Source: an uncultured bacterium
GTDB taxonomy: Bacteria; Omnitrophota; Gorgyraeia; Zapsychrales; Aceulaceae
Length of the DNA stretch: 64,000 bases
NCBI GenBank assembly: GCA_937930175.1
Contig: CALGLP010000006.1
Span: 129,749-193,748 of the forward strand
Reading direction: 5' to 3'
Positions 1 through 64,000 of this stretch are shown piece by piece. Numbering within the stretch: position 1 is the first letter of the stretch; every line of letters begins with the position of its first letter. The notes beneath the pieces were generated by a model. It was given only the letters and a program-made list of their open reading frames with translations, was not told where the DNA came from and did not search any database. Position numbers and translations under genes: made by a program.

Positions 1-23
1 CTTTATTCATAGAACCTCTTTGC

Positions 24-410
24 TTAATAATTGCCTTGGGATTGGATAAAACTTTTTTCAATTTTCTGAAGGATTTCTTCCGCCTCTGGAGTTGCCTGTT
101 CGATCTCAACACGAATATCATAAATGGTATTAGGAACTTTTTCCTTGGAATCAACGACTTTGGTGATGATGTTGATGGTTTGCCCCATGTAAGGAGTCTT
201 GATCATGGTCTGAAGCCTTGTGCCAACAGCTAGGGCAAAACTACTTGAAAAACAAAGCCCTCCGCGGCTGATGTTTTTTAGTTGGGAAACGCAATGATCC
301 GCATCTTTTTTGTCAAGATCATACGCTGTGAGGATGAAATGTTTTTCAATACGAGGATGCTTGCGACGTTCTTGTCCAGGACCAGGCTTGTTGGTAAAAG
401 GAAGTGTCAT
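24..410 (-). CDS. PilZ-domain c-di-GMP receptor protein
   Basis: 128 aa. RxxxR motif (RRKHPRIE) and DxSxGG motif (NISRGGL) typical of PilZ. Confidence 0.7.
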   Translation of the reverse strand: MTLPFTNKPGPGQERRKHPRIEKHFILTAYDLDKKDADHCVSQLKNISRGGLCFSSSFALAVGTRLQTMIKTPYMGQTINIITKVVDSKEKVPNTIYDIRVEIEQATPEAEEILQKIEKSFIQSQGNY

Positions 411-434
411 AGATTGCTCCTTCGTTTATTAAAG

Positions 435-513
435 ATGGTCGGAGCGGTGAGATTCGAACTCACGACCACTTGAACCCCATTCAAGTGCGCTAATCCAAGC
501 TGCGCTACGCTCC
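435..513 (-). tRNA. tRNA-Pro (anticodon GGG)
   Basis: Reverse-complement folds as a cloverleaf. Acceptor CGGAGCG/CGCTCCG, T-loop TTCGAAT, anticodon loop ATGGGGT with G37, discriminator A, encoded CCA. Confidence 0.8.
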
Positions 514-521
514 GAAATTTC

Positions 522-1514
522 TTATTCTGCTTTTAATTTTCTTGTCATTAAATCTTTAACAGCATCACGTGGATTCTTCTTTTGATAAAGAATACGAAAA
601 ACTTCCGTTGTGATGGGCATACTTATAGCGTGTTTGCGACTTAATTGATAAATGGATTTTGTGGTTGGCACGCCTTCGGCAATCATTTCTGTTGAGGCAA
701 GGAAGTTTTTAAGTGTTTTTCCCTTGCCAAGTTCTTCGCCAAGCTGACGATTGCGGCTTTGAGGGCTAAAGCATGTTGTGGCCAGATCCCCCAATCCGCT
801 TAATCCAAAGAACGTTTGTTTTCTTGCCCCCAAAATTTCACCCAGTCTTGCCATTTCTGCAAGACCACGGCAAAGAATCGCGGATTTAGTATTTGCCCCA
901 AAACCAAGCCCATCGCAAACACCGCAGGCAATGGCAATGATATTCTTGATGCTTCCGCCTAACTCTACGCCTATCATATCAGAGTTTGTATAAATACGAA
1001 AGGATTGTGAATGAAAAATTTTCTGTAATTCTTTTGCTAAGGCAGGATTGCGGGCGGCAATGACCGCTGTTGAAGGAATCTTTGATGCGACTTCCCCGGC
1101 AATAGTTGGTCCAGATAAGACCGCGAGCGGAACATTACCTAGAGTCTGGTGAATAAGTTGAGATATGCGGATAAGCTTGACATTGTCCATTCCTTTGATC
1201 ACGCTTAAGAATGTTTTATGGGAATAGTCCTGTTTCTTGATCTCTAAGAGAACCGATTTGATGTATTGTGAAGGAGTTGCGAGGACGATCAAGTTAGATT
1301 GCGCTATGGCAGCTTGAAGATCGCTTGTTATTTCAATTTTTTTTGGGATTTTAACGCCAGGTAAGAATTTTGTGTTATTTCGTGTTCTTGCAACGCGTGC
1401 GACATATTGAGGAAAAGCGCCCCAGAGTTTTACCTGAAAACCTTGTTCGCAAAGATGGATCGCAAGGGTTGTCCCCCATCCGCCATCCCCGATGACAGCA
1501 ATTATTTTAGTCAT
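522..1514 (-). CDS. gpsA: NAD(P)H-dependent glycerol-3-phosphate dehydrogenase
   Basis: 330 aa. N-terminal GxGxxG Rossmann motif (IGDGGWGT). Full-length similarity pattern to GpsA (…GANTKSA…LGDL…). Confidence 0.9.
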   Translation of the reverse strand: MTKIIAVIGDGGWGTTLAIHLCEQGFQVKLWGAFPQYVARVARTRNNTKFLPGVKIPKKIEITSDLQAAIAQSNLIVLATPSQYIKSVLLEIKKQDYSHKTFLSVIKGMDNVKLIRISQLIHQTLGNVPLAVLSGPTIAGEVASKIPSTAVIAARNPALAKELQKIFHSQSFRIYTNSDMIGVELGGSIKNIIAIACGVCDGLGFGANTKSAILCRGLAEMARLGEILGARKQTFFGLSGLGDLATTCFSPQSRNRQLGEELGKGKTLKNFLASTEMIAEGVPTTKSIYQLSRKHAISMPITTEVFRILYQKKNPRDAVKDLMTRKLKAE

Positions 1515-1647
1515 GCGTAATACCCTATTTATATTTATTATATGTATATATTAGTATAATCCATGTCGATAAGCTTTCAAGAAAAAAAGTCGAAAGGTTT
1601 TGGTCGTTATAACGATTGACAGAAAGAATGCGAAAGGGTTTCAGCGT

Positions 1648-2352
1648 TTATCGCCAAACAAAAAGTTCTCGGAAGACTTCGAACATGTAGGCAGCACCCC
1701 AGCGTAAAATTTGAAGCTTGCGCTCCCCTCCTTCGCGCTTGGGCTCATCTCCAGGGATTTCACCTAGTTTTAATTTTCGTTTTGCTGCGCGAATGGAGAG
1801 AAGAGGCTCCCAGCTAACATTGGTGTGAAAAAGCTTTTCTTCAAATGCGTAGCTAGAATCTTTGTGCAGATCGAGATCGTAGATGAGTTTTGTTTTATAG
1901 GCGCGAAACATGACCATCGCATCGGTGTAGCGAGCTCCATGAAAGATGTTGATAAATGTTGTAAAAAGTTTATTGCCGAAGGCCGTCACGATATCATCAT
2001 CATAGCTTTTAGCTCCCTGAAGATAGCGTGAAACAATGACCATGTCGTAGCCTTCTTTCATTTTGTTGATGCAATCGGGAATGAGCTCTGGAATGCTGTT
2101 GCCATCTGGGCTAAAGGTCAAGACGACGTCGCCTGTGATGTGTTCAAGGGCTTCGTTGTAGGCATTGCGCAGTCCCTTTTTCTTTTGGATGATTAGCGGA
2201 TAGCCTTGGGATTTAATGTATTCAATAGTTCCGTCAGTGGATTGGCCGTCTACAATGAGAAGCTGATCATACCATTCTTTTTTGATCCTGGGCATGATCG
2301 CCTTCATGCCTTGGATCTCATTGAGTGTTGGAAGAAATAAGGTGACTTTCAT
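1648..2352 (-). CDS. family 2 glycosyltransferase (Dpm1/GtrB-like catalytic domain)
   Basis: 234 aa. GT-A fold motifs: LIVDGQSTDGT near the N-terminus and a DxD-like region. Confidence 0.7.
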   Translation of the reverse strand: MKVTLFLPTLNEIQGMKAIMPRIKKEWYDQLLIVDGQSTDGTIEYIKSQGYPLIIQKKKGLRNAYNEALEHITGDVVLTFSPDGNSIPELIPDCINKMKEGYDMVIVSRYLQGAKSYDDDIVTAFGNKLFTTFINIFHGARYTDAMVMFRAYKTKLIYDLDLHKDSSYAFEEKLFHTNVSWEPLLSIRAAKRKLKLGEIPGDEPKREGGERKLQILRWGAAYMFEVFRELFVWR

Positions 2353-2372
2353 GTGTGCTGCCTTTCAAAATA

Positions 2373-2446
2373 TGGAGCGAGAGAAGGGAATCGAACCCTC
2401 GTGACCAGCTTGGAAGGCTAGCGTTCTGCCACTGAACTACTCTCGC
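2373..2446 (-). tRNA. tRNA-Gly (anticodon TCC)
   Basis: Cloverleaf on minus strand. Acceptor GCGAGAG/CTCTCGC, anticodon loop CTTCCAA, T-loop TTCGATT, discriminator U, CCA encoded. Confidence 0.85.
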
Positions 2447-2459
2447 ATGCGATGAAACA

Positions 2460-2545
2460 TGGTGGGCAGAGAAGGATTCGAACCTCCGTAGTGCAAGCAC
2501 AGCAGATTTACAGTCTGCCCTCGTTGACCACTTGAGTATCTGCCC
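2460..2545 (-). tRNA. tRNA-Tyr (anticodon GTA)
   Basis: 86 nt with long variable arm. Anticodon loop CTGTAAA, T-loop TTCGAAT, CCA encoded. Confidence 0.85.
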
Positions 2546-2552
2546 TTTAAAA

Positions 2553-2574
2553 TGGAGCTGGCGAGAGGCCTCGA
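2553..2574 (-). other. partial duplicate of the tRNA-Thr 3' end (T-arm/acceptor/CCA fragment)
   Basis: TCGAGGCCTCTCGCCAGCTCCA (minus strand) matches the 3' end of the adjacent tRNA-Thr (TTCGAAGCCTCTCGCCAGCT) with 2 mismatches. It sits in the 148-bp spacer between tRNA-Thr and tRNA-Tyr. Confidence 0.5.
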
Positions 2575-2693
2575 CGCCGATTTTTCCTCCTTTTGTTTTT
2601 AGGAGGAAACCGGCACATCGTCTTCTTCTGGACAGGTCACAGGAAAAGACGATGACCCCCCGACACTCAGCCCTGAAAATCTTCAAGTTTTTA

Positions 2694-2766
2694 AGCTGGC
2701 GAGAGGCTTCGAACCCCCGACCTGCTGATTACAAGTCAGCTGCTCTACCAACTGAGCTACGCCAGC
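2694..2766 (-). tRNA. tRNA-Thr (anticodon TGT)
   Basis: Acceptor GCTGGCG/CGCCAGC, D-arm GCTCAGTTGGTAGAGC, anticodon loop CTTGTAA. T-arm pairing is slightly irregular. No encoded CCA. Confidence 0.75.
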
Positions 2767-3028
2767 AAATTAAACAAAGGAACGGTGTTAACGCTAAAAA
2801 CTGTTTCAGAGCTGCACCATGGTTGCATTTTTATTGATAAAACGGTGTTATTTATACCAGATTTTTATAGGGCTGTAAAGGGTGATTTGCTGAAAAGTTT
2901 GCTGAAAAGTAAAAGGGATCTTTTCTCTTTCCTTTTTTATTGATTTTTAAAATGCGCTATGATAGTCTACCTTCTGTTTAAACAAGCGTTCATTTTATAT
3001 CTTACATTATAAAAAGGAGAAAAAGAGA

Positions 3029-4234
3029 ATGAAAAATATTGGCATTATTACAAGTGGTGGTGATTGTGGAGGTCTAAACGCTGTTGTGAAAGGTGTTGCC
3101 CAAATGGCGCATCGTAAGGGTTTGTCGTGCTATGTGATCCCCAATGGATATGCGGGACTTTATAATCTTGTTGATTTTAATAGCCTCGTTGAATTGACGC
3201 CAGAGCGTGTTGATTCCGTGAGCTCTGCCCTGGCCGGATCAGAAGCGGGACATTCGAGGGTCAAGATCTCCAAGATTAAGGATGAAAAGAAGTATGATCG
3301 CATCAAACAAGGTTTAAAGAAATTTGGGATCGATGGTCTTGTTATTAGCGGTGGCGATGACACCGGAAGTGTGATCGTGGATCTTTCAGAACAAGGGATT
3401 AAATGCGTTCATGCGCCTAAAACGATGGACCTAGATCTTCAAACGTATTCTGTGGGTGCGGATTCAACGATTAGTCGCATTGCGACATTTGCCGAAGATT
3501 TAAAAACAACAGGACGCACGCATAATCGTATTATTGTGCTTGAGGTTTTTGGTCGTTATGCAGGACACACGGCATTTCGTGGCGGTGTTGCCGCGGATGT
3601 GGATGCGATTTTGATTCCGGAGATCCCTGTTGACTTTGATGTTCTATATCAGCATGCCAAAAAACGCTTTGCAAAGCGTATTGAACAAAGCGATGTTAGA
3701 GCTGGTACGTATATGATTATTGTCGCTGAGGGATTAAAGAATTCAAATGGCGAAGAGCTTGTGGATGAATCTGCGGGTATTGATGCTTTTGGTCATAAAA
3801 AACTTGCGGGAGCTGGAAAATTTGTTTGTCAGGAGTTGAGTAAGCGTTTTAAGCAAGACGCAACAGTCAAAGAATTTATGAAGAAAGAAAAAATGTATGT
3901 TGAGGGTCTCTATGAAATTCCTGAGGTGCGCTCGGTGATGCCTGGCCACTTGGTCCGTTGTGGTCGCTCGTCTGCTTATGATGCGAATTTTGGTAAAGAA
4001 GCTGGAGCTGCGGCTGTTCTTTTGTTGACGGGAGGCATTGATGGCGTGACCGTTGTTGGCGTGAGCGGAAAAAAGATCCGCTACATGGCCACCAAGGAAG
4101 CCATCAAGCAGCGTCATGTGGACCTCGACCTTATTCCTTTGCATGAAACGATGGGCATTTGTTTTGGTCGTGAGCGACAGAGCTTGAGTCCTGTTTTTGA
4201 AAAAGTTGTTGCACCGATTGAGCGACATCTTTAA
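3029..4234 (+). CDS. pfp: 6-phosphofructokinase, probably pyrophosphate-dependent (PPi-PFK)
   Basis: 401 aa PFK fold (TSGGDCGGLNAV; GGDDTGS; PKTMDLDL). Both residues that discriminate PPi- from ATP-PFKs are of the PPi type: Asp at the E. coli G104 position (GGDD) and Lys at the G124 position (PKT vs PGT). AGGAG RBS 10 nt upstream of the ATG. Confidence 0.8.
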   Translation: MKNIGIITSGGDCGGLNAVVKGVAQMAHRKGLSCYVIPNGYAGLYNLVDFNSLVELTPERVDSVSSALAGSEAGHSRVKISKIKDEKKYDRIKQGLKKFGIDGLVISGGDDTGSVIVDLSEQGIKCVHAPKTMDLDLQTYSVGADSTISRIATFAEDLKTTGRTHNRIIVLEVFGRYAGHTAFRGGVAADVDAILIPEIPVDFDVLYQHAKKRFAKRIEQSDVRAGTYMIIVAEGLKNSNGEELVDESAGIDAFGHKKLAGAGKFVCQELSKRFKQDATVKEFMKKEKMYVEGLYEIPEVRSVMPGHLVRCGRSSAYDANFGKEAGAAAVLLLTGGIDGVTVVGVSGKKIRYMATKEAIKQRHVDLDLIPLHETMGICFGRERQSLSPVFEKVVAPIERHL

Positions 4235-4254
4235 ACATTAGAATTATTAAATGA

Positions 4255-4292
4255 AGAAGCGCCTTTCCATTGGGAAAGGCGCTTTTTGTTTA
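4255..4292. terminator. Rho-independent terminator between convergent pfk and nnr
   Basis: GC-rich hairpin GAAGCGCCTTTCC-attg-GGAAAGGCGCTT followed by TTTTGTTT. Confidence 0.6.
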
Positions 4293-4323
4293 AAGGCGAA
4301 ATAAGTGTTAAGCGAGAAATTAG

Positions 4324-5208
4324 TTAAAGCGTAGACCGTTTCTTAGGCATTGATTGTTGTATGGCACGCATGGCCGTTGGTAGGCTTTCAATTAGATCTG
4401 TTGCGATTAGAGAAGTCTTTCCTTTTTGGCGCGCGGCCATATCCCCTGCTTTTCCATGAAGGAAGACGCCAATCTTTGCCGCCTCAAAGCTATCAATGTC
4501 TTGAGCGAGTAAGGCCGCAATAATTCCGGTTAAGGCATCCCCCATTCCTGCCTTGGCCATGCCAGCATTGCCTGTGTCATTGACGTAAACTTTTCCTTGG
4601 GGAGAAGCCACAACAGTTCGATGCCCTTTAAGAACGAGAATGCATTGGTAGTTTTTTGCGAAATCTTTAGCCACCGTCTTGCGATGATCTTCAATAAAAG
4701 CAACGGATCGCTTGATTAAGCGGTTCATTTCTCCAGGGTGTGGAGTCAAGATTTTGATTGAGTTTGTTTTACGTAGGATATTTAAATTCCCTGTGATGGC
4801 ATTGAGCGCGTCAGCATCGATTACCATAGGAGCCGTAAGCGAAGAAATGATCTTTAATAGGAGTTTTTTTGTTAAAGGATCTTGAGACATCCCAGGACCA
4901 AGGGCAATCGCATTATAGCGCGAGGATTCTTTTTTTATGTCAGGATAAGCTTTGATGGAGAGGCTTTGCTCTTTTGTTTCGTTAAGTGGCAAGGTCATGA
5001 CCGTTGAAGAGATCTTTTTCTGGGCAGTCATATTAAGGCTTTTGGCAATTCCCAGCGTCACGAGGCCCGCGCCTGATCGCATGGCAGCGGTGCATGCCAA
5101 GGCGCTTGCGCCAAGCATGCGTTTTGAGCCAGCCAGAATAAGGACATGGCCAAAATCATTTTTGTGGCAGTTAGGATTATGTCGTAATAGTGGCGCTGGC
5201 AACTGCAT
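4324..5208 (-). CDS. nnrD: ADP-dependent NAD(P)H-hydrate dehydratase (YjeF C-terminal / carbohydrate-kinase-like domain)
   Basis: Motif HVLILAGS…GAGLVTLG…GHRTVVASP…GDALTG. I moved the start to the internal Met (MQLPAPLLRHNPN) because the long ORF would overlap acpS by about 200 bp. Confidence 0.75.
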   Translation of the reverse strand: MQLPAPLLRHNPNCHKNDFGHVLILAGSKRMLGASALACTAAMRSGAGLVTLGIAKSLNMTAQKKISSTVMTLPLNETKEQSLSIKAYPDIKKESSRYNAIALGPGMSQDPLTKKLLLKIISSLTAPMVIDADALNAITGNLNILRKTNSIKILTPHPGEMNRLIKRSVAFIEDHRKTVAKDFAKNYQCILVLKGHRTVVASPQGKVYVNDTGNAGMAKAGMGDALTGIIAALLAQDIDSFEAAKIGVFLHGKAGDMAARQKGKTSLIATDLIESLPTAMRAIQQSMPKKRSTL

Positions 5209-5527
5209 ATTCTTTTGTGTGCGACATGGAGATGAGAATTTTTTGTTTGAATTCTTGATGATGGAAAAGGCAGGAAGGCTTGCCGCTGTGTTGATTGATG
5301 ATCTCAATATCTTTCCAGCCGATATCCGCGTTCTCTCCAATGGCTTTGAGGACCGCCTCTTTGGCCGCAAAACGGGCAGCAAAATGCTGGTCAGGAAAAC
5401 GGCGTTTTCTGGCGTAGGCGATTTCTTGGTCTGTGAAAATATGCTTCAGGAAGTCATCTCCCCATCGTTCAATCGCTTTTGCGATGCGGCTCACTTCAAT
5501 GATATCGATGCCCTGTCCAAGAATCAT
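5177..5527 (-). CDS. acpS: holo-[acyl-carrier-protein] synthase
   Basis: 116 aa. MILGQGIDIIEVSRI start and FAAKEAVLKA motif, classic AcpS. Stop/start overlap with pdxJ, the conserved pdxJ-acpS pairing. Confidence 0.85.
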   Translation of the reverse strand: MILGQGIDIIEVSRIAKAIERWGDDFLKHIFTDQEIAYARKRRFPDQHFAARFAAKEAVLKAIGENADIGWKDIEIINQHSGKPSCLFHHQEFKQKILISMSHTKEYAVASATITT

Positions 5528-6243
5528 TGTGACCTTACGATGGTTATCATTTCGCGAACAGCCTTAGGCAAACCAACAAAAAGGGATCTTGTGATAATCG
5601 CGTGTCCAATATTAAGTTCGTTTATTCCCTTGATGGCGGCAATGGCGCGGGTGTTGTGATAATTTAAACCATGACCAGCATTCACGACAAGCCCAAGCTT
5701 GTTACCTAGAGCAACAGCATTACGGATTTTCTTTAGTTCTTGCTGTGTTTTATGTTTCGTTTGAGCATTGGCATATGCGCCAGTGTGAATCTCAATGGAT
5801 TCTGCCCCTGTTTCTTTGGCTTTTAAGATTTGATTCTTATGGGGGTCAATAAAAAGACTGATTATGATTTTACGTGCTTGAAGGATTGTGACAACTTTTT
5901 TTATTGTGGAGAAGTTTTTAACAATATCTAGGCCGCCTTCGGTTGTGAGTTCTTGACGTTTTTCTGGAACAAGCGTTGCTTGATCAGGTCGTAGAGCGCA
6001 GGCAATGCCAACAATGGCGTCTTGGATGGACATTTCGAGATTAAAGCGTGTACACACAGTTTTGCGCAGCTTTTGGATATCGTCATCGTTAATATGGCGG
6101 CGATCTTCTCGCAGATGCGCAACAATGCTATGGGCTCCTGCGCTTTCGCAGAGTTTTGCCCCGTGCACGGGGTCAGGATGCTCTCCGCCTCTTGCTTGGC
6201 GAAGAGTTGCAATGTGATCAATGTTCACGCCGAGTTTTGGCAT
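5524..6243 (-). CDS. pdxJ: pyridoxine 5'-phosphate synthase
   Basis: 239 aa. LGVNIDHIATLRQARG…HLREDRRHI motifs typical of PdxJ. Confidence 0.9.
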   Translation of the reverse strand: MPKLGVNIDHIATLRQARGGEHPDPVHGAKLCESAGAHSIVAHLREDRRHINDDDIQKLRKTVCTRFNLEMSIQDAIVGIACALRPDQATLVPEKRQELTTEGGLDIVKNFSTIKKVVTILQARKIIISLFIDPHKNQILKAKETGAESIEIHTGAYANAQTKHKTQQELKKIRNAVALGNKLGLVVNAGHGLNYHNTRAIAAIKGINELNIGHAIITRSLFVGLPKAVREMITIVRSQ

Positions 6244-6256
6244 AAGATTAAAAAGG

Positions 6257-6358
6257 TTAGTAGCGACGTAAGAGTTCTTGGATGTAAACCCATGTCATAA
6301 CGGCAAGGCCCAAGGCAATAATTTTAAGTGTTAAATTATGACGAAACCATTTGTTCAT
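6257..6358 (-). pseudogene. 33-aa remnant resembling the N-terminus (signal-anchor) of the CdaA regulator CdaR/YbbR
   Basis: Not in the ORF track. Translation is MNKWFRHNLTLKIIALGLAVMTWVYIQELLRRY. It starts 1 nt after the cdaA stop, the position cdaR normally occupies, and resembles only the N-terminal TM segment of YbbR proteins. Confidence 0.35.
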
Positions 6359-7131
6359 GCTTTTTCTTTCTGTCCAACGAGTAAGCTTTTTAAGATGCTT
6401 GAAAAATTTTCTTTGCTGACAATTGGAATAAAGCGGCCCTCAGAGGCCACGGAGATGTTGCCAGTTTCTTCAGAGACCATGACAGCGATCGCGTCAGTTT
6501 GTTCGGTCAAACCCAAGGCCGCGCGATGACGCGTGCCAATAATTTTACTTAAGTTGATATTCTCCGACAACGGAAACAAGCAGGCTGCAGCCAAGATGCG
6601 GTCGTTGCGGATAATGATGCCTCCATCGTGGAGTGGGGATGTTGGGACAAAGATGCTTTGAATGATTTCGGAGGTAACCTTGCCGTCAATGGCGACTCCG
6701 CTTTCGATATAGGTTTTGAGTTTCGTTTCTTTTTCAAGGGCAATCAGGCACCCAATTTTTCGTCGCGCAAGCTTGTGTGTTGCGGCCATGATTTCTTCAA
6801 TCATCGCTGTAATTTCTGACTCTTCAAGACTTCCGACAAAAAGATGTTGTTGACCTAGGCGGGCCAAGCCTTGACGTATTTCCTGCTGGAAAATGATCAA
6901 GAAGGCTAAGACGGATATGGTAAAGAAATAGCGTAATAGTAAGGTCAATGTGGTCAATCCTATAAATTCAAAAATAAGAAATCCAATCAGGAGATAAATA
7001 AGACCTTTTAAGACTTGAAAAGCTTTTGTTCCGTTAAAAAAAGCCAGGATTTGATAGAAGACAGCCCAGAGAATAAGAATCTCAGCGATGGGCTTTGATG
7101 TATTCCAGATTGTGAGAATTGTTGGCAGCAT
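6355..7131 (-). CDS. cdaA: diadenylate cyclase (c-di-AMP synthase), membrane-anchored
   Basis: 258 aa. Three N-terminal TM helices then a DAC domain (DGA/HDGGIII…LGTRHRAALG…ETGNISVASEG). Confidence 0.85.
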   Translation of the reverse strand: MLPTILTIWNTSKPIAEILILWAVFYQILAFFNGTKAFQVLKGLIYLLIGFLIFEFIGLTTLTLLLRYFFTISVLAFLIIFQQEIRQGLARLGQQHLFVGSLEESEITAMIEEIMAATHKLARRKIGCLIALEKETKLKTYIESGVAIDGKVTSEIIQSIFVPTSPLHDGGIIIRNDRILAAACLFPLSENINLSKIIGTRHRAALGLTEQTDAIAVMVSEETGNISVASEGRFIPIVSKENFSSILKSLLVGQKEKA

Positions 7132-7142
7132 GGGCTAGATTT

Positions 7143-7937
7143 TTAGTTAGAATTTAGAATGGCATCTGTGACGCTAACAACATCATGCATTTGTCGCACG
7201 TCATGAACACGTACAATATGAGCACCATTTTGAATGCATGCGCAAACCGTTGCGGCTGTTCCCCAGATCCGATCCCAGGGGTCCTTGTTGATGATTGTTC
7301 CGATAAACGATTTGCGAGAAGTCCCAATTAGAATAGGTTTTCGCAGAGCCGAAAAAGCATCGAGGTGTTTAATAATTTCAAGATTATGCTCTGCGGTTTT
7401 TGCAAATCCAATCCCTGGATCAATAAGTATTCTATCTGATTTGATGCCTCTTTCCAAGCATTTTTGTACGGATTTCTCAAGCTCAGAAAGTATTTCTGCG
7501 ATGAGATTTTGATAGGAAATATTTTTTTGCATCGTTTGAGGTTTTTTTCGCATGTGCATTAAAACAATAGCCGCATGATATTCTTTGATTATTTTTAACA
7601 TGGCGAGAGATGGAGTTGTTCCCTTGATCGTGTTGACCATCACGGCCCCAGCCTCAAGGGCAAGTTTAGCGACTTCAGGCTTATAGGTATCGATTGAAAT
7701 GGGAATGTGCGTTTTTTTCGCTAAAAGACGGATGACGGGAACAACGCGTTGAGCTTCTTCTTTAATTGAAACAGGCTTTGATTCCGGACGCGTGGATTCT
7801 CCTCCGATGTCAAGGATATCTGCCCCCTCCTGGATGAGTTTAAGTCCATAGCGCATGTGGTTTTGGGGATCTTTGCCGAGTTTTGACAGAAGTCCGTCGG
7901 AGCTAAAAGAATCTGGGGTGATGTTGAGAATCCCCAT
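7143..7937 (-). CDS. folP: dihydropteroate synthase
   Basis: MGILNITPDSFSDGG…DILDIGGESTRP motifs. Start moved to the internal Met so it abuts the ftsH stop. Confidence 0.85.
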   Translation of the reverse strand: MGILNITPDSFSSDGLLSKLGKDPQNHMRYGLKLIQEGADILDIGGESTRPESKPVSIKEEAQRVVPVIRLLAKKTHIPISIDTYKPEVAKLALEAGAVMVNTIKGTTPSLAMLKIIKEYHAAIVLMHMRKKPQTMQKNISYQNLIAEILSELEKSVQKCLERGIKSDRILIDPGIGFAKTAEHNLEIIKHLDAFSALRKPILIGTSRKSFIGTIINKDPWDRIWGTAATVCACIQNGAHIVRVHDVRQMHDVVSVTDAILNSN

Positions 7938-8038
7938 GATTTTTGTTTGTGTCCCGAGCTTGATATTTAATTGGCAGGCTGAAAGGTTAAAGCAAGGCCT
8001 TTGCCATGACAGTTTTTGTTTTTGGCGCGGAGAGAACA

Positions 8039-9985
8039 TTATCCTGTAGCGTTGTTGATGAGCGGAGCCTCGGGCTTTTCCGCAGCAATATCTTTTGGAT
8101 CAGGTTGCATCCCAAGGAGTATCCTAGTTTCTTCGACATCTAAAACTTCTTTTTCTTTTAATTTGGCAACAAGAGTTTCTATTTTTTCTTTGTTGGCGTT
8201 CAGAAGCTTTTTTGCTTGTGTATAACAATCATCGATAAAGCTACGAATCTCGTCGTCAATTGCCTTGGCCGTGGCTTCACTGTAGTTTTTCTCTTCCATC
8301 ATGTCGCGGCCTAAAAAGACTTGACCGTGATGATGTCCTAAGGTCAGCGTTCCGAGTTTATCGCTCATGCCATATTCGCAGATCATGGCCCGGGCAATGC
8401 CTGTGGCTTGTTGTAAATCGCTTTGGGCGCCAGTTGTGATGTCGCTTAAGAAAATTTCTTCGCAGGCTCTGCCTCCGAGGGAAACAATGATTTTCGCTAA
8501 AAGTTCTTTGCGACCCCAGGTTTGTTTGTCTTCTATGGGAGGCGTGATGGTGTATCCTCCGGCCATGCCACGAGGAATAATGGAGACTTTAGTAAAAGGA
8601 TCTGCTCCGGCAACCAACAGCGAAAGGATCGCATGTCCGGCTTCATGATAAGCAGTAATTTCCTTTTCTTTTTTAGAAACGATGTGGCTTTTCTTTTCTG
8701 GGCCCATGGTGACGCGTTCAATCGCCGCTTGCATTTCTTGATGTTCGACTAAGTCTTTGTTTTTTCGAGCAGCAAGCAGGGCCGCTTCATTGCAGGCATT
8801 GGCCAAATCTGCGCCGGAGAAATAAACCGTTTGTTGGGCAATTTTTTTTAAATTAACATTTTCGGATAGCTTGATGTTGCGGGTATGAACTTTTAGGATT
8901 TCTTCGCGACCCACAATATCGGGGAGCGGAACAACGACTTGTCGGTCAAAGCGTCCTGGACGAAGAAGCGCGGGATCAAGCGTGTCGGGGCGATTGGTTG
9001 CGGCCATGACAATAAGACCTCCATGGGTGTCAAAGCCATCCATTTCTACCAGAAGGGCGTTTAAGGTTTGTTCGCGTTCATCGTGTCCTCCGCCAATGCC
9101 AGAAAAGCGGAGTCGACCAACAGCATCAATTTCATCAATAAAAATTATACATCCCTTGCCAGAAACTTTTGAGGCCTTGCGTGCCTGGTCAAAAAGGTCG
9201 CGTACGCGGGAGGCGCCCACGCCAACAAACATTTCAACAAAATCTGAACCGCTTAGCGAGAAAAAAGGAACATCGGCTTCCCCGGCCACAGCCTTGGCCA
9301 AAAGGGTTTTACCCGTTCCTGGACGGCCAATCAAGAGAACACCTTTGGGGATTTTCCCGCCAAGGCGCTCAAATTTCTTTGGTTCTTTAAGAAATTGGAT
9401 GATTTCTTCAAGTTCTTCTTTAGCTTCATCAACACCGGCAACGTCGTTAAATGTGATCTTGAAATTTTTTCCGTCATTCATGCGTGCACGGGATTTGCCA
9501 AAAGACCAGATTTTGTTGCCCATCTGGGACCCGCGGTTGGAGAGAAACCAGAAAAAAAGGATAAGGATCAAGATAGGTCCTAGTGAAAAAAGTAAATTTG
9601 ACCAGAATGTGTTTGCCACCACAACCTTAAAATCGCTTACATTTTCGCGCACGAGATCAAGAAGAGCCTTATCATCGGCGGGAATCGTTACGTGAAATTT
9701 TGTTCCATCGCCGGAAGATCCCTGCATCTGATTATCTGTCATGGCGAGAGATTTGATCGAAGCTGTTTGCGGATTATCCTTGAGCATTTTGTAGAATTCA
9801 CTATAGGTGATTTCTTTAGAGGGGGATGTTCGACTGCCAACGTTTTCTTGGGTCATCAGGACCATGGCCAGAAAAGCCAGGCCTATCCAGAGCCAGAAAT
9901 GATTGGGTTGATTTTTCTTAACGGGCGGTTTCTTGAGCCCTTTTTTAAAACGCAACTTATTGGTGAGTTTTGGTTCTTCAGTCAT
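8039..9985 (-). CDS. ftsH: ATP-dependent zinc metalloprotease FtsH
   Basis: 648 aa. N-terminal TM helices, AAA+ Walker [19 protein letters not shown], second region of homology, HEAGHA zinc motif. Confidence 0.95.
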
Positions 9986-10005
9986 GGTGTATCTTTCCGT
10001 AAAAG

Positions 10006-11073
10006 TTATGTTATTATAACGTCTTTTTTCTTTTTATCAAGAGTCGTTTTTGATACCGTGGTGATAATGATACGTCCGTTTTTTTTGATAGCTGATAGTT
10101 TGTAAGGTAGATCAACGATTGCGTGATTGGGTCGGGCCTGGACAAGATCTTCAAGGGCTTGAATATGGGCAAAGGTTAAAGCGCGCGTGTGTCCTAAAAG
10201 CTTTTCAATCCCAAGGCGCATGGTTTCCCGTAAAACAGCAGGATGAAGAGTTCTAATGGCTTTGAGATCCATGCACAAGGAAGAGCATTTTTTGTTTGTT
10301 GATGAGAATTTTGAAAGAACACCTTCTGCTTGTTTTTTAACATAATTATGGAGAAGTGCCGTGCTTTGGGAAAAGTGGATTAAGGTTTTCTTAATACTCG
10401 GATTATAGTTTTTTTCAAGCAAAGGGATGAGATGGTGACGAATCTTATTTCGCAGGAATTGTGTGTCGAGATTAGACGCATCGACATAAAACCTGATTTT
10501 TCTTGTTTTTAAGAATTTCTCAATAGCGCATCGGTTTGTTTCAAGAAGTGGTCGAATAAAGGTAATCCCCTGTATTGTTCGCTTGGGAAGAATACATTTG
10601 ATGCCCATTGGGCCTGTTCCTCGTATCATGCGCATGAGGATGGTTTCTGCCAAATCGTCTTGGTGGTGACCTAAGGCAATGGCATGCGCGTTGACTTTTT
10701 TTGTGGTATCGACCAGGAAAGCAATGCGTGCTTCCCTCGCTTTTTCTTCGAGGGATCCCTTTATTTTTTGAAGGTGGACCGTTTTGGTAAAAAGAGGCAG
10801 CCCAAGTTTTTTGGCTAATTCTTTGACATAGGCTTGCTCGGGAATAGACTCAGGTCGTAGGCCGTGATTGAGATGAGCGACGAAAAGTTGTAAGCCGAAG
10901 TCATGGTGGAGCGCTTCAAGAGCATATAGTAAAGCTATAGAATCCGGTCCACCAGATACCCCAACAACAATACGGTCCCCGCGCGAGAGAAGTTTATGCG
11001 TGAGGCAGGTATTTTTGATACTTTCAATAAAAGTCATAGGATTATTAGAATTGATTAAACCAACGTGCTCCAA
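10006..11073 (-). CDS. tilS: tRNA(Ile)-lysidine synthetase
   Basis: PP-loop motif VGVSGGPDSIALL. Conserved tilS-ftsH-folP synteny. Confidence 0.85.
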   Translation of the reverse strand: MEHVGLINSNNPMTFIESIKNTCLTHKLLSRGDRIVVGVSGGPDSIALLYALEALHHDFGLQLFVAHLNHGLRPESIPEQAYVKELAKKLGLPLFTKTVHLQKIKGSLEEKAREARIAFLVDTTKKVNAHAIALGHHQDDLAETILMRMIRGTGPMGIKCILPKRTIQGITFIRPLLETNRCAIEKFLKTRKIRFYVDASNLDTQFLRNKIRHHLIPLLEKNYNPSIKKTLIHFSQSTALLHNYVKKQAEGVLSKFSSTNKKCSSLCMDLKAIRTLHPAVLRETMRLGIEKLLGHTRALTFAHIQALEDLVQARPNHAIVDLPYKLSAIKKNGRIIITTVSKTTLDKKKKDVIIT

Positions 11074-11142
11074 AAGCTGCGATGAGAATAAGGAGCAATA
11101 TGAGAGTTAAAAGCATTAGCCAGTCTTGGAGCATAACGATTA

Positions 11143-11685
11143 TTAGTTTCCTTGCAGGCCTCTTTTTTCTTTTTGCGCCTCCAGGTATGCCCCGCGGAGT
11201 TCTTTTTCGTAGGTTGTGTTTGGAGGCGTGATACGAAGGTTTGAAAAACCTTGTCGGATGATTTCCGCGTTAATAAATGTTCCATCGCTTAAGAACGCAT
11301 AAGCCAAGAGATAGCCTTTGGGGTCGCGGTAGAGGTTGTCAAATTCAAGGCGGACCTCTTTGTTGATAATCAGATCATTGATAAAATCATAGGCTCTCTC
11401 TTCGAAGGAAATAATCGGATTTTCTTCTTCTTCAATAATAATATTATATTCATTGCGTGGAAGATCTTTACGTTTGGGACGATCTAGGGGAACAAGACCA
11501 ATCAGTTTGATTTTTCGACCATCAGCGAGGCGAAAAGTTATTGAATCAATCATGCTTTCAATCGTTCCTTGGGATTTCGCCTGTGAGAGTTCGAAGAAAG
11601 GACTGCTTTGCTGGGCATGCGTCTGCGACATGACAAGGAAAGATAAAAGGCAAGATAAAAAGAAGATTCGGGTTCTTTTTTGCAT
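11143..11685 (-). CDS. secreted thermonuclease (staphylococcal nuclease, SNase-like) family protein
   Basis: Signal peptide (MQKRTRIFFLSCLLSFLVMSQTHAQ) then an SNase-like OB-fold pattern (…GRKIKLIGLV…DRPK…EYNIIIE…GYLLAYAFL…). Start moved to the internal Met to remove overlap. Confidence 0.55.
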   Translation of the reverse strand: MQKRTRIFFLSCLLSFLVMSQTHAQQSSPFFELSQAKSQGTIESMIDSITFRLADGRKIKLIGLVPLDRPKRKDLPRNEYNIIIEEEENPIISFEERAYDFINDLIINKEVRLEFDNLYRDPKGYLLAYAFLSDGTFINAEIIRQGFSNLRITPPNTTYEKELRGAYLEAQKEKRGLQGN

Positions 11686-11689
11686 AGGA

Positions 11690-12271
11690 TTATCGGAATT
11701 TCTTCTCAATCACTTTTTCAAATTCGGTGATTTGTTTTGTAATAGCATGTTTGTTTTCTTGAGCTTTTTTAAGTCGTTCTTGATTTTTTCTGATTTCTTC
11801 TTTTAATTTTTCTTGTTGCTTGTCAATGATGGTCTGAGCCTTGGCAAGATCATTCTCAAAGCTTGCTTTTAAGGTCTCGAGGGTTTGTTGTTCTTTGGCG
11901 AGCGCCTCCTGGGCGCGTTCGACTTTTTTTTGGGCGCGATCGATCTTTTCTTGGAGTTTTAGCCTTTCTTTTTCCAAACGCTCATCTTCTTCACTTAAGA
12001 ATTTTTCTAGCTTTTTCTTAGCGTCGGTAACATCAGTTTGCGCTTTTTGTTCCTTCAAACGGGCCTCGCTCATTCTTTCAGTATATTTATCGAGTTCTTT
12101 TTTTTCTTCCTCCGTTAATTGTTTTTGCCGTAATCGCCAGATCTCAAGATTTTCTTTAAGTTCGTCGTTGTAAAAAGCTTTAGGTTCTTGCGCATAGCCG
12201 ACGCCGATTTGGTTTAGTACAGAGAACATGATGAGGGGTAAAAAGACAGAAAGATTTGGTGTTTTTATCAT
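11690..12271 (-). CDS. secreted coiled-coil protein (possibly Skp/OmpH-like), hypothetical
   Basis: 193 aa. Signal peptide then a low-complexity K/E/Q-rich heptad coiled coil. Confidence 0.4.
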   Translation of the reverse strand: MIKTPNLSVFLPLIMFSVLNQIGVGYAQEPKAFYNDELKENLEIWRLRQKQLTEEEKKELDKYTERMSEARLKEQKAQTDVTDAKKKLEKFLSEEDERLEKERLKLQEKIDRAQKKVERAQEALAKEQQTLETLKASFENDLAKAQTIIDKQQEKLKEEIRKNQERLKKAQENKHAITKQITEFEKVIEKKFR

Positions 12272-12277
12272 TTAAGT

Positions 12278-12354
12278 TGGTGGCGGCGAGTGGATTTAAA
12301 CCACTGACCGATCGGGTATGAGCCGAGTGCTCTATCAGGCTGAGCTACGCCGCC
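12278..12354 (-). tRNA. tRNA-Met (anticodon CAT; elongator or tRNA-Ile2-lysidine type)
   Basis: Acceptor GGCGGCG/CGCCGCC with G1-C72 pair (so not initiator), anticodon loop CTCATAC, T-loop TTTAAAT, CCA encoded. Confidence 0.75.
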
Positions 12355-12411
12355 AGAAGTTATGGATTTTACGTTATTCGTTGTGTGATAGCAAGCTTTT
12401 TTGTGAATGTC

Positions 12412-12717
12412 TTATAAATGATAAAAGATGATGTATAAGAAAAAAAGAATGATCCCTATGGCGATGATATAAAAGTCATTGAAGTAAAAGAAATCCCTGA
12501 GGCGTTCACTGGAGGTGTATTCATAGTGTGTGCTTTCTGCAACAACCGATCCAGCGTTTTTGATGCCAGCAATATCCGCGCGCTTAAAGCGAATAAATTG
12601 ACCCGCAATACGATAGGATAAAAGCTTTCCTTGTTCGGAAAGTTCCATGATTTTCTTTTCCGAAACCTTTAAGATTTGGGCTGCTTCTCGGACTGAGATA
12701 AATTGATCGGTTGTCAT
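12412..12717 (-). CDS. excisionase-family (HTH_17) helix-turn-helix protein with C-terminal transmembrane anchor
   Basis: N-terminal ISVREAAQILKVSEKKIMELSEQGKL…IRFKRADI matches the excisionase/MerR-type HTH. C-terminal IIAIGIILFFLYIIF is a hydrophobic helix. Confidence 0.55.
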   Translation of the reverse strand: MTTDQFISVREAAQILKVSEKKIMELSEQGKLLSYRIAGQFIRFKRADIAGIKNAGSVVAESTHYEYTSSERLRDFFYFNDFYIIAIGIILFFLYIIFYHL

Positions 12718-12732
12718 AGGGTGAGCTTTATT

Positions 12733-13248
12733 TTAGCCTTTAGCTTTTTCGAGTGTGATCCAATGGTCAATCTTGGCGCGTTCAAATCGCCAGTCATTGC
12801 CCTCTTTGATCCCGGGAAGTGTGCCGGTATTTGCCATTTCTAAAACAGATGAGAGATCTAATTCTAGATAGCGTGCTGTTTCATCTAAGCTGAATTGTTC
12901 TTTGAACATCTGACATTGGCCTTCAAAAATCGCCCCTTCCACGATATTGAGCTTAGGTGTTGAGATGTTGCCAAGGAGTTCTGCCGAAGGCATCAAAACG
13001 AGCATTGTCGAGGCCACAACATCTCCTTTGACTTTGCCGGCAATGATTACGCTTTCCCCTGTGATCCTGGCTTCGACATTTGCTGATTCTCCAACAGTGA
13101 GCGTGCCTTTGGTTTGAAGGGATCCTGAGAAGAGGCCGTTGATGCGTAAATTGACAGGGTCGTTAAAGGTTAGCGTTCCTTTCATTTCGGCATTGATTTC
13201 AATCGCTTTTTCTTCCGGTTCATTTTTTTTTCGATCGCGTAGCCCCAT
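12733..13248 (-). CDS. bactofilin-domain protein fused to a C-terminal excisionase-family HTH
   Basis: Central beta-helical bactofilin repeats (GTLTF…LRINGLFSGSL…GTLTVGESANVEARITGESVIIAGKVKGDVVAS…LNIVEGAIFEG). C-terminus LDETARYLELDLSSVLEMANTGTLPGIKEGNDWRFERAKIDHWI is an HTH_17-type domain. Confidence 0.6.
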   Translation of the reverse strand: MGLRDRKKNEPEEKAIEINAEMKGTLTFNDPVNLRINGLFSGSLQTKGTLTVGESANVEARITGESVIIAGKVKGDVVASTMLVLMPSAELLGNISTPKLNIVEGAIFEGQCQMFKEQFSLDETARYLELDLSSVLEMANTGTLPGIKEGNDWRFERAKIDHWITLEKAKG

Positions 13249-13262
13249 GATTTCCTCCTCGT

Positions 13263-13715
13263 TTATTCTTTAAAAAGTGTTTCGAGTTTTTTCTCAAGAG
13301 AACGTAAGCCATAAAGTACCCAAAAAACGATAAAGGTTACAATCACGGCCGCGGTCCAAAATCCAGCACCGACCGCAATGCCAATACACGAGACAACCCA
13401 GAGACTTGCGGAGGTTGTTAGCCCGGAGACGTTGTCCCCTGAGCGAATAATGGTTCCAGCGCACAAAAAACCAATCCCTGTGACAATGGCCGCAATAATG
13501 CGCGTTGGATCCCCGAGATTAATATATCTATGTATATCAGAAACATAATATGAAGTCAACACGAGTAGCGTAGAGCCGACGCCAATCAAGATATGGGTTC
13601 GTAGCCCTGCCCCTTTGTGGCGTAAATATCGCTCTGCGCCAATAATGCCCGATAAAATGACGATGAGGGTTGTTTTGGCAAGGATTTCGATCATTTCATA
13701 TACGATTGGGCTCAT
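13263..13715 (-). CDS. MgtC/SapB family membrane protein
   Basis: Four-helix MgtC pattern (ILSGIIGAERYLRHKGAGLRTHILIGVGS…). Start moved to the internal Met that abuts the tsaD stop. Confidence 0.7.
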   Translation of the reverse strand: MSPIVYEMIEILAKTTLIVILSGIIGAERYLRHKGAGLRTHILIGVGSTLLVLTSYYVSDIHRYINLGDPTRIIAAIVTGIGFLCAGTIIRSGDNVSGLTTSASLWVVSCIGIAVGAGFWTAAVIVTFIVFWVLYGLRSLEKKLETLFKE

Positions 13716-14707
13716 TGATGATTTCTCCTTTTTTGATTGGTGGTATGTGCCTGATGAAATCCTAATCCTGCAACCATGGCGGCATTGTCCATGCACAAAG
13801 CAAGATCAGGGAAAAAAACACGAAGGCCGTGTTGTGCGCCTTCGTGGATGAGCGTTTTACGCAAGAGTGAATTTGCCGCAACACCGCCCCCAACGATGAG
13901 TGTTTTTATTTTCTTGGCTAAGCAGGCTTCAATGGTCTTTTTGGTTAGGGATGCGACAACGCTTTGTTGAAAACTGTAAGCAATTTTTTCTAAGGGAAGC
14001 TTTCGAGGATCCCTGTTGCGCTTGGCAAAATAATAAACAGCGGTTTTGATACCGCTAAAACTAAAGTCATGGCTGTTGGGCAAGGCAGCGCAGGGAAAAA
14101 TAATTTCTTCGTTGGTTCCCTTGTGAGCTAAGCGGTCGAGCACTGGGCCACCAGGATAGCCAAGGCCTAAGATACGCGCCACTTTGTCGTACGCCTCCCC
14201 CGCAGCGTCATCGCGGGTTTGGCCAAGGAGTTCAATGGATTGAAAGTTTTTAACAAGAAAGATGCTTGAGTGTCCTCCGGAGACAACAAGGCCGATCGCG
14301 GGAAGTTTTGGTTGGGATGTCATCGGTGGTGCATTTTTAAATTGTAGAAAATTTGCGTATAAATGTGCAGATACATGATTGATTTCAATCAGCGGGATGT
14401 TGAGTCCGTAGGCAAGCGCGCGGGCAAAACACATGCCAACAAGGAGCGAGCCAATCAGTCCTGGTTGAACAGTGACAGCAATAGCATCGATGGCAGATAA
14501 TTTTTTGCCTGAAATACGGAGGGCATCTTGAATCACAAAATTCATAAGCTCAAGCTGTTTGCGTGATGCGATTTCAGGAATGATGCCGCCATATTTTTTG
14601 TGATTGGCAAGACTTGAAGCGATCACATTGGCAAGAATGGTTTTGCCATTCTTCACGATGGAGGCGGCGGTTTCATCACAGGAGGTTTCAATGCCGAGGA
14701 TATGCAT
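13712..14707 (-). CDS. tsaD: tRNA N6-adenosine threonylcarbamoyltransferase
   Basis: 331 aa. MHILGIETSCDETAASIV N-terminus and HxxH-type metal motifs of Kae1/TsaD. Confidence 0.9.
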   Translation of the reverse strand: MHILGIETSCDETAASIVKNGKTILANVIASSLANHKKYGGIIPEIASRKQLELMNFVIQDALRISGKKLSAIDAIAVTVQPGLIGSLLVGMCFARALAYGLNIPLIEINHVSAHLYANFLQFKNAPPMTSQPKLPAIGLVVSGGHSSIFLVKNFQSIELLGQTRDDAAGEAYDKVARILGLGYPGGPVLDRLAHKGTNEEIIFPCAALPNSHDFSFSGIKTAVYYFAKRNRDPRKLPLEKIAYSFQQSVVASLTKKTIEACLAKKIKTLIVGGGVAANSLLRKTLIHEGAQHGLRVFFPDLALCMDNAAMVAGLGFHQAHTTNQKRRNHQ

Positions 14708-14710
14708 AGG

Positions 14711-15574
14711 TTATTGTTTGTTGATTGTTTTGGCTTGGGTGATGATTTCTCGAACTGTAAGAAAAACAAATCCTTTCGCCTGAAGGATGCGGCTTTGCTC
14801 CTTGATCATTTGAAGAGTTAAGGGTCGCGCATGGCCAATACCAACGGCATAGCCTTTTTTTTCTGCCAGGTGCGCAAGCTTAGCAAACTCACCTTCGATC
14901 ATTGTGCGATCAGCGACATTATCCAAGAAGACATCACGTTTAATGAAGGGCATTCCAAGACTTGTGGCTGTCTTTTTGCAAACAGATTTTTCAGAAACGT
15001 AACTATCCACGGCAAAGAAATTTTTTTCTTTAAAGTAAGCAAAAACAGTCTTAAGAAGTTCTTTGTTCTCGGTTGCCTTAGATCCCATATGATTATTGAA
15101 TCCTTGAGCAAAAGGAACTGTGGCTAGCGATTCATCGATAATTTTTCGTATTCTTTCTGGTTTCATAAATCCCTTAATGACGTAATCTTTAGGATAGTTA
15201 TCGGCAGTATAGTGTGGTTCAAGAGGTAGATGCAACATAACTTCTTTGTCATTTCGCGCAGCGCGCTGGGCAATGGTTTTGCTAAAAGGGAGTTTGGGCA
15301 AGACCGCGATGGCCACAGGAATATCAATCGTTTCAAGAAAATCAATGGCTGTGTCATTGTATCCCCAGTCGTCGATAATGATGGCGATAAAACCGCGTGT
15401 TGGTTTTTTGATCTTTTCAGGTAAAGGGATCGCTGTAGTTGTGGATGGTTTTTGTTCCGAGATTTTTGAAACCCAAATGCCAAAAAGAAAGCTTGCGATC
15501 ATTAAGACACAGGCAGTCATAATGATGTTTTGATTTGAAAGTTTCTTTAAGCTTCGGCGTTTCTTTTTTGGCAT
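14711..15574 (-). CDS. divergent polysaccharide deacetylase family protein (YibQ-like)
   Basis: N-terminal TM then IAIIIDDWGY…VAIAVLPKLP…VMLHLPLEPH motifs. Confidence 0.65.
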   Translation of the reverse strand: MPKKKRRSLKKLSNQNIIMTACVLMIASFLFGIWVSKISEQKPSTTTAIPLPEKIKKPTRGFIAIIIDDWGYNDTAIDFLETIDIPVAIAVLPKLPFSKTIAQRAARNDKEVMLHLPLEPHYTADNYPKDYVIKGFMKPERIRKIIDESLATVPFAQGFNNHMGSKATENKELLKTVFAYFKEKNFFAVDSYVSEKSVCKKTATSLGMPFIKRDVFLDNVADRTMIEGEFAKLAHLAEKKGYAVGIGHARPLTLQMIKEQSRILQAKGFVFLTVREIITQAKTINKQ

Positions 15575-16891
15575 TTATTTTTTGTAAATTTTGATTCCTT
15601 TGATAACATTCATGGCCGCTTGGACTTGATTGTCTGCGAGAAGCTTTGCTTTTGCGTCGTTCTCTTTCTTAGCCAGATCATCAGTTGTGGGTTTTTTTTC
15701 TGTTGCCTTGTTCTCAACATTATTGAAGATTTCTTCAGCTTTTTTTGCGCCTTCGATTTTTTCATCAAGGATTGAAGGTTCGGGTGTTCTTTCAACGAGG
15801 ATATCCGGTTCGATGCCGACGCCATGGATGGAGATATCCGAAGGAGTATAATATTTGCTTGTGGTGAGCTTGAGTCCTGCGCCGTCGGGCAAAGGAATTA
15901 CCGACTGTACGGATCCTTTGCCAAAGGATTTTGTTCCAATTGTGATGGCGCGTTTATTATCCTTGAGGGCGCCTGCTAAGATTTCGCTTCCTGAAGCGCT
16001 TCCCTCGTTAATTAAAACTGCCATGGGCCAGGTTAAGAAGGCCCCGTTTTTGTTGGATGACTTGGACACACTATTTTGGGATGGATTGCGTGATTTTGTC
16101 GATACAATTATTTGGCCCTCAGGGAGGAATTCTTCGGTAATGTCGATGGCAATGTTGAGGAGTCCGCCTGGGTTATTGCGCAAGTCAAGAATGAGGCTGT
16201 CCGCTCCTTTTTCTTTTAAGGCACTTAGTCCCTTGTGAAACTCTTTAAAGGAATCTTCACGGAATTCTGTTAAGCGAATATAGCCGATATTGTCCCCTAA
16301 AATCATGACATCCTTAACATCGTGGATGTGGATGATTTCGCGCGTAATGGCTAGCTCCAAGATTTTGCCTTCGCTTTCACGGAAGATTGTAAGGTTGACC
16401 GCTGACCCAGGGTTGCCGCGAAGTTTTTTAACTGCTTCGCTTAAGGTAATATCCTTGGTCGATTCTTCATCAATCTTAACAATTTTATCCAAAGGTTTGA
16501 TGCCGGCTTTCCATGCGGGGGTATCTTCAATCGGCGATATGACGGTCAGAAGATTGTCGCGAATAGAGATTTCGATTCCTAGTCCCCCAAATTTTCCTTC
16601 AGTTTCTGTCTTGAGATCAGTGAAGTCTTCTGGGCTTAAGAATTGGCTATGTGGGTCTAGGGAGCCTAGCATGCCTTTAAGGGATCCATAAATAAGGTCT
16701 TTGGAGGAGGGTTCTTCCACGTAGGCTGCCTGAACCGTAGTGAGTGCATAGCTAAAAAGTTCAATCTGGGAGTAAAGGTCATCAGTGATCTTATCTTTTT
16801 TCTCTACTTCGCAAATTGCAAAGCGTGCAAGTGAGATGATCATTAATAATGACGTTGTTGTGATTAAGAATTTTTTAACTGCTTGAGACAT
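15575..16891 (-). CDS. ctpA: carboxyl-terminal processing protease (S41 family)
   Basis: PDZ domain plus S41 catalytic region (…GLLNIAIDITEEF…INEGSASGSEILAGAL…). Start at Met10 to limit overlap with gatB. Confidence 0.85.
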   Translation of the reverse strand: MSQAVKKFLITTTSLLMIISLARFAICEVEKKDKITDDLYSQIELFSYALTTVQAAYVEEPSSKDLIYGSLKGMLGSLDPHSQFLSPEDFTDLKTETEGKFGGLGIEISIRDNLLTVISPIEDTPAWKAGIKPLDKIVKIDEESTKDITLSEAVKKLRGNPGSAVNLTIFRESEGKILELAITREIIHIHDVKDVMILGDNIGYIRLTEFREDSFKEFHKGLSALKEKGADSLILDLRNNPGGLLNIAIDITEEFLPEGQIIVSTKSRNPSQNSVSKSSNKNGAFLTWPMAVLINEGSASGSEILAGALKDNKRAITIGTKSFGKGSVQSVIPLPDGAGLKLTTSKYYTPSDISIHGVGIEPDILVERTPEPSILDEKIEGAKKAEEIFNNVENKATEKKPTTDDLAKKENDAKAKLLADNQVQAAMNVIKGIKIYKK

Positions 16892-18320
16892 TGTGGATCC
16901 TCCCTTTAATGAGTTCACCGATTTTTTTAGGATTAGCTTTTCCTTGGGTTTTTTTCATGCATTGTCCAACCAGAAATCCGATGGCGTTTTCCTTGCCGGA
17001 TTTGATCGCGTGGACAATGTCCGCGTTTTCTGCTAGGACTTGATCGATAATCGTATTGAGACTTGCATCATCGGAGACTTGGGTTAAGCCTTTTTCTTGA
17101 ATAAGTGTAGCGCTGTCTTTGCCTGTATCGAGCATGTGGGTCAAGACTTCTTTTCCGGTTAAATTGTTGAGGGTCCCGTTTTCAACCTTTTGAATGAGTT
17201 CAGTAAAGTGGGTGATCGATAATTTTGTCTGCGCGATCGTAAGTCGACGGGCGTTAAGTTCTTGTTTTAAAATGCTGATGATCCAGTTTGTAATCTTTTT
17301 GGGATTGTTCCATGCCTTGACGCAGGCTTCAAAAAAGAACGCCAGGTTCTTGTCTTGAACCAAGACGCCTGCATCGTAAAGAGAAAGCTTGTAGTCATTG
17401 ATAAAACGAGTTAATTTCTCTGTAGGAAGTTCGGGAAGGGCTTGACGAGCTTTTTCTGCCATGGAGGTCTCAATCATGAAAGGAACCAAATCTGGCTCAG
17501 GGAAATAACGATAGTCATGTGCTTCTTCTTTGCTGCGCATAGAAACAGTGATTTGCTTTTCTTCATTCCACAGCCGCGTTTCTTGAATGATGCGCTCCCC
17601 GGCTTCAAGGGTCTGGATTTGTCGCTGAACTTCGAAATCAATCGCATTTTTAACGGCGCGAAAGGAGTTGAGATTTTTTAATTCTGTTTTTGTGCCTAGT
17701 ACTTGGACACCCTGTTCGCGAATAGAGACATTGGCATCACAGCGTAAGCTCCCTTTTTCCATGTCACAATCAGAAACATCCAAGTAGGACAAGAGAAGTT
17801 TAAGTGTTGTGAGATAATCATAGGCTTCTTGAGCGCTGCGCATGTCAGGAGCGCTCACGATTTCCACCAAGGGTACACCGGTACGGTTGTAGTCTACAAG
17901 GCTACTTTTTGTTTCAGGGCTATGAATGAGTTTGCCGGCGTCCTCTTCCATGTGCGCACGGATAATGCCCATTTTCTTAACTTGGCCGCCTGTTTCAACT
18001 TTGAGGAAACCCTCTTTGGCGATGGGAAAATCATATTGTGAAATTTGATACGCTTTAGGAAGATCAGGGTAATAATAATTTTTGCGATCAAATTTTACCA
18101 AACTGTTGATGGTGCAGTTGAGTGCCAGTCCAATGGTCATGCCCGAAAGCAGGACCTGTTCGTTTAACACCGGAAGGGATCCTGGAAGCCCCAGGCAGAC
18201 AGGACATGTTTGGCTGTTGGGTTCTCGTCCAAATTGGGTTGAACAGCCACAAAAAATTTTTGTTTGCGTGTTTAACTGCAAGTGAACTTCAAGGCCTATG
18301 ACGGTTTCATAATTTTTCAT
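16875..18320 (-). CDS. gatB: Asp-tRNA(Asn)/Glu-tRNA(Gln) amidotransferase subunit B
   Basis: 481 aa. [17 protein letters not shown]-terminus. gatCAB order. Confidence 0.95.
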
Positions 18321-19756
18321 AGACTCACCCGCTTTTTATGCCACTCCGTAGCTTGCTCATAGGCATGTCCAATACGGAACAGCATTTCCTCGTCAAAAGG
18401 TTTCCCAATGATTTGCAGACCGATGGGCAGTCCATTTTTTGCAAACCCACACGGAAGAGAGATTGCTGGAACTCCCGCAAGATTAACAGAAATAGTATAA
18501 ATATCAGACAAATACATCGACAGCGGATCAGATGTCTTTTCTCCAAGCTTAAAGGCTGTGGTCGGTGCTGTCGGTGTGATGATGGCATCAAATGATTTAA
18601 AGGCTTCATCGAAATCTTGCTTAATCAAGGTTCTCACCTTTTGAGCTTTAAGATAATAGGCGTCATAATACCCCGAGGACAAGGAATATGTTCCAAGCAT
18701 GATACGCCGTTTGGCTTCGGCACCAAAACCTTGATGGCGTGTTTCTTCATAAAGGTCGATAATGGGTGTTCGGCGCTGCTGGCTAGGCTGGGCACGTAGA
18801 CCATATTGAACACCATCAAAGCGCGCGAGGTTTGAGCTTGCCTCCGCAGTCGCGAGAATATAATAGGTGGCCACCGCGTAGGCGGTGTGTGGCATAGAAA
18901 TTTCTTTAAACTGAGCCCCTTTGGCCTTGAGCAGTTCAATGGCATCGAAAATGCTTGTCTTTACTTCCTCATCGATACCTTCCACAAAATATTCTTTTGG
19001 GATGGCAATCTTGAGATCTTTGACATCCTTGGTGAGCGCGTGTGTGAAATCAGGCACTGGGATGTCAGCTGATGTAGAATCCATTTCATCGTGCCCTGCA
19101 ATTAAATTAAGTAAGAGCGCGTTGTCTTCAATATCTTTGGTGATGGGCCCAATTTGATCAAGGCTTGAGGCAAAGGCAATGAGCCCATAGCGTGAAACTC
19201 TGCCATAGGTCGGCTTGAGGCCAACGACACCACAAAAAGAAGCTGGTTGACGAATGGAGCCACCTGTGTCGGACCCCAACGCCCATATGGCTTCATTTGC
19301 GGCTACAGCCGCGGCTGATCCTCCGCTTGATCCCCCAGGGACACAATCTAATTTCCACGGGTTTCGTGTCACACCAAAATACGAACTTTCCGTCGAGGAA
19401 CCAAAGGCAAATTCATCCATGTTGGCATGTCCAAGAAAAATAAGGCCAGCCTCGCGCAATTTCTTAATGACGGTTGCGTCATAGGGCGGTCTAAAGCCTT
19501 GCAAGATATGCGAGGCACAGGTTGTCGGATAATTTTTAATGCAGATATTATCTTTGATCGCAATGGGAATAGGAAAGCGGCCGAACTTCTTTTCATCAAA
19601 GGCAATCCCGTCATCTTCGTGATGTACGTAGGCATGGATTTTTGGATCGTGGGTTTTGATGGCTTCACGTACAGAGCGATAAACATCAGCAGGGTTGATG
19701 CATTTTTCGCTCATCCCTTTTAAGATTTCATGGGCTGTTAATTCGTTGAGTTTCAT
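18317..19756 (-). CDS. gatA: Glu-tRNA(Gln) amidotransferase subunit A
   Basis: 479 aa. Amidase signature ([13 protein letters not shown]). Confidence 0.95.
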
Positions 19757-20037
19757 TCGATGACCTGTGGAACCTTAAAGGAACCTTTGTGGCTTTCCGG
19801 AGCACTTTTGATCGCGTCAGCTTGGCTTAATGAGGGGCGAGGAAGATCCCGGCGAAAGACATTTTGAAGCGGCAAGACATGGCTTGTGGGTTTCACCGTG
19901 GAAACATCAAGGGTGTTTAACTTCTCAATATAGCCAAGAATATCTTCTAGGGTTGTTGTCAGTTTTTCTGTTTCTTCATCTGTGAGATGAATCCGAGAAA
20001 GGTGGGCGATGTATTGGACGTCTTTTTTCGTTATCAT
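19753..20037 (-). CDS. gatC: Glu-tRNA(Gln) amidotransferase subunit C
   Basis: 94 aa. Position and size in the gatCAB operon. [11 protein letters not shown] motif. Confidence 0.85.
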
Positions 20038-20140
20038 ATGATTATATATAATTAGTAAGTCTTATAATAAAAATATATACTAGCATTAATGGGTATTTAT
20101 GACAAGGCAAAATCAGATTTGCTTAAATCTGTTATTAAGT

Positions 20141-20536
20141 CTATGTGGTGGAGAGCTTTGCGCGAAGATCATCGGGCAAAGGTGTTGGTTTAAATCCTGA
20201 ATCAAGGCAAACGAGCGTGACTTCAGCCTCAACGATCGTGCGTTGCGTATGTTTTTCAACAATGGTTTGATCAAAAACAAGCTGTGCTGCGGTCATCTTT
20301 TTTAGGTGTGCTGTACAGGTGAGAACTTCAGCGTAACGTGCTGGGCTCTTATAGGTTATGGTGCATTTACGAACCGCATAAAGATTTCCTTTTTTCTGGA
20401 ATTCCGCAACGCTCAATCCCCTGTCTTCCAGGAATTCTGTTCGCGCCTCTTCAAGGTAGTTTAAGTAGCGCCCATAATAAACAACTCCGCCAGCATCCGT
20501 GTCATGATAGTAAATACGTTTTTCCATGATTCTCAT
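20141..20536 (-). CDS. acyl-CoA thioesterase, YbgC/4HBT (hotdog) family
   Basis: YYHDTDAGGVVYYGRYLNYLEEAR hotdog-fold motif. Start moved to an internal Met because the N-terminal extension looks spurious. Confidence 0.7.
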   Translation of the reverse strand: MRIMEKRIYYHDTDAGGVVYYGRYLNYLEEARTEFLEDRGLSVAEFQKKGNLYAVRKCTITYKSPARYAEVLTCTAHLKKMTAAQLVFDQTIVEKHTQRTIVEAEVTLVCLDSGFKPTPLPDDLRAKLSTT

Positions 20537-20731
20537 TTCTGTTTTATTTTTTAATTTGAAACACATCCTATTTTTAGCATCTTCCTCGACGAAAGTCAAG
20601 AAATCCAAGAATAAAAAAAAGATGTTCTTGACCTTGATAAGTGAAGGTCTATGTGGTATATTTATTCTAGCCACGGAACCGTGAACACGGGCAAGTGGCT
20701 TTTTTTATTGGGATTAACCAGAAAGAACTCC

Positions 20732-21115
20732 ATGGCTCAAAATGATAGCAGTGAATTTAATGATGACGGGCGATATTTCCCCCGCTGGGAAGTTGCCAAC
20801 AAAGTAACGTATAAGCATGAAAAAGGTGTTAATTTCCACGAATGTGTAAGTCATGATATCAACAATACAGGTGTCTGCTTACGGACTTACGAAAAGATTC
20901 CTACCAATGAAAAGGTCTCCATGACCATCGAACTTGCCGACGGTGTTACCGTGCAGGCGCACGGACGAGCTGTTTGGGAGCGCAATAATGGCAAGGATTT
21001 CCTGATTGGTGTTCGCTTTGAGGATATCAGCGATAAGGTGCAAGATTTGATCTTTAACTGCGCCTTTGAAGCCCATCCCCAGCAGTTTCGTGACAAATGG
21101 TTTCAGGGGGCGTAA
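20732..21115 (+). CDS. PilZ-domain protein
   Basis: RYFPRWE (RxxxR) and DINNTGV (D-x-N-x-T-G variant of DxSxGG). Start moved to MAQNDSS. Confidence 0.55.
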   Translation: MAQNDSSEFNDDGRYFPRWEVANKVTYKHEKGVNFHECVSHDINNTGVCLRTYEKIPTNEKVSMTIELADGVTVQAHGRAVWERNNGKDFLIGVRFEDISDKVQDLIFNCAFEAHPQQFRDKWFQGA

Positions 21116-21235
21116 GGCCTTTCCCTGGTTGGATAATAAATAGATCATCTCGATTTATTTGCGTCTTGAGATTTCAAAAACTCAAGATTAAGCCATCCTG
21201 AATTATTCCAAGTAAAGTAAGCAGTCTTTTTTATT

Positions 21236-22042
21236 TTATCTTTTTATTTTAGTTAGTGCGTTGGCGATTTGGACATAATCAGAAACAGAGAGATTTTCGG
21301 CTCTTGCCTGAGGGTCGATGGCGAGATCGGCTAAGAGTTCTTTGAGGTCAGATTTTGTTGTCAATGTCGCAAGGGCGTTTTGGAGTTGTTTGCGACGCTG
21401 CTGAAAAGCCATTTTAATCAATCTAAGAAATATTTTTTCATCGATCGCCTGGGGGCTTGGCATGTCCTTGAAGTGAATCTTGACAAAGCATGATTCAACC
21501 TTAGGCGCTGGAGAAAACGAAGTGTTTTTAATTTTAAAGAGCATTTTGGGTTCTGCGAAATATTGAATGACACAGCTTAAAGCGCTGTAGTCTTTGCTTC
21601 CCGGAGTTGCGACAAGCCGTTTCCCGAATTCAAGCTGAACCGTAATAAAAACATCAGATATTTTTGCGCGATTTTGGATCAATTTTTCAATGATTGGAGA
21701 TGAAATATTGTAGGGAAGATTTCCGATGATTTTGAGTGGAGGCGGTAGCTTGGAAAAGTTAAAGTCTAAAAAATCTTGATGATAAAGGGTTGAGTTTGCG
21801 CTCAGGATGTTTTTAGTCAAGTGCGCATAAAGATCGTGATCTTTTTCAACAGCGTGAAAACATTTGACCGCTGGTGCGATTTTTTCTGTCAGCGCTCCCA
21901 GGCCAGGGCCGATTTCAAGCACGGTTTCGTCTCGTTGCAACTGGCAGGCTGTAATGATTTTGTGGATCACATGGGGGTCGTGGAGAAAATTCTGGCCAAG
22001 GCTTTTGCGTGGCTTATGGACAAGGCGTTTGTTATTGTTCAT
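21236..22042 (-). CDS. rsmA: 16S rRNA (adenine1518/1519-N6)-dimethyltransferase
   Basis: 268 aa. SLGQNFL N-terminal motif and SAM-binding VLEIGPGLGALT. Confidence 0.9.
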   Translation of the reverse strand: MNNNKRLVHKPRKSLGQNFLHDPHVIHKIITACQLQRDETVLEIGPGLGALTEKIAPAVKCFHAVEKDHDLYAHLTKNILSANSTLYHQDFLDFNFSKLPPPLKIIGNLPYNISSPIIEKLIQNRAKISDVFITVQLEFGKRLVATPGSKDYSALSCVIQYFAEPKMLFKIKNTSFSPAPKVESCFVKIHFKDMPSPQAIDEKIFLRLIKMAFQQRRKQLQNALATLTTKSDLKELLADLAIDPQARAENLSVSDYVQIANALTKIKR

Positions 22043-22986
22043 TGTGTAAGGCGTACAGCTAATTTAATCGACTCGCACATCGACGAGGGATCGGCCTTGT
22101 TTTTTCCAGCAATATCAAAGGCTGTTCCGTGCGCTGGCGATGTGCGAATCACCGGAAGCCCGATGGTCAGATTGACAAGTTTATAGAAATTGGTGGTTTT
22201 GATAGGCACAAGGCCTTGGTCGTGGTACATAGCGATAATAGCATCATATTTAGCAGCATTAAAATCACAAAATAACGTATCAGCGGCAAAGGGGCCTTCA
22301 ATCCTTTTGCACATTTTACGGACTTGTCTCATGGCCGGCAGGATGATTTCGATTTCTTCTTTTCCGATGTGCCCCCCTTCACCAGCGTGGGGATTGAGTC
22401 CGCAAACCGCGATTTTAGGATTTTGAATATGGAAGTAATTGTTTAGGGCCTTAGCGGTTAAGCAAATTGTTTTTACAATAAGCTTCTGCGTGATTGCGCT
22501 GGGAACATCTGCCAAGGGAACATGCCGAGTTGCAATCACCACTTTCAAATCTTTTAAGACAAACATCATGTCAAATTCTTTGACCCCAAAGAATTCGGCT
22601 AAATATTCAGTGTGGCCCTTGAAGTGAGGGTTGGTGAGCTGAACCGCTTCTTTGCATAGTGGAGCTGTCACAAGCGCGGAGATCGTTTTTGCTTTCAGCA
22701 GTTCAAGCGCGGTATCAAGATAGTGAACGGCTGCTTGGCCTGAGGCCTTGCTGAGGGTGCCAACTTTTATTTGACCATCGGGAATAGTGTTTAAATCGAT
22801 GAAGGTACAATTTTTTAAAGGTTGCATTTGGTAGCGAGAAAAGATTTTTTTGTTACCGATAATTTGAAAGTGGGCCAGGCGGTTGACGTCAGGATTAGAC
22901 AGGGCTTTGACAATGATTTCAGGACCAATCCCCGCGGGATCCCCCATCGTGATGCCAATCGTTGGTTTGGGACGTAAACGTGTCAT
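22039..22986 (-). CDS. pdxA: 4-hydroxythreonine-4-phosphate dehydrogenase
   Basis: 315 aa. IGITMGDPAGIGPEI N-terminus. surA-pdxA-ksgA synteny. Confidence 0.9.
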   Translation of the reverse strand: MTRLRPKPTIGITMGDPAGIGPEIIVKALSNPDVNRLAHFQIIGNKKIFSRYQMQPLKNCTFIDLNTIPDGQIKVGTLSKASGQAAVHYLDTALELLKAKTISALVTAPLCKEAVQLTNPHFKGHTEYLAEFFGVKEFDMMFVLKDLKVVIATRHVPLADVPSAITQKLIVKTICLTAKALNNYFHIQNPKIAVCGLNPHAGEGGHIGKEEIEIILPAMRQVRKMCKRIEGPFAADTLFCDFNAAKYDAIIAMYHDQGLVPIKTTNFYKLVNLTIGLPVIRTSPAHGTAFDIAGKNKADPSSMCESIKLAVRLTQ

Positions 22987-23963
22987 TGTTTGATTTCGAT
23001 ATATGCTTCTTCGCGTAGTTTTTTAAGCCAGGTTTCACGGCGTTCGTTAAGTTGCTTCTGGAAAAGCATATCGTAAATGTTATCTTTGACTTCCTCCAAG
23101 GGAGCCATGGCCTCAGGAATTCTTTCTTGGAGCTGAAAGATATAGACACCATTTTCTGTTGGGACGGGTTCTGAAATCTCGCCAGGAGCAAGCTTTGACA
23201 CAACATTTTCAACTTCAGGAAGCATCTCACCTTTGTGTACGGTACTGACCGAGGCTGTTCCAGAAAATTTCTGTGCGATATCCTCAAATCCTTTAGGGTA
23301 TTGACTAAGCTGAGCAGGATCTTTAATGATTAAGAGAGCATCTTGGGCATGCTGTGTGGCAAGGGCCTTTGCGCCTTCTTCGTAGGGAATAAAAATTGTG
23401 TTGAGTGTTAAGCGTTCGGGTGTGAGAAATTTAGAAAGATTTTGCTGATAGTATTCGGTGACCTGCTGAGGGCTTACCATAACCTTGGATTTAATCTCCA
23501 GTTCTTCGGCGTAGTAGGCCTTAAATTGATCTAAGATCTTATTTTTTAGGTCTGTGAGTGTCATCCCTTGTGCGGTGAGATCATCAGAAAAAGCTTGTGC
23601 TGAGGGGTATTTCTTTCTAATCTCTTGAATGCGTTTGTCAATGGTTTCGGGTCGGATCTTGATTTCCATTTTATCCGCATGACTTATTTTGAGGCGCTCA
23701 TCGATAAGTTTTTCTAAGCCGTTTTCTTGATAATAGGCCATGGTCTCTTTGATTTCGCTTGGGTTCAGTTTTGATGACGAGAGACCCATATAGACGATGG
23801 AGAGAAATTCATGGAGGTCTTTGAGAGTGATGATATCATCGTTGACAATGGCGATAATACCGTCGTTGAGAGTCGCCAATGATTTTGACGTGGGCAGAAG
23901 AATAGCCGTAGCATAAATTAATGTTGTGCAAAATAAAAGCGAAAGAGATTTTTTTATGTTCAT
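22983..23963 (-). CDS. surA: periplasmic chaperone / peptidyl-prolyl isomerase, SurA-like
   Basis: Signal peptide then a SurA N-domain pattern. Start moved to [11 protein letters not shown], which overlaps the mfd stop by ATGA. Confidence 0.7.
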   Translation of the reverse strand: MNIKKSLSLLFCTTLIYATAILLPTSKSLATLNDGIIAIVNDDIITLKDLHEFLSIVYMGLSSSKLNPSEIKETMAYYQENGLEKLIDERLKISHADKMEIKIRPETIDKRIQEIRKKYPSAQAFSDDLTAQGMTLTDLKNKILDQFKAYYAEELEIKSKVMVSPQQVTEYYQQNLSKFLTPERLTLNTIFIPYEEGAKALATQHAQDALLIIKDPAQLSQYPKGFEDIAQKFSGTASVSTVHKGEMLPEVENVVSKLAPGEISEPVPTENGVYIFQLQERIPEAMAPLEEVKDNIYDMLFQKQLNERRETWLKKLREEAYIEIKQ

Positions 23964-25843
23964 GGCGCGAGCGTTTCCTTTTTTAAGTTTTCGATGGATT
24001 CTTTTAAGAGCCGACAATATAGATCAAAACCAATATTTGTGATATAGCCGTGTTGCTGTTCGCCAAGTAAATTCCCTGCCCCGCGTATTTGTAAATCTTC
24101 AAAGGCGATATGAAAGCCTGAGCCAAGCCCAGCATGTTTTTGAATCGCCGCAAGCCTTGATTTGGCCACCGAGGATAGTTCGGCGTTTGGTAATGTTAGA
24201 AAATAGGCATAGGCTTTCTTTTCAAATCGTCCCACCCTCCCGCGCAATTGATGCAAATCCGCGAGTCCAAAGCGGTCGGCACGATTGACAATGAGCGTAT
24301 TGGCGTTAGGGATATCGATCCCCGATTCAATGATCGTTGTGCAAATCAAGACATCAATAGCCCCTTTAAGGAATTGTAACATCATTTGTTCCAAAAGGCG
24401 ACCAGGCATTTGTCCGTGGGCCACACAAATCCGCGCGCGCGGAACAAGCCTGCGTATCATATTACCAACTTTTTCAATATCTTCAACTCGATTATGAAGA
24501 AAAAAGACTTGTCCTTTGCGCCGAAGCTCTTTGGTGATGGCATCTTGGATTAAGTCTTCATCAAACTCGGTGACATGGGTTGAGATGGGGATGCGATTTT
24601 GAGGTGGCGTGTTAATTGCCGACATATCTCTACCGCCTGCCAGGGCAAGATAGAGCGTGCGCGGGATAGGTGTTGCGCTTAAGGTCAAGACATCAACAAG
24701 TAGACGAAAATGCTTGAGACGTTCTTTGGCCTTGACACCAAAGCGTTGTTCTTCGTCGATGATGACAAGACCAAGATCTTTAAAATGGACATCATCAGAG
24801 AGAAGTCGATGAGTACCAATCAAGATATCCACAGAACCTTCCGCGGTCTTCTGAATAATATTTCGTTGTTCTTTGGGTGTGCGAAAGCGGTTGAGCATCT
24901 CAACCTGGACAGGAAAGTCCTTAAGGCGTTTGGTGAAATTAAAATAATGTTGTTCGGCTAAAATGGTTGTTGGGACAAGAATGACGACTTGTTTACTGTC
25001 CATGACAGCTTTAAAGCTTGCCCGTAGCGCGATTTCTGTTTTTCCATATCCTACATCGCCGCAGATCAAGCGATCGGTTGGGTATTTGGAATTCATATCG
25101 GATTGCACATCTTGCCAGGCTTTGGTCTGATCGGGTGTTTCTTTAAAGGGAAATGTCTTTTCAAAGTCGCTCATCCAGGGCGTGTTTCTAGAAAAAGCAT
25201 AGCCTTCTACGCTTGTGCGCAAAGCCTGCAAATGTAAAAGTTCTGCGGCGAACCGTTGAATACTTTTTTGAATGCGTGAGCGCATTTTGTTCCACTGCTT
25301 GGAGCCAAGTTTATAAATCGTTGGTGGCCTTTTATGAAAGCCAACATATTTTTGCACAAGATGCATATCGTTTTTGGGAACATAGAGTTTGTCGCCATGG
25401 GCGTATTCGACGATCAAATGTTCTTTGCCTTCTTGGCCAATGCGAAGTTCTGTGATCCCTAAGAATTTTCCAATGCCATAGTTGTTGTGGACAACATAAT
25501 CCCCTTGTTCAATATCGACAAAGTGATTGAGCGGGGTTTCCGCGTTAAAGGTTTCAACTTTAGATTTCCGGCATGGCAGGATGATGACAATATGGTGAGA
25601 AAAGAGGATTTCGCCGGTAAGGGTGTTAAAGGTGGCGATGCTGCGGATGCGGTCATCGTCGATATCGATCCGGATGGGGGCGTCAAAATTGGTGGGAAAA
25701 ATGTCTATAATGCCGCCGCGTTGGCTAAACTCCCCTTCTTCGGATATGGTTTTTTGGTTTTTGTAGCCGAAGCTAACAAGCTGGGTTAAGACAGATTCCG
25801 TCGAAATGATCTGGGAAGCAAAGAATTTAAGCGACCGAAACAT
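23960..25843 (-). CDS. mfd: transcription-repair coupling factor Mfd, lacking the N-terminal UvrB-homology/UvrA-binding module
   Basis: 627 aa. RNAP-interacting (TRG-like) region, DEAD-box translocase motifs ([11 protein letters not shown]; DEEQRFG; helicase C), and C-terminal D7. E. coli Mfd is about 1150 aa. secDF begins 18 bp upstream, so no N-terminal exons are possible. Confidence 0.8.
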
Positions 25844-25860
25844 GGTTTGTTTGCGGGTTG

Positions 25861-28068
25861 CTATTTATTGCGATTTGGTTTTTTTTGCCATGCTAACACA
25901 AGTGGTGTTGCAATAAAGACCGTGGAGTAGATACCTGAAATAAATCCTACGAGCAAACAAAACGCAAACGTGTTTAAAACTTCTCCACCGAGCAAAAAGA
26001 GGACAATGACCACAAGCAGCGATGTGACGGATGTGATAATGGTTCGGCTTAAAGTTTCATTGACGCTTAAGTTAAGGACATCGCGAAGATTTGTTTTCTT
26101 GACTTTGAGAAGATTTTCACGAACGCGGTCGTAGATGACGATCGTGTCGTTGATCGAATACCCCGCAATGGTCAAGAGCGCGGTGACAACCAAGAGATCG
26201 ATTTGACGGTTTGTGATCATGAGAAAACCTACCGTGATAATAATATCGTGCAAGAGGGCGATCACACCCGCTAGGGCAAAGTCAAAGTGTTTAAAGCGAA
26301 AGCCAACATAGATCAAGATGCCACCTAAGGCAAAAAGAATAGCCAGAAAGGCTCGCTTACGCAAGGCCTGGCCTACGACAGGCCCAACCTTCTCAAGGCG
26401 CATGACTTCAAAGGCATTATCACTAAATTTTGTTTTAAAGACTTCAATGGTTTTGTCATAGCTGTCTTCAGAAGAGCGGATCATGACGGTTTCAGGGTTT
26501 TTGTCGAATTGTTGGATGACAAAATTCTTGACTCCTCCCTCGTCCAAGGCTTTGCGCAAGTTTTGGGTGTCTAAGGGCTTGGTAAATTTGTATTCTTGAA
26601 TTTGGCCGCCCGAGAAATCAACACCATAGGCGGTATCTTTGTGAACCCAGAAAAAGTACATACCAACGGCAATGGTCACGAGTGATAAGGCATAGAAAAA
26701 ATGTCGGATGGCCACAAAGTCGATCTTTGTATTGTTTAAGAGTTTGAGACTTTTGAGAGATTTGATAATGCCGATTTTAATAAAGAAATCAAAAAGGGCG
26801 CGAGAGACAAAAAGTGCTGTAAACATGCTCGAGATAAGACCGATGGCTAATGTAATCGCAAAGCCTTTGATGGGGCCTGATCCAAACTGAAAAAGCATGA
26901 AGGCCGCAATGAGCGTGGTCAAGTTGGAATCAAAAATTGCGGTAAAGGCCTTGTTAAAGCCGTTATTAACCGCGGCTTGTAAGGTTCGGCCATTGGCAAA
27001 TTCTTCGCGGATACGTTCGTTGATCAAGACATTGGCATCCACAGCCATGCCAAGTGTCAAGATAATACCGGCTATACCTGGTAAGGTCAGCGTTGCTTGG
27101 GCGTCAGGCATCATGGTGTTTAAGAATCCCATGATTCCGGTAATAAAGATGAGGTTAAAAAGCAAAGCAATATCCGCAATAAAGCCGGACATAAAATAAT
27201 AAAGAAGCATAAAAACAATAACGACAACGAGGCCGATCACCGTAGCGCGAATACCTGCATCAATGGAGTCTTTTCCCAAGAGAGGTCCAATCGTTCGTTC
27301 CTCTTCCACATACATGGGTGCTGGCAATGCGCCTGAGCGAAGTGAGAGCGCAAGAAGATTGGCTTCATCAAAGGTGAACATGCCTGTGATTTCTGCGCTT
27401 CCCGTTAAAATAGGCTCACGAATATTGGGAGCGGATAACACTTCCCCATCCAAAACGATGGCAAGGCGGCGATTGGTGTTTTCTTGTGTGATGGTGGCAA
27501 ATTTCTTTGTTCCATCAGCATTGAGCGTCAGAGAGATCCGCGGCTGGCCAAAACTTCGTTGATCAAAATCAACACGGGCATCTGAAACAGTTTCACCACT
27601 TAACGCTGTTGATTTCTCAATAAGCACAGGGCGGTTTTCTTCGCCTTTGATATATTTGAGCTCGTAGTTGGCATCCACTTCCCCACCTAAGGCTTTTGTT
27701 AAGAGAGCTGGATCATCACTGACCAAACGAAATTCAAGCTGGGCAACCTTTCCGATCATCGCGAGGGCTTTATCGCGATCTGTAACGCCTGGCAATTGGA
27801 CTAAGATTTGATTCTCACCTTGGATCTGGATTGTTGTTTCCCCTACGCCAAGGCCGTCAATGCGGTTACGCAAGATTTCCATCGCACGCAAAACAGCATC
27901 TTTTTTGGCATCCTCAGAAAGTTTCTCTGTTTGAACACGCAAAACAAGGTGCATCCCGCCTTTAAGATCAAGGCCGAGGTTAATGCGTTTTTCTAAAGGC
28001 AGAGAAAACCATAGACAAGCGCCTAAGATAGCGAAAATAATGAGGAAACGTTTCTTCAGGTCTTTCAT
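25861..28068 (-). CDS. secDF: protein translocase subunit SecDF (fused)
   Basis: 735 aa. Two 6-TM SecD/SecF repeats with a periplasmic domain. Confidence 0.9.
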   Translation of the reverse strand: MKDLKKRFLIIFAILGACLWFSLPLEKRINLGLDLKGGMHLVLRVQTEKLSEDAKKDAVLRAMEILRNRIDGLGVGETTIQIQGENQILVQLPGVTDRDKALAMIGKVAQLEFRLVSDDPALLTKALGGEVDANYELKYIKGEENRPVLIEKSTALSGETVSDARVDFDQRSFGQPRISLTLNADGTKKFATITQENTNRRLAIVLDGEVLSAPNIREPILTGSAEITGMFTFDEANLLALSLRSGALPAPMYVEEERTIGPLLGKDSIDAGIRATVIGLVVVIVFMLLYYFMSGFIADIALLFNLIFITGIMGFLNTMMPDAQATLTLPGIAGIILTLGMAVDANVLINERIREEFANGRTLQAAVNNGFNKAFTAIFDSNLTTLIAAFMLFQFGSGPIKGFAITLAIGLISSMFTALFVSRALFDFFIKIGIIKSLKSLKLLNNTKIDFVAIRHFFYALSLVTIAVGMYFFWVHKDTAYGVDFSGGQIQEYKFTKPLDTQNLRKALDEGGVKNFVIQQFDKNPETVMIRSSEDSYDKTIEVFKTKFSDNAFEVMRLEKVGPVVGQALRKRAFLAILFALGGILIYVGFRFKHFDFALAGVIALLHDIIITVGFLMITNRQIDLLVVTALLTIAGYSINDTIVIYDRVRENLLKVKKTNLRDVLNLSVNETLSRTIITSVTSLLVVIVLFLLGGEVLNTFAFCLLVGFISGIYSTVFIATPLVLAWQKKPNRNK

Positions 28069-28083
28069 GGGTATTCCTTTGTG

Positions 28084-28377
28084 TTAAGTAGTGGGGGAAC
28101 CTTTTTTTTCGATGCGGGCCACAGCGCCGCGGTCAATTTCGATTTTGACATTGTCATCGATGCGAAGAATTAATGTTTTTTCTTTCATGTTGACGATCGT
28201 ACCGTGAATGCCACCGCTGGTAACGATGTCATCATTTTTCTTGAGATTATCAATCATTTTCTGGAATTCAGTTTGTTTGGCTTTCTGCGGTTTGATGACA
28301 AGAAAATAGAAGATCCCAAAAATAAGCGCGTATGGAATCATCATGGCAAGCGGATTGATCGAATTTTCTGTTCCCAT
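28084..28377 (-). CDS. yajC: preprotein translocase subunit YajC
   Basis: 97 aa. Single TM then a conserved GG…G…V..I.KEK.LIL..D.V motif. Directly downstream of secDF. Confidence 0.85.
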   Translation of the reverse strand: MGTENSINPLAMMIPYALIFGIFYFLVIKPQKAKQTEFQKMIDNLKKNDDIVTSGGIHGTIVNMKEKTLILRIDDNVKIEIDRGAVARIEKKGSPTT

Positions 28378-28410
28378 AGAATATCCTTTTGTTGGTAATG
28401 GTTCTAAATA

Positions 28411-28665
28411 TTATTTGCTATTTTTGCGAAACTTTTTGACTAGATTTTTGACCGTATCACTCATGACCGCACCTTTGGCGATCCATTGATCAAGTTTTGT
28501 GAGATCAATGGAAAGTGATGCGGGTTTTTTGGCAGGGTCATAATAGCCAAGCATCGCTAATGTTTTTGAGTCCCTTGATTTTGGTTTTGCAATAGCGATG
28601 ATGCGATAATTAGCTGCTTTGTTGATCGATTTTCCAATACGTTGCATACGAATACAGACTTCCAT
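28411..28665 (-). CDS. rpsP: 30S ribosomal protein S16
   Basis: …YRIIAIAKPKSRDSKTLAMLGYYDP… S16 signature. Start chosen at an internal Met. Confidence 0.85.
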   Translation of the reverse strand: MEVCIRMQRIGKSINKAANYRIIAIAKPKSRDSKTLAMLGYYDPAKKPASLSIDLTKLDQWIAKGAVMSDTVKNLVKKFRKNSK

Positions 28666-28746
28666 GAGCACTCCTCTTTCTGATGTTTTATTTAGGAACA
28701 AATATTATGTATATATTAGCGTTTTTTTTAAATATTTCAATGTCTT

Positions 28747-30258
28747 TTATGCGAAATTGTTGTGCGCCATGGTAATGGCAGAAAGTAGGGCTTGCGCCTT
28801 GTTTTTTGTTTCTTGGTATTCTTTTTGCGGGTTAGAATCTGCTACGATGCCTGCTCCAGCCTGAACATAAGCAGTTTTGTCTTTGATGACAACGGTACGG
28901 ATGGTAATACAGGTATCAAGGTTTTGCGCAAAACCTAGGTAACCAATGGCCCCGGCATACGGGCCGCGCGTAAGAGGCTCAAGGGTGTCAATAATTTCCA
29001 TCGCGCGAATTTTAGGTGCGCCAGAAACTGTTCCAGCGGGAAAAGCCGCTTGGAGGACATCAAAAGGGTTTTGGTCTTTGTCGAGCTCTCCTTTAATGTT
29101 GCTTACGATATGCATGACATGAGAATAATGTTCAATATTCATAAATTCTGATACTTGCACAGTTCCTTTTGCGCAGACGCGGCCTAAATCATTACGGCCA
29201 AGATCTACAAGCATGATATGTTCTGCCCTTTCTTTAGGGTCAGACAAGAGCTCTTTGGCCAAGCGGAAATCTTCTTTCTCGTCGATGCCACGTGGACGCG
29301 TTCCGGCAATGGGGCGTGTTTCCACGATATTGTTTTCACAGCGGACAAGAAGTTCTGGCGATGAACCGGCAATGACCATGTCGTCAAAATGTAGATAATA
29401 CATATAGGGCGAAGGATTCACCGTGCGTAGGGCTCTGTAGATGTTTAAAGGATGCGTTGAGACGGGGGTTGAAAAGCGCTGGGACAAGACAACCTGGATG
29501 ATATCGCCTTTAAAAATATTTTTTTTGGCGCTGACAACGGCTTGCTCAAATTGTTTTTCTGTAAAATTGGAAGAGACCTTAAGCTTGATGGGCTTGGTGC
29601 TTGCTTTTGGCGCGCTTGATTGAGGGACTACGGCGCGTAAGGAGAGAATTGTTTTTTCGATTCTTTTTTGAGCGTTCTTGTAAGCCAGGCGTTTTTGGGC
29701 GAGGGTTGCCGTGGATTTGATCTCAACACACGAAACAATCTTGATTTTATGATTGAGATGGTCAAAGATCACGAGGTCTTTGACAAGAGCTAAGATCATG
29801 TCTGCAAGCTTTAAATCATCTTTTGGTTTATGGGGAAGATGCTCGAAAAAGCGTACCGTGTCGTAGCCCATGTAGCCAATAAATCCACCGCAGAACTTTG
29901 GGAGACCCTTGACGGCAACAAAATGATAGTGGGACATGATTTTCTTTATTTCGTCTAAGGGATTTTGACTAACAGTGAATTTCTCTATCTTTGGCTTTGC
30001 GCTGAAAAAGGTTAAAAGCTCTGCCTCCTTGCCCTTACTTTTAAACACAAGCTCAGGATCTTTGGCCAGAAAAGAATAGCGGCATACCTTTTCCCCGCCC
30101 TCGACGGATTCAAGTAAAATGGCATATTTTGATTTGCTGGTGAGTTTAAGGTAAGCCGAAACAGGTGTTTCGAGATCGCCTAAGATTTCTTTGTAAATAG
30201 GAATCAGGTTGCCTTTTTTGGTGAGCGTAAGAAATTCTTTTTCCGTGGGATAGATCAT
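28747..30258 (-). CDS. chorismate-utilising enzyme, anthranilate synthase component I / aminodeoxychorismate synthase family (TrpE/PabB)
   Basis: 503 aa. Chorismate-binding C-terminal domain (…GTRPRG…[12 protein letters not shown]…GAIGYLGF…) and a TrpE-like N-domain. Start moved to abut the hisI stop. Confidence 0.75.
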
Positions 30259-30611
30259 CTTTTTCCTTTGAGTGTGCGGTAGAAGCAGCTTTTCTTGCCT
30301 GTATGGCATGCTGCGCCAACCTGACGCACTTTAATGAGAATTGTGTCGAGATCGCAATCATAGCAGATGGATTTGACGTATTGAAAATGACCTGAGGTCA
30401 TTCCCTTGGTCCAAAATTCTTTGCGGGAACGTGACCAAAAACAGGTGCGTCCATCTTTGAGGGTTTTTTTAAGTGAAGCCAAGTTCATGTAGGCCATCAT
30501 CAAGACATCCTTTGTTTTGTCGTCTTGAACAATGGCAGGAATAAGCCCGTCACTATTAAAGCGCAATTTTTGCAGATTGCGTGACGTGATGATGAGCGTT
30601 TCGTTGGTCAT
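30255..30611 (-). CDS. hisI: phosphoribosyl-AMP cyclohydrolase
   Basis: 118 aa. …GLIPAIVQD…[11 protein letters not shown] motif. Confidence 0.85.
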
Positions 30612-31363
30612 GTGCGTACCTCAATGGTTTTTGTTTTTAGGTATTCTTTTACCTTAGGGATAGGAATCTCTCCATAATGAAAAATTGACGCGGCGAGCGC
30701 GGCATCGGCAGATGTTTGGGTAAAGACGTCGTAAAAATGTTCAAGGCGGCCAGCACCTCCTGAGGCAATGACGGGAATGGTTACAGCGTCGCAAATCGCC
30801 TTGGTTAGATCAAGCGCAAAGCCATCTTTAGTTCCATCGTGATCCATGCTTGTCAAAAGGATTTCTCCTGCGCCAAGACGCTCGCCTTCTTTAGCCCAGG
30901 CCACCGCGTCAAGCTTGGTCGGGGTTCGCCCGCCGTGGGTAAAGACTTGCCAGCTCTTGTGATGTTCTTTGGCATCAATGGCAAGGACAATACATTGGCT
31001 GCCAAATCGTTGCGCTGCTTCTGTGATGAGACGTGGATTTTCAACCGCAGAGGTGTTGATGGAAACTTTATCCGCTCCAGCATTTAAGAGGTCTCGAATA
31101 TCGTCAACAGAGTTAATTCCCCCGCCAACCGTGAGAGGCATAAAGACTTGCTCAGCGGTCATTTTGACCACATCAAGAAAGATGGGGCGTTTTTCATGGC
31201 TTGCGGTAATGTCGAGAAAGACAATTTCATCCGCTTGCGCCTTGTCATAGGTTTTGGCGCATTCAACCGGGTCTCCGGCATCGCGCAGCTGGACAAAATT
31301 AATGCCTTTGACCACGCGGCCGTTTTTGACATCAAGGCATGGGATTATGCGTTTTTTAAGCAT
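30608..31363 (-). CDS. hisF: imidazole glycerol phosphate synthase cyclase subunit
   Basis: 251 aa. [17 protein letters not shown]-terminus. Confidence 0.95.
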
Positions 31364-32076
31364 AGATCAATCGCGTCTTTTAAATGGAATTTCTTTTCAT
31401 ATAAGGCTTTTCCTGTGATCGTGCCGTAAAGATTTTGCGCTTTAAGATCAAGCAATTGTTGAATGTCAGCGAGACTTGCAATGCCGCCGGAGGCAATCAC
31501 CTGCATCTTGGTTATCTTGAGAATTTGTTTTAAGCTTTTCATGTTGGGGCCCTTAAGCATACCATCGGTTGCGATATCCGTAAAAATAAGTGTTTGAAGT
31601 CCCATGTCTTCAAGTTTTGGAATAAGATCCATGGCCTTGATCGACGATACAGCTGTCCACCCCTTTGTGGTGATGAGTCCATTGGCACAATCAAGGCTGA
31701 CCGCGATTTTAGGGCCCCATGTCTTGAGAGCTGTTTTAAGAAAGTCAATATTTTCTACTGCTTGTGTTCCCAGGATAGCGCGGGCAACATTGATGGAAAA
31801 AACTTTTTCAAGTGTTTTTATGTTACGGATACCACCACCCATTTGAATGGAGGCGCTTGTTGCCGCAATAATTTCTTTAATGCGATCAAGGTTTTGGGGT
31901 GTTCCTTCTTTGGCGCCATCGAGATCAATGATATGAATAAGCTTTGCGCCATCACGAGCCCATGCTTGAGCAACGGGCAGCGGGTTTTGGTCGTATATCT
32001 TTTCCTGGTCAAATTTTCCTTGGGTCAGGCGAACAACATGACCATTTTTAATATCAATGGCGGGAATAATAATCAT
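31345..32076 (-). CDS. hisA: ProFAR isomerase
   Basis: 243 aa. [16 protein letters not shown]-terminus. Confidence 0.9.
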
Positions 32077-32687
32077 GGCTTTAAAAGGCAGAAATTTTTT
32101 AAAATGGTTAATCCAGCCTCTTGGCTTTTTTCAGGGTGAAATTGAACCGCAAAGAGATTGTCCTTCCACACCGACGATGTAAAGGCGCGTCCGTAATGTG
32201 TTTGGGTGGCCACAATCTCGCTTTGCGATGGCGCTACATAGAACGAATGGCAAAAATAAAAATTTGTTACGGGGTTGATCCCCTGTAAGATAGGGCAATT
32301 AGGTTTTGTTAGGGTGATATCGTTCCAACCCATGTGGGGCACTTTGAGAGTTGTAAAGCGTGTTACTTTTCCAGGAAGAATTGATAAAGTTGGGATGTCC
32401 CCACCCTCTTCGCTTTGTTCAAAGAGCAGTTGCAGCCCAAGGCAAATACCTAAAAAAGGTTTTCCTGATTTGATAAAAGTTTTGATCGGCGAAACAAGAT
32501 TGAGGTCTTCTAGGCGTTGCATGGCTGGCGTAATGGCTCCGACCCCAGGCAGGACAACTTTTTCTGCCGCAAGGATGACATCAGGTTTATCTGTGATGCA
32601 GGTTTTAGCGCCAACGCGTTCTAGCGCTTTCTGAACACTTCGCAGATTTCCCGTTCCATAATCAATAATGGCGATCACAGAGGACAT
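32073..32687 (-). CDS. hisH: imidazole glycerol phosphate synthase glutaminase subunit
   Basis: 204 aa. Class I GATase triad region (GICLGLQ…H). Confidence 0.9.
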   Translation of the reverse strand: MSSVIAIIDYGTGNLRSVQKALERVGAKTCITDKPDVILAAEKVVLPGVGAITPAMQRLEDLNLVSPIKTFIKSGKPFLGICLGLQLLFEQSEEGGDIPTLSILPGKVTRFTTLKVPHMGWNDITLTKPNCPILQGINPVTNFYFCHSFYVAPSQSEIVATQTHYGRAFTSSVWKDNLFAVQFHPEKSQEAGLTILKNFCLLKP

Positions 32688-33304
32688 TAGTCAATAATTC
32701 CTTTGGTTGAAGGAATTCCTTGGCGACGTGTGTCGATTTGAACGGCTTGATCCAGGGCCAGACCAAGGGCCTTGAAAACTGTTTCCATGGTGGTGTGTAG
32801 ATCTTCCGATACATTTTTAATGTTTACAATAAGATTGGCCCCGAGGTGATTGGCGAAAGATTCGAGGAAATGCTCAAGGTAGGCAAGCGCGTAGCCGTCT
32901 TGTTTATTTCCTTTGAGGAGCCCAAGCCCTTCGATCTTGCAGTAGCCTCGCCCGCTTAAATCAATAATGATCTCCGAGAATGTAGACTCCATGGGCGCTG
33001 CTGCGAATCCAAAGCGGCGAATTTTTGATTTGTCGCTTAAAGCTTTTTTAAAAAGTTTTCCCATGACAATCCCCACATCTTCGTTGGTGTGGTGAATGTC
33101 AATATTGGTGTCTGCTTTTTTGACCTCAAGCTTGAGGTCAAAGTGGCCATGAAAGGCAAATAGTTCGATCATGTGGTCAAGGATGCCGATATGGGTTGTG
33201 ATCTTTGTTTTCCCGCATCCATCGAGATTGAGGTCGGCGACAATTTCCGTTTCTTTGCTTTTGCGGCTTTCGCTAGCACAGCGAGGTTTCTTAAAAGTAA
33301 ACAT
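32687..33304 (-). CDS. hisB: imidazoleglycerol-phosphate dehydratase
   Basis: 205 aa. Duplicated HH/E metal motifs of IGPD. Confidence 0.9.
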   Translation of the reverse strand: MFTFKKPRCASESRKSKETEIVADLNLDGCGKTKITTHIGILDHMIELFAFHGHFDLKLEVKKADTNIDIHHTNEDVGIVMGKLFKKALSDKSKIRRFGFAAAPMESTFSEIIIDLSGRGYCKIEGLGLLKGNKQDGYALAYLEHFLESFANHLGANLIVNIKNVSEDLHTTMETVFKALGLALDQAVQIDTRRQGIPSTKGIID

Positions 33305-33319
33305 GGTGTTGTTCCTTTC

Positions 33320-34543
33320 CTATTTGAAGCGGATCTGAACCGATTCGTTATGCTTGGTCAATCCTTCGAGAAGCGCGACTTTTTGCAAAGGCTCACGGAT
33401 CGCTTCCAGGGCTTTCTTTGAATACGAGATAATATGACTTGTTTTTGTAAAATCTGATAAACAAATACCAGAGAAAAAGCGCGCGGTTCCTAGCGTTGGT
33501 AGGACATGGCTGGGGCCCGCGATATAATCTCCGACGGCCGTTGGACTAAAGGGACCCAAAAAGATCGCTCCGGCGTTTTGAATTTTATTGGCAATGCCCG
33601 CGGCGTTGTTGGTTAGGATCTGAAGATGTTCAGGGGCAATCTTATTGGCAATTTCAATGGCTTCGGTAATGTTTTTTGCGCAAATGGCATAGCCGTTTGG
33701 AATATGCTTGCGTAGCTGTCTCGCAAGTTTTCTAGACGTCGTTATGAGAATCGCAAGGCCTCCGACATGTTCTGCCTGAGACTCGAGATCAGCGAGAATA
33801 TAAGCGGGATCACTGTGGCGGCTCGCAATAATGGCGAGTTCACTTGGGCCTGCGAGCATATCAATATCCACATAGCCGAAGAGTTGTCGTTTGGCTTCAG
33901 TCACGTACATATTGCCGGGACCAATGATTTTATCAACCTTGGGAATTGTTTTTGTTCCTAAGGCGAGCGCAGCAATGGCTTGGGCCCCGCCGATTTTATA
34001 GATCTCATTGACTTTTAAAAGATTAGCGACGGCTAGAATATAGGGATTGATATGGCCGGTTTTATCTGGCGGTGAAACTAAAACAATGCGCTTGACCCCT
34101 GCAATCTTGGCTGGGATAACTGTCATGTAGACCGAAGAGACTAAGGGCGCTGTTCCTGCGGGGATATAAATTCCCACGGATTCAAGGGGTAAGATCTTTT
34201 CTTTGAGAACTGCGCCATCATGATCGCTGACACGGCAAGGTTTTTTAAGTTGTTTTTCATAAAAGAGAGAAACATTATTAATAATCAGCTTGAGTGTTGT
34301 AATAAAATCACTGGTAATGTTTTGAAAGGCACCGCTAATTTCTGCTTCTGCGACTTTGATTTGTTTTTGCGTTAGCTTGACCTTGTCAAAGCGCCGGGTG
34401 TATTTGATGATGGCATCATCACCGTTTAGCTTGATATCGTCGATAATGTGACGCACTTTTTCTTCAATGTGCTTTTTTCGCGCGTAAAGATTGCGGTCGT
34501 AAAGTTTTTGAACACCGGCCGATGTGGGTTTTAGAATTTTCAT
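33320..34543 (-). CDS. hisD: histidinol dehydrogenase
   Basis: 407 aa. HisD family pattern (…YIPAGTAPL…GPGNMYV…). Confidence 0.85.
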   Translation of the reverse strand: MKILKPTSAGVQKLYDRNLYARKKHIEEKVRHIIDDIKLNGDDAIIKYTRRFDKVKLTQKQIKVAEAEISGAFQNITSDFITTLKLIINNVSLFYEKQLKKPCRVSDHDGAVLKEKILPLESVGIYIPAGTAPLVSSVYMTVIPAKIAGVKRIVLVSPPDKTGHINPYILAVANLLKVNEIYKIGGAQAIAALALGTKTIPKVDKIIGPGNMYVTEAKRQLFGYVDIDMLAGPSELAIIASRHSDPAYILADLESQAEHVGGLAILITTSRKLARQLRKHIPNGYAICAKNITEAIEIANKIAPEHLQILTNNAAGIANKIQNAGAIFLGPFSPTAVGDYIAGPSHVLPTLGTARFFSGICLSDFTKTSHIISYSKKALEAIREPLQKVALLEGLTKHNESVQIRFK

Positions 34544-34547
34544 AGGG

Positions 34548-37181
34548 TTATTTCTCTTTGATCAGTTTTTCAATGGATTGAAACATTTGGACGAGATTAA
34601 TTTTTTCTTTCGTTCCTGCTTGCGCGAGCGCGGGCCGTCCTCCGCCGCTACCGTTGATTTCTTTGGCGATATCTGCGATGAGTTCATTAGCCTTGATGTT
34701 TTTGGCAATGAGATCATCGGTCACGCAAATAATCAAAGATGTCCCACTGTCATTCTGTGCTCCTAAGGCGACGATGGCAGATTTTGCTTTATTTTTCACG
34801 AGATCAGCAACGGTGCGCAGTGTCTCAATATCCATGTTGTTAAAGCTTGCTGCGATGTAATTCATCGTTTTGATTGTCTTGGCTTTGGCAATAATGTTGG
34901 TGAGGGACCCTTTGATATTTTCAATTTTTAGGTGCGCGAGCTCTTGCTCAAGGCCTTTGATCTTTTTCATTTGTGCTTCAAGTTTTGCAAGAGATTCGTC
35001 TTTGGGCGATTTGAGTATTTTTGCTATTTTGCTAGCGTGTTCTTCCATCTCGTGAATGAATTTAAGCGCGTGGCGTCCGGTTGTGGCTTCAATACGTCGG
35101 ATTCCTTGGGCGATAGCGCTCTCCCCTAAAATTTTTAAAATACCAATTTGTCCTGTGTTATCAAGATGCGTTCCTCCGCAGAGCTCTTTGGAGGTCTTCT
35201 CTACGGTAATCACGCGGACAGCAGCATTGTATTTTTCGGCAAAAAACGCAAGGGCACCTTGTTTTTTAGCTTCATCTAAAGATAGCTGCTCTTTTTTGAC
35301 CGTGAGGCACTGTTGAACAGAGGCGTTCACTATATCTTCGATGGTGCAAAGCTCTTTTTCCGTTAAGGCTTTGGGATGTGTAAAGTCAAAGCGTAGTCGA
35401 TCCTCGGTAACCAAGGAACCTTGCTGCTGAACATGATCACCCAGGACCTGGCGTAAGGCAGCTTGGAGCAGATGCGTTGCGGTATGGTTACGCATAATAT
35501 CAAGGCGCCGTTGTTCGTCAATTTTAGCTGTTAAGGCATCGCCAATGTTAAGAGATCCTTTTTGGATTTGGCCACAGTGGATACAGATGTCAGAGATTTT
35601 GTTGGTTTGCAATATGTGGACCATCGTGCCTTCTGTTGTGAGCGTTCCCTGGTCGCCGACTTGGCCACCCGATTCTCCGTAAAAGGGTGTTTGATCGAGG
35701 ATCACTTTAATCTGGACTGGGGCTTGTGCCTTCGTTACAGGTTTGTCGTCAACAAAAAGAGCGATAACCTTGGCAGTGCATGTCAGTTGTTCATAGCCCA
35801 CAAAATGTGTTTTTGGGATCTTGTCACAATTTATTTCCGAGGAGGTGAAGACATCGCCGGTCATTTTGCTTGAGGCGCGTGATTTTTCTCTTTGAGCATT
35901 CATGAGTTGTTCGGCGTCGTTCATGGCCCTTGCGATCGTTTGTTCTTTAAGACCCAATCCTTCAAGAACTGTTTTGACCGCAGTTAGGGTAAGGCCATAA
36001 GTATCGCGATATTTAAAAATGATATGTCCTAATTGCTCAGGTTTTTCTCTGGCTTCTATTTGAAGCTCTGGAATACGTTCCTGCCGCACTTTTTGATAGG
36101 CCTCTTCTGTTTTTTTGATCCAGGCAGCAATATTATTTTGCTTAGCCAAAAGATCGTCGTAAGGGTCTTTCATGGCTAAAACAACCGAAGGCACGAGCTT
36201 GTGCACAAAGGATGTTTTACCCTTTTCCAGAAGGAGGTCTGTGATGTCGGTAATCAGTTTTTTGATGACATAGCCGCGACCTTCATTGGACGGAATAACG
36301 CCATCGGCAATGCCAAAAACAATAGCGCGCATATGATCGGCAAGGATGTAGCGCTCTTTTGTTGTCAAGGTGATGTGATTTTTTTTAGCTTCAGCGTCGA
36401 TTGATTTTAAAATAGGATCAAAGAGATTAGTTTCAAAGTTTGTTGTTTTTCCTTGAACAACAGCGGCCAGGCGTTCTAAGCCCATGCCGGTATCAATATT
36501 TTTGTTTGGCAGCGGATCTAAAGTTCCATCCTCTTTACGATTAAACTGTGTAAAAACTAAATTCCAGATTTCTGCAAAACGACCACAGCTGCAGTCTGGA
36601 TTACACTCAGGGCTTTTGCATCCAACATCCACTCCGTAATCATAAAAGATTTCCGAGCATGGTCCACAGGGACCGTTGGGGCCTTTTTGTTTTGCTTCGG
36701 AAGGCCAGAAATTACTTTTATCGCCAAGTTCGACAATTCTTTGGGGATCGAGCTTGATCTCGCTGAGCCATAGATTCTTGGCTTCTTTGTCCTCATGGTA
36801 GACGGAGACCCATAGCCGCTCTTGCGGTAAGCGCATGACCTGGGTTAAAAATTCCCAGGCCCAGGCAATGGCTTCTTTCTTGAAATAATTGCCAAAGGAG
36901 AAATTGCCAAGCATTTCAAAAAAGGTATGGTGAAAAGCGGTCACGCCGACTTGGTTAAGATCGTCCGTACGAAGGCATTTTTGGGAGGTTGCCACGCGGG
37001 AGAGGCCATCGGTTTGCCCTAAAAATTGTTTTTTAAATTGTTGCATGCCGGCGGTTGTAAAAAGTACCGTGGGATCATCCTTGGGAACCAGAGAATCACT
37101 TGCAAGAATCTTGTGTTCTTTGGAGGCAAAGAAATCTAGAAATTTTTTACGAATATCATTTGTTGTCATAGCTGTGAACAA
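34548..37181 (-). CDS. alaS: alanine--tRNA ligase
   Basis: 877 aa. Class II catalytic core, editing-domain HxxxH…CxxxH motifs, C-terminal C-Ala domain. Confidence 0.95.
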   Translation of the reverse strand: MFTAMTTNDIRKKFLDFFASKEHKILASDSLVPKDDPTVLFTTAGMQQFKKQFLGQTDGLSRVATSQKCLRTDDLNQVGVTAFHHTFFEMLGNFSFGNYFKKEAIAWAWEFLTQVMRLPQERLWVSVYHEDKEAKNLWLSEIKLDPQRIVELGDKSNFWPSEAKQKGPNGPCGPCSEIFYDYGVDVGCKSPECNPDCSCGRFAEIWNLVFTQFNRKEDGTLDPLPNKNIDTGMGLERLAAVVQGKTTNFETNLFDPILKSIDAEAKKNHITLTTKERYILADHMRAIVFGIADGVIPSNEGRGYVIKKLITDITDLLLEKGKTSFVHKLVPSVVLAMKDPYDDLLAKQNNIAAWIKKTEEAYQKVRQERIPELQIEAREKPEQLGHIIFKYRDTYGLTLTAVKTVLEGLGLKEQTIARAMNDAEQLMNAQREKSRASSKMTGDVFTSSEINCDKIPKTHFVGYEQLTCTAKVIALFVDDKPVTKAQAPVQIKVILDQTPFYGESGGQVGDQGTLTTEGTMVHILQTNKISDICIHCGQIQKGSLNIGDALTAKIDEQRRLDIMRNHTATHLLQAALRQVLGDHVQQQGSLVTEDRLRFDFTHPKALTEKELCTIEDIVNASVQQCLTVKKEQLSLDEAKKQGALAFFAEKYNAAVRVITVEKTSKELCGGTHLDNTGQIGILKILGESAIAQGIRRIEATTGRHALKFIHEMEEHASKIAKILKSPKDESLAKLEAQMKKIKGLEQELAHLKIENIKGSLTNIIAKAKTIKTMNYIAASFNNMDIETLRTVADLVKNKAKSAIVALGAQNDSGTSLIICVTDDLIAKNIKANELIADIAKEINGSGGGRPALAQAGTKEKINLVQMFQSIEKLIKEK

Positions 37182-37632
37182 TTTTTAAGGCCATGGTTTG
37201 AGAAAATCCTTTGCGAATAAGAAATCCATAGATGCGGCGCTGCAAAGTGGATGTTTCTAGGTTGTGGTAGCGGTGGATGCGTTTTTTGGCTAAATCGCGC
37301 GCAATACGTTCCTCATTGTAATCCGTAAGCGCATTATTAAGCGTTTCTGTGATCAGGGTGTCGTTAATGCCTTTTTGTTTAAGCTCGGCAATGATGCGAT
37401 GCTTACCGTAGCTATTGGTTAGTCGCCAAGAAACCCAATCATGGGCAAAGCGCCTATCATCGATGAGTTTTAAACCTGTGAGAACGGCAACTACTTTAGC
37501 AATAACTTCTGGCGAATAATTTTTCTGTGTTAAGCGCTCTTGAAGTTCTTGCCGGCTTCGTGGACGTATTTTAAGAAGCCTAAAACAAGTCTGTTTTGCT
37601 TTGGAAAAAGGCTCATCAATAGTTTTGGGCAC
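37156..37632 (-). CDS. recX: recombination regulator RecX
   Basis: 158 aa helical-repeat protein directly downstream of recA. Confidence 0.8.
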   Translation of the reverse strand: MPKTIDEPFSKAKQTCFRLLKIRPRSRQELQERLTQKNYSPEVIAKVVAVLTGLKLIDDRRFAHDWVSWRLTNSYGKHRIIAELKQKGINDTLITETLNNALTDYNEERIARDLAKKRIHRYHNLETSTLQRRIYGFLIRKGFSQTMALKIVHSYDNK

Positions 37633-37640
37633 GACGTTAA

Positions 37641-38657
37641 TTATTTCGCGACAATGACTTTTTCGCGGACTTTCTTTTCAATTTGAGCCAAGATCTTTGG
37701 ATTGTCTTTCAAGAATGCCCGTGCGCTTTCACGGCCTTGGCCAATTTTTTCTGTTTCATAGGAAAACCAGGATCCTGATTTGACAATCAAACCTTCTCGA
37801 ATCCCTAAGTCTAAGATATCGCTGAGCCGTGAAATGCCTTCATCAAAATAGATCTCAAACATGGCTTCACGAAATGGAGCGGCGACTTTATTTTTAACAA
37901 CCTTGGCTTTGACGAGGTTTCCGACGAACTCCTCACCTTTTTTAATGCTTTCCACGCGACGAAGGTCAATGCGCACGGAGGCATAAAATTTGAGCGCGCG
38001 TCCACCCGTCGTTGTTTCTGGTGAGCCGAACATAACGCCGATTTTCATACGGATTTGATTAATAAAAATGACACAGGTCTTGGATTTGCTAATCGCGGCT
38101 GTGAGTTTGCGCAGAGCTTGGGACATCAGTCTTGCTTGAAGGCCCATGTGGGAGTCCCCCATTTCACCTTCAATTTCAGCGCGCGGGGTTAAGGCAGCTA
38201 CAGAGTCAATGACTACTAAGTCAACGGCGTTAGAGCGGACAAGGGTTTCAGCGATTTCGAGGGCTTGCTCGCCCGTGTCGGGCTGTGAAATCAAAAGATC
38301 ATCAAGCTTGACGCCAAGGGTTTTGGCATACGATGAGTCAAAGGCATGTTCTGCATCGATAAATGCAGCTACACCGCCTTGTTTTTGAATTTGATTGATA
38401 ATGCTTAAGGTTAGGGTTGTTTTTCCAGATGATTCTGGCCCGTAAATCTCAATGACGCGTCCTTTGGGAACGCCGCCAATGCCCAGGGCTGCATCAAGGG
38501 CAATCGAACCCGTTGGGATGCAATCGACATGGGAAGAGATATTTTGGCCAAGGGTCATGATGGATCCTTTGCCAAATTGCTTCTCAATTTGAGTTAAGGC
38601 AAGTTCAAGGGCTTTTTTCTTATCCGTATTCACTTCTGGTTTTTTTTCTTCTTTCAT
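37641..38657 (-). CDS. recA: recombinase RecA
   Basis: 338 aa. Walker [11 protein letters not shown]1/L2 loop regions. Confidence 0.97.
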
Positions 38658-38690
38658 AAAATCCTCCGTTGTTAAAGGTGTGAGGAGTGA

Positions 38691-38719
38691 ATTATACCTG
38701 AGGGGCTTTCCCTTGTCAA
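38691..38719 (-). promoter_or_regulatory. sigma70-type promoter for recA (consensus -35 TTGACA, 17-nt spacer, -10 TATAAT)
   Basis: Minus-strand reading TTGACAagggaaagcccctcaggTATAAT. GGAGG RBS 5 nt before the recA ATG. Confidence 0.6.
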
Positions 38720-38734
38720 ATGCAAAAGGGTTCT

Positions 38735-38766
38735 GGCGCTGGCGCCTTAAGGCGCCAGCGCCAGAT
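38735..38766 (-). terminator. perfect GC-rich hairpin (14-bp arms), probable rsmE terminator
   Basis: CTGGCGCTGGCGCC-ttaa-GGCGCCAGCGCCAG. On the minus strand it is followed by AACCCTTTTGC. Lies between rsmE and the recA promoter. Confidence 0.5.
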
Positions 38767-38806
38767 AGAAATCATATTAATACTAGTATATAGAAGAGGG
38801 CAACGT

Positions 38807-39550
38807 TTATGATCGTAAGGAAAGCATGAGAAAGGATATGGCGGCCATGGCAGCGGTTTCAACTTTTAAAACCTGCGGGCCCAGACTAACGGGTAAAGAG
38901 CCTTTACTGAGAGCAAGATGCATTTCTTCGTCGGTAAAATCCCCTTCTGGGCCAATGAGGATATAGATTCTTTGAGTCTTTCGGAGCTGATTGAGCGAAA
39001 GGCTGGCAAGAGGTTTACGGTTTTGATGGAGCGATCCGATGAGGCTTAGGTCGTCAGCTGTGATCATCGCGAACATGGCGTCCAAAATCATGACAGGATG
39101 AATCTTGGGCAAGAAAGATCGCTGCGATTGCTTGCAGGCATTGATAGCAACTTCTTGATAGCGCTCGTGTTTGTGTTTTAAGTTTTCCGCAGAGCCTGAC
39201 ATTTCCGTGCGGATTGTTTTCAGAGGGATAATTTCGTCAGCGCCAAGTTCGGTGCATTTTTCAATGATGGTTTCAAACTTTGATTTTTTGGGGATCGCGC
39301 AGGCAAGGACCAATGAAGGCTTTAGACGTTGGTGATTTGAAAAGTTTTGGAGGCGAATTTGGGCGCTTTTTTTGGAAATCGCCTGGATGGTCCCCAGGGC
39401 TTCAAGACCTTGGCCGTTAAAGACAATAAGATCGTCATTCTTTTTAAAGCAAAGCACGTGGAAGAGATGGTGAAGTTCATCGTTGTCAAAAATAGAAATA
39501 ATTTTTTGGTTTTGAGTTAGGCTTGGAAAATAAAAACGGTGTAATGTCAC
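38807..39550 (-). CDS. rsmE: 16S rRNA (uracil1498-N3)-methyltransferase
   Basis: 247 aa. RsmE/SPOUT pattern (…LIGPEGDFT.EE…). Confidence 0.8.
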   Translation of the reverse strand: MTLHRFYFPSLTQNQKIISIFDNDELHHLFHVLCFKKNDDLIVFNGQGLEALGTIQAISKKSAQIRLQNFSNHQRLKPSLVLACAIPKKSKFETIIEKCTELGADEIIPLKTIRTEMSGSAENLKHKHERYQEVAINACKQSQRSFLPKIHPVMILDAMFAMITADDLSLIGSLHQNRKPLASLSLNQLRKTQRIYILIGPEGDFTDEEMHLALSKGSLPVSLGPQVLKVETAAMAAISFLMLSLRS

Positions 39551-39572
39551 AGGTAGTCGTTAGCAGTTCTCT

Positions 39573-40217
39573 TTATTTACGAAAAACAGGAGCTGCTGTT
39601 GTTGTTGGTGGCGGCGTTGTTGTTGCTGCTAGTGGATCTTCTCTCCCTTCCGGTGGTTCTTTTGTCTCAGCTGTTGGCGTTGTTGTTGCTGGCGGCGTTG
39701 TTGTTGCTGCTGGTGGATCTTCTCTTCCTTCCGGTGGTTCTTTTGTCTCAGCTGTTGGCGTTGTAGTTGCCGGTGGCGTTGTTGTTGCTACTGGTGGATC
39801 TCTATCATCGATGAAGGTTGCGGTATCTCCCATGTTAATAGCGCTGCAGCCGCTTCCCTGACATCCAATGGATCCGGTTGAGGCAATGGATAGAGTATAG
39901 GCACCAGTGTCTCTGGTCATGAGTGCAAGCTGAGTTGGGTTATTGCTGACTGTGAGATTAAACCCATCAGGAGCTGTAGCGGCAACATCAAGAGATTTAT
40001 CGTCTGGGGCGTATTCATCATTATCAATAAAATATCGTCGTTGGGACATATGAATGTTGCTGAGAGCGGTTTTGGCTGTGCTTGCTTTCTGGTTTTCGAT
40101 CATCTCAGGGAACTTTGGCAAAAGAATTGCCGTAAGAACACCTGTCACAATGGTGACAATTAATATTTCCATGGCGGTAAAAGCTCTAAGATTTTTTAAA
40201 AAGAACGTTTTTTTCAT
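39573..40217 (-). CDS. type IV pilin-like protein with C-terminal Thr/Pro-rich tandem repeats
   Basis: Prepilin-type N-terminal motif (…RA/FTAMEILIVTIVTGVLTAILLP, Glu at +5). Two Cys in the C-terminal half. Then 2.6 copies of a 27-aa repeat ATTTPPATTTPTAETKEPPEGREDPPA. Confidence 0.7.
   Translation of the reverse strand: MKKTFFLKNLRAFTAMEILIVTIVTGVLTAILLPKFPEMIENQKASTAKTALSNIHMSQRRYFIDNDEYAPDDKSLDVAATAPDGFNLTVSNNPTQLALMTRDTGAYTLSIASTGSIGCQGSGCSAINMGDTATFIDDRDPPVATTTPPATTTPTAETKEPPEGREDPPAATTTPPATTTPTAETKEPPEGREDPLAATTTPPPTTTAAPVFRK
39597..39810. repeat. 81-bp tandem repeat (2.6 copies) inside the pilin gene
   Basis: Near-identical 81-bp units beginning at 39610 and 39691, with a diverged third partial unit at 39772. 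Explains the spurious Gly/Val-rich + strand ORF 39523..39861. Confidence 0.85.
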
Positions 40218-40437
40218 ATTAATCCTCTCTTTTGTCTAAGCATACCAACCTACATCTTCCATTTAAAGTATATCACCTAAAAAAAGCGATTGCCAAGAAA
40301 ATTTTAGATCGTGTTGTGGAAACTCGCATTTGATTTTTATGATTGCACGGTGATAATAATGATGAAGATATAAATGTTTCTAATCGTTACAATTTGGGAT
40401 TGTGCAAAAGGTAGCAGTCCCTTGAGAGGTTTTAAAA

Positions 40438-40510
40438 TGGACCGAGGGGGAGTCGAACCCCCGACCTTCTGATTGCGAACCAGACATTCTCCCAGCTGAA
40501 CTATCGGCCC
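40438..40510 (-). tRNA. tRNA-Ala (anticodon CGC)
   Basis: G3:U70 identity pair (GGGCCGA/TCGGTCC), anticodon loop TTCGCAA, discriminator A73, no encoded CCA. Confidence 0.8.
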
Positions 40511-40536
40511 TTTGAGTGGATATTTGAGGAAGTTTT

Positions 40537-41151
40537 TTATATGGTTTGCCCGCCGGTTGAAACGGCAGAGATGGTTGTTTCGGTTGTAAATTCAGAGGCT
40601 ATGCAGGTTGCAGGGTCAACGCAAGCCTCAATAACGATTCGCACTTGGTTCTCTAGGGTTGTGCTGTTGGTTGTGAATCCAACTTTAAAACTTTTAATTC
40701 TTCCTGAGCCAAGCGTGACTGTGTCAGCTGCGGCCATACAGGAACCCTTTGCTGTGCAAAATTCAATGCCTGCATCTTTAAGTTCATAACAAACCCAGGG
40801 GTCGTCAGCATAATTTTGGGGTGTTTCATTTTTGTCTTGAAGGATCGAGAGAGCTGTTCCTCCTCCAGAGATCTCGATCCCGGTGAATGTTGCGTCACTT
40901 CTTGCCAGTTGAATATTACGTGCCATATGCAAGAGTATGGAAGTTGTTTCAACAGAAAGCATGCCACGTGATCCTCTGTTTTTGTACATCATGCGAACGG
41001 CATAGTCCATGGATGCAAGGCTTGCCAAGACAGTCATGGCAATGATTGAGGCAACAATAATTTCGATTAAGGTGATACCTTTGTTGTTTTGAAGTTTGGC
41101 CTGAGGTGAAGAACGAAAGAAGGATGGTTTGATAGAGTAAAAATATTTCAT
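40537..41151 (-). CDS. prepilin-type N-terminal cleavage/methylation domain protein (minor pilin/pseudopilin)
   Basis: …NNKG/ITLIEIIVASIIAMTVLASLA class III signal with Glu+5. Confidence 0.7.
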   Translation of the reverse strand: MKYFYSIKPSFFRSSPQAKLQNNKGITLIEIIVASIIAMTVLASLASMDYAVRMMYKNRGSRGMLSVETTSILLHMARNIQLARSDATFTGIEISGGGTALSILQDKNETPQNYADDPWVCYELKDAGIEFCTAKGSCMAAADTVTLGSGRIKSFKVGFTTNSTTLENQVRIVIEACVDPATCIASEFTTETTISAVSTGGQTI

Positions 41152-41153
41152 GT

Positions 41154-41540
41154 CTAGTCAGTCCATGTTAGGGTAAGTGTAACCTTGCGCGCTCCAGAAA
41201 TTTCTGTGCAGGTGTACGAAATCGAGTTTCCTTCAAAGGTCTCACCGGGCCAAATCTGTTCACTGCCGTTACAAATCAGTTTCCAGCTACCTTCCCATAT
41301 CCGTTGGTCAGTTTTTGCGCGTAAGTCTTCTAAGAGCTCGCGTCCTTTGTTGGCCGCCCGAAGTTTATTATCGGAAACAAGATTGTTTCGTGAACCGAAT
41401 GAAAAAGCAGAAAGAATGCCAAGAAAACCAACGGAGAGAATAATAACGGTGACAATGATTTCAATAAGGGTGTAGGACTTTATGGTTTGAAATCTTTTTA
41501 ATAGCGGCATATTGAGCCGATCGGTTTTCTTAGTTAACAA
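41154..41540 (-). CDS. prepilin-type minor pilin
   Basis: …IKS/YTLIEIIVTVIILSVGFLGIL. Likely true start is Met11 (41510). Confidence 0.65.
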   Translation of the reverse strand: MLTKKTDRLNMPLLKRFQTIKSYTLIEIIVTVIILSVGFLGILSAFSFGSRNNLVSDNKLRAANKGRELLEDLRAKTDQRIWEGSWKLICNGSEQIWPGETFEGNSISYTCTEISGARKVTLTLTWTD

Positions 41541-41889
41541 CAGGAGTTGGGGCAGTTATATCAATGGATAGACTAACTCCCGTTCCGGTGGCATAGCATA
41601 CTTTTGGATCGCAGTTGTAAGCAACCTTATTTGGAATAATTCCTAAATTTAAATTTGTATTAAGTTCATCCACATTTGCCCCTTCAACATAAACTCCGTG
41701 TTCATTAAAATAAATTTTTTGTGCGGTATATAGCAGTTGAAGAGTTGTTGTGGCGTCCTTAATGCGAGTTTGAGTCATGACGTTTTGATAGCTCGGAATG
41801 GCAATGGTTGCAAGAAGGCCTAAAAGAACAACGGTAATAACGCCTTCCATAAGTGTAAAACCATTTTTTGATTTCATTTTTTCTTTCAT
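41530..41889 (-). CDS. type IV pilin / pseudopilin
   Basis: …SKNG/FTLMEGVITVVLLGLLATIAIP. Two Cys near the C-terminus (disulfide loop). Confidence 0.7.
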   Translation of the reverse strand: MKEKMKSKNGFTLMEGVITVVLLGLLATIAIPSYQNVMTQTRIKDATTTLQLLYTAQKIYFNEHGVYVEGANVDELNTNLNLGIIPNKVAYNCDPKVCYATGTGVSLSIDITAPTPVVN

Positions 41890-41969
41890 TCAGTGGTATA
41901 TAATATTTTTTTAATTTGAAAAGGCTCGGAGCTGTTGCTCCGAGCCTTTTATTGTTTATCCTACTCGGC

Positions 41970-42320
41970 TTAGTCTATCCATGTACACGAATATGTTAAA
42001 GTTTTGCACTTAGTCGCATCGCCGGTTGTCGCAGTGCAATCTATACCATTGGCTCCGTTTGCAGCACAGGTAGGCTTACCGCAATTAGAGGCAACATTAA
42101 CAGTAGTAGGAACAAAGGCGTTAGTGAAAGCGCCTTTTAAGGTTGATTGCGCCGCTACTTCTCGGCAAATTGAAGCAAGAGCTGAGTTACCTGCTCCTTC
42201 TCTTGAGCTCTTTAGTGTATCTGCAAATTTGGGAAGTGCGATACTTGCTAGAATACCCAAGATAATAATGACAATAATAATTTCAAGTAGAGTAAAGCCT
42301 GATTTTTGATGAACTCTCAT
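41970..42320 (-). CDS. type IV pilin (PilA/GspG-like, candidate major pilin)
   Basis: MRVHQKSG/FTLLEIIIVIIILGILASIALPKF canonical prepilin leader and alpha1-N. Cys-rich C-terminal region. Confidence 0.75.
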   Translation of the reverse strand: MRVHQKSGFTLLEIIIVIIILGILASIALPKFADTLKSSREGAGNSALASICREVAAQSTLKGAFTNAFVPTTVNVASNCGKPTCAANGANGIDCTATTGDATKCKTLTYSCTWID

Positions 42321-42416
42321 TGTGTTCTCCTTTGTTTTAATAGTTAATACCACATTTCTTAACCTGCTTTAAATATAGCATATGCGTACCTTTCACGCAA
42401 TAAAACATTTATTTTT

Positions 42417-43673
42417 TTAACCACCTCCTCCTGCCGTGGGTGCTCCCAAGGAAGACATATTGAGCATGGGTAAAAACATAGCAACAATAATTGTTCCAAT
42501 GGTGCCACCCATGACAATGAGCATGATCGGCTCGAAGGTGGCTGTAAAGCGTTGCGTGGCGATGGCAAGAACACGTTGATAATACTCTGCGACATGATTG
42601 AGCATTTTGGCGAGCTCTCCTGTTTCCTCCCCTACAGCGATCATTTGGATTGCCATAGAAGGGAAAAAGTTAGTTTTGGCCATTTCCTCTGAGATCATTT
42701 TTCCTTCACTGACGTTTTTTTTAATTTGTTTAACAAGCCCTTCACAAATTTTGCTTCCGATCAGGCGCTCAATGATGTCTAGCGCTTGGATGATTGGAAC
42801 CCCGCTTTCAACAAGGATGGTCATTTGAGAAGCAAATTTTTCCATGATGGCGGTCTTTTGCAGATCACCCAAGACTGGTAATGAAAAGAGCAACTGCTCC
42901 CACTGCACTTTCCCGATAGGCGTTGCGAGATATTTTCTTATCATCATAATGAAAATAATGATTGAGCCAAGAAGAATGAAAAATTTAGATCGGATAAAGC
43001 TAAAAAGATCTAAAAGCCCCTGGGTTAGGCCTGGGAGATTAGACCCCAGGGTGGAATATAACTCTTGGAATCTTGGTCCAATGAAAATAGCAAAGACAAG
43101 AATGGCTCCGACAACAGCAGTCAGAAGAATCGCTGGATAAATGAGCGCGGAAATAATTGCTGATTTTAGGGCTTCGGCTTTTTCTACGTATATGGTAATT
43201 TTATTTAAGACCCTCGGCATGGTACCTGAGGCTTCACCGACTTCGATGAGGCTGGTCCAGAGGGTATCAAACACCTTGGGGTAACGGGAGAGGGCTTTGT
43301 TTAAGCTGATGCCTTGTTCGACATCGTTACGAACGTGCTGAAGTATTTCATAAAATTGTTTACTTTCTGTTTGTTCTACAACGATGGTGAGGCTTCGCAT
43401 CAAGTTGACTCCTGAATCAAGCATGGTGGCGAGTTGGCGAGCCAGCAAAAGTTTGTCCTGCGTCGCAACGCCATTACGGGTGAATTTTCGTGATATTTTT
43501 ATTTTTTGGGATGATCCTTGAGGGTTTATTGACAGGATTCCCTCCGTCACGGCAAGAATGAAATAGCCTTTTTGTTGGAGATCAGCAATTAATGCTTCTT
43601 TGCTGTCAGCTGCGGTTGACGCTTTGATCGTTTTTCCAGAAGAATCTTTGACTGTGTAGGTAAAGTCGGGCAT
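42417..43673 (-). CDS. pilC: type IV pilus assembly platform protein PilC (GspF family)
   Basis: 418 aa. Duplicated T2SSF domains, 3 TM segments. Confidence 0.85.
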   Translation of the reverse strand: MPDFTYTVKDSSGKTIKASTAADSKEALIADLQQKGYFILAVTEGILSINPQGSSQKIKISRKFTRNGVATQDKLLLARQLATMLDSGVNLMRSLTIVVEQTESKQFYEILQHVRNDVEQGISLNKALSRYPKVFDTLWTSLIEVGEASGTMPRVLNKITIYVEKAEALKSAIISALIYPAILLTAVVGAILVFAIFIGPRFQELYSTLGSNLPGLTQGLLDLFSFIRSKFFILLGSIIIFIMMIRKYLATPIGKVQWEQLLFSLPVLGDLQKTAIMEKFASQMTILVESGVPIIQALDIIERLIGSKICEGLVKQIKKNVSEGKMISEEMAKTNFFPSMAIQMIAVGEETGELAKMLNHVAEYYQRVLAIATQRFTATFEPIMLIVMGGTIGTIIVAMFLPMLNMSSLGAPTAGGGG

Positions 43674-43674
43674 A

Positions 43675-45390
43675 TTATAAGAGTGTAATGGCTAAAACTT
43701 CTTCAAGGCTTGTTTGGCCTTCTTTGACTTTTTTAATACCTGTTTCAAATAACGTGCTCATACCGTTTTGACGTGCGGCTTCCTTGATGTCAGTGTATAG
43801 GGCATTTTTAGCAATCATTGATCGGATAGCATCATCCACAAAGAGGACCTCTGCGATGGCAATCCTTCCTTTGTAACCGATGTGATTACATTTTTCACAA
43901 CCCTTGGCGCGATAAATAAGTTCAGATTTTAAATTAAATTTTTCTTTTTGTTCTGCTGAAGGCTCGTAGGCTTCTTTGCAGCTTTGACAGAGTTTTCGCG
44001 CTAAGCGCTGGGCAACGATGATATTTAAGGAAGGTGTTAGTAAGTACGATGGAATGCCGATATCTAAAAGGCGCGTCACCGCGGATGCCGCGTCATTGGT
44101 GTGCATCGTGCTTAAGACAAGATGTCCGGTCAGGGCTGCGCGTAGACAAATCTGAGCGGTTTCAAGGTCGCGCACCTCTCCGACCATGATAATGTCCGGG
44201 TCTTGACGCAAGAAGGCGCGTAGGGCTGCGGCAAAGGTAAAGCCAATGTCGGGCTTGACATGAATTTGATTGATGCCGTCGAGTTTGTATTCAACAGGAT
44301 CTTCGGCCGTCATGATATTTTTCTTGGAATCAATAATTTCGCTTAATGCAGAATAGAGTGTTGTGGATTTGCCGCTTCCCGTTGGGCCTGTGATAAAACA
44401 TAGTCCATAAGCCGCACGGATAGCTGTGCGTATTTGCTCGAGCTGTTTGGTGTCAAAGCCTAGGGTCGCAATATCTAAATTGACAGCACTTTGGTCTAAG
44501 ATGCGCATAACAACTTTTTCACCCCAAATTGTTGGAATTGAAGAAACACGAAGATCGACCATGCGGTCTTCAAGTTTGGCGGCAAGCGAGCCATCTTGCG
44601 GAAGTCTCTTTTCCGCAATGTCAAGCTTGGAAAGGATTTTAATTCTTGAAATAATGGGGAGCAAGAGGTGCCTTGCCGGTGGTGGAATCTCGTAAAGGGC
44701 CCCATCGATACGATAACGCACGGAAATTTTTTCTTTATGGGATTCAATATGAATATCGCTCGCGCGTTGATCAATCGCCTGGCGAATAATCAAATCAACA
44801 ACCTTGATAACTGATGCGTCGCCTGCCCTTTCTGTAAGCTTGTCCACGCTAAGCTCTGTGTCCTCGCGCTGTTTTTGATTAACAAGGAGCTCTTCTTTTT
44901 CTTTAGGTGCCTCATAGGTGCTTTGTGCGGCTCTAGGTGATGATGATTGGCCACCCTTGGCATAGCAATCTTCAATAGCCAGAGCGATATCTTTTTTTGT
45001 TGCTAAGACAAGACTAAGTCCATAACCAGTTATGGTGCGTAAATTATCAATGAGGAGAAGATCGAGGGGATCAAAAATCGCACAAGTTAGCGTGTTGCTA
45101 TTGAGGGACAAGGGCAAGACAAAATTTTTCTGGGCAAAATCTTTTGGGATGAGCTTCAGAAGCTCAGGTTTCTGAGGCTTTAATAGTCCAGAATTGTACG
45201 AAAGATAAGGAATGTTTAGTTGTTTGGCAAGGCAAGCAATAATATCATTTTCTTTGACAAATCCAAGCTGGAGCAGGATTTCACCAATGCGGCCACGTTG
45301 TTTTTTTTGGGCATCAATGGCTTGGTTAAGTTGGGTCTCGGTCAGAGCACCTTGTTGGATAAGAATTTCGCCTAAGCGTAATCGTGTCAT
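43675..45390 (-). CDS. pilB: type IV pilus assembly ATPase PilB (GspE family)
   Basis: 571 aa. N-terminal T2SSE_N domain, Walker A GPTGSGKST, Asp/His boxes, tetracysteine CxxC…CxxC zinc motif. Confidence 0.85.
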   Translation of the reverse strand: MTRLRLGEILIQQGALTETQLNQAIDAQKKQRGRIGEILLQLGFVKENDIIACLAKQLNIPYLSYNSGLLKPQKPELLKLIPKDFAQKNFVLPLSLNSNTLTCAIFDPLDLLLIDNLRTITGYGLSLVLATKKDIALAIEDCYAKGGQSSSPRAAQSTYEAPKEKEELLVNQKQREDTELSVDKLTERAGDASVIKVVDLIIRQAIDQRASDIHIESHKEKISVRYRIDGALYEIPPPARHLLLPIISRIKILSKLDIAEKRLPQDGSLAAKLEDRMVDLRVSSIPTIWGEKVVMRILDQSAVNLDIATLGFDTKQLEQIRTAIRAAYGLCFITGPTGSGKSTTLYSALSEIIDSKKNIMTAEDPVEYKLDGINQIHVKPDIGFTFAAALRAFLRQDPDIIMVGEVRDLETAQICLRAALTGHLVLSTMHTNDAASAVTRLLDIGIPSYLLTPSLNIIVAQRLARKLCQSCKEAYEPSAEQKEKFNLKSELIYRAKGCEKCNHIGYKGRIAIAEVLFVDDAIRSMIAKNALYTDIKEAARQNGMSTLFETGIKKVKEGQTSLEEVLAITLL

Positions 45391-46913
45391 TTATTGATTC
45401 GTTGTTGTTCAGTCAGGAAAAGGGCTTTGTTGATTTCTTTTCTTTTGGCTTCTGAGATGCTTTGCTCGCGAGTTGTCATGCTAGCAGTAAGAGTTTTGGG
45501 CGTTATGTTATTTTGATCATCAATGATTTTAGGGGTAATGAAGATCACAAGTTCACGCTCTTGATGCGCTTTTACTGTGTAGCGAAAAGCTCCTCCAATC
45601 AAAGGAATGTCGCCTAAGAGCGGGACCTTTGTAACGGTATTCGCGTTTGTATTTTTTTTAAGGCCTCCTAAAAAGATTGTTTCATTGTCTTTAACGCGGA
45701 GAATAGTTTTACTCGAGCGTTCTTCAGGGTCTTTGTAGTTTTCGCCGGATCGAGGATCTTTAATTGAACCGATCCGTGCCTCAATCACCTTGGGCACGAT
45801 CGCCATAGTGATTTCTCCTGTCTCGATATTGATTTGGGGAGTGACCGTTAAAAAGATACCTGTTTCTATGCGCTCTGCTTCAACTGTTGAATCTGTAACG
45901 CCGCTTCCGCCCCCCGTTGTTGTTGAGACTGTTCCAATGGCTTCGTTGCTTGATATTTTGATTTCAGCGCTTTGATTATTCAGGGTTAAAATTTTAGGAT
46001 TTGCAAGATTCTTTGTATCGACTTGATTCTTTAAGAATTGCAGCATAACGGTAAGGCCTGAGGCATCAATGGTTCCTGCGGTATATTCAGGATCGAGTTC
46101 AAAGCCTTTAGATAAAATCTTATTTTGATCCCAAGGGTACAGAACAGAACGCTTAGCCCCTGAAAAGCTAAGAGCTGTGCCATATTGGACCCCAAGTTGG
46201 TCAGCGGTAGTTTTAGAAATATCAAGCATTTCAACTTGAATAAGAATTTGAGGTGTAGGGGCATCGAGTTGCGCGATTGTCTTTTCAATAATAGGAAATT
46301 GGCTTGGGATATCCGTGACAATCAAGCTGTTGGTGCGAGGGTCTTCAATCACCTTGCCATTATCAGGCGTCAAAACGCTTTCGAGAACAGCAATCATTCC
46401 ACCTCCTGTGTTGCTATCACCTATTGTGCTTGTCGATTCTGTTTTTGTAGAAGCACTATTGCTGCTTTCGCTTCCAAGGGTTGTCAAGAGTTTTGATGTA
46501 GAAACAGTTGCGTTCTTAAGGGTGTAAACGCGCGTGATGACTTCGACGGTAGGCTTTGTTACTTTTTTTACGGTAAAGATATCGCTTCCGGGCTCGACTT
46601 CGTAGATTAAGCCATTGGCATTCAGGATACGTTCAAGGGCTTCTTCCACGGGGACATTTTCAAAAAAGAGTGTCACCTTCATGCTGGCAATATCCGTGGC
46701 TGCAATAAAATTCATTCCAGATTGCTGAGAAAAGATTTTTAGAACGTTGCGCAAGTCCGCATCTTTAAAATCCATCGAAATTTTTTTGGAGTATTCGGGA
46801 TAGACAAATTTGCTAAAACGAGATATTTCAGCAAAGGAAGAATAATGCGTGATAAGGAGAAAGCTAAAAAGGAAGAAAGTGGTTAGAGCGATAGGTGACA
46901 TCTTTTTTTTCAT
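45387..46913 (-). CDS. pilQ: type IV pilus secretin PilQ
   Basis: 508 aa. Signal peptide, N-domains, C-terminal secretin domain (…VPLLGDIPLIGGAFR…). Confidence 0.8.
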   Translation of the reverse strand: MKKKMSPIALTTFFLFSFLLITHYSSFAEISRFSKFVYPEYSKKISMDFKDADLRNVLKIFSQQSGMNFIAATDIASMKVTLFFENVPVEEALERILNANGLIYEVEPGSDIFTVKKVTKPTVEVITRVYTLKNATVSTSKLLTTLGSESSNSASTKTESTSTIGDSNTGGGMIAVLESVLTPDNGKVIEDPRTNSLIVTDIPSQFPIIEKTIAQLDAPTPQILIQVEMLDISKTTADQLGVQYGTALSFSGAKRSVLYPWDQNKILSKGFELDPEYTAGTIDASGLTVMLQFLKNQVDTKNLANPKILTLNNQSAEIKISSNEAIGTVSTTTGGGSGVTDSTVEAERIETGIFLTVTPQINIETGEITMAIVPKVIEARIGSIKDPRSGENYKDPEERSSKTILRVKDNETIFLGGLKKNTNANTVTKVPLLGDIPLIGGAFRYTVKAHQERELVIFITPKIIDDQNNITPKTLTASMTTREQSISEAKRKEINKALFLTEQQRINK

Positions 46914-46924
46914 GAGAACGTTCC

Positions 46925-47371
46925 TTAAGTCGATTGAGTTATGGTTTGATCAATGCGTATTGTAAAAAGTGTATTTAAACGCATAAGGTCAACACCATCC
47001 TTGTGAATATCAACAACTTTTGAATCCTCGATCATATCACCGATCGATACCACTTGATCATTAATAATCGCCTGAGGTCGATCGCTACTCCAAACAAGTC
47101 CGCTGAGGATCACCTTGGGAGGCTTTACCTCTTTTACGGGTTGAACGATTGTTGGCTGAACATTAGTGTCTTTGCCAGGAACTACTATATTTATTATCTT
47201 ATCTGGTTCTTGTACGATTTCAATCTTTTCTTCAACTTTTGGTAGCCATGTTTCGAAAGGGTTTCTTATGTTTAAGGTTTCTTGTAAATCAAGCAAAAGG
47301 TTTTGCGCATATCCTTGCGATGCTGATGCCAGAAGCAGGATGATGGATACTCGAATAATATTATTCTTCAT
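46925..47371 (-). CDS. PilP-like pilus assembly protein
   Basis: Signal peptide, RNPFE motif, C-terminal beta domain (VILSGLVWSSDRPQAIINDQVVSIGDMI…) typical of PilP. Gene order between pilO and pilQ. Confidence 0.55.
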   Translation of the reverse strand: MKNNIIRVSIILLLASASQGYAQNLLLDLQETLNIRNPFETWLPKVEEKIEIVQEPDKIINIVVPGKDTNVQPTIVQPVKEVKPPKVILSGLVWSSDRPQAIINDQVVSIGDMIEDSKVVDIHKDGVDLMRLNTLFTIRIDQTITQST

Positions 47372-48008
47372 GGTTTAATCTCGTTGAGCTAACGGAAATC
47401 TCCCATCCCATAGCTTCTTCTTCTTGCGCTATTGTTTTATTGCGCGCGTTTCGTTGCGACGCGCTACCAGCGCTATTTTTCCATGTATTGATACGTAAGT
47501 TTTCTTTGTTTTTTTCTAATGCTTGCATGAGTGAAAGCATGTTTGCATAGGTTGACGCGAGGGTAAAATTAATAGTTTGAATTGTGTAGTAGTTTTCTTT
47601 TTGAGAACCTGTAGGGGTATAAAAGATCACATCAACGTTGTGGGTTGCCGCAAGATTAATAATGCCTTTGATGATTTCTGTTTCGGTGGGAAAACCTTGG
47701 GGAGTTACTTTAATCAAGGCATCGAGGCGTTTTTTAGCATCTTCCAGCATGATCGCTGTTTTTTGTTTTTCTTCAAGTGCGGCCATTTCATTTTTCATCG
47801 CAGCCATTTTGTCATTGCTGACTTTCCAATAATAGTGCATACCGAAAAGAGTTGTGAGGACCAGGATGCTATTGATAAAGATATCTTTGCGATGATCAAG
47901 GGTTTCGCGAATAGATTGAACGTTGATTTGGCTCATATCAAAATCAAATTTGATTTTGCTTAAGTCTTCAATTTTTATGTTTTGCAATTTTTTAAGGATA
48001 TTATTCAT
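47361..48008 (-). CDS. PilO-like (PilN/PilO family) inner-membrane pilus alignment protein
   Basis: Single TM (ILVLTTLFGMHYYW), coiled-coil region, periplasmic domain. Start moved to MNNILKK. Confidence 0.55.
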   Translation of the reverse strand: MNNILKKLQNIKIEDLSKIKFDFDMSQINVQSIRETLDHRKDIFINSILVLTTLFGMHYYWKVSNDKMAAMKNEMAALEEKQKTAIMLEDAKKRLDALIKVTPQGFPTETEIIKGIINLAATHNVDVIFYTPTGSQKENYYTIQTINFTLASTYANMLSLMQALEKNKENLRINTWKNSAGSASQRNARNKTIAQEEEAMGWEISVSSTRLNHEE

Positions 48009-49587
48009 TGGTTTCGTCCGTTTCAATGATGATTTCAAAGAATGTAACGGGAAAGCCTCCAAGCGTTTCTTTTTTGACTTGCGTGAGCTCAATTTTTTTA
48101 GAATATTTCTTGAAAAAAGCGTTCGAACGTAATCTTTCTAAGAATTCTTCGATGAGGCTTATTTGGCGATTGAGTTTTTCATCATAAGAGTAGCCTTGGA
48201 GATTCACGTAAACCTTGATTTCACGTCGGCCTGTCTCTTGGGGATTACCATAGCCAATATTGAGATTCGATAGCCAAGCACCATCAAGGAGCGCGTCAGA
48301 AATGTTCTTAAGATAGAGGGTCATATGACTTTCAAGGCGAAGTTTTTTGTAGTCAGTTGTCTTTGCCTCAACATCGACAATCATTTTTTCTAGGTCAGGC
48401 TTTGAGGCGTTTTGATATTTCTGAACAAATGTTTTAAATTCAGAAAACTTCTTTTCTAAAGGAAGCGCTTGTGAGCGTGTGATACCGTATAGCCCCCCTC
48501 CTAGACTTAAGCAAATCCAAGCCACGATAATTGTTGTTTTGTAGTTAGGTGTTTGTGTAAGAAAACTTTTTGTTCCTGAGTCAGAGACTTTAGAATGCTT
48601 TAGCTTTCGTGATTTTGCTAAATCGAGATTGAAGCTTGAGGGTGTCGTGTCTGTTAAGCTAATGCCAATGGCGTTGGCCATGTTGGAATGAAGTTCATTT
48701 TCATATCGAAAAAGATTGTTGAGGTTAAGCGATGTTGCTGCAATGCCGAGCTCATCGTTAATTCCTTGCGAAGTTTCCTTAGCGTTTTGATCAGTAAAAA
48801 GATAGATGTGTGTTACTTGACTGCTGGGATTCGCTGCTTTTGGTTGACGATTATAAAATTCAATGGAATTACGGATTTCGCTAGCAAGATTTGCAACGAT
48901 AGATCGAAAATCTTGCTCTGAGCCATCGCTGTTGGCTGTCAGTAGATTAAAGTTGCGGATCAGATGAGGAATTTGCTGGTTCACCACCATGATGGATCCT
49001 TGGCCCTCGATGATTTGAACAATGGCGATTGTTTGGGTGGCATTGGAAAGTTTTTTGACGTGAAGAATCCTTAAAAGACTTAAGATCGAGGGTTCAACCG
49101 ATAGGATTTCAGCGTTGGCGTCTTCAATAATTTTACAATACTGATCGAGCTTGTCTTGGCGTATGGCAAGAAAAAGGATCTGGTTTTTTTTTATATCTTT
49201 TTCCATAAAAGGGATTGCGTGAAAAGCATAAAATAGCTCATCGAGCTTAAAGGGCATGTATCGTGGGGCTTCAAAGGCAATCGCGTTTTCGGTTTCCAAA
49301 GGACTCATGAAGGGTATTGTAAAAGAGCGGAAAATAATATCGCGGACAGGAATTGAGAGTCGCATCTTAGGCTTATCTATATTTCGATCCTTGATTAGCC
49401 TTAGAATTGCTGCGGTTAAATGCACGTCTTCGGAGATAGCCATACCTTCAGCAGAAAGCGGTGGATTGAGATTGTCTGGGATTTGTCGCGGAATGGCTGC
49501 AGAGAAAATAAGTTGATCGCGCTGCATTTCTGCAACGGATAAGAATTCTGATCCCCAGAAAATACCAATTTGTTTCTTGGAGGCCAT
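48001..49587 (-). CDS. PilM-PilN fusion protein (actin-like ATPase-fold PilM domain + TM/periplasmic PilN-like C-terminus)
   Basis: About 529 aa. N-terminal ~350 aa with PilM/FtsA-like pattern, internal TM (TTIIVAWICLSLGGGLYGI), then a coiled-coil/periplasmic tail. Start at MASKKQ, coupled to the upstream small ORF. Confidence 0.6.
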   Translation of the reverse strand: MASKKQIGIFWGSEFLSVAEMQRDQLIFSAAIPRQIPDNLNPPLSAEGMAISEDVHLTAAILRLIKDRNIDKPKMRLSIPVRDIIFRSFTIPFMSPLETENAIAFEAPRYMPFKLDELFYAFHAIPFMEKDIKKNQILFLAIRQDKLDQYCKIIEDANAEILSVEPSILSLLRILHVKKLSNATQTIAIVQIIEGQGSIMVVNQQIPHLIRNFNLLTANSDGSEQDFRSIVANLASEIRNSIEFYNRQPKAANPSSQVTHIYLFTDQNAKETSQGINDELGIAATSLNLNNLFRYENELHSNMANAIGISLTDTTPSSFNLDLAKSRKLKHSKVSDSGTKSFLTQTPNYKTTIIVAWICLSLGGGLYGITRSQALPLEKKFSEFKTFVQKYQNASKPDLEKMIVDVEAKTTDYKKLRLESHMTLYLKNISDALLDGAWLSNLNIGYGNPQETGRREIKVYVNLQGYSYDEKLNRQISLIEEFLERLRSNAFFKKYSKKIELTQVKKETLGGFPVTFFEIIIETDETNE

Positions 49588-49589
49588 GA

Positions 49590-49766
49590 TTATTGCACTT
49601 TCCTTGATTGAGAGCGCAACCACTTATCTATTTCTTTGCGATCAAAACGCCAGACGCCGCCGATTTTGATCCCTGCGATCTTGCGTTGATTAAGCCAGTT
49701 GTAGATCGTCTGCTTTTTCAGCTTAAGATATGCAGCAAGCTCATCAACATCTAATAAGTGATCCAT
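49590..49766 (-). CDS. small excisionase-family HTH (HTH_17) protein, first gene of the pilus operon
   Basis: Not in the ORF track (58 aa): MDHLLDVDELAAYLKLKKQTIYNWLNQRKIAGIKIGGVWRFDRKEIDKWLRSQSRKVQ. Its TAA stop overlaps the pilMN ATG (ATAATCATGG). Same G.WRF.R..ID.W motif as the two HTH proteins at 12.4-13.2 kb. Confidence 0.6.
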   Translation of the reverse strand: MDHLLDVDELAAYLKLKKQTIYNWLNQRKIAGIKIGGVWRFDRKEIDKWLRSQSRKVQ

Positions 49767-50053
49767 CGCTTCCCTGTCTTTGGTATTTGTTTATTTTATA
49801 ATTTAGTTGCGTAGAGAGCTGTATTCTTATTTCAATATCATTAGAGCATAATAGAATTACTCTGTCAATAGAAAAGTTATATATAAATCTTTAAACTTAC
49901 TCACGTTTACTTTTAGTAATCTAAGAATCTTGAAGATTGGTTTCTTAAGGGCAACGCATTGCGATTAGTTGTTGAGCTCAGAGCCCAGTCTCTAAAAAAG
50001 TTTTAGAAAAAGAGATTAAAAAATTAAAGATAACCTTTCAAATTGTAGTTTAT

Positions 50054-52270
50054 TTGATAAGATTAAGTATGGTCATTGTAGGATTCCTTAAGAAGCATTT
50101 CTTTACTATCCTGGTTCTGTTTGCAGGGTTTATTAATCTACCGTTTTTCCTTAATAAAACTCCGATTTATCATGATACCCTTGCGCACTACATTGCGTTT
50201 TACAACACCTACAACTCTTTTTTCTTTCACGCGGAATTGCCTCGCTGGCTTCCCTATACAAGCTTTGGAGTCTCAAGCGATTTCTTCATCTTTCTGCCAA
50301 CTGATTATTTCTTTATGCTTGTTGGTAGCCTTCTAAAAATAATAAATGTTTTATTTTTATATAAGGCATCTTTCTTTGCAACCCAACTCATCTATCTTCT
50401 AGGAACCTATACTCTTGCAAGAGACATTTTTAAGAGTCGTTTTTCAATTTGGCTTGTTTGTCTATGTGCAGCAGGGAGCCTCATGCTAAGAGATCAGATT
50501 GGCTGGGGATTTTCCTATTTTTACTTGCTACCATGGATGCTTTTTTACTTTCGAAAACTGATTATTGATAAGAATCCTTTTCCTTTCTTCTTTTTATCGG
50601 TCATTTCGCTTCTTGGCTGTCTTCCTTATTTTACTGTTATCGTCTTTTTCCAATTTTTTGTTTTTTTTATTCTATTGTGGATCGTCAATCGGCGACAAAT
50701 TTTCTGCGGCTATAAAGCTCCCTGCAAATCTTCTGTTTTAATTAATATAATTAAGTGTCTTGGTCTCTTTGCTTTTGTCTTTGCATATTTTTATATTTTG
50801 TTCCATTCAAAAGATTTAATACAAATTCTTTCCGTAGGTCGAGATCCAGAATCTTTCGGAGTTTCCTTACAGACATTCTTGAGCTATGGTGGTCATATTG
50901 GTCTTAAGAAATTTATTTTTTTCATTACTCCTATTCATTTGGCAACTTCCTTTTCTGATCTGCATATTTATTTAGGATTAACACTTTGGATTTGCGTTGT
51001 TTATGGAATTTTTCGTAGCAAAGAACCACTATTCGCTGTTTTCTTTGTCCTTGCAGCGGTTGTTTTTCTTTTCTCGTTAGGGAGTTATTTTAGTGTCTTT
51101 TGTTATTATTTTATGCCAGGGATGAAGCTCTTTCGTCATATTGGCTTAACCGCAAATCTTTTGCGTTTTTATGTTCCCATCCTTGCAGGCTTCGGCTTGC
51201 AGGCCTTGCTCAATGATATCGCCAAGCAGAAAGATAATAATCAATCCTATCTTTTTCTATTTTTTGGCGTTTTTATGGTCGCCTTTAGCTTTTTAGTTGT
51301 CTGCCCTGGAGAAAGCTTGTTGTGGGCCGTTGCTTATCCCTGCTTGATCCTTGCGATCGTTTTATTCGCATTCTTTTTTGCGCAATTAAGAAAGACCAAA
51401 TCACCGCATTTGGGCGTTCTTCTTGTTTTATTTTGTGTTCTTGAATTGGTGGTTGCCCAATTCTTGATCGCAGAGCGTGTTCATAAGAATGCGCCTGCGC
51501 AGCCTAAATCGTTAAGCTATGTTTCTAGAAATCTTTATCAGTCCTCACGAAGCTCTAAGCCACCTTCAATCAGGGCAAAAGAACTTAAGGACTATCTTTC
51601 ATTTTTCCATCATCGTTGGGGTTGTGGCATCTATGCCTATTATTACGACTTTCTGCAGTGGGATCCGTGTGATTGCGACCTGCGTTTAGATTTTATGAAC
51701 AAATATGTCTATGATTTCTTAAAAATAACAGGAAATAAGCCGACTTTGCAAGGGTTTACCCTACCTGAGAGCTCCTTTGTCCGCAACGCTGTCGGATGCC
51801 AAACACCAAAGATTCAGCTTATTTCAAAAGTTATTTTTAGCAATGATCCGAAGACAACTCTCAAGGCTATAAAAACAAAGGACGCGATTGTTGTCGCCGG
51901 CGCATCTACTAAGCTTCAAAATACTTGGAAAAACCATGCGAAGTCTGAAGGATACATCGTTGTAAATGATTTTTCATCAAATCGGTTAAAGTTGACCGCT
52001 TTTGTTCCTGAAAGGCAGGGCGCATGGCTGTATTATAAGGACGGGTACCATCCGGATTGGACGGCCAAGATCAACAATCAACGATCAGTTGTTTATCAAG
52101 CAAACATCGCCTTTAAGGCCATTAAGCTCCCGTATGGGCTAAATAGTGTTGAATTGTCTTTTGATAATCGGAAAATGGCGTTATGTTTTTATGTGTTAAT
52201 TTTGGGAGGATTGTTGTTCACGGTGTTCATGCTAGTGAAAATATTTTCAGAGATCTTGTACCCTAATTAA
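50054..52270 (+). CDS. large polytopic membrane protein, GT-C-fold glycosyltransferase-like (GtrC/YfhO/TfpW-like)
   Basis: 738 aa. About 480 aa with at least 12 predicted TM helices, then a roughly 230-aa soluble C-terminal domain. Divergent from the pilus operon, convergent (10 bp) with the sugar operon. TTG start in the track; ATG at 50069 also possible. Confidence 0.45.
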   Translation: MIRLSMVIVGFLKKHFFTILVLFAGFINLPFFLNKTPIYHDTLAHYIAFYNTYNSFFFHAELPRWLPYTSFGVSSDFFIFLPTDYFFMLVGSLLKIINVLFLYKASFFATQLIYLLGTYTLARDIFKSRFSIWLVCLCAAGSLMLRDQIGWGFSYFYLLPWMLFYFRKLIIDKNPFPFFFLSVISLLGCLPYFTVIVFFQFFVFFILLWIVNRRQIFCGYKAPCKSSVLINIIKCLGLFAFVFAYFYILFHSKDLIQILSVGRDPESFGVSLQTFLSYGGHIGLKKFIFFITPIHLATSFSDLHIYLGLTLWICVVYGIFRSKEPLFAVFFVLAAVVFLFSLGSYFSVFCYYFMPGMKLFRHIGLTANLLRFYVPILAGFGLQALLNDIAKQKDNNQSYLFLFFGVFMVAFSFLVVCPGESLLWAVAYPCLILAIVLFAFFFAQLRKTKSPHLGVLLVLFCVLELVVAQFLIAERVHKNAPAQPKSLSYVSRNLYQSSRSSKPPSIRAKELKDYLSFFHHRWGCGIYAYYYDFLQWDPCDCDLRLDFMNKYVYDFLKITGNKPTLQGFTLPESSFVRNAVGCQTPKIQLISKVIFSNDPKTTLKAIKTKDAIVVAGASTKLQNTWKNHAKSEGYIVVNDFSSNRLKLTAFVPERQGAWLYYKDGYHPDWTAKINNQRSVVYQANIAFKAIKLPYGLNSVELSFDNRKMALCFYVLILGGLLFTVFMLVKIFSEILYPN

Positions 52271-52280
52271 GGGATGTTCT

Positions 52281-52979
52281 TTAGCCAAAGATTTTAACTT
52301 TTAGGATCGCCCATAAAGCAGGAATAACAGTATCTACGGCTTTTATGGTTTTTCCTTGTTGATGCGTCCTGGGTGTATAAGAAACGGCTTCTTCGGCAAT
52401 CTTGTATCCCGCCCGACAAAGTTTGCTCACCAATTCAACGGCAGCCGCGTGTCCATTAGAATTAAATCTTGTTGCCTTTAAAATTTTTGTTTTAATCAGA
52501 CTAGATCCTATCACATCTGTAAAATTTCGCCCATAGAATAAATTAATCAACGATGTTGCAATAATGGTTCCAAGCCAATATGGCCTTTCTTTAATTAATG
52601 TAAATATTGGAACATTTTTCCGGTCTAAAAGTCTTGAGCCAAAAACAACATCTAAGCTCTCGCGTTCCATTTTTTCCATCATTTTCTGGACATCTCTCAT
52701 GCTATACTCAAGGTCTGCGCCAAGTCCAGAGAAATACTCCCCTTTAGCCAATTCCATTCCTTCACGGCCCGAATACCCAACTCCCATATTTTTTGAGTGA
52801 AGAATTATCCTGAGGTCCTTGTCATTTTTTAATCCCTGGAGCAATTCTCTGGTGCCATCTGTTGAGCAATTGTCAATAATAATGATCTCTTTATCAATGT
52901 TGACGGCTTTAGCCTCCTCGATGGCTTTAAGAATCGTTGTTTTCTCATTGAAACACGCGATAACCATGGTAAGCTTCAT
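52281..52979 (-). CDS. family 2 glycosyltransferase, polyprenol-phosphate sugar synthase-like (GtrB/Dpm1 catalytic domain)
   Basis: MKLTMVIACFNEKTTI…IIIDNCSTDGT… GT-A motifs. Start moved to Met29 (ATGA overlap with the rfbH stop). Confidence 0.65.
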   Translation of the reverse strand: MKLTMVIACFNEKTTILKAIEEAKAVNIDKEIIIIDNCSTDGTRELLQGLKNDKDLRIILHSKNMGVGYSGREGMELAKGEYFSGLGADLEYSMRDVQKMMEKMERESLDVVFGSRLLDRKNVPIFTLIKERPYWLGTIIATSLINLFYGRNFTDVIGSSLIKTKILKATRFNSNGHAAAVELVSKLCRAGYKIAEEAVSYTPRTHQQGKTIKAVDTVIPALWAILKVKIFG

Positions 52980-54292
52980 TCTATCTCCTTTAGAAAATCG
53001 ATCAAAATCTTTTTTATGTACGACAGCATTCCTTGGGTAAGGCCAGGATAGACTCCTATCCAAAATAAATTATTCATGACAACATCTGTATTGTTCAAAT
53101 TTCTAGCCACCTTATATTTTATATTTTTGTAAGCAGGCTGTTTTAAAAGGTTACCGCCAAACAACATTCTTGTGGCAATCTTATGATCTTCAAAATAATT
53201 AACAATATCTGCCCTCTTAAAAGGCGCACTTTCTCTGACTAAGATAGGAAAACCAAACCAGCTCGGATCCGAATACTTCTCAGCTTCTGGGAGTACAAAA
53301 TAATTTCTATACTTCTTAAGCACTGCGTAAAGAAATTTGAAATTTCTCTTTCTAGCTTCAATAAATCTAGGCAATTTTTTTAGTTGAGCGCATCCGATGG
53401 CTGCTTGCATCTCCGTAATCTTTAAATTATAACCCACATGCGAATAAACGTATTTATGATCATATCCGTAAGGTAAGTCGCCAAACTTTTGGCTAAACCT
53501 TTTTTTGCATGTATCATCATCTCCTGGGTTACACCAGCAATCCCTTCCCCAGTCCCGAAAAGACAGTATTATTTTTCTTAATAGCGAATTGTTAGTCAAA
53601 ACAGCTCCACCCTCTCCCGTCGTTATGTGGTGCGAGGGATAGAAACTACAGGTCGAAATATCGCCAAAGGTTCCAGCATGCTTACCCTTGTACATTGATC
53701 CTAACGCGTCACAGTTGTCTTCAATAAACCATAGGTTATATTTTTTTGCTATTTTAGAAATTAACCCCAGATTCGCGGGATTACCCAACGTATGCGCGAT
53801 GAATATTGCTTTTGTCCTGTTGGTAAGCATCTTTTCTATCAGCTCAGCTTTAATATTATATGTTCCCAGTTTTATGTCTAAAAATACTGGTGTTAAGCGA
53901 TTTTGTAAGATTGGGTTGAGGGTGGTTGGAAAACCGCAGGCTGTGGTAATAACTTCATCTCCAGGCCTCAATCTTCTATCTTTTAACAAAGGAGAAGTCA
54001 GGCTAGAAACCGCCAAAAGATTAGCTGAAGAACCTGAATTTGTTAATAGACAATGCTTAACCCCTAAGAAACTAGCAAGGCCTTTTTCAAATTTATCGGC
54101 GTATCTGCCAGCCGTAAGCCAAAAATCCAGCGAAGCATCAACCAAGTGAATAAGCTCATCTTCGTTATAAACCCGGCCGGCATAAGGAATAGGACTCTTC
54201 CTTTCAAGAAATTGACTTTTTTTTCTTTCGGAGGCGCAATACGTTGCTACTTTTTCTAATATGTCGCGTCTTAATTTTATGCTTTTATTCAT
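52976..54292 (-). CDS. ddhC: CDP-6-deoxy-D-xylo-4-hexulose-3-dehydrase (E1; RfbH/DdhC family, DegT/AHBA-synthase fold)
   Basis: 438 aa. Length and N-terminal pattern (…LVDASLDFWLTAGRYADKFEKGLASFLGVKHCLLTNSGSSANLLAVSSLTSPLL…) match RfbH-type PMP-dependent 3-dehydrases, not ~380-aa aminotransferases. Confidence 0.7.
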   Translation of the reverse strand: MNKSIKLRRDILEKVATYCASERKKSQFLERKSPIPYAGRVYNEDELIHLVDASLDFWLTAGRYADKFEKGLASFLGVKHCLLTNSGSSANLLAVSSLTSPLLKDRRLRPGDEVITTACGFPTTLNPILQNRLTPVFLDIKLGTYNIKAELIEKMLTNRTKAIFIAHTLGNPANLGLISKIAKKYNLWFIEDNCDALGSMYKGKHAGTFGDISTCSFYPSHHITTGEGGAVLTNNSLLRKIILSFRDWGRDCWCNPGDDDTCKKRFSQKFGDLPYGYDHKYVYSHVGYNLKITEMQAAIGCAQLKKLPRFIEARKRNFKFLYAVLKKYRNYFVLPEAEKYSDPSWFGFPILVRESAPFKRADIVNYFEDHKIATRMLFGGNLLKQPAYKNIKYKVARNLNNTDVVMNNLFWIGVYPGLTQGMLSYIKKILIDFLKEIE

Positions 54293-54332
54293 TAATTCTC
54301 GCTATTTAGATCGCAGACATGCAGCCCACACC

Positions 54333-54779
54333 TTAAGCCTTAAATATGTTTTTGTTCCCAAAGGAAAGATGTCTATGTCCAAGATAGTTGAAAGGAGTGG
54401 CTATAACGATACACAAACATTGTGCCAGGATCGGATACAAGCCTAAAAGACTGACCAATAGATACATGAGTACAAAACCAAGCACAGCGCTCCCACTGTA
54501 AACCAAATAACAGCGAAAATATTCTTTGAGATAATTCCCCTTTGTTCTAAAAACAACAAACTTATAGCCAAGATATGCGTTGGTAATAGCTAAAATATTA
54601 GCCGGAATCAATAATAGCAGATAGTTAACACGGGCATGCAGCAACTTGTATAAAATAGCATAAGCTCCTATCCCAAACAATGTGTTCCAGCCGCCAATGA
54701 GCATATAGCGCATCATCCGGCGAATCTCTTTATCGTGTTTTTTATATTTCTCCACTAGCTGAACACCTATTGCGTGCAT
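54333..54779 (-). CDS. GtrA-family membrane protein (polyprenol-phosphate-sugar flippase-like)
   Basis: About 130 aa, 4 TM helices, YMLIGGWNTLFGIGAYAIL…ATPFNYLGHRHLSF GtrA signature. Confidence 0.65.
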   Translation of the reverse strand: MHAIGVQLVEKYKKHDKEIRRMMRYMLIGGWNTLFGIGAYAILYKLLHARVNYLLLLIPANILAITNAYLGYKFVVFRTKGNYLKEYFRCYLVYSGSAVLGFVLMYLLVSLLGLYPILAQCLCIVIATPFNYLGHRHLSFGNKNIFKA

Positions 54780-54848
54780 ATGTCGTATCCGTTCAAATTA
54801 ATTTCTACTTTTTATCCTCAGGGACAAGCATATTGTTTTAAAGAAATA

Positions 54849-55982
54849 CTAAATTATTTCTAATCCGAAATCTCGCAATATCGCAACCTTTGTATTACTA
54901 AAACTCTGCTGTATTATCCCAACCACCTCATCGGAATAACTAGCTGCCATAACAACAACCGCATCAACCGGATCTGATCTAAGAGTGTTAGGTGTTACGA
55001 TCGGTAAATGCGTAGCCGGAGTGTATTTGCCTTGCTTGAAAGGCGCTGAATCGATGACGTATCTGATTTTGTCTGCAATTCTTGTCAAGGCAATGATGGC
55101 TAAGGCCTGATGGCCAGCGCCCCAGATGGCAACACTTTTTTCCTTGAAATGGCTAAGAAACTCATTGATTTCAGATTCAATTTTGATTTGATAATCATAA
55201 AAGTGCATTATGTCGAGCTTTCCTCTTTTTTTTACAACAACGGAAATAACATAATCATCCCGTGTCTGGCTGAAGTCAATGATGTCAAATCCATTAATAG
55301 ACAAAGTTGTCTGTAGCGTTTCTTTGGTAAAGTACAGCAGATGATCGCTAATGAATTCTGAGAAAAGGTTTTTTCGTAATATCATGTCAAAATTCGGCAC
55401 TTCAATTAAGCCTACGGCATCTTCAGTCAAGTTATTATAAATTCCTTTGAGCGCATGATTTGGCGCAGGTATATGCTCCAAAAACATCAATAAAAGAAAG
55501 GCGTCAAAAGGACCCTGATCCAGTTTCTTAGAATTGCTATCGAGATATTCTTTTGATACATTCAGCCCATCTTTCACACACTGCTTAACTGAAAGTTCTG
55601 AATACTCCAATCCGTAAGCCTTGACGTCAAGCGGCTGCAGCAAGGAAAGAAATTCCCCTTTTCCGCATCCGATCTCGATAATCTTTTTCCCCTTTAATGA
55701 ATATTTCTCAATAAAGTTGGCGAATTGTTTGGTTTTAAAATCTTTGATAATTTCCGAAACAGCTGCGGCCCGAATAACCTCTCGGTAATACGAAACAGGA
55801 TCATCACTTAGCTGCACTAAGCCACATCCTGAACATTGACAAACGGTTAAATTGACGCCTGTTTCGTTTTTCAAAGAATTTGCGTCAGGGAAATGTTGAG
55901 CAGCTTTCGGCATGTTTTTGTAGACGAGCAGTGGTTTATTAAAAAATTCTCGACCACAAACTCTGCAAATCGAAATTGACAT
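54849..55982 (-). CDS. NDP-hexose C-methyltransferase (TylCIII-like; zinc-ribbon + SAM MTase + C-methyltransferase C-terminal domain)
   Basis: N-terminal Cys4 zinc ribbon (CRVCG…CQCSGCG), SAM motif IIEIGCGKGEF, and C-terminal Rossmann-like domain (VAIWGAGHQA…YVIDSAPFKQGKYTPATHLPIV…) as in sugar 3-C-methyltransferases. Confidence 0.65.
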   Translation of the reverse strand: MSISICRVCGREFFNKPLLVYKNMPKAAQHFPDANSLKNETGVNLTVCQCSGCGLVQLSDDPVSYYREVIRAAAVSEIIKDFKTKQFANFIEKYSLKGKKIIEIGCGKGEFLSLLQPLDVKAYGLEYSELSVKQCVKDGLNVSKEYLDSNSKKLDQGPFDAFLLLMFLEHIPAPNHALKGIYNNLTEDAVGLIEVPNFDMILRKNLFSEFISDHLLYFTKETLQTTLSINGFDIIDFSQTRDDYVISVVVKKRGKLDIMHFYDYQIKIESEINEFLSHFKEKSVAIWGAGHQALAIIALTRIADKIRYVIDSAPFKQGKYTPATHLPIVTPNTLRSDPVDAVVVMAASYSDEVVGIIQQSFSNTKVAILRDFGLEII

Positions 55983-56001
55983 TAATCGTTCCTATATTTT
56001 T

Positions 56002-57021
56002 TTATCGTAATCTTTCAATTGGAAATCCGTCAATATTGTCTCTGGTGTAATAATCGTTACGATAAATATTACATCTTAAGCATGAATAATTCTCGTGTTT
56101 TCTATCCTTTAGTTGCAATTTTTGGAATTCAAGCCATTGCCTTGAATTCCATATCTGTTGCAAGCTCATATCATCAACGTTTCCCAGATTTGTGCCACCA
56201 ATAAAATCTACACAGCAGGGAGAAACATCACCGTTACTTCGAACCGCCATTGTCGTAAAAGCCATAGGGCATGCAACTCTTTGAGTACTATGTTTCTTTG
56301 AATCATCAAGGGCTTTAATTATGTCGTCTTTGTAATAATCTTTTATAAAATCTACTCCATCTACCTTGATCCAGTTATGTGGTTTTTCAATGTAGACTTC
56401 ATCGGCTACATCGCTATACATTTCCATGAAGGCATCGTTATCTGAGTTATACGCATCAAGCATCTTTGCGGCAACAAAAGGGCTTTTGCTATTAGCACAT
56501 TTTTTTATAGCCTGCAAGGTTTTTAAATTTTCATGTATTTTGTGTATATCGAACTTTGTGCCGGTAATTTCCTCATGCTTATCTTGATAAGGCGAATATA
56601 TCGAGACCCTAATATAATCGAGTTGATACTCAACAAGTTTTTCTGCTACTTTTTCAGTAAGCAGTGAGGCATTTGTTGTCGTTTCAATTCTTTCAGCAAT
56701 GTTTGCCTCCCTTGCCATTTCCAGCATCTCACAGAAATCCGGATTAAGTAAAGGTTCCCCGTACAAGCTGAGCTTTAATACTTTAAGTTTTTTCTCATTC
56801 CAACTTTTTAATTGTTCAATCACCTTTACATAGGTATCAAACGGCATATGTTGACGATTTTCTGTAAAATAATTCTCTTCCTTCAGGCTCTGGAAACACT
56901 GGACGCATTTAAAATTGCATAAACTCGATGGCTCAATCAGCACCGTAAACGGTTTAGATAGCGGTAATACATTTCTGAGATTTTGCCGTTTAGTTGATTT
57001 TAGCTCAGTATATTTGATCAT
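56002..57021 (-). CDS. radical SAM / SPASM-domain enzyme
   Basis: CxxxCxxC (CNFKCVQC) cluster, LYGEPLL and TTN motifs, C-terminal Cys-rich SPASM region (CPMAF…SPCCVDF…CLRC). Confidence 0.75.
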   Translation of the reverse strand: MIKYTELKSTKRQNLRNVLPLSKPFTVLIEPSSLCNFKCVQCFQSLKEENYFTENRQHMPFDTYVKVIEQLKSWNEKKLKVLKLSLYGEPLLNPDFCEMLEMAREANIAERIETTTNASLLTEKVAEKLVEYQLDYIRVSIYSPYQDKHEEITGTKFDIHKIHENLKTLQAIKKCANSKSPFVAAKMLDAYNSDNDAFMEMYSDVADEVYIEKPHNWIKVDGVDFIKDYYKDDIIKALDDSKKHSTQRVACPMAFTTMAVRSNGDVSPCCVDFIGGTNLGNVDDMSLQQIWNSRQWLEFQKLQLKDRKHENYSCLRCNIYRNDYYTRDNIDGFPIERLR

Positions 57022-58067
57022 CTAATAAAATCTTCTTTGTCAAATGCTTCAGTCCAATGAATAGGTAGCGGTTTGCGATAAGTTTTGGACATATATTTAT
57101 TAATAAAATTACGATCTTCTCCAGAAAGGCACAAGCTGCTGTATTCTTGAAAACATTTAATGCTCTGTCCGCGTTTGATGATGTTGGCCAGGCTTTCCTT
57201 AAAAATACTACCGATGGATATAGGGATATATACGCACGGTGTTACATCACCATACTGAGTGATGTGCAATGTCGAATCAACACAACCACAACCTTTGTTC
57301 ATGCCGTAAGACGGGAAAGTGTCGCGATGTAATACAGGATACTGATCATGGGCCTTGCGGAGAAATTCTGCGTCTTCCTTATCGATTAACACTTCATGTT
57401 TCCCTTCCCATGCTCCAGTGGCCCGAGCAATTAACACGTCAATCGTAAAGTCATTCTTCTGAGCGAATTCGGCCATCTGTATTAAGCGATCCGTCTGACA
57501 GTTTTGATGGGTAACAACCGTTTGGACCACCACGCTCAAGCCCGCCTTTTTGGCGTTGAACATGGCATCCATCGCTTTTTGATAGGCTCCGCTGCTGTTG
57601 CGATTTTCGTTATGCCGTTTTTCGTCAAAATCATCCAAACTAATTTTGAGCTTATCCATGCCCATTGCCTTTAAGTGTCTAGCGGCTTTTTTGCTCAAAA
57701 AATGACCATTGGTGCTCATCGTCATGTGGAACTTGTGTGGTTGCAGAGCCAGGATTACCCCATCTAGGTCTTCAAAGATTAATGGTTCTCCGCCAGAGAT
57801 ACAAAACTGACAAAGGCCGAGAGAATGGGCCTCATCGCTAAGTTTTTTCAGGTCAGGTGGGGTTAGTTTTCGTCCTTTTTTTGCAAAACGAGCGGCTGTG
57901 CAGTGCTGACACTTCAGATTGCAAGCATAGCTATAAGCAATATCGATGATCGGTGTGGCAATCCCCTTTTGGTGACGCTCGATAATTTTTATTATCTTGT
58001 CGTAGACCGCAGGTTTTTCCTGTCGCAATTTTTCTCGCTTAGCGTCTTCAATCTCTTTTTCTTGCAC
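57018..58067 (-). CDS. radical SAM / SPASM-domain enzyme (paralog of the upstream gene)
   Basis: CNLKCQHC radical-SAM cluster, SGGEPLI and STNG motifs, C-terminal CGCVD…TPCVY…CLSG SPASM cysteines. 4-bp overlap with the preceding gene. Confidence 0.75.
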   Translation of the reverse strand: MQEKEIEDAKREKLRQEKPAVYDKIIKIIERHQKGIATPIIDIAYSYACNLKCQHCTAARFAKKGRKLTPPDLKKLSDEAHSLGLCQFCISGGEPLIFEDLDGVILALQPHKFHMTMSTNGHFLSKKAARHLKAMGMDKLKISLDDFDEKRHNENRNSSGAYQKAMDAMFNAKKAGLSVVVQTVVTHQNCQTDRLIQMAEFAQKNDFTIDVLIARATGAWEGKHEVLIDKEDAEFLRKAHDQYPVLHRDTFPSYGMNKGCGCVDSTLHITQYGDVTPCVYIPISIGSIFKESLANIIKRGQSIKCFQEYSSLCLSGEDRNFINKYMSKTYRKPLPIHWTEAFDKEDFIR

Positions 58068-58088
58068 AGATCGCCTTTCTAGAATTTT

Positions 58089-59210
58089 TTAAAGAACTGC
58101 ATAACATACAGTTTCATATTCCAGTTTTGTATGATGCCTTAAATAAATTTTATATTCCGGGACCAATTCTTTTATATAAAGCGGGATTTCCCATAAATGT
58201 TTAAAATCATGATAAACGCATATAGCTAGCTTAGGTTTTTGAGTCTTAATAATGCTTTTAGATCCTTTCAGCGCTTGCAGCTCTGCTCCTTCAATATCCA
58301 TTTTAATAAACGTAACTTTTTCATTTTTCAACATCTCATCAAGTGGAACCACATGGCCGCGGGCTTCACCTTCACCAATAGTGCTTTGGGACTGGCTAAT
58401 ACTATAAGCGATGTCGCTTTCACGATCCCATAATCCTAGTTCAAAGATTCTGATCCGGTCGCAATTAGGCATATTTTTTACATTATCGTTCAATAAGCGA
58501 AAGTTGATTGAATTAACCTCAAAGGAGAAAATATTCTCAAATTTTCCGTTTACACGCTTAATAAAATCTTTAACCGTATCCCCATTAAAAGCTCCAACGT
58601 CAATAAAGCTTTCATGATCGGATAGCTTGATTATATTTGCAGGAAAGTACTGATTTTTCTCACAAACATCTGCCATGACGCCAATATCTTCTCCATTGCT
58701 CAAAACTCGATTAACAATAGCATGAAAAACTTTTTTAGATTGTTCATCTGATAAAATCTTGCAAGCTTGGCATAGTTTATCTCCAATTTCTAAGCAATTC
58801 TGATCTAGAAGGAAATTAGAGGTAATAAGATCGTACTTATAGATTTGATTAACCAATGGAAATCCACTTTCGATCAAGTTCTTAAAAACTGGTTCAAAAT
58901 CGCCAATCGTAATAAAGACAGCGCTCCTATTCTTTATTTTTACTAATTCTTGAAAAGAAAGGCATTTTGTACCACAAAAATACTTCCCCCATTTGACGCT
59001 GTCGCTATCGCAGCAATAATCGACTTTTCGCCCAACATATGCATTCCAAGTGTCAACAATACTATTGAAAATTGCGCCGCAACCATAAAACACGATATAA
59101 TCGTAATGTTTTACTAAGTCTTTAATTTCCTGCCGATAGTTTCTTTTTCTTTTTAACAATTCAGCAAAATGGTCGCGTAGTTGTGAATGATCATGCAGCA
59201 TTGTCATCAT
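58089..59210 (-). CDS. FkbM-family methyltransferase with N-terminal extension domain
   Basis: C-terminal FIDVGAFNGDT…FIKMDIEGAE FkbM signature. About 150-aa N-terminal domain of unknown function. Confidence 0.7.
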   Translation of the reverse strand: MMTMLHDHSQLRDHFAELLKRKRNYRQEIKDLVKHYDYIVFYGCGAIFNSIVDTWNAYVGRKVDYCCDSDSVKWGKYFCGTKCLSFQELVKIKNRSAVFITIGDFEPVFKNLIESGFPLVNQIYKYDLITSNFLLDQNCLEIGDKLCQACKILSDEQSKKVFHAIVNRVLSNGEDIGVMADVCEKNQYFPANIIKLSDHESFIDVGAFNGDTVKDFIKRVNGKFENIFSFEVNSINFRLLNDNVKNMPNCDRIRIFELGLWDRESDIAYSISQSQSTIGEGEARGHVVPLDEMLKNEKVTFIKMDIEGAELQALKGSKSIIKTQKPKLAICVYHDFKHLWEIPLYIKELVPEYKIYLRHHTKLEYETVCYAVL

Positions 59211-59673
59211 TCTCCTGATTTTTCACAATCCATTCCAGTAACTCCCAGACACATCCTTCGCCCCCGCGAGCGGAGAGCTTGATTGCTGCAAGCTCTCTGA
59301 CTTCCGAGCTGGCATTTGACGGACAAGCCGAAAATTTCACCGCCTTCATAACATCGACATCGTGCTTAGAATCGCCCAAATAGCAGATAGCATCAGCGCT
59401 CAATCCGGTTTTATCAATGATTTTCTGTAACGCTAGAATTTTATTTTTACACCCGTTATAGAAAAAATCCGGTTTGAAACGTTCTTTGAAAACTAATGTG
59501 ATAGGAGTGTTTTCACCGGTTATTAAGCCAACCAAGAGCTTTTGCCTTTTCATTTCAAATATTGCGTCGATATCTTTAAAGTTAATGGTTTTATATTCAT
59601 TCCCATGGGAGTCTATTGTAGCTTTGCCATCAGTTAATACCCCATCAATATCAAGCAAGATGAGCTTTATCAT
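59191..59673 (-). CDS. HAD-IIIA phosphatase, KdsC-like (3-deoxy-ulosonate phosphate phosphatase family)
   Basis: 160 aa. LILLDIDGVLTDGK motif I and GDSKHD(V)D motif, as in KdsC / KDN-9-P phosphatases. Confidence 0.7.
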   Translation of the reverse strand: MIKLILLDIDGVLTDGKATIDSHGNEYKTINFKDIDAIFEMKRQKLLVGLITGENTPITLVFKERFKPDFFYNGCKNKILALQKIIDKTGLSADAICYLGDSKHDVDVMKAVKFSACPSNASSEVRELAAIKLSARGGEGCVWELLEWIVKNQENDDNAA

Positions 59674-61463
59674 GGTTTTTTTCCTTTGATGATCATATTC
59701 TGCTCAAGCTCTTGAGCTGAAAGATATGGCCACATATCCTCGAGCGGCTTGGAAATCATATTGCCATCAGGTAGTTTCATGGCTTGAACTTTTGGCGCAG
59801 TAATATGGAACTCAGAAACCTTAATGCTGCATAACACAGGGTCGTCTCCATCGAGAGTTTTTGCAATAGTTGTTTTTAATTCTTTATGATTAGTTGCTTG
59901 TTCGTGACGAATACCATAGGCTTGAGCTATCGCTTGTAAATTTGGTAACGTGAGTCCACTGCTTGGCTCTGAACCTACATAAAAACCATTAAACATATTT
60001 TTTTGTGTCGTCATAATGCTGCCATAGCCATTGTTTTCAAGAATAAACATTTTGATCGGCAGTTTCAATCTTACCACAGTTTCTAGCTCTTGAATGTTTA
60101 ATTGAAAAGCGCCATCTCCATTGATGAGAATGGTGCGCTTTCGTTGCTGTGAGATACAAGCGCCGATTGCATAAGGCAGGCCAAATCCCATGGCGCCAAG
60201 GCCAGCGGCATTTCTAATCTTCTGTCCTTTTTTAACGCAAGCGGCTTGATAGGTAACTTCACCAGCCGCTCCAGAACTTTCAGGCGTTATAATATCATCA
60301 GCAGTCAGTTGCTGGAAAAGCATTTCTGTAAAAACGTATAAATTAATATTTTCATCGGAATTGCGATATTCGTCTAAGACCACCGGATACCGTTTCTTAA
60401 GCTGCTGACAATAAGATAACCAGTCGCTGTGGTCAGGTGATTTAATATCTACTTGTTGTTCACACAGTGAGCGCAAGAAGTGACCAGCATCTGCGACAAT
60501 AGGAAGATCGATATGTGCGATTTTATGGATTTCAGCTTCGTCGATATCAACCATGATCTTTTTCGCATTTTTACCAAAGTTCGCGCTGTTGAAGGCGGTG
60601 ATACTAGGGTCAAGGCGACTTCCTAAGATGATCAAAAGATCGCAATTTTGTACGATGAAATTTGCATAGCGACATCCCATGATGCCAGGGCTACCAAAAT
60701 TCAAAGGATGGTTAGAATCTAAGAAATCTATTGTTTTCCAGGTGAGCACCATTGGAATTTGATGCTTTTCCGCAAAGCAGCTCAAGGCTTCTTCTGCCTC
60801 AGCCAGCTTGACCCCGTTTCCCACCAGAATAAGTGGTCGCTTTGCATGATTCAAGAGGTTGATAATTTCGGTTATGGAGAGAGGCGCTGGATCAATAAGC
60901 TCGTTATGCTTATTGGAAAATCCCTGTAACCCTGTTTCGTCAATCATTGTCGCTTGGACATCAAGAGGAATGTCTAGCCACACTGGCCCCATCCTCCCGC
61001 TTGTTGCCAAATGCCAAGCCTTTTCCAAGTGATAGCGAATGTCATTGGGATCTAAGACAGTAATCGCGTATTTCGTGATACACGATATCATGGCAACGAT
61101 ATCAACTTCTTGAGATCCTTTTTGGCGGATACCACTGTTACCTTTAAGATCTGAACGTTTTGCTTGGCCGGAGATAAATATGCAAGGAGTTGAATCAATG
61201 TAAGCCGCTGCCACGCCGGTAATGGTATTGGTGCTCCCCGGGCCTGAGGTAACTAACCCTACCCCTGGAAAACTCGTGAATTGGCCATAGCTTTCTGCTG
61301 CAATGGCGAGCGCTTGTTCATGAAGAAAGCAGGTATATTCCAAGTCCTTGCATCGACCAAGAGAATCATCCAGGTGCATGGCCCCGCCACCGGGTAACAT
61401 AAAAACATGGCGAACTCCCCTGGCAACCAAGAAATTCATTACATAATCTGAAAGTTTTATCAT
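59670..61463 (-). CDS. thiamine-pyrophosphate-dependent acetolactate-synthase-family enzyme (YerE-like sugar C-branching enzyme candidate)
   Basis: 597 aa. Three-domain TPP enzyme (N-terminal PYR domain …MLPGGG…, central domain, C-terminal TPP-binding GDGAFQ…NN motif). Located inside a deoxysugar operon. Confidence 0.6.
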   Translation of the reverse strand: MIKLSDYVMNFLVARGVRHVFMLPGGGAMHLDDSLGRCKDLEYTCFLHEQALAIAAESYGQFTSFPGVGLVTSGPGSTNTITGVAAAYIDSTPCIFISGQAKRSDLKGNSGIRQKGSQEVDIVAMISCITKYAITVLDPNDIRYHLEKAWHLATSGRMGPVWLDIPLDVQATMIDETGLQGFSNKHNELIDPAPLSITEIINLLNHAKRPLILVGNGVKLAEAEEALSCFAEKHQIPMVLTWKTIDFLDSNHPLNFGSPGIMGCRYANFIVQNCDLLIILGSRLDPSITAFNSANFGKNAKKIMVDIDEAEIHKIAHIDLPIVADAGHFLRSLCEQQVDIKSPDHSDWLSYCQQLKKRYPVVLDEYRNSDENINLYVFTEMLFQQLTADDIITPESSGAAGEVTYQAACVKKGQKIRNAAGLGAMGFGLPYAIGACISQQRKRTILINGDGAFQLNIQELETVVRLKLPIKMFILENNGYGSIMTTQKNMFNGFYVGSEPSSGLTLPNLQAIAQAYGIRHEQATNHKELKTTIAKTLDGDDPVLCSIKVSEFHITAPKVQAMKLPDGNMISKPLEDMWPYLSAQELEQNMIIKGKKP

Positions 61464-61504
61464 GAGTAACTTTCTTAACCCATTTTAAGGAAATACCGAA
61501 TAGA

Positions 61505-62374
61505 TTATTTATTCACCCGACGTAGTTTCTTTAAGACCGGGATTTCTCTCTCGTAAACGCGTTTAATCCCATCCCCCAGAGAAGACTCTATCAAGCGAAT
61601 ATCGCGCACAAGGATCTCAAATCCGTGAGCGCCTAAAGATGCGGCTTGATCAGACCCCCACATGGAGCGATCAAGGGTAATGTGCCGCTCAATCATGCAA
61701 GCCCCTAGTGATGTGGCGGCCACAGACGTGGCGATGCCCGTTTCATGCCCGGAATACCCAATAGGGACTTTATAGCGATCTTTCAAAGTTTTAATGACCC
61801 GTAGATTTAACTCATCATAATTTGCTGGGTATGTGCTTGTCGTGTGTAAAATGATTAGATTTTCTTTGCCTAAAATCTCCACCGCATGATCAATTTGTTC
61901 AATTATGCTCATGCCCGTAGACAATATGATGGGTTTTTTCTTTGTTCGGTGGTAGCGAAGCAGGTCGTCATCGGTCAGAGTCGCCGAGGCGATCTTGTAG
62001 CAAGGCACGTCAAATTGGTCGATAAAATCAATGGATTTTTCATCCCAGCAGGAGGCAAACCAAGGTATTTTTTTTTCTTGGCAATAGCGATCGATCTCCT
62101 GATAGTCTTCCAGTTCCAGCTCCAAACCATATTTTAAATCACCATTTGTAGGACCGAAATAGTTTTCTCGGGGGAGACTTAACTCTTCAGCCGTATACAC
62201 TTGGTCGATGGTACGTTTTTGAAATTTAACAGCATTGCATCCGGCTTTGATTGCGGCATCGATGAGGTTCTTAGCTATCGCAACATCACCATTGTGGTTA
62301 ATGCCTATTTCGGCGACAATGTAACAGGGATGATTGTCGCCTACGAGGGTATTGCCTATCTTTACCTCTGCCAT
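61505..62374 (-). CDS. NeuB-family PEP-dependent sugar aldolase (N-acetylneuraminate/KDN-9-P synthase-like, no SAF domain)
   Basis: 289 aa. IVAEIGINHNGD…KFQ… TIM-barrel NeuB motifs. Lacks the C-terminal antifreeze-like domain. Confidence 0.7.
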   Translation of the reverse strand: MAEVKIGNTLVGDNHPCYIVAEIGINHNGDVAIAKNLIDAAIKAGCNAVKFQKRTIDQVYTAEELSLPRENYFGPTNGDLKYGLELELEDYQEIDRYCQEKKIPWFASCWDEKSIDFIDQFDVPCYKIASATLTDDDLLRYHRTKKKPIILSTGMSIIEQIDHAVEILGKENLIILHTTSTYPANYDELNLRVIKTLKDRYKVPIGYSGHETGIATSVAATSLGACMIERHITLDRSMWGSDQAASLGAHGFEILVRDIRLIESSLGDGIKRVYEREIPVLKKLRRVNK

Positions 62375-62404
62375 TTCTTCTCCTTTTTCAGGTTAGTAGA
62401 AAAT

Positions 62405-63460
62405 TTATCTAGCAACATCATCTTGGGAGCGATAAAAATCTGTCATCTTTCGGATGCCATCTTGCAGGCTAATCCATTGACGCAAACCTAATTCTTTCTC
62501 TGCCAAGCGGGTATCCGGAACATAGCGTTCAACAGGACAGCGCTTGTTTCTTATTTTATTTTGAATTCTTATTTCTATTTTCGGAGAAAAAGTTTTTGCC
62601 ACTAAATTTGCTAAGGTCAAGATCGAACAAGCTTTAGATGACCCAACATTGTATGGCTTATTCGGCTTTCCTAAAAGTAAAATGGTCCAAAGCCAGATCA
62701 TAAGATCAGCCGAATATAGATATGCGCGATAAACAGGTTTGTCGCTTTTTACGTTGATCGGCCCACCTATCAAGGCGTCTCTTACGAAATTCCCGGCGGC
62801 AAAATTAATGTTTAACGGTAATTTGGGTCCTAAGAAAGCGAAACACCTTGCTATTTTAACATTGATACCGAATTCTTGGGCATAATTTGTACAATAAAAT
62901 TCAGAAGCTCTTTTGCTCTTGGCATATGCTGAATGACCATGACGGATGAGCGGAGATCCTTGATAATGCTCTGGGATGCGCAACATGGCAGAGGGTTGCT
63001 TTCCATAAACAGCACCGGAGCTAATGAAAAGAAAGGCATCATTCTGACTGACTTTGGCAAAATCAAGGACTCTTTGTGTGCCGAGTATGTTATTGTTAAA
63101 CAAATCCAATGAAGACGAAGAAGGATTGTTATCTGTTGCCGCATGAACGATGTAGTGATGCTGTCCTTTGGGGAATCGAAAAGAGCGCATATCCCCTTTC
63201 AGAAAGTTTACAGATTTAATTTTATAAAAATGAGGATTATTTCTTTTAAAACGCTCAGGATTTCGTGATAATACAATCGCAGAAGAGTTAAGCTTGAGGC
63301 GTTCGTTGATCCAGACAAAGCTCTCGAGCAACCATGACCCAAAGAATCCAGTCCCGCCTGTAATAAAAAATTTCTTTTTATAAACATTTTTAAATAAAAT
63401 GCGCGTTTTGTTTAGTATGTGATCGAGATCTTCTTGAGGTAGGCTCATGGAATTACGCAT
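62405..63460 (-). CDS. NAD-dependent epimerase/dehydratase-family SDR (candidate NDP-sugar 4-ketoreductase/epimerase)
   Basis: 351 aa. TGGTGFFGSW Rossmann motif, extended SDR. Confidence 0.65.
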   Translation of the reverse strand: MRNSMSLPQEDLDHILNKTRILFKNVYKKKFFITGGTGFFGSWLLESFVWINERLKLNSSAIVLSRNPERFKRNNPHFYKIKSVNFLKGDMRSFRFPKGQHHYIVHAATDNNPSSSSLDLFNNNILGTQRVLDFAKVSQNDAFLFISSGAVYGKQPSAMLRIPEHYQGSPLIRHGHSAYAKSKRASEFYCTNYAQEFGINVKIARCFAFLGPKLPLNINFAAGNFVRDALIGGPINVKSDKPVYRAYLYSADLMIWLWTILLLGKPNKPYNVGSSKACSILTLANLVAKTFSPKIEIRIQNKIRNKRCPVERYVPDTRLAEKELGLRQWISLQDGIRKMTDFYRSQDDVAR

Positions 63461-64000
63461 TGCTCTTAGAAAAATAAGTAAGGTACCACGGGAGAGTCTT
63501 TTTTAGGCCATCGCGTAGATTATAAGTTGGCTTCCATCCTAGAATGCGGTGGGCTTTTGCTGCAGAAAGAGACTGTTCTTTTATTTCATAACGTGCCTTA
63601 TTGAGAATCCTGTAGTTTGGTTTTTTGTCCATAAAACGATAAATCATATTGACTATATCAATAACTGTTTTAGGTCTTTCATTACTCAAATTAAAGGCCT
63701 CCCCTGCGAGGCTTAGAGATTTTAATTTTTCTGCGACAAGAATATACCCCGCAACAACATCATCTATAAAGATATAGTCACGGGTAAATTTGCCGTTACT
63801 GCGAATGAGGAGTGTTTCTTTTTTGTGCGCGCAGCGGATTGTTTCTGGAACGATTCGTGAGAAATGAAAATCGCCGGGGCCGTAGATGTTGCCACATCTG
63901 GTGACAGCTACCGGTAAGCGATAGGTATGGAAATAGGTCTGTGCGATTAAATCGGCACAACTTTTAGAAACATCATAAGGATGGTTGGCGAGCAGCGGCG
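63453..64000 (-). CDS. ddhB: CDP-glucose 4,6-dehydratase-like (DdhB/RfbG), C-terminal part; gene continues past the window end
   Basis: Continuous reading frame to position 64000 (…PYDVSKSCADLIAQTYFHTYRLPVAVTRCGNIYGPGD…). YxxxK active site and pattern match CDP-glucose 4,6-dehydratases. 8-bp overlap with the downstream SDR. Confidence 0.6.
   Translation of the reverse strand, partial: PLLANHPYDVSKSCADLIAQTYFHTYRLPVAVTRCGNIYGPGDFHFSRIVPETIRCAHKKETLLIRSNGKFTRDYIFIDDVVAGYILVAEKLKSLSLAGEAFNLSNERPKTVIDIVNMIYRFMDKKPNYRILNKARYEIKEQSLSAAKAHRILGWKPTYNLRDGLKKTLPWYLTYFSKSNA

Follow-up and report, generated by a model that had tools for sequence, protein, structure and literature searches.

Background

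Several bacterial pathways to acyl-branched sugars have been described, namely those for erwiniose (ErwE/F/I/J, Pectobacterium atrosepticum), caryophyllose (MMAR_2331-2333, Mycobacterium marinum) and gastriose (MyGE/MygI/MygF) (Steitz et al. 2022, PMC9306805). YerE-like enzymes act with aldolase-made C4-C8 hydroxy-keto acids on CDP-4-keto-3,6-dideoxyglucose (PMC9306805; PMC12247030). ErwE rejects pyruvate.

Two further groups of systems bear on the locus described here. The KDO/KDN pathways comprise the KdsD-KdsA-KdsC-KdsB series and the KDN-9-P synthase and phosphatase of Bacteroides thetaiotaomicron. Three-component systems for extracytoplasmic glycosylation include CsbB/GtcA/YfhO, GtrABC and PpgS/Rv3632.

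Gene content of the locus

The window, the whole 64,000-nucleotide stretch of DNA analysed, carries between 52281 and its end twelve co-directional genes on the minus strand (Table 1), the number given in the initial annotation. That annotation put all gaps at 45 bp or less; the widest, between the C-methyltransferase and GtrA genes, is 69 nt (54780-54848), and elsewhere neighboring genes overlap by 4-20 nt or are separated by 19-41 nt. Pfam and NCBIfam models reproduce every family it named, although the GT2 it called GtrB-like lacks the C-terminal membrane part of GtrB. A convergent gene for a polytopic membrane protein follows, outside the coordinates of that annotation.

The sequence L001 matches the window at 100% identity over 14,331 bp and extends past the window end. 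The operon consists of 13 genes, the first gene and a half lying beyond the window. It is a genuine, tightly packed sugar-biosynthesis operon, and its cassette recurs in many bacterial phyla.

Table 1. Genes of the operon and its neighbor, in order of transcription of the operon (window positions unless prefixed L001)
Product	Coordinates	Strand	Remarks
Glucose-1-phosphate cytidylyltransferase	L001:6249-7031		beyond window
4,6-dehydratase, complete, 327 aa	L001:7028-8011
4,6-dehydratase-type SDR, C-terminal 181 aa of 327	63453-64000	-	cut by window end
Extended SDR, nucleotide-sugar type	62405-63460	-	Pfam Epimerase, GDP_Man_Dehyd
Short NeuB-type PEP-dependent ulosonate synthase, 289 aa	61505-62374	-	Pfam NeuB
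ThDP-dependent carboligase, acetolactate-synthase superfamily, 597 aa	59670-61463	-	three TPP domains
KdsC/KDN-9-P-phosphatase-like HAD phosphatase, 160 aa	59191-59673	-	NF058599, TIGR01670
FkbM-family methyltransferase	58089-59210	-	Pfam Methyltransf_21; TIGR01444
Radical SAM/SPASM enzyme 1	57018-58067	-	Pfam Radical_SAM, SPASM
Radical SAM/SPASM enzyme 2	56002-57021	-	Pfam Radical_SAM, SPASM
TylC3/TcaB9-type NDP-sugar C-methyltransferase	54849-55982	-	Pfam Methyltransf_14, _23, weak _13
GtrA/DPMS-TM small membrane protein	54333-54779	-	Pfam GtrA_DPMS_TM
E1/RfbH/DdhC 3-dehydrase	52976-54292	-	NF011936
Soluble-type GT2	52281-52979	-	Pfam Glycos_transf_2
YfhO-like polytopic membrane protein	50054-52270	+	weak Pfam YfhO

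Genes for the CDP-sugar acceptor

A ddhA gene had been expected upstream of 64000, and a glucose-1-phosphate cytidylyltransferase gene is found just past the window end, preceding the 4,6-dehydratase gene. Its product scores 415 bits against TIGR02623, above the cut-off of 300. The complete dehydratase is best matched by TIGR02622 (CDP-glucose 4,6-dehydratase) at 210.7 bits, below the cut-off of 278, and the dTDP type scores 197. Its SSDKAYG motif resembles the TSDKCYEN of the canonical CDP-type enzymes in sister loci, where canonical CDP-glucose 4,6-dehydratases (435-482 bits) and RfbH (695 bits) occupy the same positions.

Judged by its sequence, the 438-aa protein is a true E1/RfbH, CDP-6-deoxy-L-threo-D-glycero-4-hexulose 3-dehydrase, as initially annotated. 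It scores 709.6 bits against the RfbH equivalog NF011936 (cut-off 423), and its best match is the Yersinia pseudotuberculosis E1 (3BCX) with 556 bits, gap-free across 423 residues. Both the RfbH histidine that replaces the PLP lysine (His221) and the Fe-S cysteines (Cys194, 252, 254 and 262) are kept. ColD reaches at most 201 bits, and an ordinary DegT aminotransferase was rejected, as the other DegT-family entries, aminotransferases included, reach at most 163 bits. The initial annotation had also suggested looking for an E3 reductase; a scan with crude motifs found no E3/AscD-type enzyme in the window or in 83 related loci.

The ulosonate module and the ThDP enzyme

The short NeuB-type protein matches Pfam NeuB with 264 bits, has no SAF domain and reaches the equivalog cut-off of neither NeuB nor PseI. 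Aligned with 6NCS and 8H2C, it keeps the metal and PEP motifs KFQ, GYSGHE and IERH, and its best 120 homologues are all 287-300 aa long with PF03102 as their sole domain. The HAD phosphatase has a DIDGV nucleophile motif and scores just under the cut-offs of NF058599 (120.5 bits) and TIGR01670 (103.5 bits), its best model being KDN-9-P phosphatase. A GmhA-like SIS_2 isomerase domain forms a fusion with the phosphatase in 37 related loci, and in L084 the isomerase is encoded as a separate gene; these arrangements follow the logic of KdsD-KdsA-KdsC. Chloroflexota loci that lack the ThDP gene encode a NeuB 70-72% identical to that of the window, together with the HAD phosphatase, the SIS_2 isomerase and a CTP_transf_3 enzyme. 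Since the module feeds the CTP_transf_3 enzyme there, it presumably delivers a free ulosonic acid.

The highest-scoring NCBIfam models for the ThDP enzyme are those of acetolactate synthase (AHAS), for example TIGR00118 with 377 bits, yet it falls below every AHAS cut-off. Among solved structures it scores 364 bits against JanthE (8RPH), 285 against PpYerE (5AHK) and at most 236 against AHAS. It is 34.4% identical to JanthE, 32.6% to PpYerE and 31-34% to annotated ilvB/ilvG products; it stands at about the same distance from the solved YerE-like pair as from real AHAS, and PpYerE scores no better against it than Bacillus IlvB. The family itself is 50-81% identical across phyla. JanthE, the YerE-like enzyme of Janthinobacterium sp. 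HH01, is the best solved relative and aligns over residues 2-591. The two share a C-terminal PLED tail and a PK motif near the active-site cleft (PMC12188165), whereas the ThDP motif is CDG in JanthE and the canonical GDG here, and identity is only 34%. The protein is not a genuine IlvB/IlvG, and we read it as a putative YerE-like C4-branching enzyme, the relationship put forward in the initial annotation.

Conservation

Co-occurrence was counted across 54 full-flank related loci whose labels span about 13 phyla. A search of related genomes had been proposed, and MAGs labelled Omnitrophota, Lentisphaeria, Planctomycetales, Geobacter, Fibrobacterota, Holophagales and others carry this gene set with its order mostly kept. 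NeuB is present in 51 of the 54 loci and the HAD phosphatase in 50, and in 50 both lie next to the ThDP gene. The gene arrangement is not due to chance, and this constant trio rules out a mosaic of unrelated parts. The glucose-1-phosphate cytidylyltransferase occurs in 34/54 loci and RfbH in 22/54, in every case with the cytidylyltransferase. Neither is found within 10 kb in the other 20; one of these, Butyrivibrio L067, adjoins Maf-type transferases, whose usual substrates are CMP-ulosonic acids.

Tailoring and export genes

The best PDB match of the extended SDR is UDP-glucuronate decarboxylase (88 bits) and no equivalog was found among the NCBIfam models; we infer that it is a candidate YerF-like reductase of the branch ketone. 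The FkbM protein scores 61.5 bits against TIGR01444 (cut-off 37.7) and is probably responsible for O-methylation. Radical SAM/SPASM enzyme 1 has a CNLKCQHC motif, weak PDB matches to MoaA, SkfB and BlsE, and no NCBIfam equivalog. Enzyme 2 has a CNFKCVQC motif; its auxiliary-cluster domain matches BtrN and anSME, and its core weakly matches DesII. Of the 24 full-flank loci with enzyme 1, 21 also carry enzyme 2. The C-methyltransferase is closest in the PDB to TcaB9, to mycarose 3-C-methyltransferase and to 5T64, entered as a 'sugar 3-C-methyl transferase', and is confined to loci with the radical SAM pair (15/15).

The GT2 reading frame starts at 53063, and Met29 is likely the real start, giving 232 aa, as in the public record. 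Its best NCBIfam matches (AglJ, PpgS and Dol-P hexose transferase) are each below cut-off, and by sequence it is probably a polyprenyl-phosphate glycosyltransferase. The GtrA protein (66 bits against Pfam GtrA_DPMS_TM) may be either a flippase or a membrane partner of the GT2. The convergently encoded membrane protein scores 23 bits against Pfam YfhO, below the cut-off of 28.5. A search of 5.8 billion proteins found only five homologues, two of which carry PF09586 (25-28% identity, 95-97% coverage), making it a candidate divergent YfhO-like GT-C transferase.

Proposed pathway

From homology and context, we give somewhat better than even odds that the operon builds one CDP-activated C4-acyl-branched 3,6-dideoxyhexose, which is then loaded onto a lipid carrier. 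The cytidylyltransferase would make CDP-glucose, the divergent 4,6-dehydratase would convert it to CDP-4-keto-6-deoxyglucose, and E1/RfbH, with an electron donor encoded outside the cluster, would yield CDP-4-keto-3,6-dideoxyglucose. In parallel the short NeuB-type synthase would condense PEP with an aldose phosphate, and the KdsC-like phosphatase would strip the terminal phosphate to give a free 3-deoxy-2-ulosonic acid of about 8-10 carbons. The ThDP enzyme would decarboxylate this acid and attach the resulting acyl-anion equivalent at the C4 ketone by YerE/ErwE-type chemistry; the product would be a tertiary alcohol carrying a long polyhydroxylated branch. The branch donor is thus most likely the sialic-acid-like keto acid of the KDO/KDN-like module and not a pyruvate-aldolase product, and a very large branched sugar is predicted. 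The SDR would reduce the branch ketone in a YerF-like role, the TylC3-type enzyme would add a C-methyl and FkbM an O-methyl group, and the two radical SAM/SPASM enzymes would remodel the sugar. Finally, the GT2 would transfer it to polyprenyl phosphate, with or through GtrA, and the YfhO-like protein may pass it to an acceptor outside the cytoplasm.

The locus may instead make two sugars, with a classical YerE adding a two-carbon acetyl branch from pyruvate to give a yersiniose-type sugar and a CMP-transferase encoded elsewhere activating the ulosonic acid. YerE prefers and JanthE accepts pyruvate, and the same short NeuB/HAD/SIS module feeds a CMP-transferase in the Chloroflexota loci. However, the NeuB-HAD-ThDP adjacency (50/54) is more constant than the link between the ThDP enzyme and RfbH (22/54), and by family annotation the window cluster encodes no CMP-ulosonate synthetase and a single glycosyltransferase. 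We consider two sugars unlikely.

It also seems improbable that the ThDP enzyme acts on the ulosonic acid alone, either using it as an AHAS-like acceptor with pyruvate or decarboxylating it to a 2-deoxy-aldose, with the CDP-3,6-dideoxyhexose entering the same glycan as a separate component. AHAS-family enzymes naturally use 2-keto acids as acceptors, and the 20 loci without CDP-hexose genes, L067 with its Maf-type neighbors among them, would fit. However, the window cluster has no kinase or nucleotidyltransferase to activate such a product and no isomeroreductase or dehydratase for an acetohydroxy acid, and the SDR and C-methyltransferase are of nucleotide-sugar types. That a branched-chain amino-acid acetolactate synthase gene lies in a polysaccharide locus by chance is, despite the AHAS models at the top of the list, extremely improbable given the failed cut-offs, the lack of a small regulatory subunit or ilv genes nearby and the conservation of the gene set across phyla.

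The overall interpretation in the initial annotation is supported, the checks on E1 and the ThDP enzyme both being favorable to it. The gene combination described there as a hybrid is present, but a single coherent pathway, with NeuB and KdsC as the source of the ThDP enzyme's donor, is the better reading.

Comparison with known systems

As in CsbB/GtcA/YfhO, GtrABC and PpgS/Rv3632, a GT2, a GtrA-family protein and a YfhO-like protein are encoded side by side. However, the GT2 has none of the membrane helices of GtrB, the resemblance to YfhO is weak, and the E1 gene lies between those for GtrA and the GT2. The KDO/KDN pathways share the order of an isomerase (here in relatives), a PEP-dependent condensation and a C0-type HAD phosphatase. 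They differ in that the window cluster has no CMP-transferase, the ThDP enzyme is the apparent consumer, and the short NeuB, without a SAF domain, passes no equivalog model.

The yersiniose A pathway of Y. pseudotuberculosis O:VI (DdhA-D/AscA-D, YerE, YerF) has counterparts here in DdhA, a DdhB-like enzyme, DdhC/E1, an ALS-family ThDP enzyme and an SDR. In contrast, the window cluster lacks E3/DdhD, its dehydratase is divergent, its donor is probably not pyruvate, and many tailoring genes are added.

The erwiniose, caryophyllose and gastriose systems likewise unite in one cluster the genes for CDP-4-keto-3,6-dideoxyglucose, a 2-keto-acid-making enzyme, a ThDP carboligase and an SDR reductase. 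The product predicted here is again a 3,6-dideoxyhexose that bears a long hydroxylated branch at C4 (ErwE, MMAR_2332 and MyGE were compared by description). In those systems class-II pyruvate aldolases of the BphI or HpcH/citrate-lyase type make the donor, whereas the window has a PEP-dependent NeuB-type synthase and a KdsC-type phosphatase, joined in relatives by a GmhA-like isomerase. The precursor would accordingly be a phosphorylated sugar, and the branch is probably longer (C7-C9). The window cluster also adds a C-methyltransferase and two radical SAM enzymes. The initial annotation knew of no characterised pathway with this combination; the novelty is narrower, since the underlying principle of feeding a keto acid to a YerE-like enzyme has been published before (Steitz et al. 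2022, PMC9306805). As part of the whole pathway reading, and with the same slight preference, the step that would be new relative to the published acyl-branched sugars is the use of a KDO/KDN-like module as the source of the keto-acid donor.

Organization of the sugar operon

Of the twelve co-directional genes of the initial annotation, all recovered on the minus strand (52281-64000), eleven are complete and one is cut by the window end. Pfam and NCBIfam models reproduce the same families. The genes are tightly packed, and neighbors either overlap by 4-20 nt or are separated by 19-41 nt. However, the spacing of 45 bp or less originally claimed does not extend to the C-methyltransferase and GtrA genes, which are 69 nt apart. 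Scanning for promoters and terminators gave nothing against a single transcription unit; terminator-like sites occur at background level, and none falls in an intergenic gap.

The window sequence matches a public contig (L001, GCA_036722365.1) at 100% identity across 14,331 bp, and the contig runs on upstream. On this contig the full-length product of the cut gene is 327 aa. The ddhA gene that was suggested to lie upstream is also present, encoding a 260-aa glucose-1-phosphate cytidylyltransferase (415 bits, equivalog cut-off 300). Beyond it come ExbB/ExbD and TPR genes, and we therefore place the start of the operon at ddhA.

The G+C content is 0.37-0.40 at 50-60 kb compared with 0.40-0.465 elsewhere in the window. 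GC skew is negative at 50-62 kb, and positive in flanking genes that are likewise on the minus strand. This segment may be horizontally acquired or inverted.

Features of the sugar operon (in order of transcription), its surroundings and related loci
Feature	Location	Strand	Remarks
4,6-dehydratase-type SDR (ddhB-like)	63453-64000	minus	truncated at window end
SDR		minus	
NeuB	61505-62374	minus	
Three-domain TPP enzyme	59670-61463	minus	597 aa
KdsC-like HAD phosphatase	59191-59673	minus	
FkbM methyltransferase		minus	
Radical SAM/SPASM 1 (rSAM1)	57018-58067	minus	
Radical SAM/SPASM 2 (rSAM2)	56002-57021	minus	
C-methyltransferase (C-MT)	54849-55982	minus	Methyltransf_14 C-terminal domain
GtrA		minus	
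DegT-family protein (RfbH/E1)	52976-54292	minus	438 aa
GT2		minus	
YfhO-like candidate	50054-52270	plus	738 aa
HTH_17 gene	~49670-49766 (L001:21698-21794)		between YfhO-like and pilus genes
Type IV pilus/type II secretion-like set	39573-49623	minus	directly downstream of sugar locus
Segment of differing composition	50001-62000		
HAD-SIS_2 fusion	L052:8933-9991		between NeuB and TPP genes; also in 36 other loci
CMP-ulosonic-acid locus	L085:1245-14740; L086:8660-18903		Anaerolineales/Chloroflexota MAGs
Maf/MptE-like genes	L067:28-4617		Butyrivibrio sp. JL13D10; just upstream of cassette
Nuclease-like and toxin-antitoxin genes	L084:3155-5195, 18240-20873		in or beside cassette
Gene with Cas12f1-like TNB domain	L055:4844-6181		upstream of NeuB-HAD/SIS-TPP trio

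The dehydratase and E1 genes

The 438-aa DegT-family protein was proposed to be an E1 dehydrase, and it passes the RfbH equivalog model NF011936 with 709.6 bits (cut-off 423). Its alignment with E1 of Yersinia pseudotuberculosis (3BCX) is gap-free and scores 556 bits; ColD reaches at most 201 bits, and other DegT-family entries including aminotransferases at most 163. The equivalog match and an E1 score far above both groups rule out an aminotransferase or a ColD-like enzyme. The protein has His221 (in SFYPSHH) instead of the PLP lysine and keeps all of Cys194, 252, 254 and 262 in the Fe-S motif C-X57-C-X-C-X7-C. In E1, His220 takes the place of the PLP-binding lysine, with the four cysteines serving as Fe-S ligands. 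A crude motif scan of the window and 83 related loci found no ORF with the ferredoxin and FNR motifs of an E3 (AscD/DdhD) partner. A housekeeping electron donor is known for other E1-like enzymes, and by analogy it is possible that such a donor acts in place of E3.

The ddhB-like SDR has CDP-glucose 4,6-dehydratase (TIGR02622) as its top model, with 210.7 bits against a cut-off of 278, ahead of the dTDP type with 197. It contains SSDK and YDVSK motifs, the first of which resembles the TSDK of canonical CDP-type enzymes. At the same positions, sister loci encode a canonical dehydratase (435-482 bits) and RfbH (695 bits).

The TPP enzyme

The TPP enzyme contains three Pfam TPP domains, with a catalytic glutamate in HEQ (48-50) and GDGAFQ...NN at 449. 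As the initial annotation had supposed, it is not a genuine IlvB/IlvG acetolactate synthase (AHAS). It scores below every AHAS cut-off (best model TIGR00118, 377 bits against 538), and no ACT-domain regulatory subunit is encoded in the operon; we therefore rejected an AHAS. As a benchmark, tblastn against plasmids returned genuine ilvB/ilvG as the sole matches, at 31-34% identity.

The best solved relative is JanthE (364 bits, 34% identity), which aligns end to end including the C-terminal tail and is a YerE-like ThDP enzyme (PMC12188165). Among solved structures, PpYerE scores 285 bits and AHAS 236 or less. However, PpYerE (276-285 bits) has no advantage over Bacillus IlvB (275-279 bits), and identities to JanthE, PpYerE and AHAS are all 31-34%. 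By pairwise comparison with JanthE, PpYerE and ilvB/ilvG, the TPP enzyme is a candidate member of the YerE-like group. The TPP gene shares its operon with ddhA, the ddhB-like gene and ddhC, and RfbH is encoded within 10 kb of the TPP gene in 22 of 54 related loci.

The NeuB-HAD module

NeuB matches PF03102 with 264 bits, and its metal and PEP ligand motifs (KFQ, GHE and ERH) align with those of 6NCS and 8H2C. The 289-aa protein has no SAF/antifreeze-like domain and passes neither the NeuB model (258 bits, cut-off 400) nor the PseI model (211 bits, cut-off 340). Its best 120 homologues form a clade that is uniformly short (287-300 aa) and free of the SAF domain; the catalytic motifs are kept in the window protein. 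The HAD phosphatase has a DIDGV motif (DxD nucleophile) and scores 103.5 bits with TIGR01670 (cut-off 106.95) and 120.5 bits with NF058599 (cut-off 180).

In 37 loci, mostly from Lachnospiraceae and other Bacillota, the HAD phosphatase forms a fusion protein with a GmhA-like SIS_2 sugar-phosphate isomerase. One locus (L084) encodes the isomerase on its own within an otherwise identical cassette. A ketose-phosphate isomerase with a PEP-dependent synthase and a phosphatase is, by analogy, the logic of KdsD-KdsA-KdsC. Additionally, Chloroflexota loci lacking a TPP gene encode NeuB homologues 70-72% identical to that of the window, along with a CMP-transferase (once fused to HAD) and a SIS_2 isomerase. 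The isomerase fusion and these CMP-transferase loci therefore indicate that the NeuB/HAD module supplies a free 3-deoxy-2-ulosonic acid. This acid would be consumed by a CMP-transferase in some loci and by the TPP enzyme in others, including the window operon. We rejected synthesis of a CMP-activated nonulosonate by the NeuB/KdsC pair within the window operon, which encodes no CMP-transferase and only one glycosyltransferase.

Anaerolineales/Chloroflexota MAGs (L085, L086) carry a different and apparently uncharacterised CMP-ulosonic-acid locus with three NeuB paralogues (one with SAF), a CTP_transf_3-HAD fusion, SIS_2, AP_endonuc_2, GFO_IDH_MocA and adh_short.

Conservation of the cassette

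A profile scan of one genome per species, built on a TPP-family alignment, returned 80 loci that we searched with all window proteins. By submitter label they represent about 13 phyla: Omnitrophota, Lentisphaerota, Planctomycetota, Verrucomicrobiota, Elusimicrobiota, Nitrospirota, Desulfobacterota, Acidobacteriota, Actinomycetota, Fibrobacterota, Synergistota, Bacteroidota and Bacillota. Co-occurrence was counted in the 54 loci flanked by 8 kb or more on either side. NeuB is present in 51 and the HAD phosphatase in 50, all 50 of which also have NeuB. The cytidylyltransferase occurs in 34 loci, including every one of the 22 with RfbH. Radical SAM 1 is found in 24 and radical SAM 2 in 21, while the C-methyltransferase (15 loci) is restricted to loci with radical SAM 1. 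In Gram-negative phyla the genes usually run ddhA, ddhB, rfbH, SDR, NeuB, HAD, TPP, FkbM, rSAM1, rSAM2, (GT2), C-MT.

From these counts and the recurring gene order we conclude that the parts go together, with NeuB-HAD-TPP as the tightest unit. A mosaic of unrelated pathways, the alternative raised in the initial annotation, is refuted by the persistence of this trio across about 13 labelled phyla, by the true E1 and by a TPP enzyme that is not an AHAS.

CDP-hexose genes are absent within 10 kb in 20 of the 54 loci. In one of these, from Butyrivibrio sp. JL13D10 (L067), three Maf/MptE-like genes, belonging to a family of flagellin glycosyltransferases, precede a NeuB-HAD/SIS-TPP-FkbM-rSAM-C-MT cassette. 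The otherwise intact L084 cassette is accompanied by 23S_rRNA_IVP, PDDEXK_3, DUF559 and PhdYeFM/YoeB genes, and a TnpB-type gene lies upstream of the trio in another locus (L055).

Tailoring, delivery and neighboring genes

The C-methyltransferase matches Methyltransf_14 and _23 (56 bits each) and, weakly, _13 (21.8 bits). Its best PDB matches are TcaB9, mycarose 3-C-methyltransferase and 5T64 (a 'sugar 3-C-methyl transferase' entry), and it has the TylC3/TcaB9 architecture of Zn-binding N-terminal, SAM and C-terminal Methyltransf_14 domains. PDB matches to both radical SAM enzymes are weak and insufficient for naming a reaction.

The GT2 protein resembles the polyprenyl-phosphate transferases PpgS and AglJ, and GtrA would be its matching membrane partner. 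The convergent membrane protein matches PF09586 (YfhO) over its C-terminal part only, with 23 bits against a cut-off of 28.5, and two of five homologues also have PF09586. Judged from its sequence, it is a candidate divergent YfhO-like protein. Taken together, GT2, GtrA and the YfhO-like protein resemble a three-component extracytoplasmic glycosylation system.

The neighboring pilus/T2SS-like set encodes PilM-like, secretin, MshE/PilB-type ATPase and PilC/T2SS-F proteins and two pilin-like proteins. The small HTH_17 gene encodes an excisionase-type helix-turn-helix.

Proposed pathway and comparison with known systems

On balance we favor an integrated pathway in which an ulosonic-acid donor is joined to a CDP-3,6-dideoxyhexose and the product is then tailored. 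The dehydratase and E1 would convert CDP-glucose to CDP-4-keto-3,6-dideoxyglucose. The TPP enzyme would decarboxylate the ulosonic acid and attach it at C4 of the keto sugar, an unactivated ketone of the kind that YerE-like carboligases take as acceptor, and the SDR would reduce the newly formed ketone. Tailoring would fall to the methyltransferases and the radical SAM pair.

A bolder and rather doubtful proposal is an undescribed class of 'ulosonate-branched' sugars, with a KDO/KDN-like C8-C10 acid on C4 of a CDP-3,6-dideoxyhexose (about 13-15 carbons), remodeled by radical SAM enzymes and displayed on the surface in more than 10 phyla. The radical SAM pair would then possibly make new C-C bonds or close a ring, as in caryose or bradyrhizose, and the carriers would include gut Lachnospiraceae and Lentisphaerota. 

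If the integrated pathway is correct, its products would be among the largest monosaccharides proposed so far. The acyl-branched scheme of 2022 would gain a new donor-supply route in the PEP-dependent ulosonate module, and the trait would be widespread beyond a few Proteobacteria and mycobacteria, in about 13 labelled phyla, many uncultivated, and in mammalian gut anaerobes. The ThDP carboligase clade is predicted to take polyhydroxylated sugar acids, which is relevant to biocatalytic synthesis of tertiary alcohols, and the operon brings to light two sugar-pathway radical SAM enzymes of uncharacterised chemistry. Cultured carriers for glycan isolation include Agathobaculum sp. Marseille-P7918, Butyrivibrio sp. 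JL13D10, Eubacterium plexicaudatum ASF492 and Victivallis vadensis.

Within the literature library searched, no paper was found that describes the combination of rfbH, neuB, acetolactate synthase and radical SAM. The hybrid operon of the initial annotation is supported. However, it is better seen as a unified pathway, and given the published acyl-branched scheme it is less unprecedented than was claimed. In that scheme ErwE, MMAR_2332 and MyGE couple aldolase-made C4-C8 hydroxy-keto acids to CDP-4-keto-3,6-dideoxyglucose, and a YerF-like reductase acts after carboligation (PMC9306805; review PMC12247030). The proposed pathway would share with it the acceptor, the ThDP carboligation and the subsequent ketone reduction (PMC9306805). 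However, where the published donor route relies on a class-II pyruvate aldolase, the window operon would use a PEP-dependent NeuB-type synthase and a phosphatase, and it differs further in the likely length of the branch and in its radical SAM and C-methyltransferase module.

Follow-up and report, generated by a model that had tools for sequence, protein, structure and literature searches.

A tandem pair of twitch-like radical SAM enzymes in a predicted cassette for an acyl-branched CDP-3,6-dideoxyhexose

Two radical SAM genes lie in tandem within a sugar gene cluster of an Omnitrophota bacterium, in a window that is the whole stretch of 64,000 nucleotides analysed in this work. To our knowledge, almost all known radical SAM enzymes with carbohydrate substrates belong to antibiotic pathways. 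The locus raises the question of whether the two enzymes, here called rSAM_A and rSAM_B, mature a peptide or protein or act on a sugar, and by which chemistry.

Gene organization and distribution of the pair

The features of the locus are listed below with their positions in the window.

50054-52270, plus strand: large polytopic membrane protein, weakly YfhO-like (Pfam YfhO 23 bits, below cut-off)
52281-52979, minus strand: family-2 glycosyltransferase (GT2) of the polyprenyl-phosphate sugar synthase type, GtrB/PpgS/AglJ-like (Pfam Glycos_transf_2)
52976-54292, minus strand: RfbH, E1-type CDP-6-deoxy-4-hexulose 3-dehydrase (NCBIfam NF011936, 709.6 bits against a cut-off of 423)
54333-54779, minus strand: GtrA-family membrane protein, candidate polyprenyl-phosphate-sugar flippase (Pfam GtrA_DPMS_TM, 66 bits)
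54849-55982, minus strand: TylC3-type NDP-sugar C-methyltransferase (Pfam Methyltransf_23, Methyltransf_14, Methyltransf_13)
56002-57021, minus strand: rSAM_A, 339 aa, ATG start (from the open reading frame and sequence)
57018-58067, minus strand: rSAM_B, 349 aa, GTG start (from the open reading frame and sequence)
58089-59210, minus strand: FkbM-family SAM-dependent methyltransferase, presumed O-methyltransferase (Pfam Methyltransf_21; NCBIfam TIGR01444 above cut-off)
59191-59673, minus strand: KdsC/KDN-9-P-phosphatase-like HAD phosphatase (NCBIfam NF058599 120.5 bits and TIGR01670 103.5 bits, both just below cut-off)
59670-61463, minus strand: YerE/JanthE-like ThDP carboligase (three TPP_enzyme Pfam domains)
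61505-62374, minus strand: NeuB-family PEP-condensing ulosonic-acid synthase, short form of 289 aa (Pfam NeuB 264 bits)
62405-63460, minus strand: SDR2, NAD-dependent epimerase/dehydratase family (Pfam Epimerase, GDP_Man_Dehyd)
63453-64000 (approximate, inferred from the source contig), minus strand: 3' part of SDR1, CDP-glucose 4,6-dehydratase-like, which exits the window

The stop codon of rSAM_B overlaps the start codon of rSAM_A by 4 bp (ATGA). The gap between rSAM_B and the FkbM gene is 21 bp, the gap between rSAM_A and the C-methyltransferase gene is 19 bp, and the intergenic gaps across the operon range from 19 to 69 bp. The sequence-only reading had described a tandem overlapping pair between these two methyltransferase genes, and the coordinates, Pfam domains and flanking gaps all agree with it. 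Both open reading frames are real genes, each with hundreds of full-length homologues of 65-86% identity. These homologues occur in many phyla, at 65-76% identity for rSAM_A and 65-86% for rSAM_B. The cassette in the window has a lower GC content and a reversed GC skew.

The cassette with the pair was found in about 50 species-level genomes from more than a dozen bacterial lineages, and 54 distinct genome loci were recovered. The clustered loci (n = 53) consist of 45 of these 54, five metagenome loci and three further genome loci; many of the contigs are truncated, which affects the gene counts. rSAM_A was called in 50 clustered loci and rSAM_B in 43. The TPP-enzyme gene was called in 40, FkbM in 39, NeuB in 29, and RfbH and the GtrB-like GT2 in 26 each, with FkbM flanking the radical SAM block in 39/53. 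The pair is thus co-inherited with nucleotide-sugar genes, which upholds its earlier placement in a sugar pathway. Co-occurrence with the C-methyltransferase across genomes is also seen (29/53 loci). Thirteen loci carry a divergent C-methyltransferase-like gene (f13), and in 11 of these the TylC3-type gene is missing.

The source contig carries an identical cassette, and Nitrospirota and Parabacteroides carry related ones. The 4-bp overlap of rSAM_B and rSAM_A is repeated across phyla. Some loci encode a third enzyme, A', a paralogue of rSAM_A that is 40-42% identical to it. Other cassettes also carry a B12-type radical SAM gene and the family f19, and the total of radical SAM genes elsewhere is three to five.

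Proteins of Lentisphaeria, Nitrospirota and Riflebacteria share 77-83% identity with rSAM_B, whereas AlaS of the host is only 54-74% identical to AlaS of other Omnitrophota. Since the identity of rSAM_B across phyla exceeds that of AlaS within Omnitrophota, and in view of the GC content and GC skew given above, the cassette appears to be horizontally mobile with the pair under strong constraint. Carriers of the pair include not only many strict anaerobes but also Ca. Accumulibacter, Sulfuricella, Thermoleophilia and a Pseudomonadales MAG. Radical SAM enzymes such as BioB, LipA, MoaA and PqqE work in aerobes. On both points, the suggestion that the pair implies an obligately anaerobic host is not supported.

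Domain architecture and relatives of the two enzymes

Both proteins belong to the radical SAM superfamily, with the CxxxCxxC and GEPL-type motifs invariant among 23 rSAM_A and 21 rSAM_B homologues. The AF2 models of both exhibit a beta/alpha barrel with moderate confidence (pLDDT 68 and 76). The Pfam Radical_SAM model (threshold 29.5 bits) scored 60.3 bits for rSAM_A and 84.2 bits for rSAM_B, and the Pfam SPASM model (threshold 21.5 bits) scored 55.5 and 26.7 bits. rSAM_A has the motifs C35NFKC39VQC42, YGEPL and TTNAS, and rSAM_B has C49NLKC53QHC56, SGGEPL and STNG. The earlier motif assignment thus holds in both enzymes for CxxxCxxC, but its GGEPL and TNG are found in rSAM_B only. The two are paralogs, as had been said, at the superfamily level only; they are not close (BLASTP 21% identity over ~160 N-terminal residues, E=6e-4).

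A full SPASM domain binds two auxiliary [4Fe-4S] clusters through a seven-Cys pattern (CX9-15GX4C ... CX2CX5CX3C ... C), whereas the twitch domain of BtrN-like enzymes is a truncated SPASM with four Cys ligands to one auxiliary cluster. The invariant C-terminal Cys of rSAM_A are C251, C269, C270, C314 and C317 (23 homologues), so that only CX12GX4C plus CX2C is kept, and C251, C269, C314 and C317 align with all four Cys of the C-terminal domain of BtrN. In rSAM_B the invariant Cys of this domain are C260, C278 and C313, with C262 conserved at ~90% (21 homologues), so that CX12GX4C and one to two further Cys are kept. With only 4-5 C-terminal Cys per enzyme that are invariant or, for C262, nearly so, each enzyme, rSAM_B less clearly than rSAM_A, looks like a twitch-type protein with one auxiliary cluster rather than a full SPASM enzyme. 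At the sequence level, a full SPASM domain was rejected for both, the seven-Cys pattern being absent. The Pfam SPASM model matches both enzymes because it covers the first half that is shared with twitch. The former description as two SPASM enzymes with C-terminal Cys clusters is right in that both pass the Pfam model and have conserved Cys, but the sets are too small for the seven-Cys pattern. Outside the C-terminal domain, C97 of rSAM_A is conserved at ~90% and the barrel residues C86 and C190 of rSAM_B are invariant.

The top solved-structure match of rSAM_A is BtrN (phmmer 4e-9; profile 7.5e-13), the 2-deoxy-scyllo-inosamine dehydrogenase of butirosin biosynthesis and founding twitch radical SAM enzyme. 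Both halves of BtrN align with rSAM_A, with its CX12GX4C...CX2C falling on the four Cys given above, and both enzymes have a carbohydrate-type small-molecule context with no peptide. They differ in that the identity is ~18-20%, rSAM_A is ~90 aa longer with the extra invariant C270, and rSAM_A lies in a CDP-deoxyhexose surface-glycan operon whereas BtrN lies in an aminoglycoside cluster. Orthology to BtrN was rejected on this identity, on E=4e-9 and on the CDP-hexose, NeuB and ThDP neighbours. The analogy with BtrN that had been drawn is nevertheless the best available for rSAM_A. Half of the six distinct proteins matched by the sequence of rSAM_A are sugar or cyclitol enzymes (BtrN, DesII, and SpeY). 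Its Foldseek matches are SuiB, BtrN, ChlB, anSME, DesII, BlsE, and SpeY, and the match lists of the pair are generic for SPASM/twitch enzymes (TM 0.5-0.6).

The best PDB matches of rSAM_B are MoaA, SkfB, SuiB, BlsE, and AbmM. MoaA, the GTP 3',8-cyclase, is its best sequence match in the core barrel (2.5e-11; profile 3.4e-16), and its C-terminal cluster has few Cys ligands as in rSAM_B. However, the C-terminal domains are unalignable, molybdopterin gene context is absent here, and the identity is remote (~18-20%). MoaA identity was rejected, as TIGR02666 scored 98.8 bits for rSAM_B and 57.3 bits for rSAM_A against a cut-off of 284. DesII acts on TDP-4-amino-4,6-dideoxyglucose made by its partner aminotransferase DesI. 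DesII identity was rejected at E=4.7e-5 over the core barrel only; the DegT-family neighbour is RfbH (709 bits), not DesI (TIGR04427, 97.6 bits against a cut-off of 650). The analogy with DesII that had accompanied that with BtrN is accordingly weak.

SpeY (a twitch dehydrogenase), DesII, BlsE and AbmM are matched by rSAM_A, rSAM_B or both in sequence or structure, and HygY and NeoN are carbohydrate-acting radical SAM epimerases. These precedents cover oxidation, epimerisation, deamination or decarboxylation on sugars. They differ from the pair in that they come from antibiotic pathways of actinomycetes or bacilli, and the similarity is at the superfamily level (E 1e-4 to 1e-10). We know of no carbohydrate-acting radical SAM enzymes that form a fixed pair or lie in a Gtr/YfhO-type surface-glycan cassette. 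The best NCBIfam match of rSAM_A is 'tungsten cofactor oxidoreductase maturase' (105 bits, far below the cut-off of 380). No NCBIfam model is above its cut-off for rSAM_B, where the best matches are NirJ2, AhbD and MoaA (~100 bits against 284-500).

Neighbouring genes and the predicted sugar pathway

Judged by family matches, the neighbours form a YerE-type cassette for an acyl-branched CDP-3,6-dideoxyhexose, in which a NeuB-type enzyme would supply the keto acid and Gtr/YfhO-type proteins would export the sugar. This context is absent from the sequence-only reading. The product of RfbH is predicted to be CDP-4-keto-3,6-dideoxyglucose. Among the genes for this compound, RfbH and a glucose-1-phosphate cytidylyltransferase are above cut-off; the latter lies just past SDR1, outside the window on the same contig (TIGR02623, 415 bits against 300). 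The 4,6-dehydratase SDR1 is below cut-off (TIGR02622 as best match, 210 bits against 278). The NeuB-family synthase is without a SAF domain, scores below the cut-offs of the NCBIfam NeuB and PseI models, and has a NeuB-like protein of 290 aa (6ncs) as its best PDB match. Firmicutes loci encode the HAD phosphatase as a fusion with a SIS sugar-phosphate isomerase domain, and SIS also occurs as a gene of its own in other loci. The TylC3-type protein is made up of Zn-ribbon, class I methyltransferase and C-methyltransferase C-terminal domains. The best NCBIfam matches of the GT2 are AglJ, PpgS and dolichyl-P hexose transferase, all below cut-off. The gene of the YfhO-like protein is convergent with the operon, and we infer that this protein is the candidate periplasmic transferase of a Gtr-like three-component system.

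The ThDP carboligase best matches JanthE (8RPH, 1.1e-107, against 7.5e-84 for the best AHAS). JanthE is a YerE-like enzyme (PMC12188165), and by this match the carboligase is proposed to be YerE-like and to join an acyl branch to a keto-sugar. A published unifying scheme derives acyl-branched sugars from acceptor genes, an aldolase that forms the keto acid, a YerE-like enzyme and a reductase, with a methyltransferase as an option (PMC9306805). The cassette shares with the pathways of yersiniose, erwiniose, caryophyllose, and gastriose the same acceptor-forming genes (cytidylyltransferase, 4,6-dehydratase, and RfbH), the ThDP enzyme, an SDR, SAM methyltransferases, and a candidate maker of a functionalised α-keto acid (PMC9306805). 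SDR2, for which no NCBIfam equivalog was found, is a candidate YerF-like ketoreductase by analogy with this scheme (PMC9306805). The cassette differs in three ways. No pyruvate aldolase gene is present in it, and the keto acid could come from NeuB-type PEP condensation and the KdsC-like phosphatase (with the SIS isomerase elsewhere) in place of the aldolase. No E3 reductase gene was seen in the cassette on the source contig. The two radical SAM enzymes (three to five elsewhere) and the TylC3-type C-methyltransferase are absent from the published scheme, to which the pair would be a new addition. The pair and FkbM and C-methyltransferase genes also occur in Syntrophus buswellii (L023) and two Lachnospiraceae loci (L038 and L046) with neither TPP nor NeuB within 10 kb, so the link with the acyl branch is frequent, not obligatory.

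Substrate and chemistry of the pair

That the pair cross-links or epimerises a ribosomal peptide encoded nearby is extremely improbable, although Pfam SPASM is present and SuiB, SkfB and ChlB are among the structural neighbours. The operon gaps leave no room for a peptide gene, and no small open reading frame within 6 kb is common to more than 3 of the 44 non-redundant loci with close orthologues. No RRE or PqqD domain was found in the pair by Pfam (the N-terminal extensions are only ~25-40 aa), nor was such a gene found in the cassette. The RiPP-maturase NCBIfam models scored 35-81 bits against cut-offs of 265-725, PqqE too being far below its cut-off, and the neighbours are invariably sugar genes. 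Hardly more credible is a role as anSME or another protein or cofactor maturase, for instance for a pathway enzyme. anSME does match the C-terminal ~65 residues of rSAM_A (E ~1e-6), and the tungsten cofactor maturase is its best NCBIfam match. However, that score is far below cut-off, the anSME models of NCBIfam also fall far short of theirs and do not rank among the top matches, the 7-8 Cys two-cluster SPASM motif is absent, and no sulfatase or tungstoenzyme gene is present in any conserved neighbourhood. Both readings are largely refuted, in line with the earlier claim that the pair has no precursor peptide and probably acts on a sugar.

We consider it likely that the pair consists of two different, translationally coupled twitch-type radical SAM enzymes that tailor a small-molecule sugar rather than a peptide or protein. 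Sugar tailoring as such is well supported. The pair lies in fixed B-then-A order within a mobile cassette that is predicted to make an acyl-branched, C- and O-methylated CDP-3,6-dideoxyhexose. Redox, epimerisation or deoxygenation on the sugar, as formerly proposed, would be possible reactions, and among these we favour BtrN-like alcohol oxidation by rSAM_A.

In the proposed route, the gene functions of the first three steps come from family matches and the step order is inferred. The cytidylyltransferase, the 4,6-dehydratase and RfbH would convert glucose-1-phosphate to CDP-4-keto-3,6-dideoxyglucose. The NeuB-like synthase and the KdsC-like phosphatase (elsewhere with the SIS isomerase) would yield a KDO/KDN-like 3-deoxy-2-ulosonic acid, which the YerE/JanthE-like enzyme would decarboxylate and ligate to the C4 ketone. 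The SDR, the TylC3-type C-methyltransferase and the FkbM methyltransferase would complete the sugar, and the polyprenyl-phosphate GT2, GtrA and the YfhO-like protein would place it on a surface glycan. rSAM_A may abstract a carbinol hydrogen from the sugar or its polyol branch and pass an electron to its BtrN-like auxiliary cluster, giving a ketone by BtrN/SpeY-type dehydrogenation. This ketone could serve the enolate-type C-methyltransferase encoded 19 bp downstream. rSAM_B may perform a second radical step on the same intermediate, which could be epimerisation, dehydration or rearrangement.

A dehydrogenase role leaves the conservation of costly radical SAM enzymes unexplained, since ordinary SDRs could oxidise alcohols. 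One or both enzymes may instead be sugar epimerases of the HygY/NeoN/AviX12 kind, which is possible but rather unlikely. The 5'-deoxyadenosyl radical would take a hydrogen from an unactivated stereocentre and a conserved Cys would return one to the opposite face, so that at least one centre in the polyol branch or the ring is inverted. The twitch architecture is the same as in the dehydrogenase reading, and in HygY the choice between epimerase and dehydrogenase activity depends on one Cys. The Cys of rSAM_A beyond the four aligned with BtrN (C270, and C97 at ~90%) would fit a hydrogen-atom donor equally well, C86 and C190 of rSAM_B are further candidates, and A' in some loci fits serial action on similar polyol centres. 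However, the only epimerase among the structural matches is EpeE, a peptide epimerase that ranks below BtrN, SuiB and anSME, and the AF2 model of rSAM_A is unreliable around C270 (pLDDT <50).

Radical deoxygenation, rearrangement or C-C bond formation beyond the reach of ordinary enzymes is improbable. One example would be AprD4-type dehydration of a 1,2-diol with subsequent reduction by an SDR; another would be closure of the KDO-like branch onto the ring, which would give a higher sugar of carbocyclic or bicyclic form. The very strong sequence constraint across phyla, the radical SAM-rich cassettes (A', the B12-type enzyme, and f19), the SDR gene directly after rSAM_A in Firmicutes and SDR2 in the window point to such chemistry. 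So does rSAM_B, which has only three invariant C-terminal Cys plus one at ~90% and is most like MoaA, an enzyme that makes a C-C bond and binds its substrate through a 3-Cys cluster. However, the MoaA similarity is limited to the core barrel (residues 30-220), and no specific homology to AprD4, PolH/NikJ or TunB emerged. The substrate could also be the keto acid in free form instead of the CDP-sugar, and we regard as doubtful that the pair acts upstream on a free sugar phosphate or the ulosonic acid donor from the NeuB-like and HAD enzymes. The usual place of the pair is immediately behind the NeuB-TPP-HAD(-FkbM) block, and the cassette has no CMP-ulosonate synthetase, so the NeuB product would be an intermediate. 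However, the pair is kept in L023, L038 and L046, and in many loci rSAM_A is followed directly by the polyprenyl-phosphate GT2 or the NDP-sugar C-methyltransferase.

Two families lacking an NCBIfam equivalog form a fixed, highly constrained pair in a predicted surface-glycan deoxysugar pathway. If characterised, the pair would add a radical step to the ThDP-based scheme for branched bacterial sugars, would predict that poorly known bacteria, most of them anaerobic, carry a new rare sugar on their surface, and would make new twitch-type enzymes available to biocatalysis and to studies of mechanism. It is unlikely, by our estimate, that the pair (with A' in some lineages) is the first radical SAM machinery dedicated to nucleotide sugars of cell-surface glycans with a chemistry unprecedented there. 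Such chemistry could be radical C-C bond formation, rearrangement or deoxygenation by which a KDO-like acyl branch on the CDP-3,6-dideoxyhexose would become a carbocyclic, bicyclic or other new higher sugar. If true, Omnitrophota, Lentisphaerae, Syntrophales, gut Lachnospiraceae, and others would display a new sugar. The cultured carriers Syntrophus buswellii DM-2, Thiorhodococcus mannitoliphagus DSM 18266 and Lachnospiraceae isolates make the role of the pair directly testable; gut Lachnospiraceae and Victivallis carry it as well.

The two radical SAM genes and their enzyme class

Both minus-strand ORFs described in the sequence-only reading were seen in the ORF list and in the sequence. The pair and its flanking genes are as follows.

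58089-59210, FkbM methyltransferase, 21 bp from the radical SAM pair
57018-58067, minus strand, rSAM_B, 349 aa, GTG start
56002-57021, minus strand, rSAM_A, 339 aa
54849-55982, C-methyltransferase of the TylC3 type, 19 bp from the radical SAM pair

The rSAM_B and rSAM_A genes overlap by 4 bp (ATGA), and both proteins passed the Radical_SAM and SPASM models of Pfam. Full-length homologues at 65-86% identity number in the hundreds for each, so both are real and constrained genes. They had been described as paralogs. However, BLASTP aligned only their N-terminal ~160 residues at 21% identity (E=6e-4), so they represent two families instead of recent paralogues, and the recent duplication of one gene as the origin of the pair is ruled out. 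The GGEPL and TNG motifs that had been attributed to both are present in rSAM_B, whereas rSAM_A has YGEPL and TNA.

The C-terminal cysteine clusters of the same description are present in the homologue alignments, but their cysteines are few. Among 23 rSAM_A homologues, the invariant cysteines besides CxxxCxxC are C251, C269, C270, C314, and C317, and C97 is kept in ~90%. Among 21 rSAM_B homologues, they are C86, C190, C260, C278, and C313; C262 is kept in ~90% and C305 is not conserved. Both proteins exhibit the CX12GX4C start of the SPASM motif, and the CX2CX5CX3C block is absent from both alignments. Judged by these motifs, both look like twitch-type enzymes of uncharacterised families with one auxiliary cluster each, and rSAM_B may have a three-cysteine site.

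The top solved-structure match of rSAM_A is BtrN (4e-9 by sequence, 7.5e-13 by profile). All four cysteines of the BtrN C-terminal domain, which serve as the ligands of its single auxiliary cluster, align with C251, C269, C314, and C317. The nearest match of rSAM_B is MoaA, in the barrel region (2.5e-11 by sequence, 3.4e-16 by profile), followed by SkfB, SuiB, BlsE, and AbmM. No NCBIfam model reached its cut-off for either protein (top score ~105 bits against cut-offs of 284-650), and membership in anSME, PqqE, MoaA, NirJ/AhbD, or viperin was rejected since all scores are far under cut-off. The AF2 models are of moderate confidence (pLDDT 68 and 76), and a Foldseek search of both against the PDB returned only generic SPASM/twitch neighbours (TM 0.5-0.6) that do not resolve function.

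The profile search of 1.84 billion representatives identified 479 clusters at E<=1e-30, of which only 3-4 reach the scores seen within the orthologous group. The context of the distant rSAM_A homologues (31-32%) was examined at one locus, L059. The homologue there (9586-10638, 32%) has the same Radical_SAM and SPASM architecture and lies between rhomboid/DnaK/DnaJ genes and a Uma2-family gene, which is not a glycan locus. The sugar context is thus limited to the orthologous group (at least 49% identity), and the wider family probably has other substrates.

Conserved operon, carriers, and variants

The same operon was found in the exact contig (GCA_036722365.1) and two other assemblies, where it reaches past the window. 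Its order is Glc-1-P cytidylyltransferase, SDR1 (CDP-glucose 4,6-dehydratase-like), SDR2 (candidate reductase), NeuB-like synthase, TPP enzyme, KdsC-like HAD phosphatase, FkbM, rSAM_B, rSAM_A, C-methyltransferase, GtrA, RfbH, and GT2, then a convergent YfhO-like membrane protein. Related cassettes were found in one Nitrospirota genome and one Parabacteroides-like contig.

A scan of one genome per species identified 54 distinct loci. The carriers are Omnitrophota, Nitrospirota, Lentisphaeria/Victivallales, Geobacter, and Syntrophales including the isolate Syntrophus buswellii DM-2; Elusimicrobia, Holophagales, Ca. Accumulibacter, Riflebacteria, and Thermoleophilia; Lachnospiraceae and Oscillospiraceae, isolates included; and Thiorhodococcus mannitoliphagus DSM 18266, Sulfuricella, and a Pseudomonadales MAG. 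The window proteins were placed on the loci by tblastn and all ORFs were clustered for 53 loci, which comprise 45 close-orthologue loci of the scan, three that were contributed by metagenome look-ups (L004, L006, and the contig of the window itself), and others.

Table. Genes found among the 53 clustered loci. The counts are minimum values, as many of the contigs are truncated.
rSAM_A: 50/53
rSAM_B: 43/53
TPP enzyme: 40/53
FkbM methyltransferase (up to four tandem copies): 39/53
NeuB-like synthase: 29/53
C-methyltransferase: 29/53
GtrB-like GT2: 26/53
RfbH: 26/53
Divergent C-methyltransferase-like protein (f13): 13/53

The order of rSAM_B then rSAM_A and the 4-bp overlap are seen repeatedly across phyla. 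The loci L023 (Syntrophus buswellii), L038 (Lachnospiraceae), and L046 exhibit the pair with FkbM and C-methyltransferase genes, but no TPP or NeuB gene in the 10-kb flank. In 11 of its 13 loci, f13 occurs without a C-methyltransferase call.

Three cassette architectures were identified. Architecture II has an inserted paralogue, A', that is 40-42% identical to rSAM_A, and often a B12-type radical SAM gene as well. Three tandem radical SAM genes in the order B, A', A are seen at L006 7939-13843 and also in L013, L014, L019, L025, L028-L031, and L037; the B12-binding protein often added in this variant has ~545 aa, and f13 is in place of the TylC3-type methyltransferase. In the Firmicutes architecture, the additions are a carbamoyltransferase, more radical-SAM-like genes, and a HAD-SIS fusion. 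The fusion joins the KdsC-like HAD to a SIS_2 sugar-phosphate isomerase domain beside the NeuB-like gene (L035 4841-5887) and occurs in six further Firmicutes loci (L040, L044, L047, L049, L050, and L055). The Nitrospirota locus has a stand-alone SIS_2 gene (L004 2065-2649). At L023 607-8917 and L038 776-9685, the pair is surrounded by as many as four FkbM-type methyltransferases in tandem, together with an O-carbamoyltransferase, a GDSL-like protein, and additional genes of radical-SAM-like type. The tandem methyltransferases and the O-carbamoyltransferase suggest that the sugar of these two loci is heavily methylated and carbamoylated.

The sequence-only reading had claimed that no precursor peptide accompanies the pair, and a conserved small ORF was set beforehand as the refuting observation. 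The regions within 6 kb of rSAM_A in 44 non-redundant loci contain 325 intergenic ORFs of 20-109 aa, which were clustered. None of them is widely shared among these loci, and the claim stands. A RiPP system was rejected; the widest cluster covers three Lachnospiraceae-type loci and encodes a protein of ~105 aa. The intergenic gaps of the operon are 19-69 bp, no PqqD/RRE domain was detected by Pfam in either enzyme, and their N-terminal extensions are too short for one in the models. A conserved ORF of ~105-130 aa with no Pfam match is confined to four Lachnospiraceae/Eubacterium loci (L038 9591-9989, L039 7410-7724, L041 9669-9989, and L046 9669-9992), where it follows the carbamoyltransferase and lies directly upstream of rSAM_A (three loci) or rSAM_B (L039). 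Its length and its restricted distribution rule it out as a general precursor peptide. A 59-aa ORF between the TPP and FkbM genes of L004, which has no Pfam match and is not conserved elsewhere, was also rejected. An anaerobic sulfatase-maturing enzyme had been named as the alternative. This identity is not borne out, given NCBIfam scores far under cut-off, similarity of anSME to rSAM_A over the last ~65 residues only, and no sulfatase gene in any conserved neighbourhood of the pair.

Predicted sugar product and reaction of the pair

The cytidylyltransferase (TIGR02623, 415 bits) and RfbH (NF011936, 709 bits) score above cut-off, and the top match of SDR1 is CDP-glucose 4,6-dehydratase, under cut-off. 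Together, these matches indicate CDP-4-keto-3,6-dideoxyglucose as the predicted product. RfbH (E1) is assigned at equivalog level at 52976-54292 of the window. No gene for an E3-type [2Fe-2S]/FAD reductase (RfbI/AscD/DdhD) was found in the cassette of the window operon or its own contig.

The top PDB match of the TPP enzyme is 8RPH (1.1e-107), far above acetolactate synthases. This structure is that of JanthE, which belongs to the YerE-like carboligases and couples α-keto-acid donors with ketones (PMC12188165). A unifying scheme has been proposed and partly tested for yersiniose, erwiniose, caryophyllose, and gastriose; it combines CDP-4-keto-3,6-dideoxyglucose as the acceptor with a functionalised α-keto acid made by an aldolase, and involves a YerE-like enzyme and a reductase, in some cases also a SAM methyltransferase (PMC9306805). 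Both papers cover the ThDP part only. The scheme does not contain radical SAM enzymes, which are the new element of this cassette. Here, the NeuB-family synthase and the KdsC/KDN-9-P-phosphatase-like HAD would together provide the keto acid. Since a SIS isomerase joins these two in other loci, we infer a trio analogous to the KDO route. The NeuB product is probably an intermediate and not the end product because no CMP-ulosonate synthetase was found in the cassette. A Gtr-type route of delivery to a surface glycan is suggested by GT2, which resembles polyprenyl-P sugar synthases, together with GtrA and the YfhO-like protein.

The pair is established as radical SAM proteins with a small auxiliary cysteine set and coupled translation, co-inherited with sugar genes and with no peptide gene. 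It is likely a sugar-tailoring twitch pair within an acyl-branched CDP-sugar cassette, and any single reaction can be proposed only tentatively. The hydrogen abstracted by the pair would be one of the CDP-sugar or of its polyol branch. In the favoured reading, rSAM_A would oxidise a secondary alcohol to a ketone as BtrN and SpeY do, with the auxiliary cluster as the electron sink; this ketone would be the carbonyl required by the enolate-type C-methyltransferase encoded immediately downstream. A second radical step would be performed by rSAM_B.

The extra invariant cysteines and the serial paralogues are in favour of epimerisation by one or both enzymes, which we consider rather unlikely. Diol dehydration, rearrangement, or cyclisation is favoured by the strong sequence constraint, the neighbouring SDRs, and the few-cysteine site of MoaA-like type, and these reactions are given a low probability. 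It is likewise improbable that the pair acts on the free keto acid instead of the CDP-sugar.

Carbohydrate-tailoring twitch radical SAM enzymes are already known. Literature searches for radical SAM enzymes associated with CDP-sugars, O-antigens, or FkbM gave no description of this pair. What is new is a conserved pair from two uncharacterised families in a YerE-type, NeuB-fed, Gtr-exported surface-sugar cassette. The pair is testable because cultured carriers exist.

Probable horizontal spread and the host

The window is chromosomal and carries the genes of AlaS, SecDF, Mfd, FtsH, PilB, TrpE, GatA/B, and HisD. The named top matches of the housekeeping protein AlaS (34548-37181) are all from Candidatus Omnitrophota at 54-74% identity, whereas rSAM_B shares 77-83% identity with proteins from Lentisphaeria, Nitrospirota, and Riflebacteria. 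By these identities, the pair is more conserved between phyla than this core gene is within its phylum. The GC content of the cassette (50001-60000) is 0.37-0.40 compared to 0.42-0.46 for 1-50000, and the GC skew, positive up to ~50 kb, is negative beyond it even though the minus strand still holds most genes. Taken together, the identities, GC content, and GC skew indicate that the cassette has spread horizontally under strong purifying selection.

Radical SAM enzymes also function in aerobes. The taxonomic spread consists mostly of anaerobes, and some of the carriers are not strict ones. Hence, the obligately anaerobic host that had been deduced from the pair cannot be inferred from it.

A type IV pilus or type II secretion-like cluster (42417-49623) adjoins the sugar operon and includes a PilB-like ATPase (43675-45390), a secretin (~45387-46913), and a PilM_2-like protein (48001-49623). 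For the Mfd-like ORF (23960-25843, 627 aa), the match is confined to positions 283-822 of the 907 in the Mfd model; the protein may be a shorter version, or the gene may be split.
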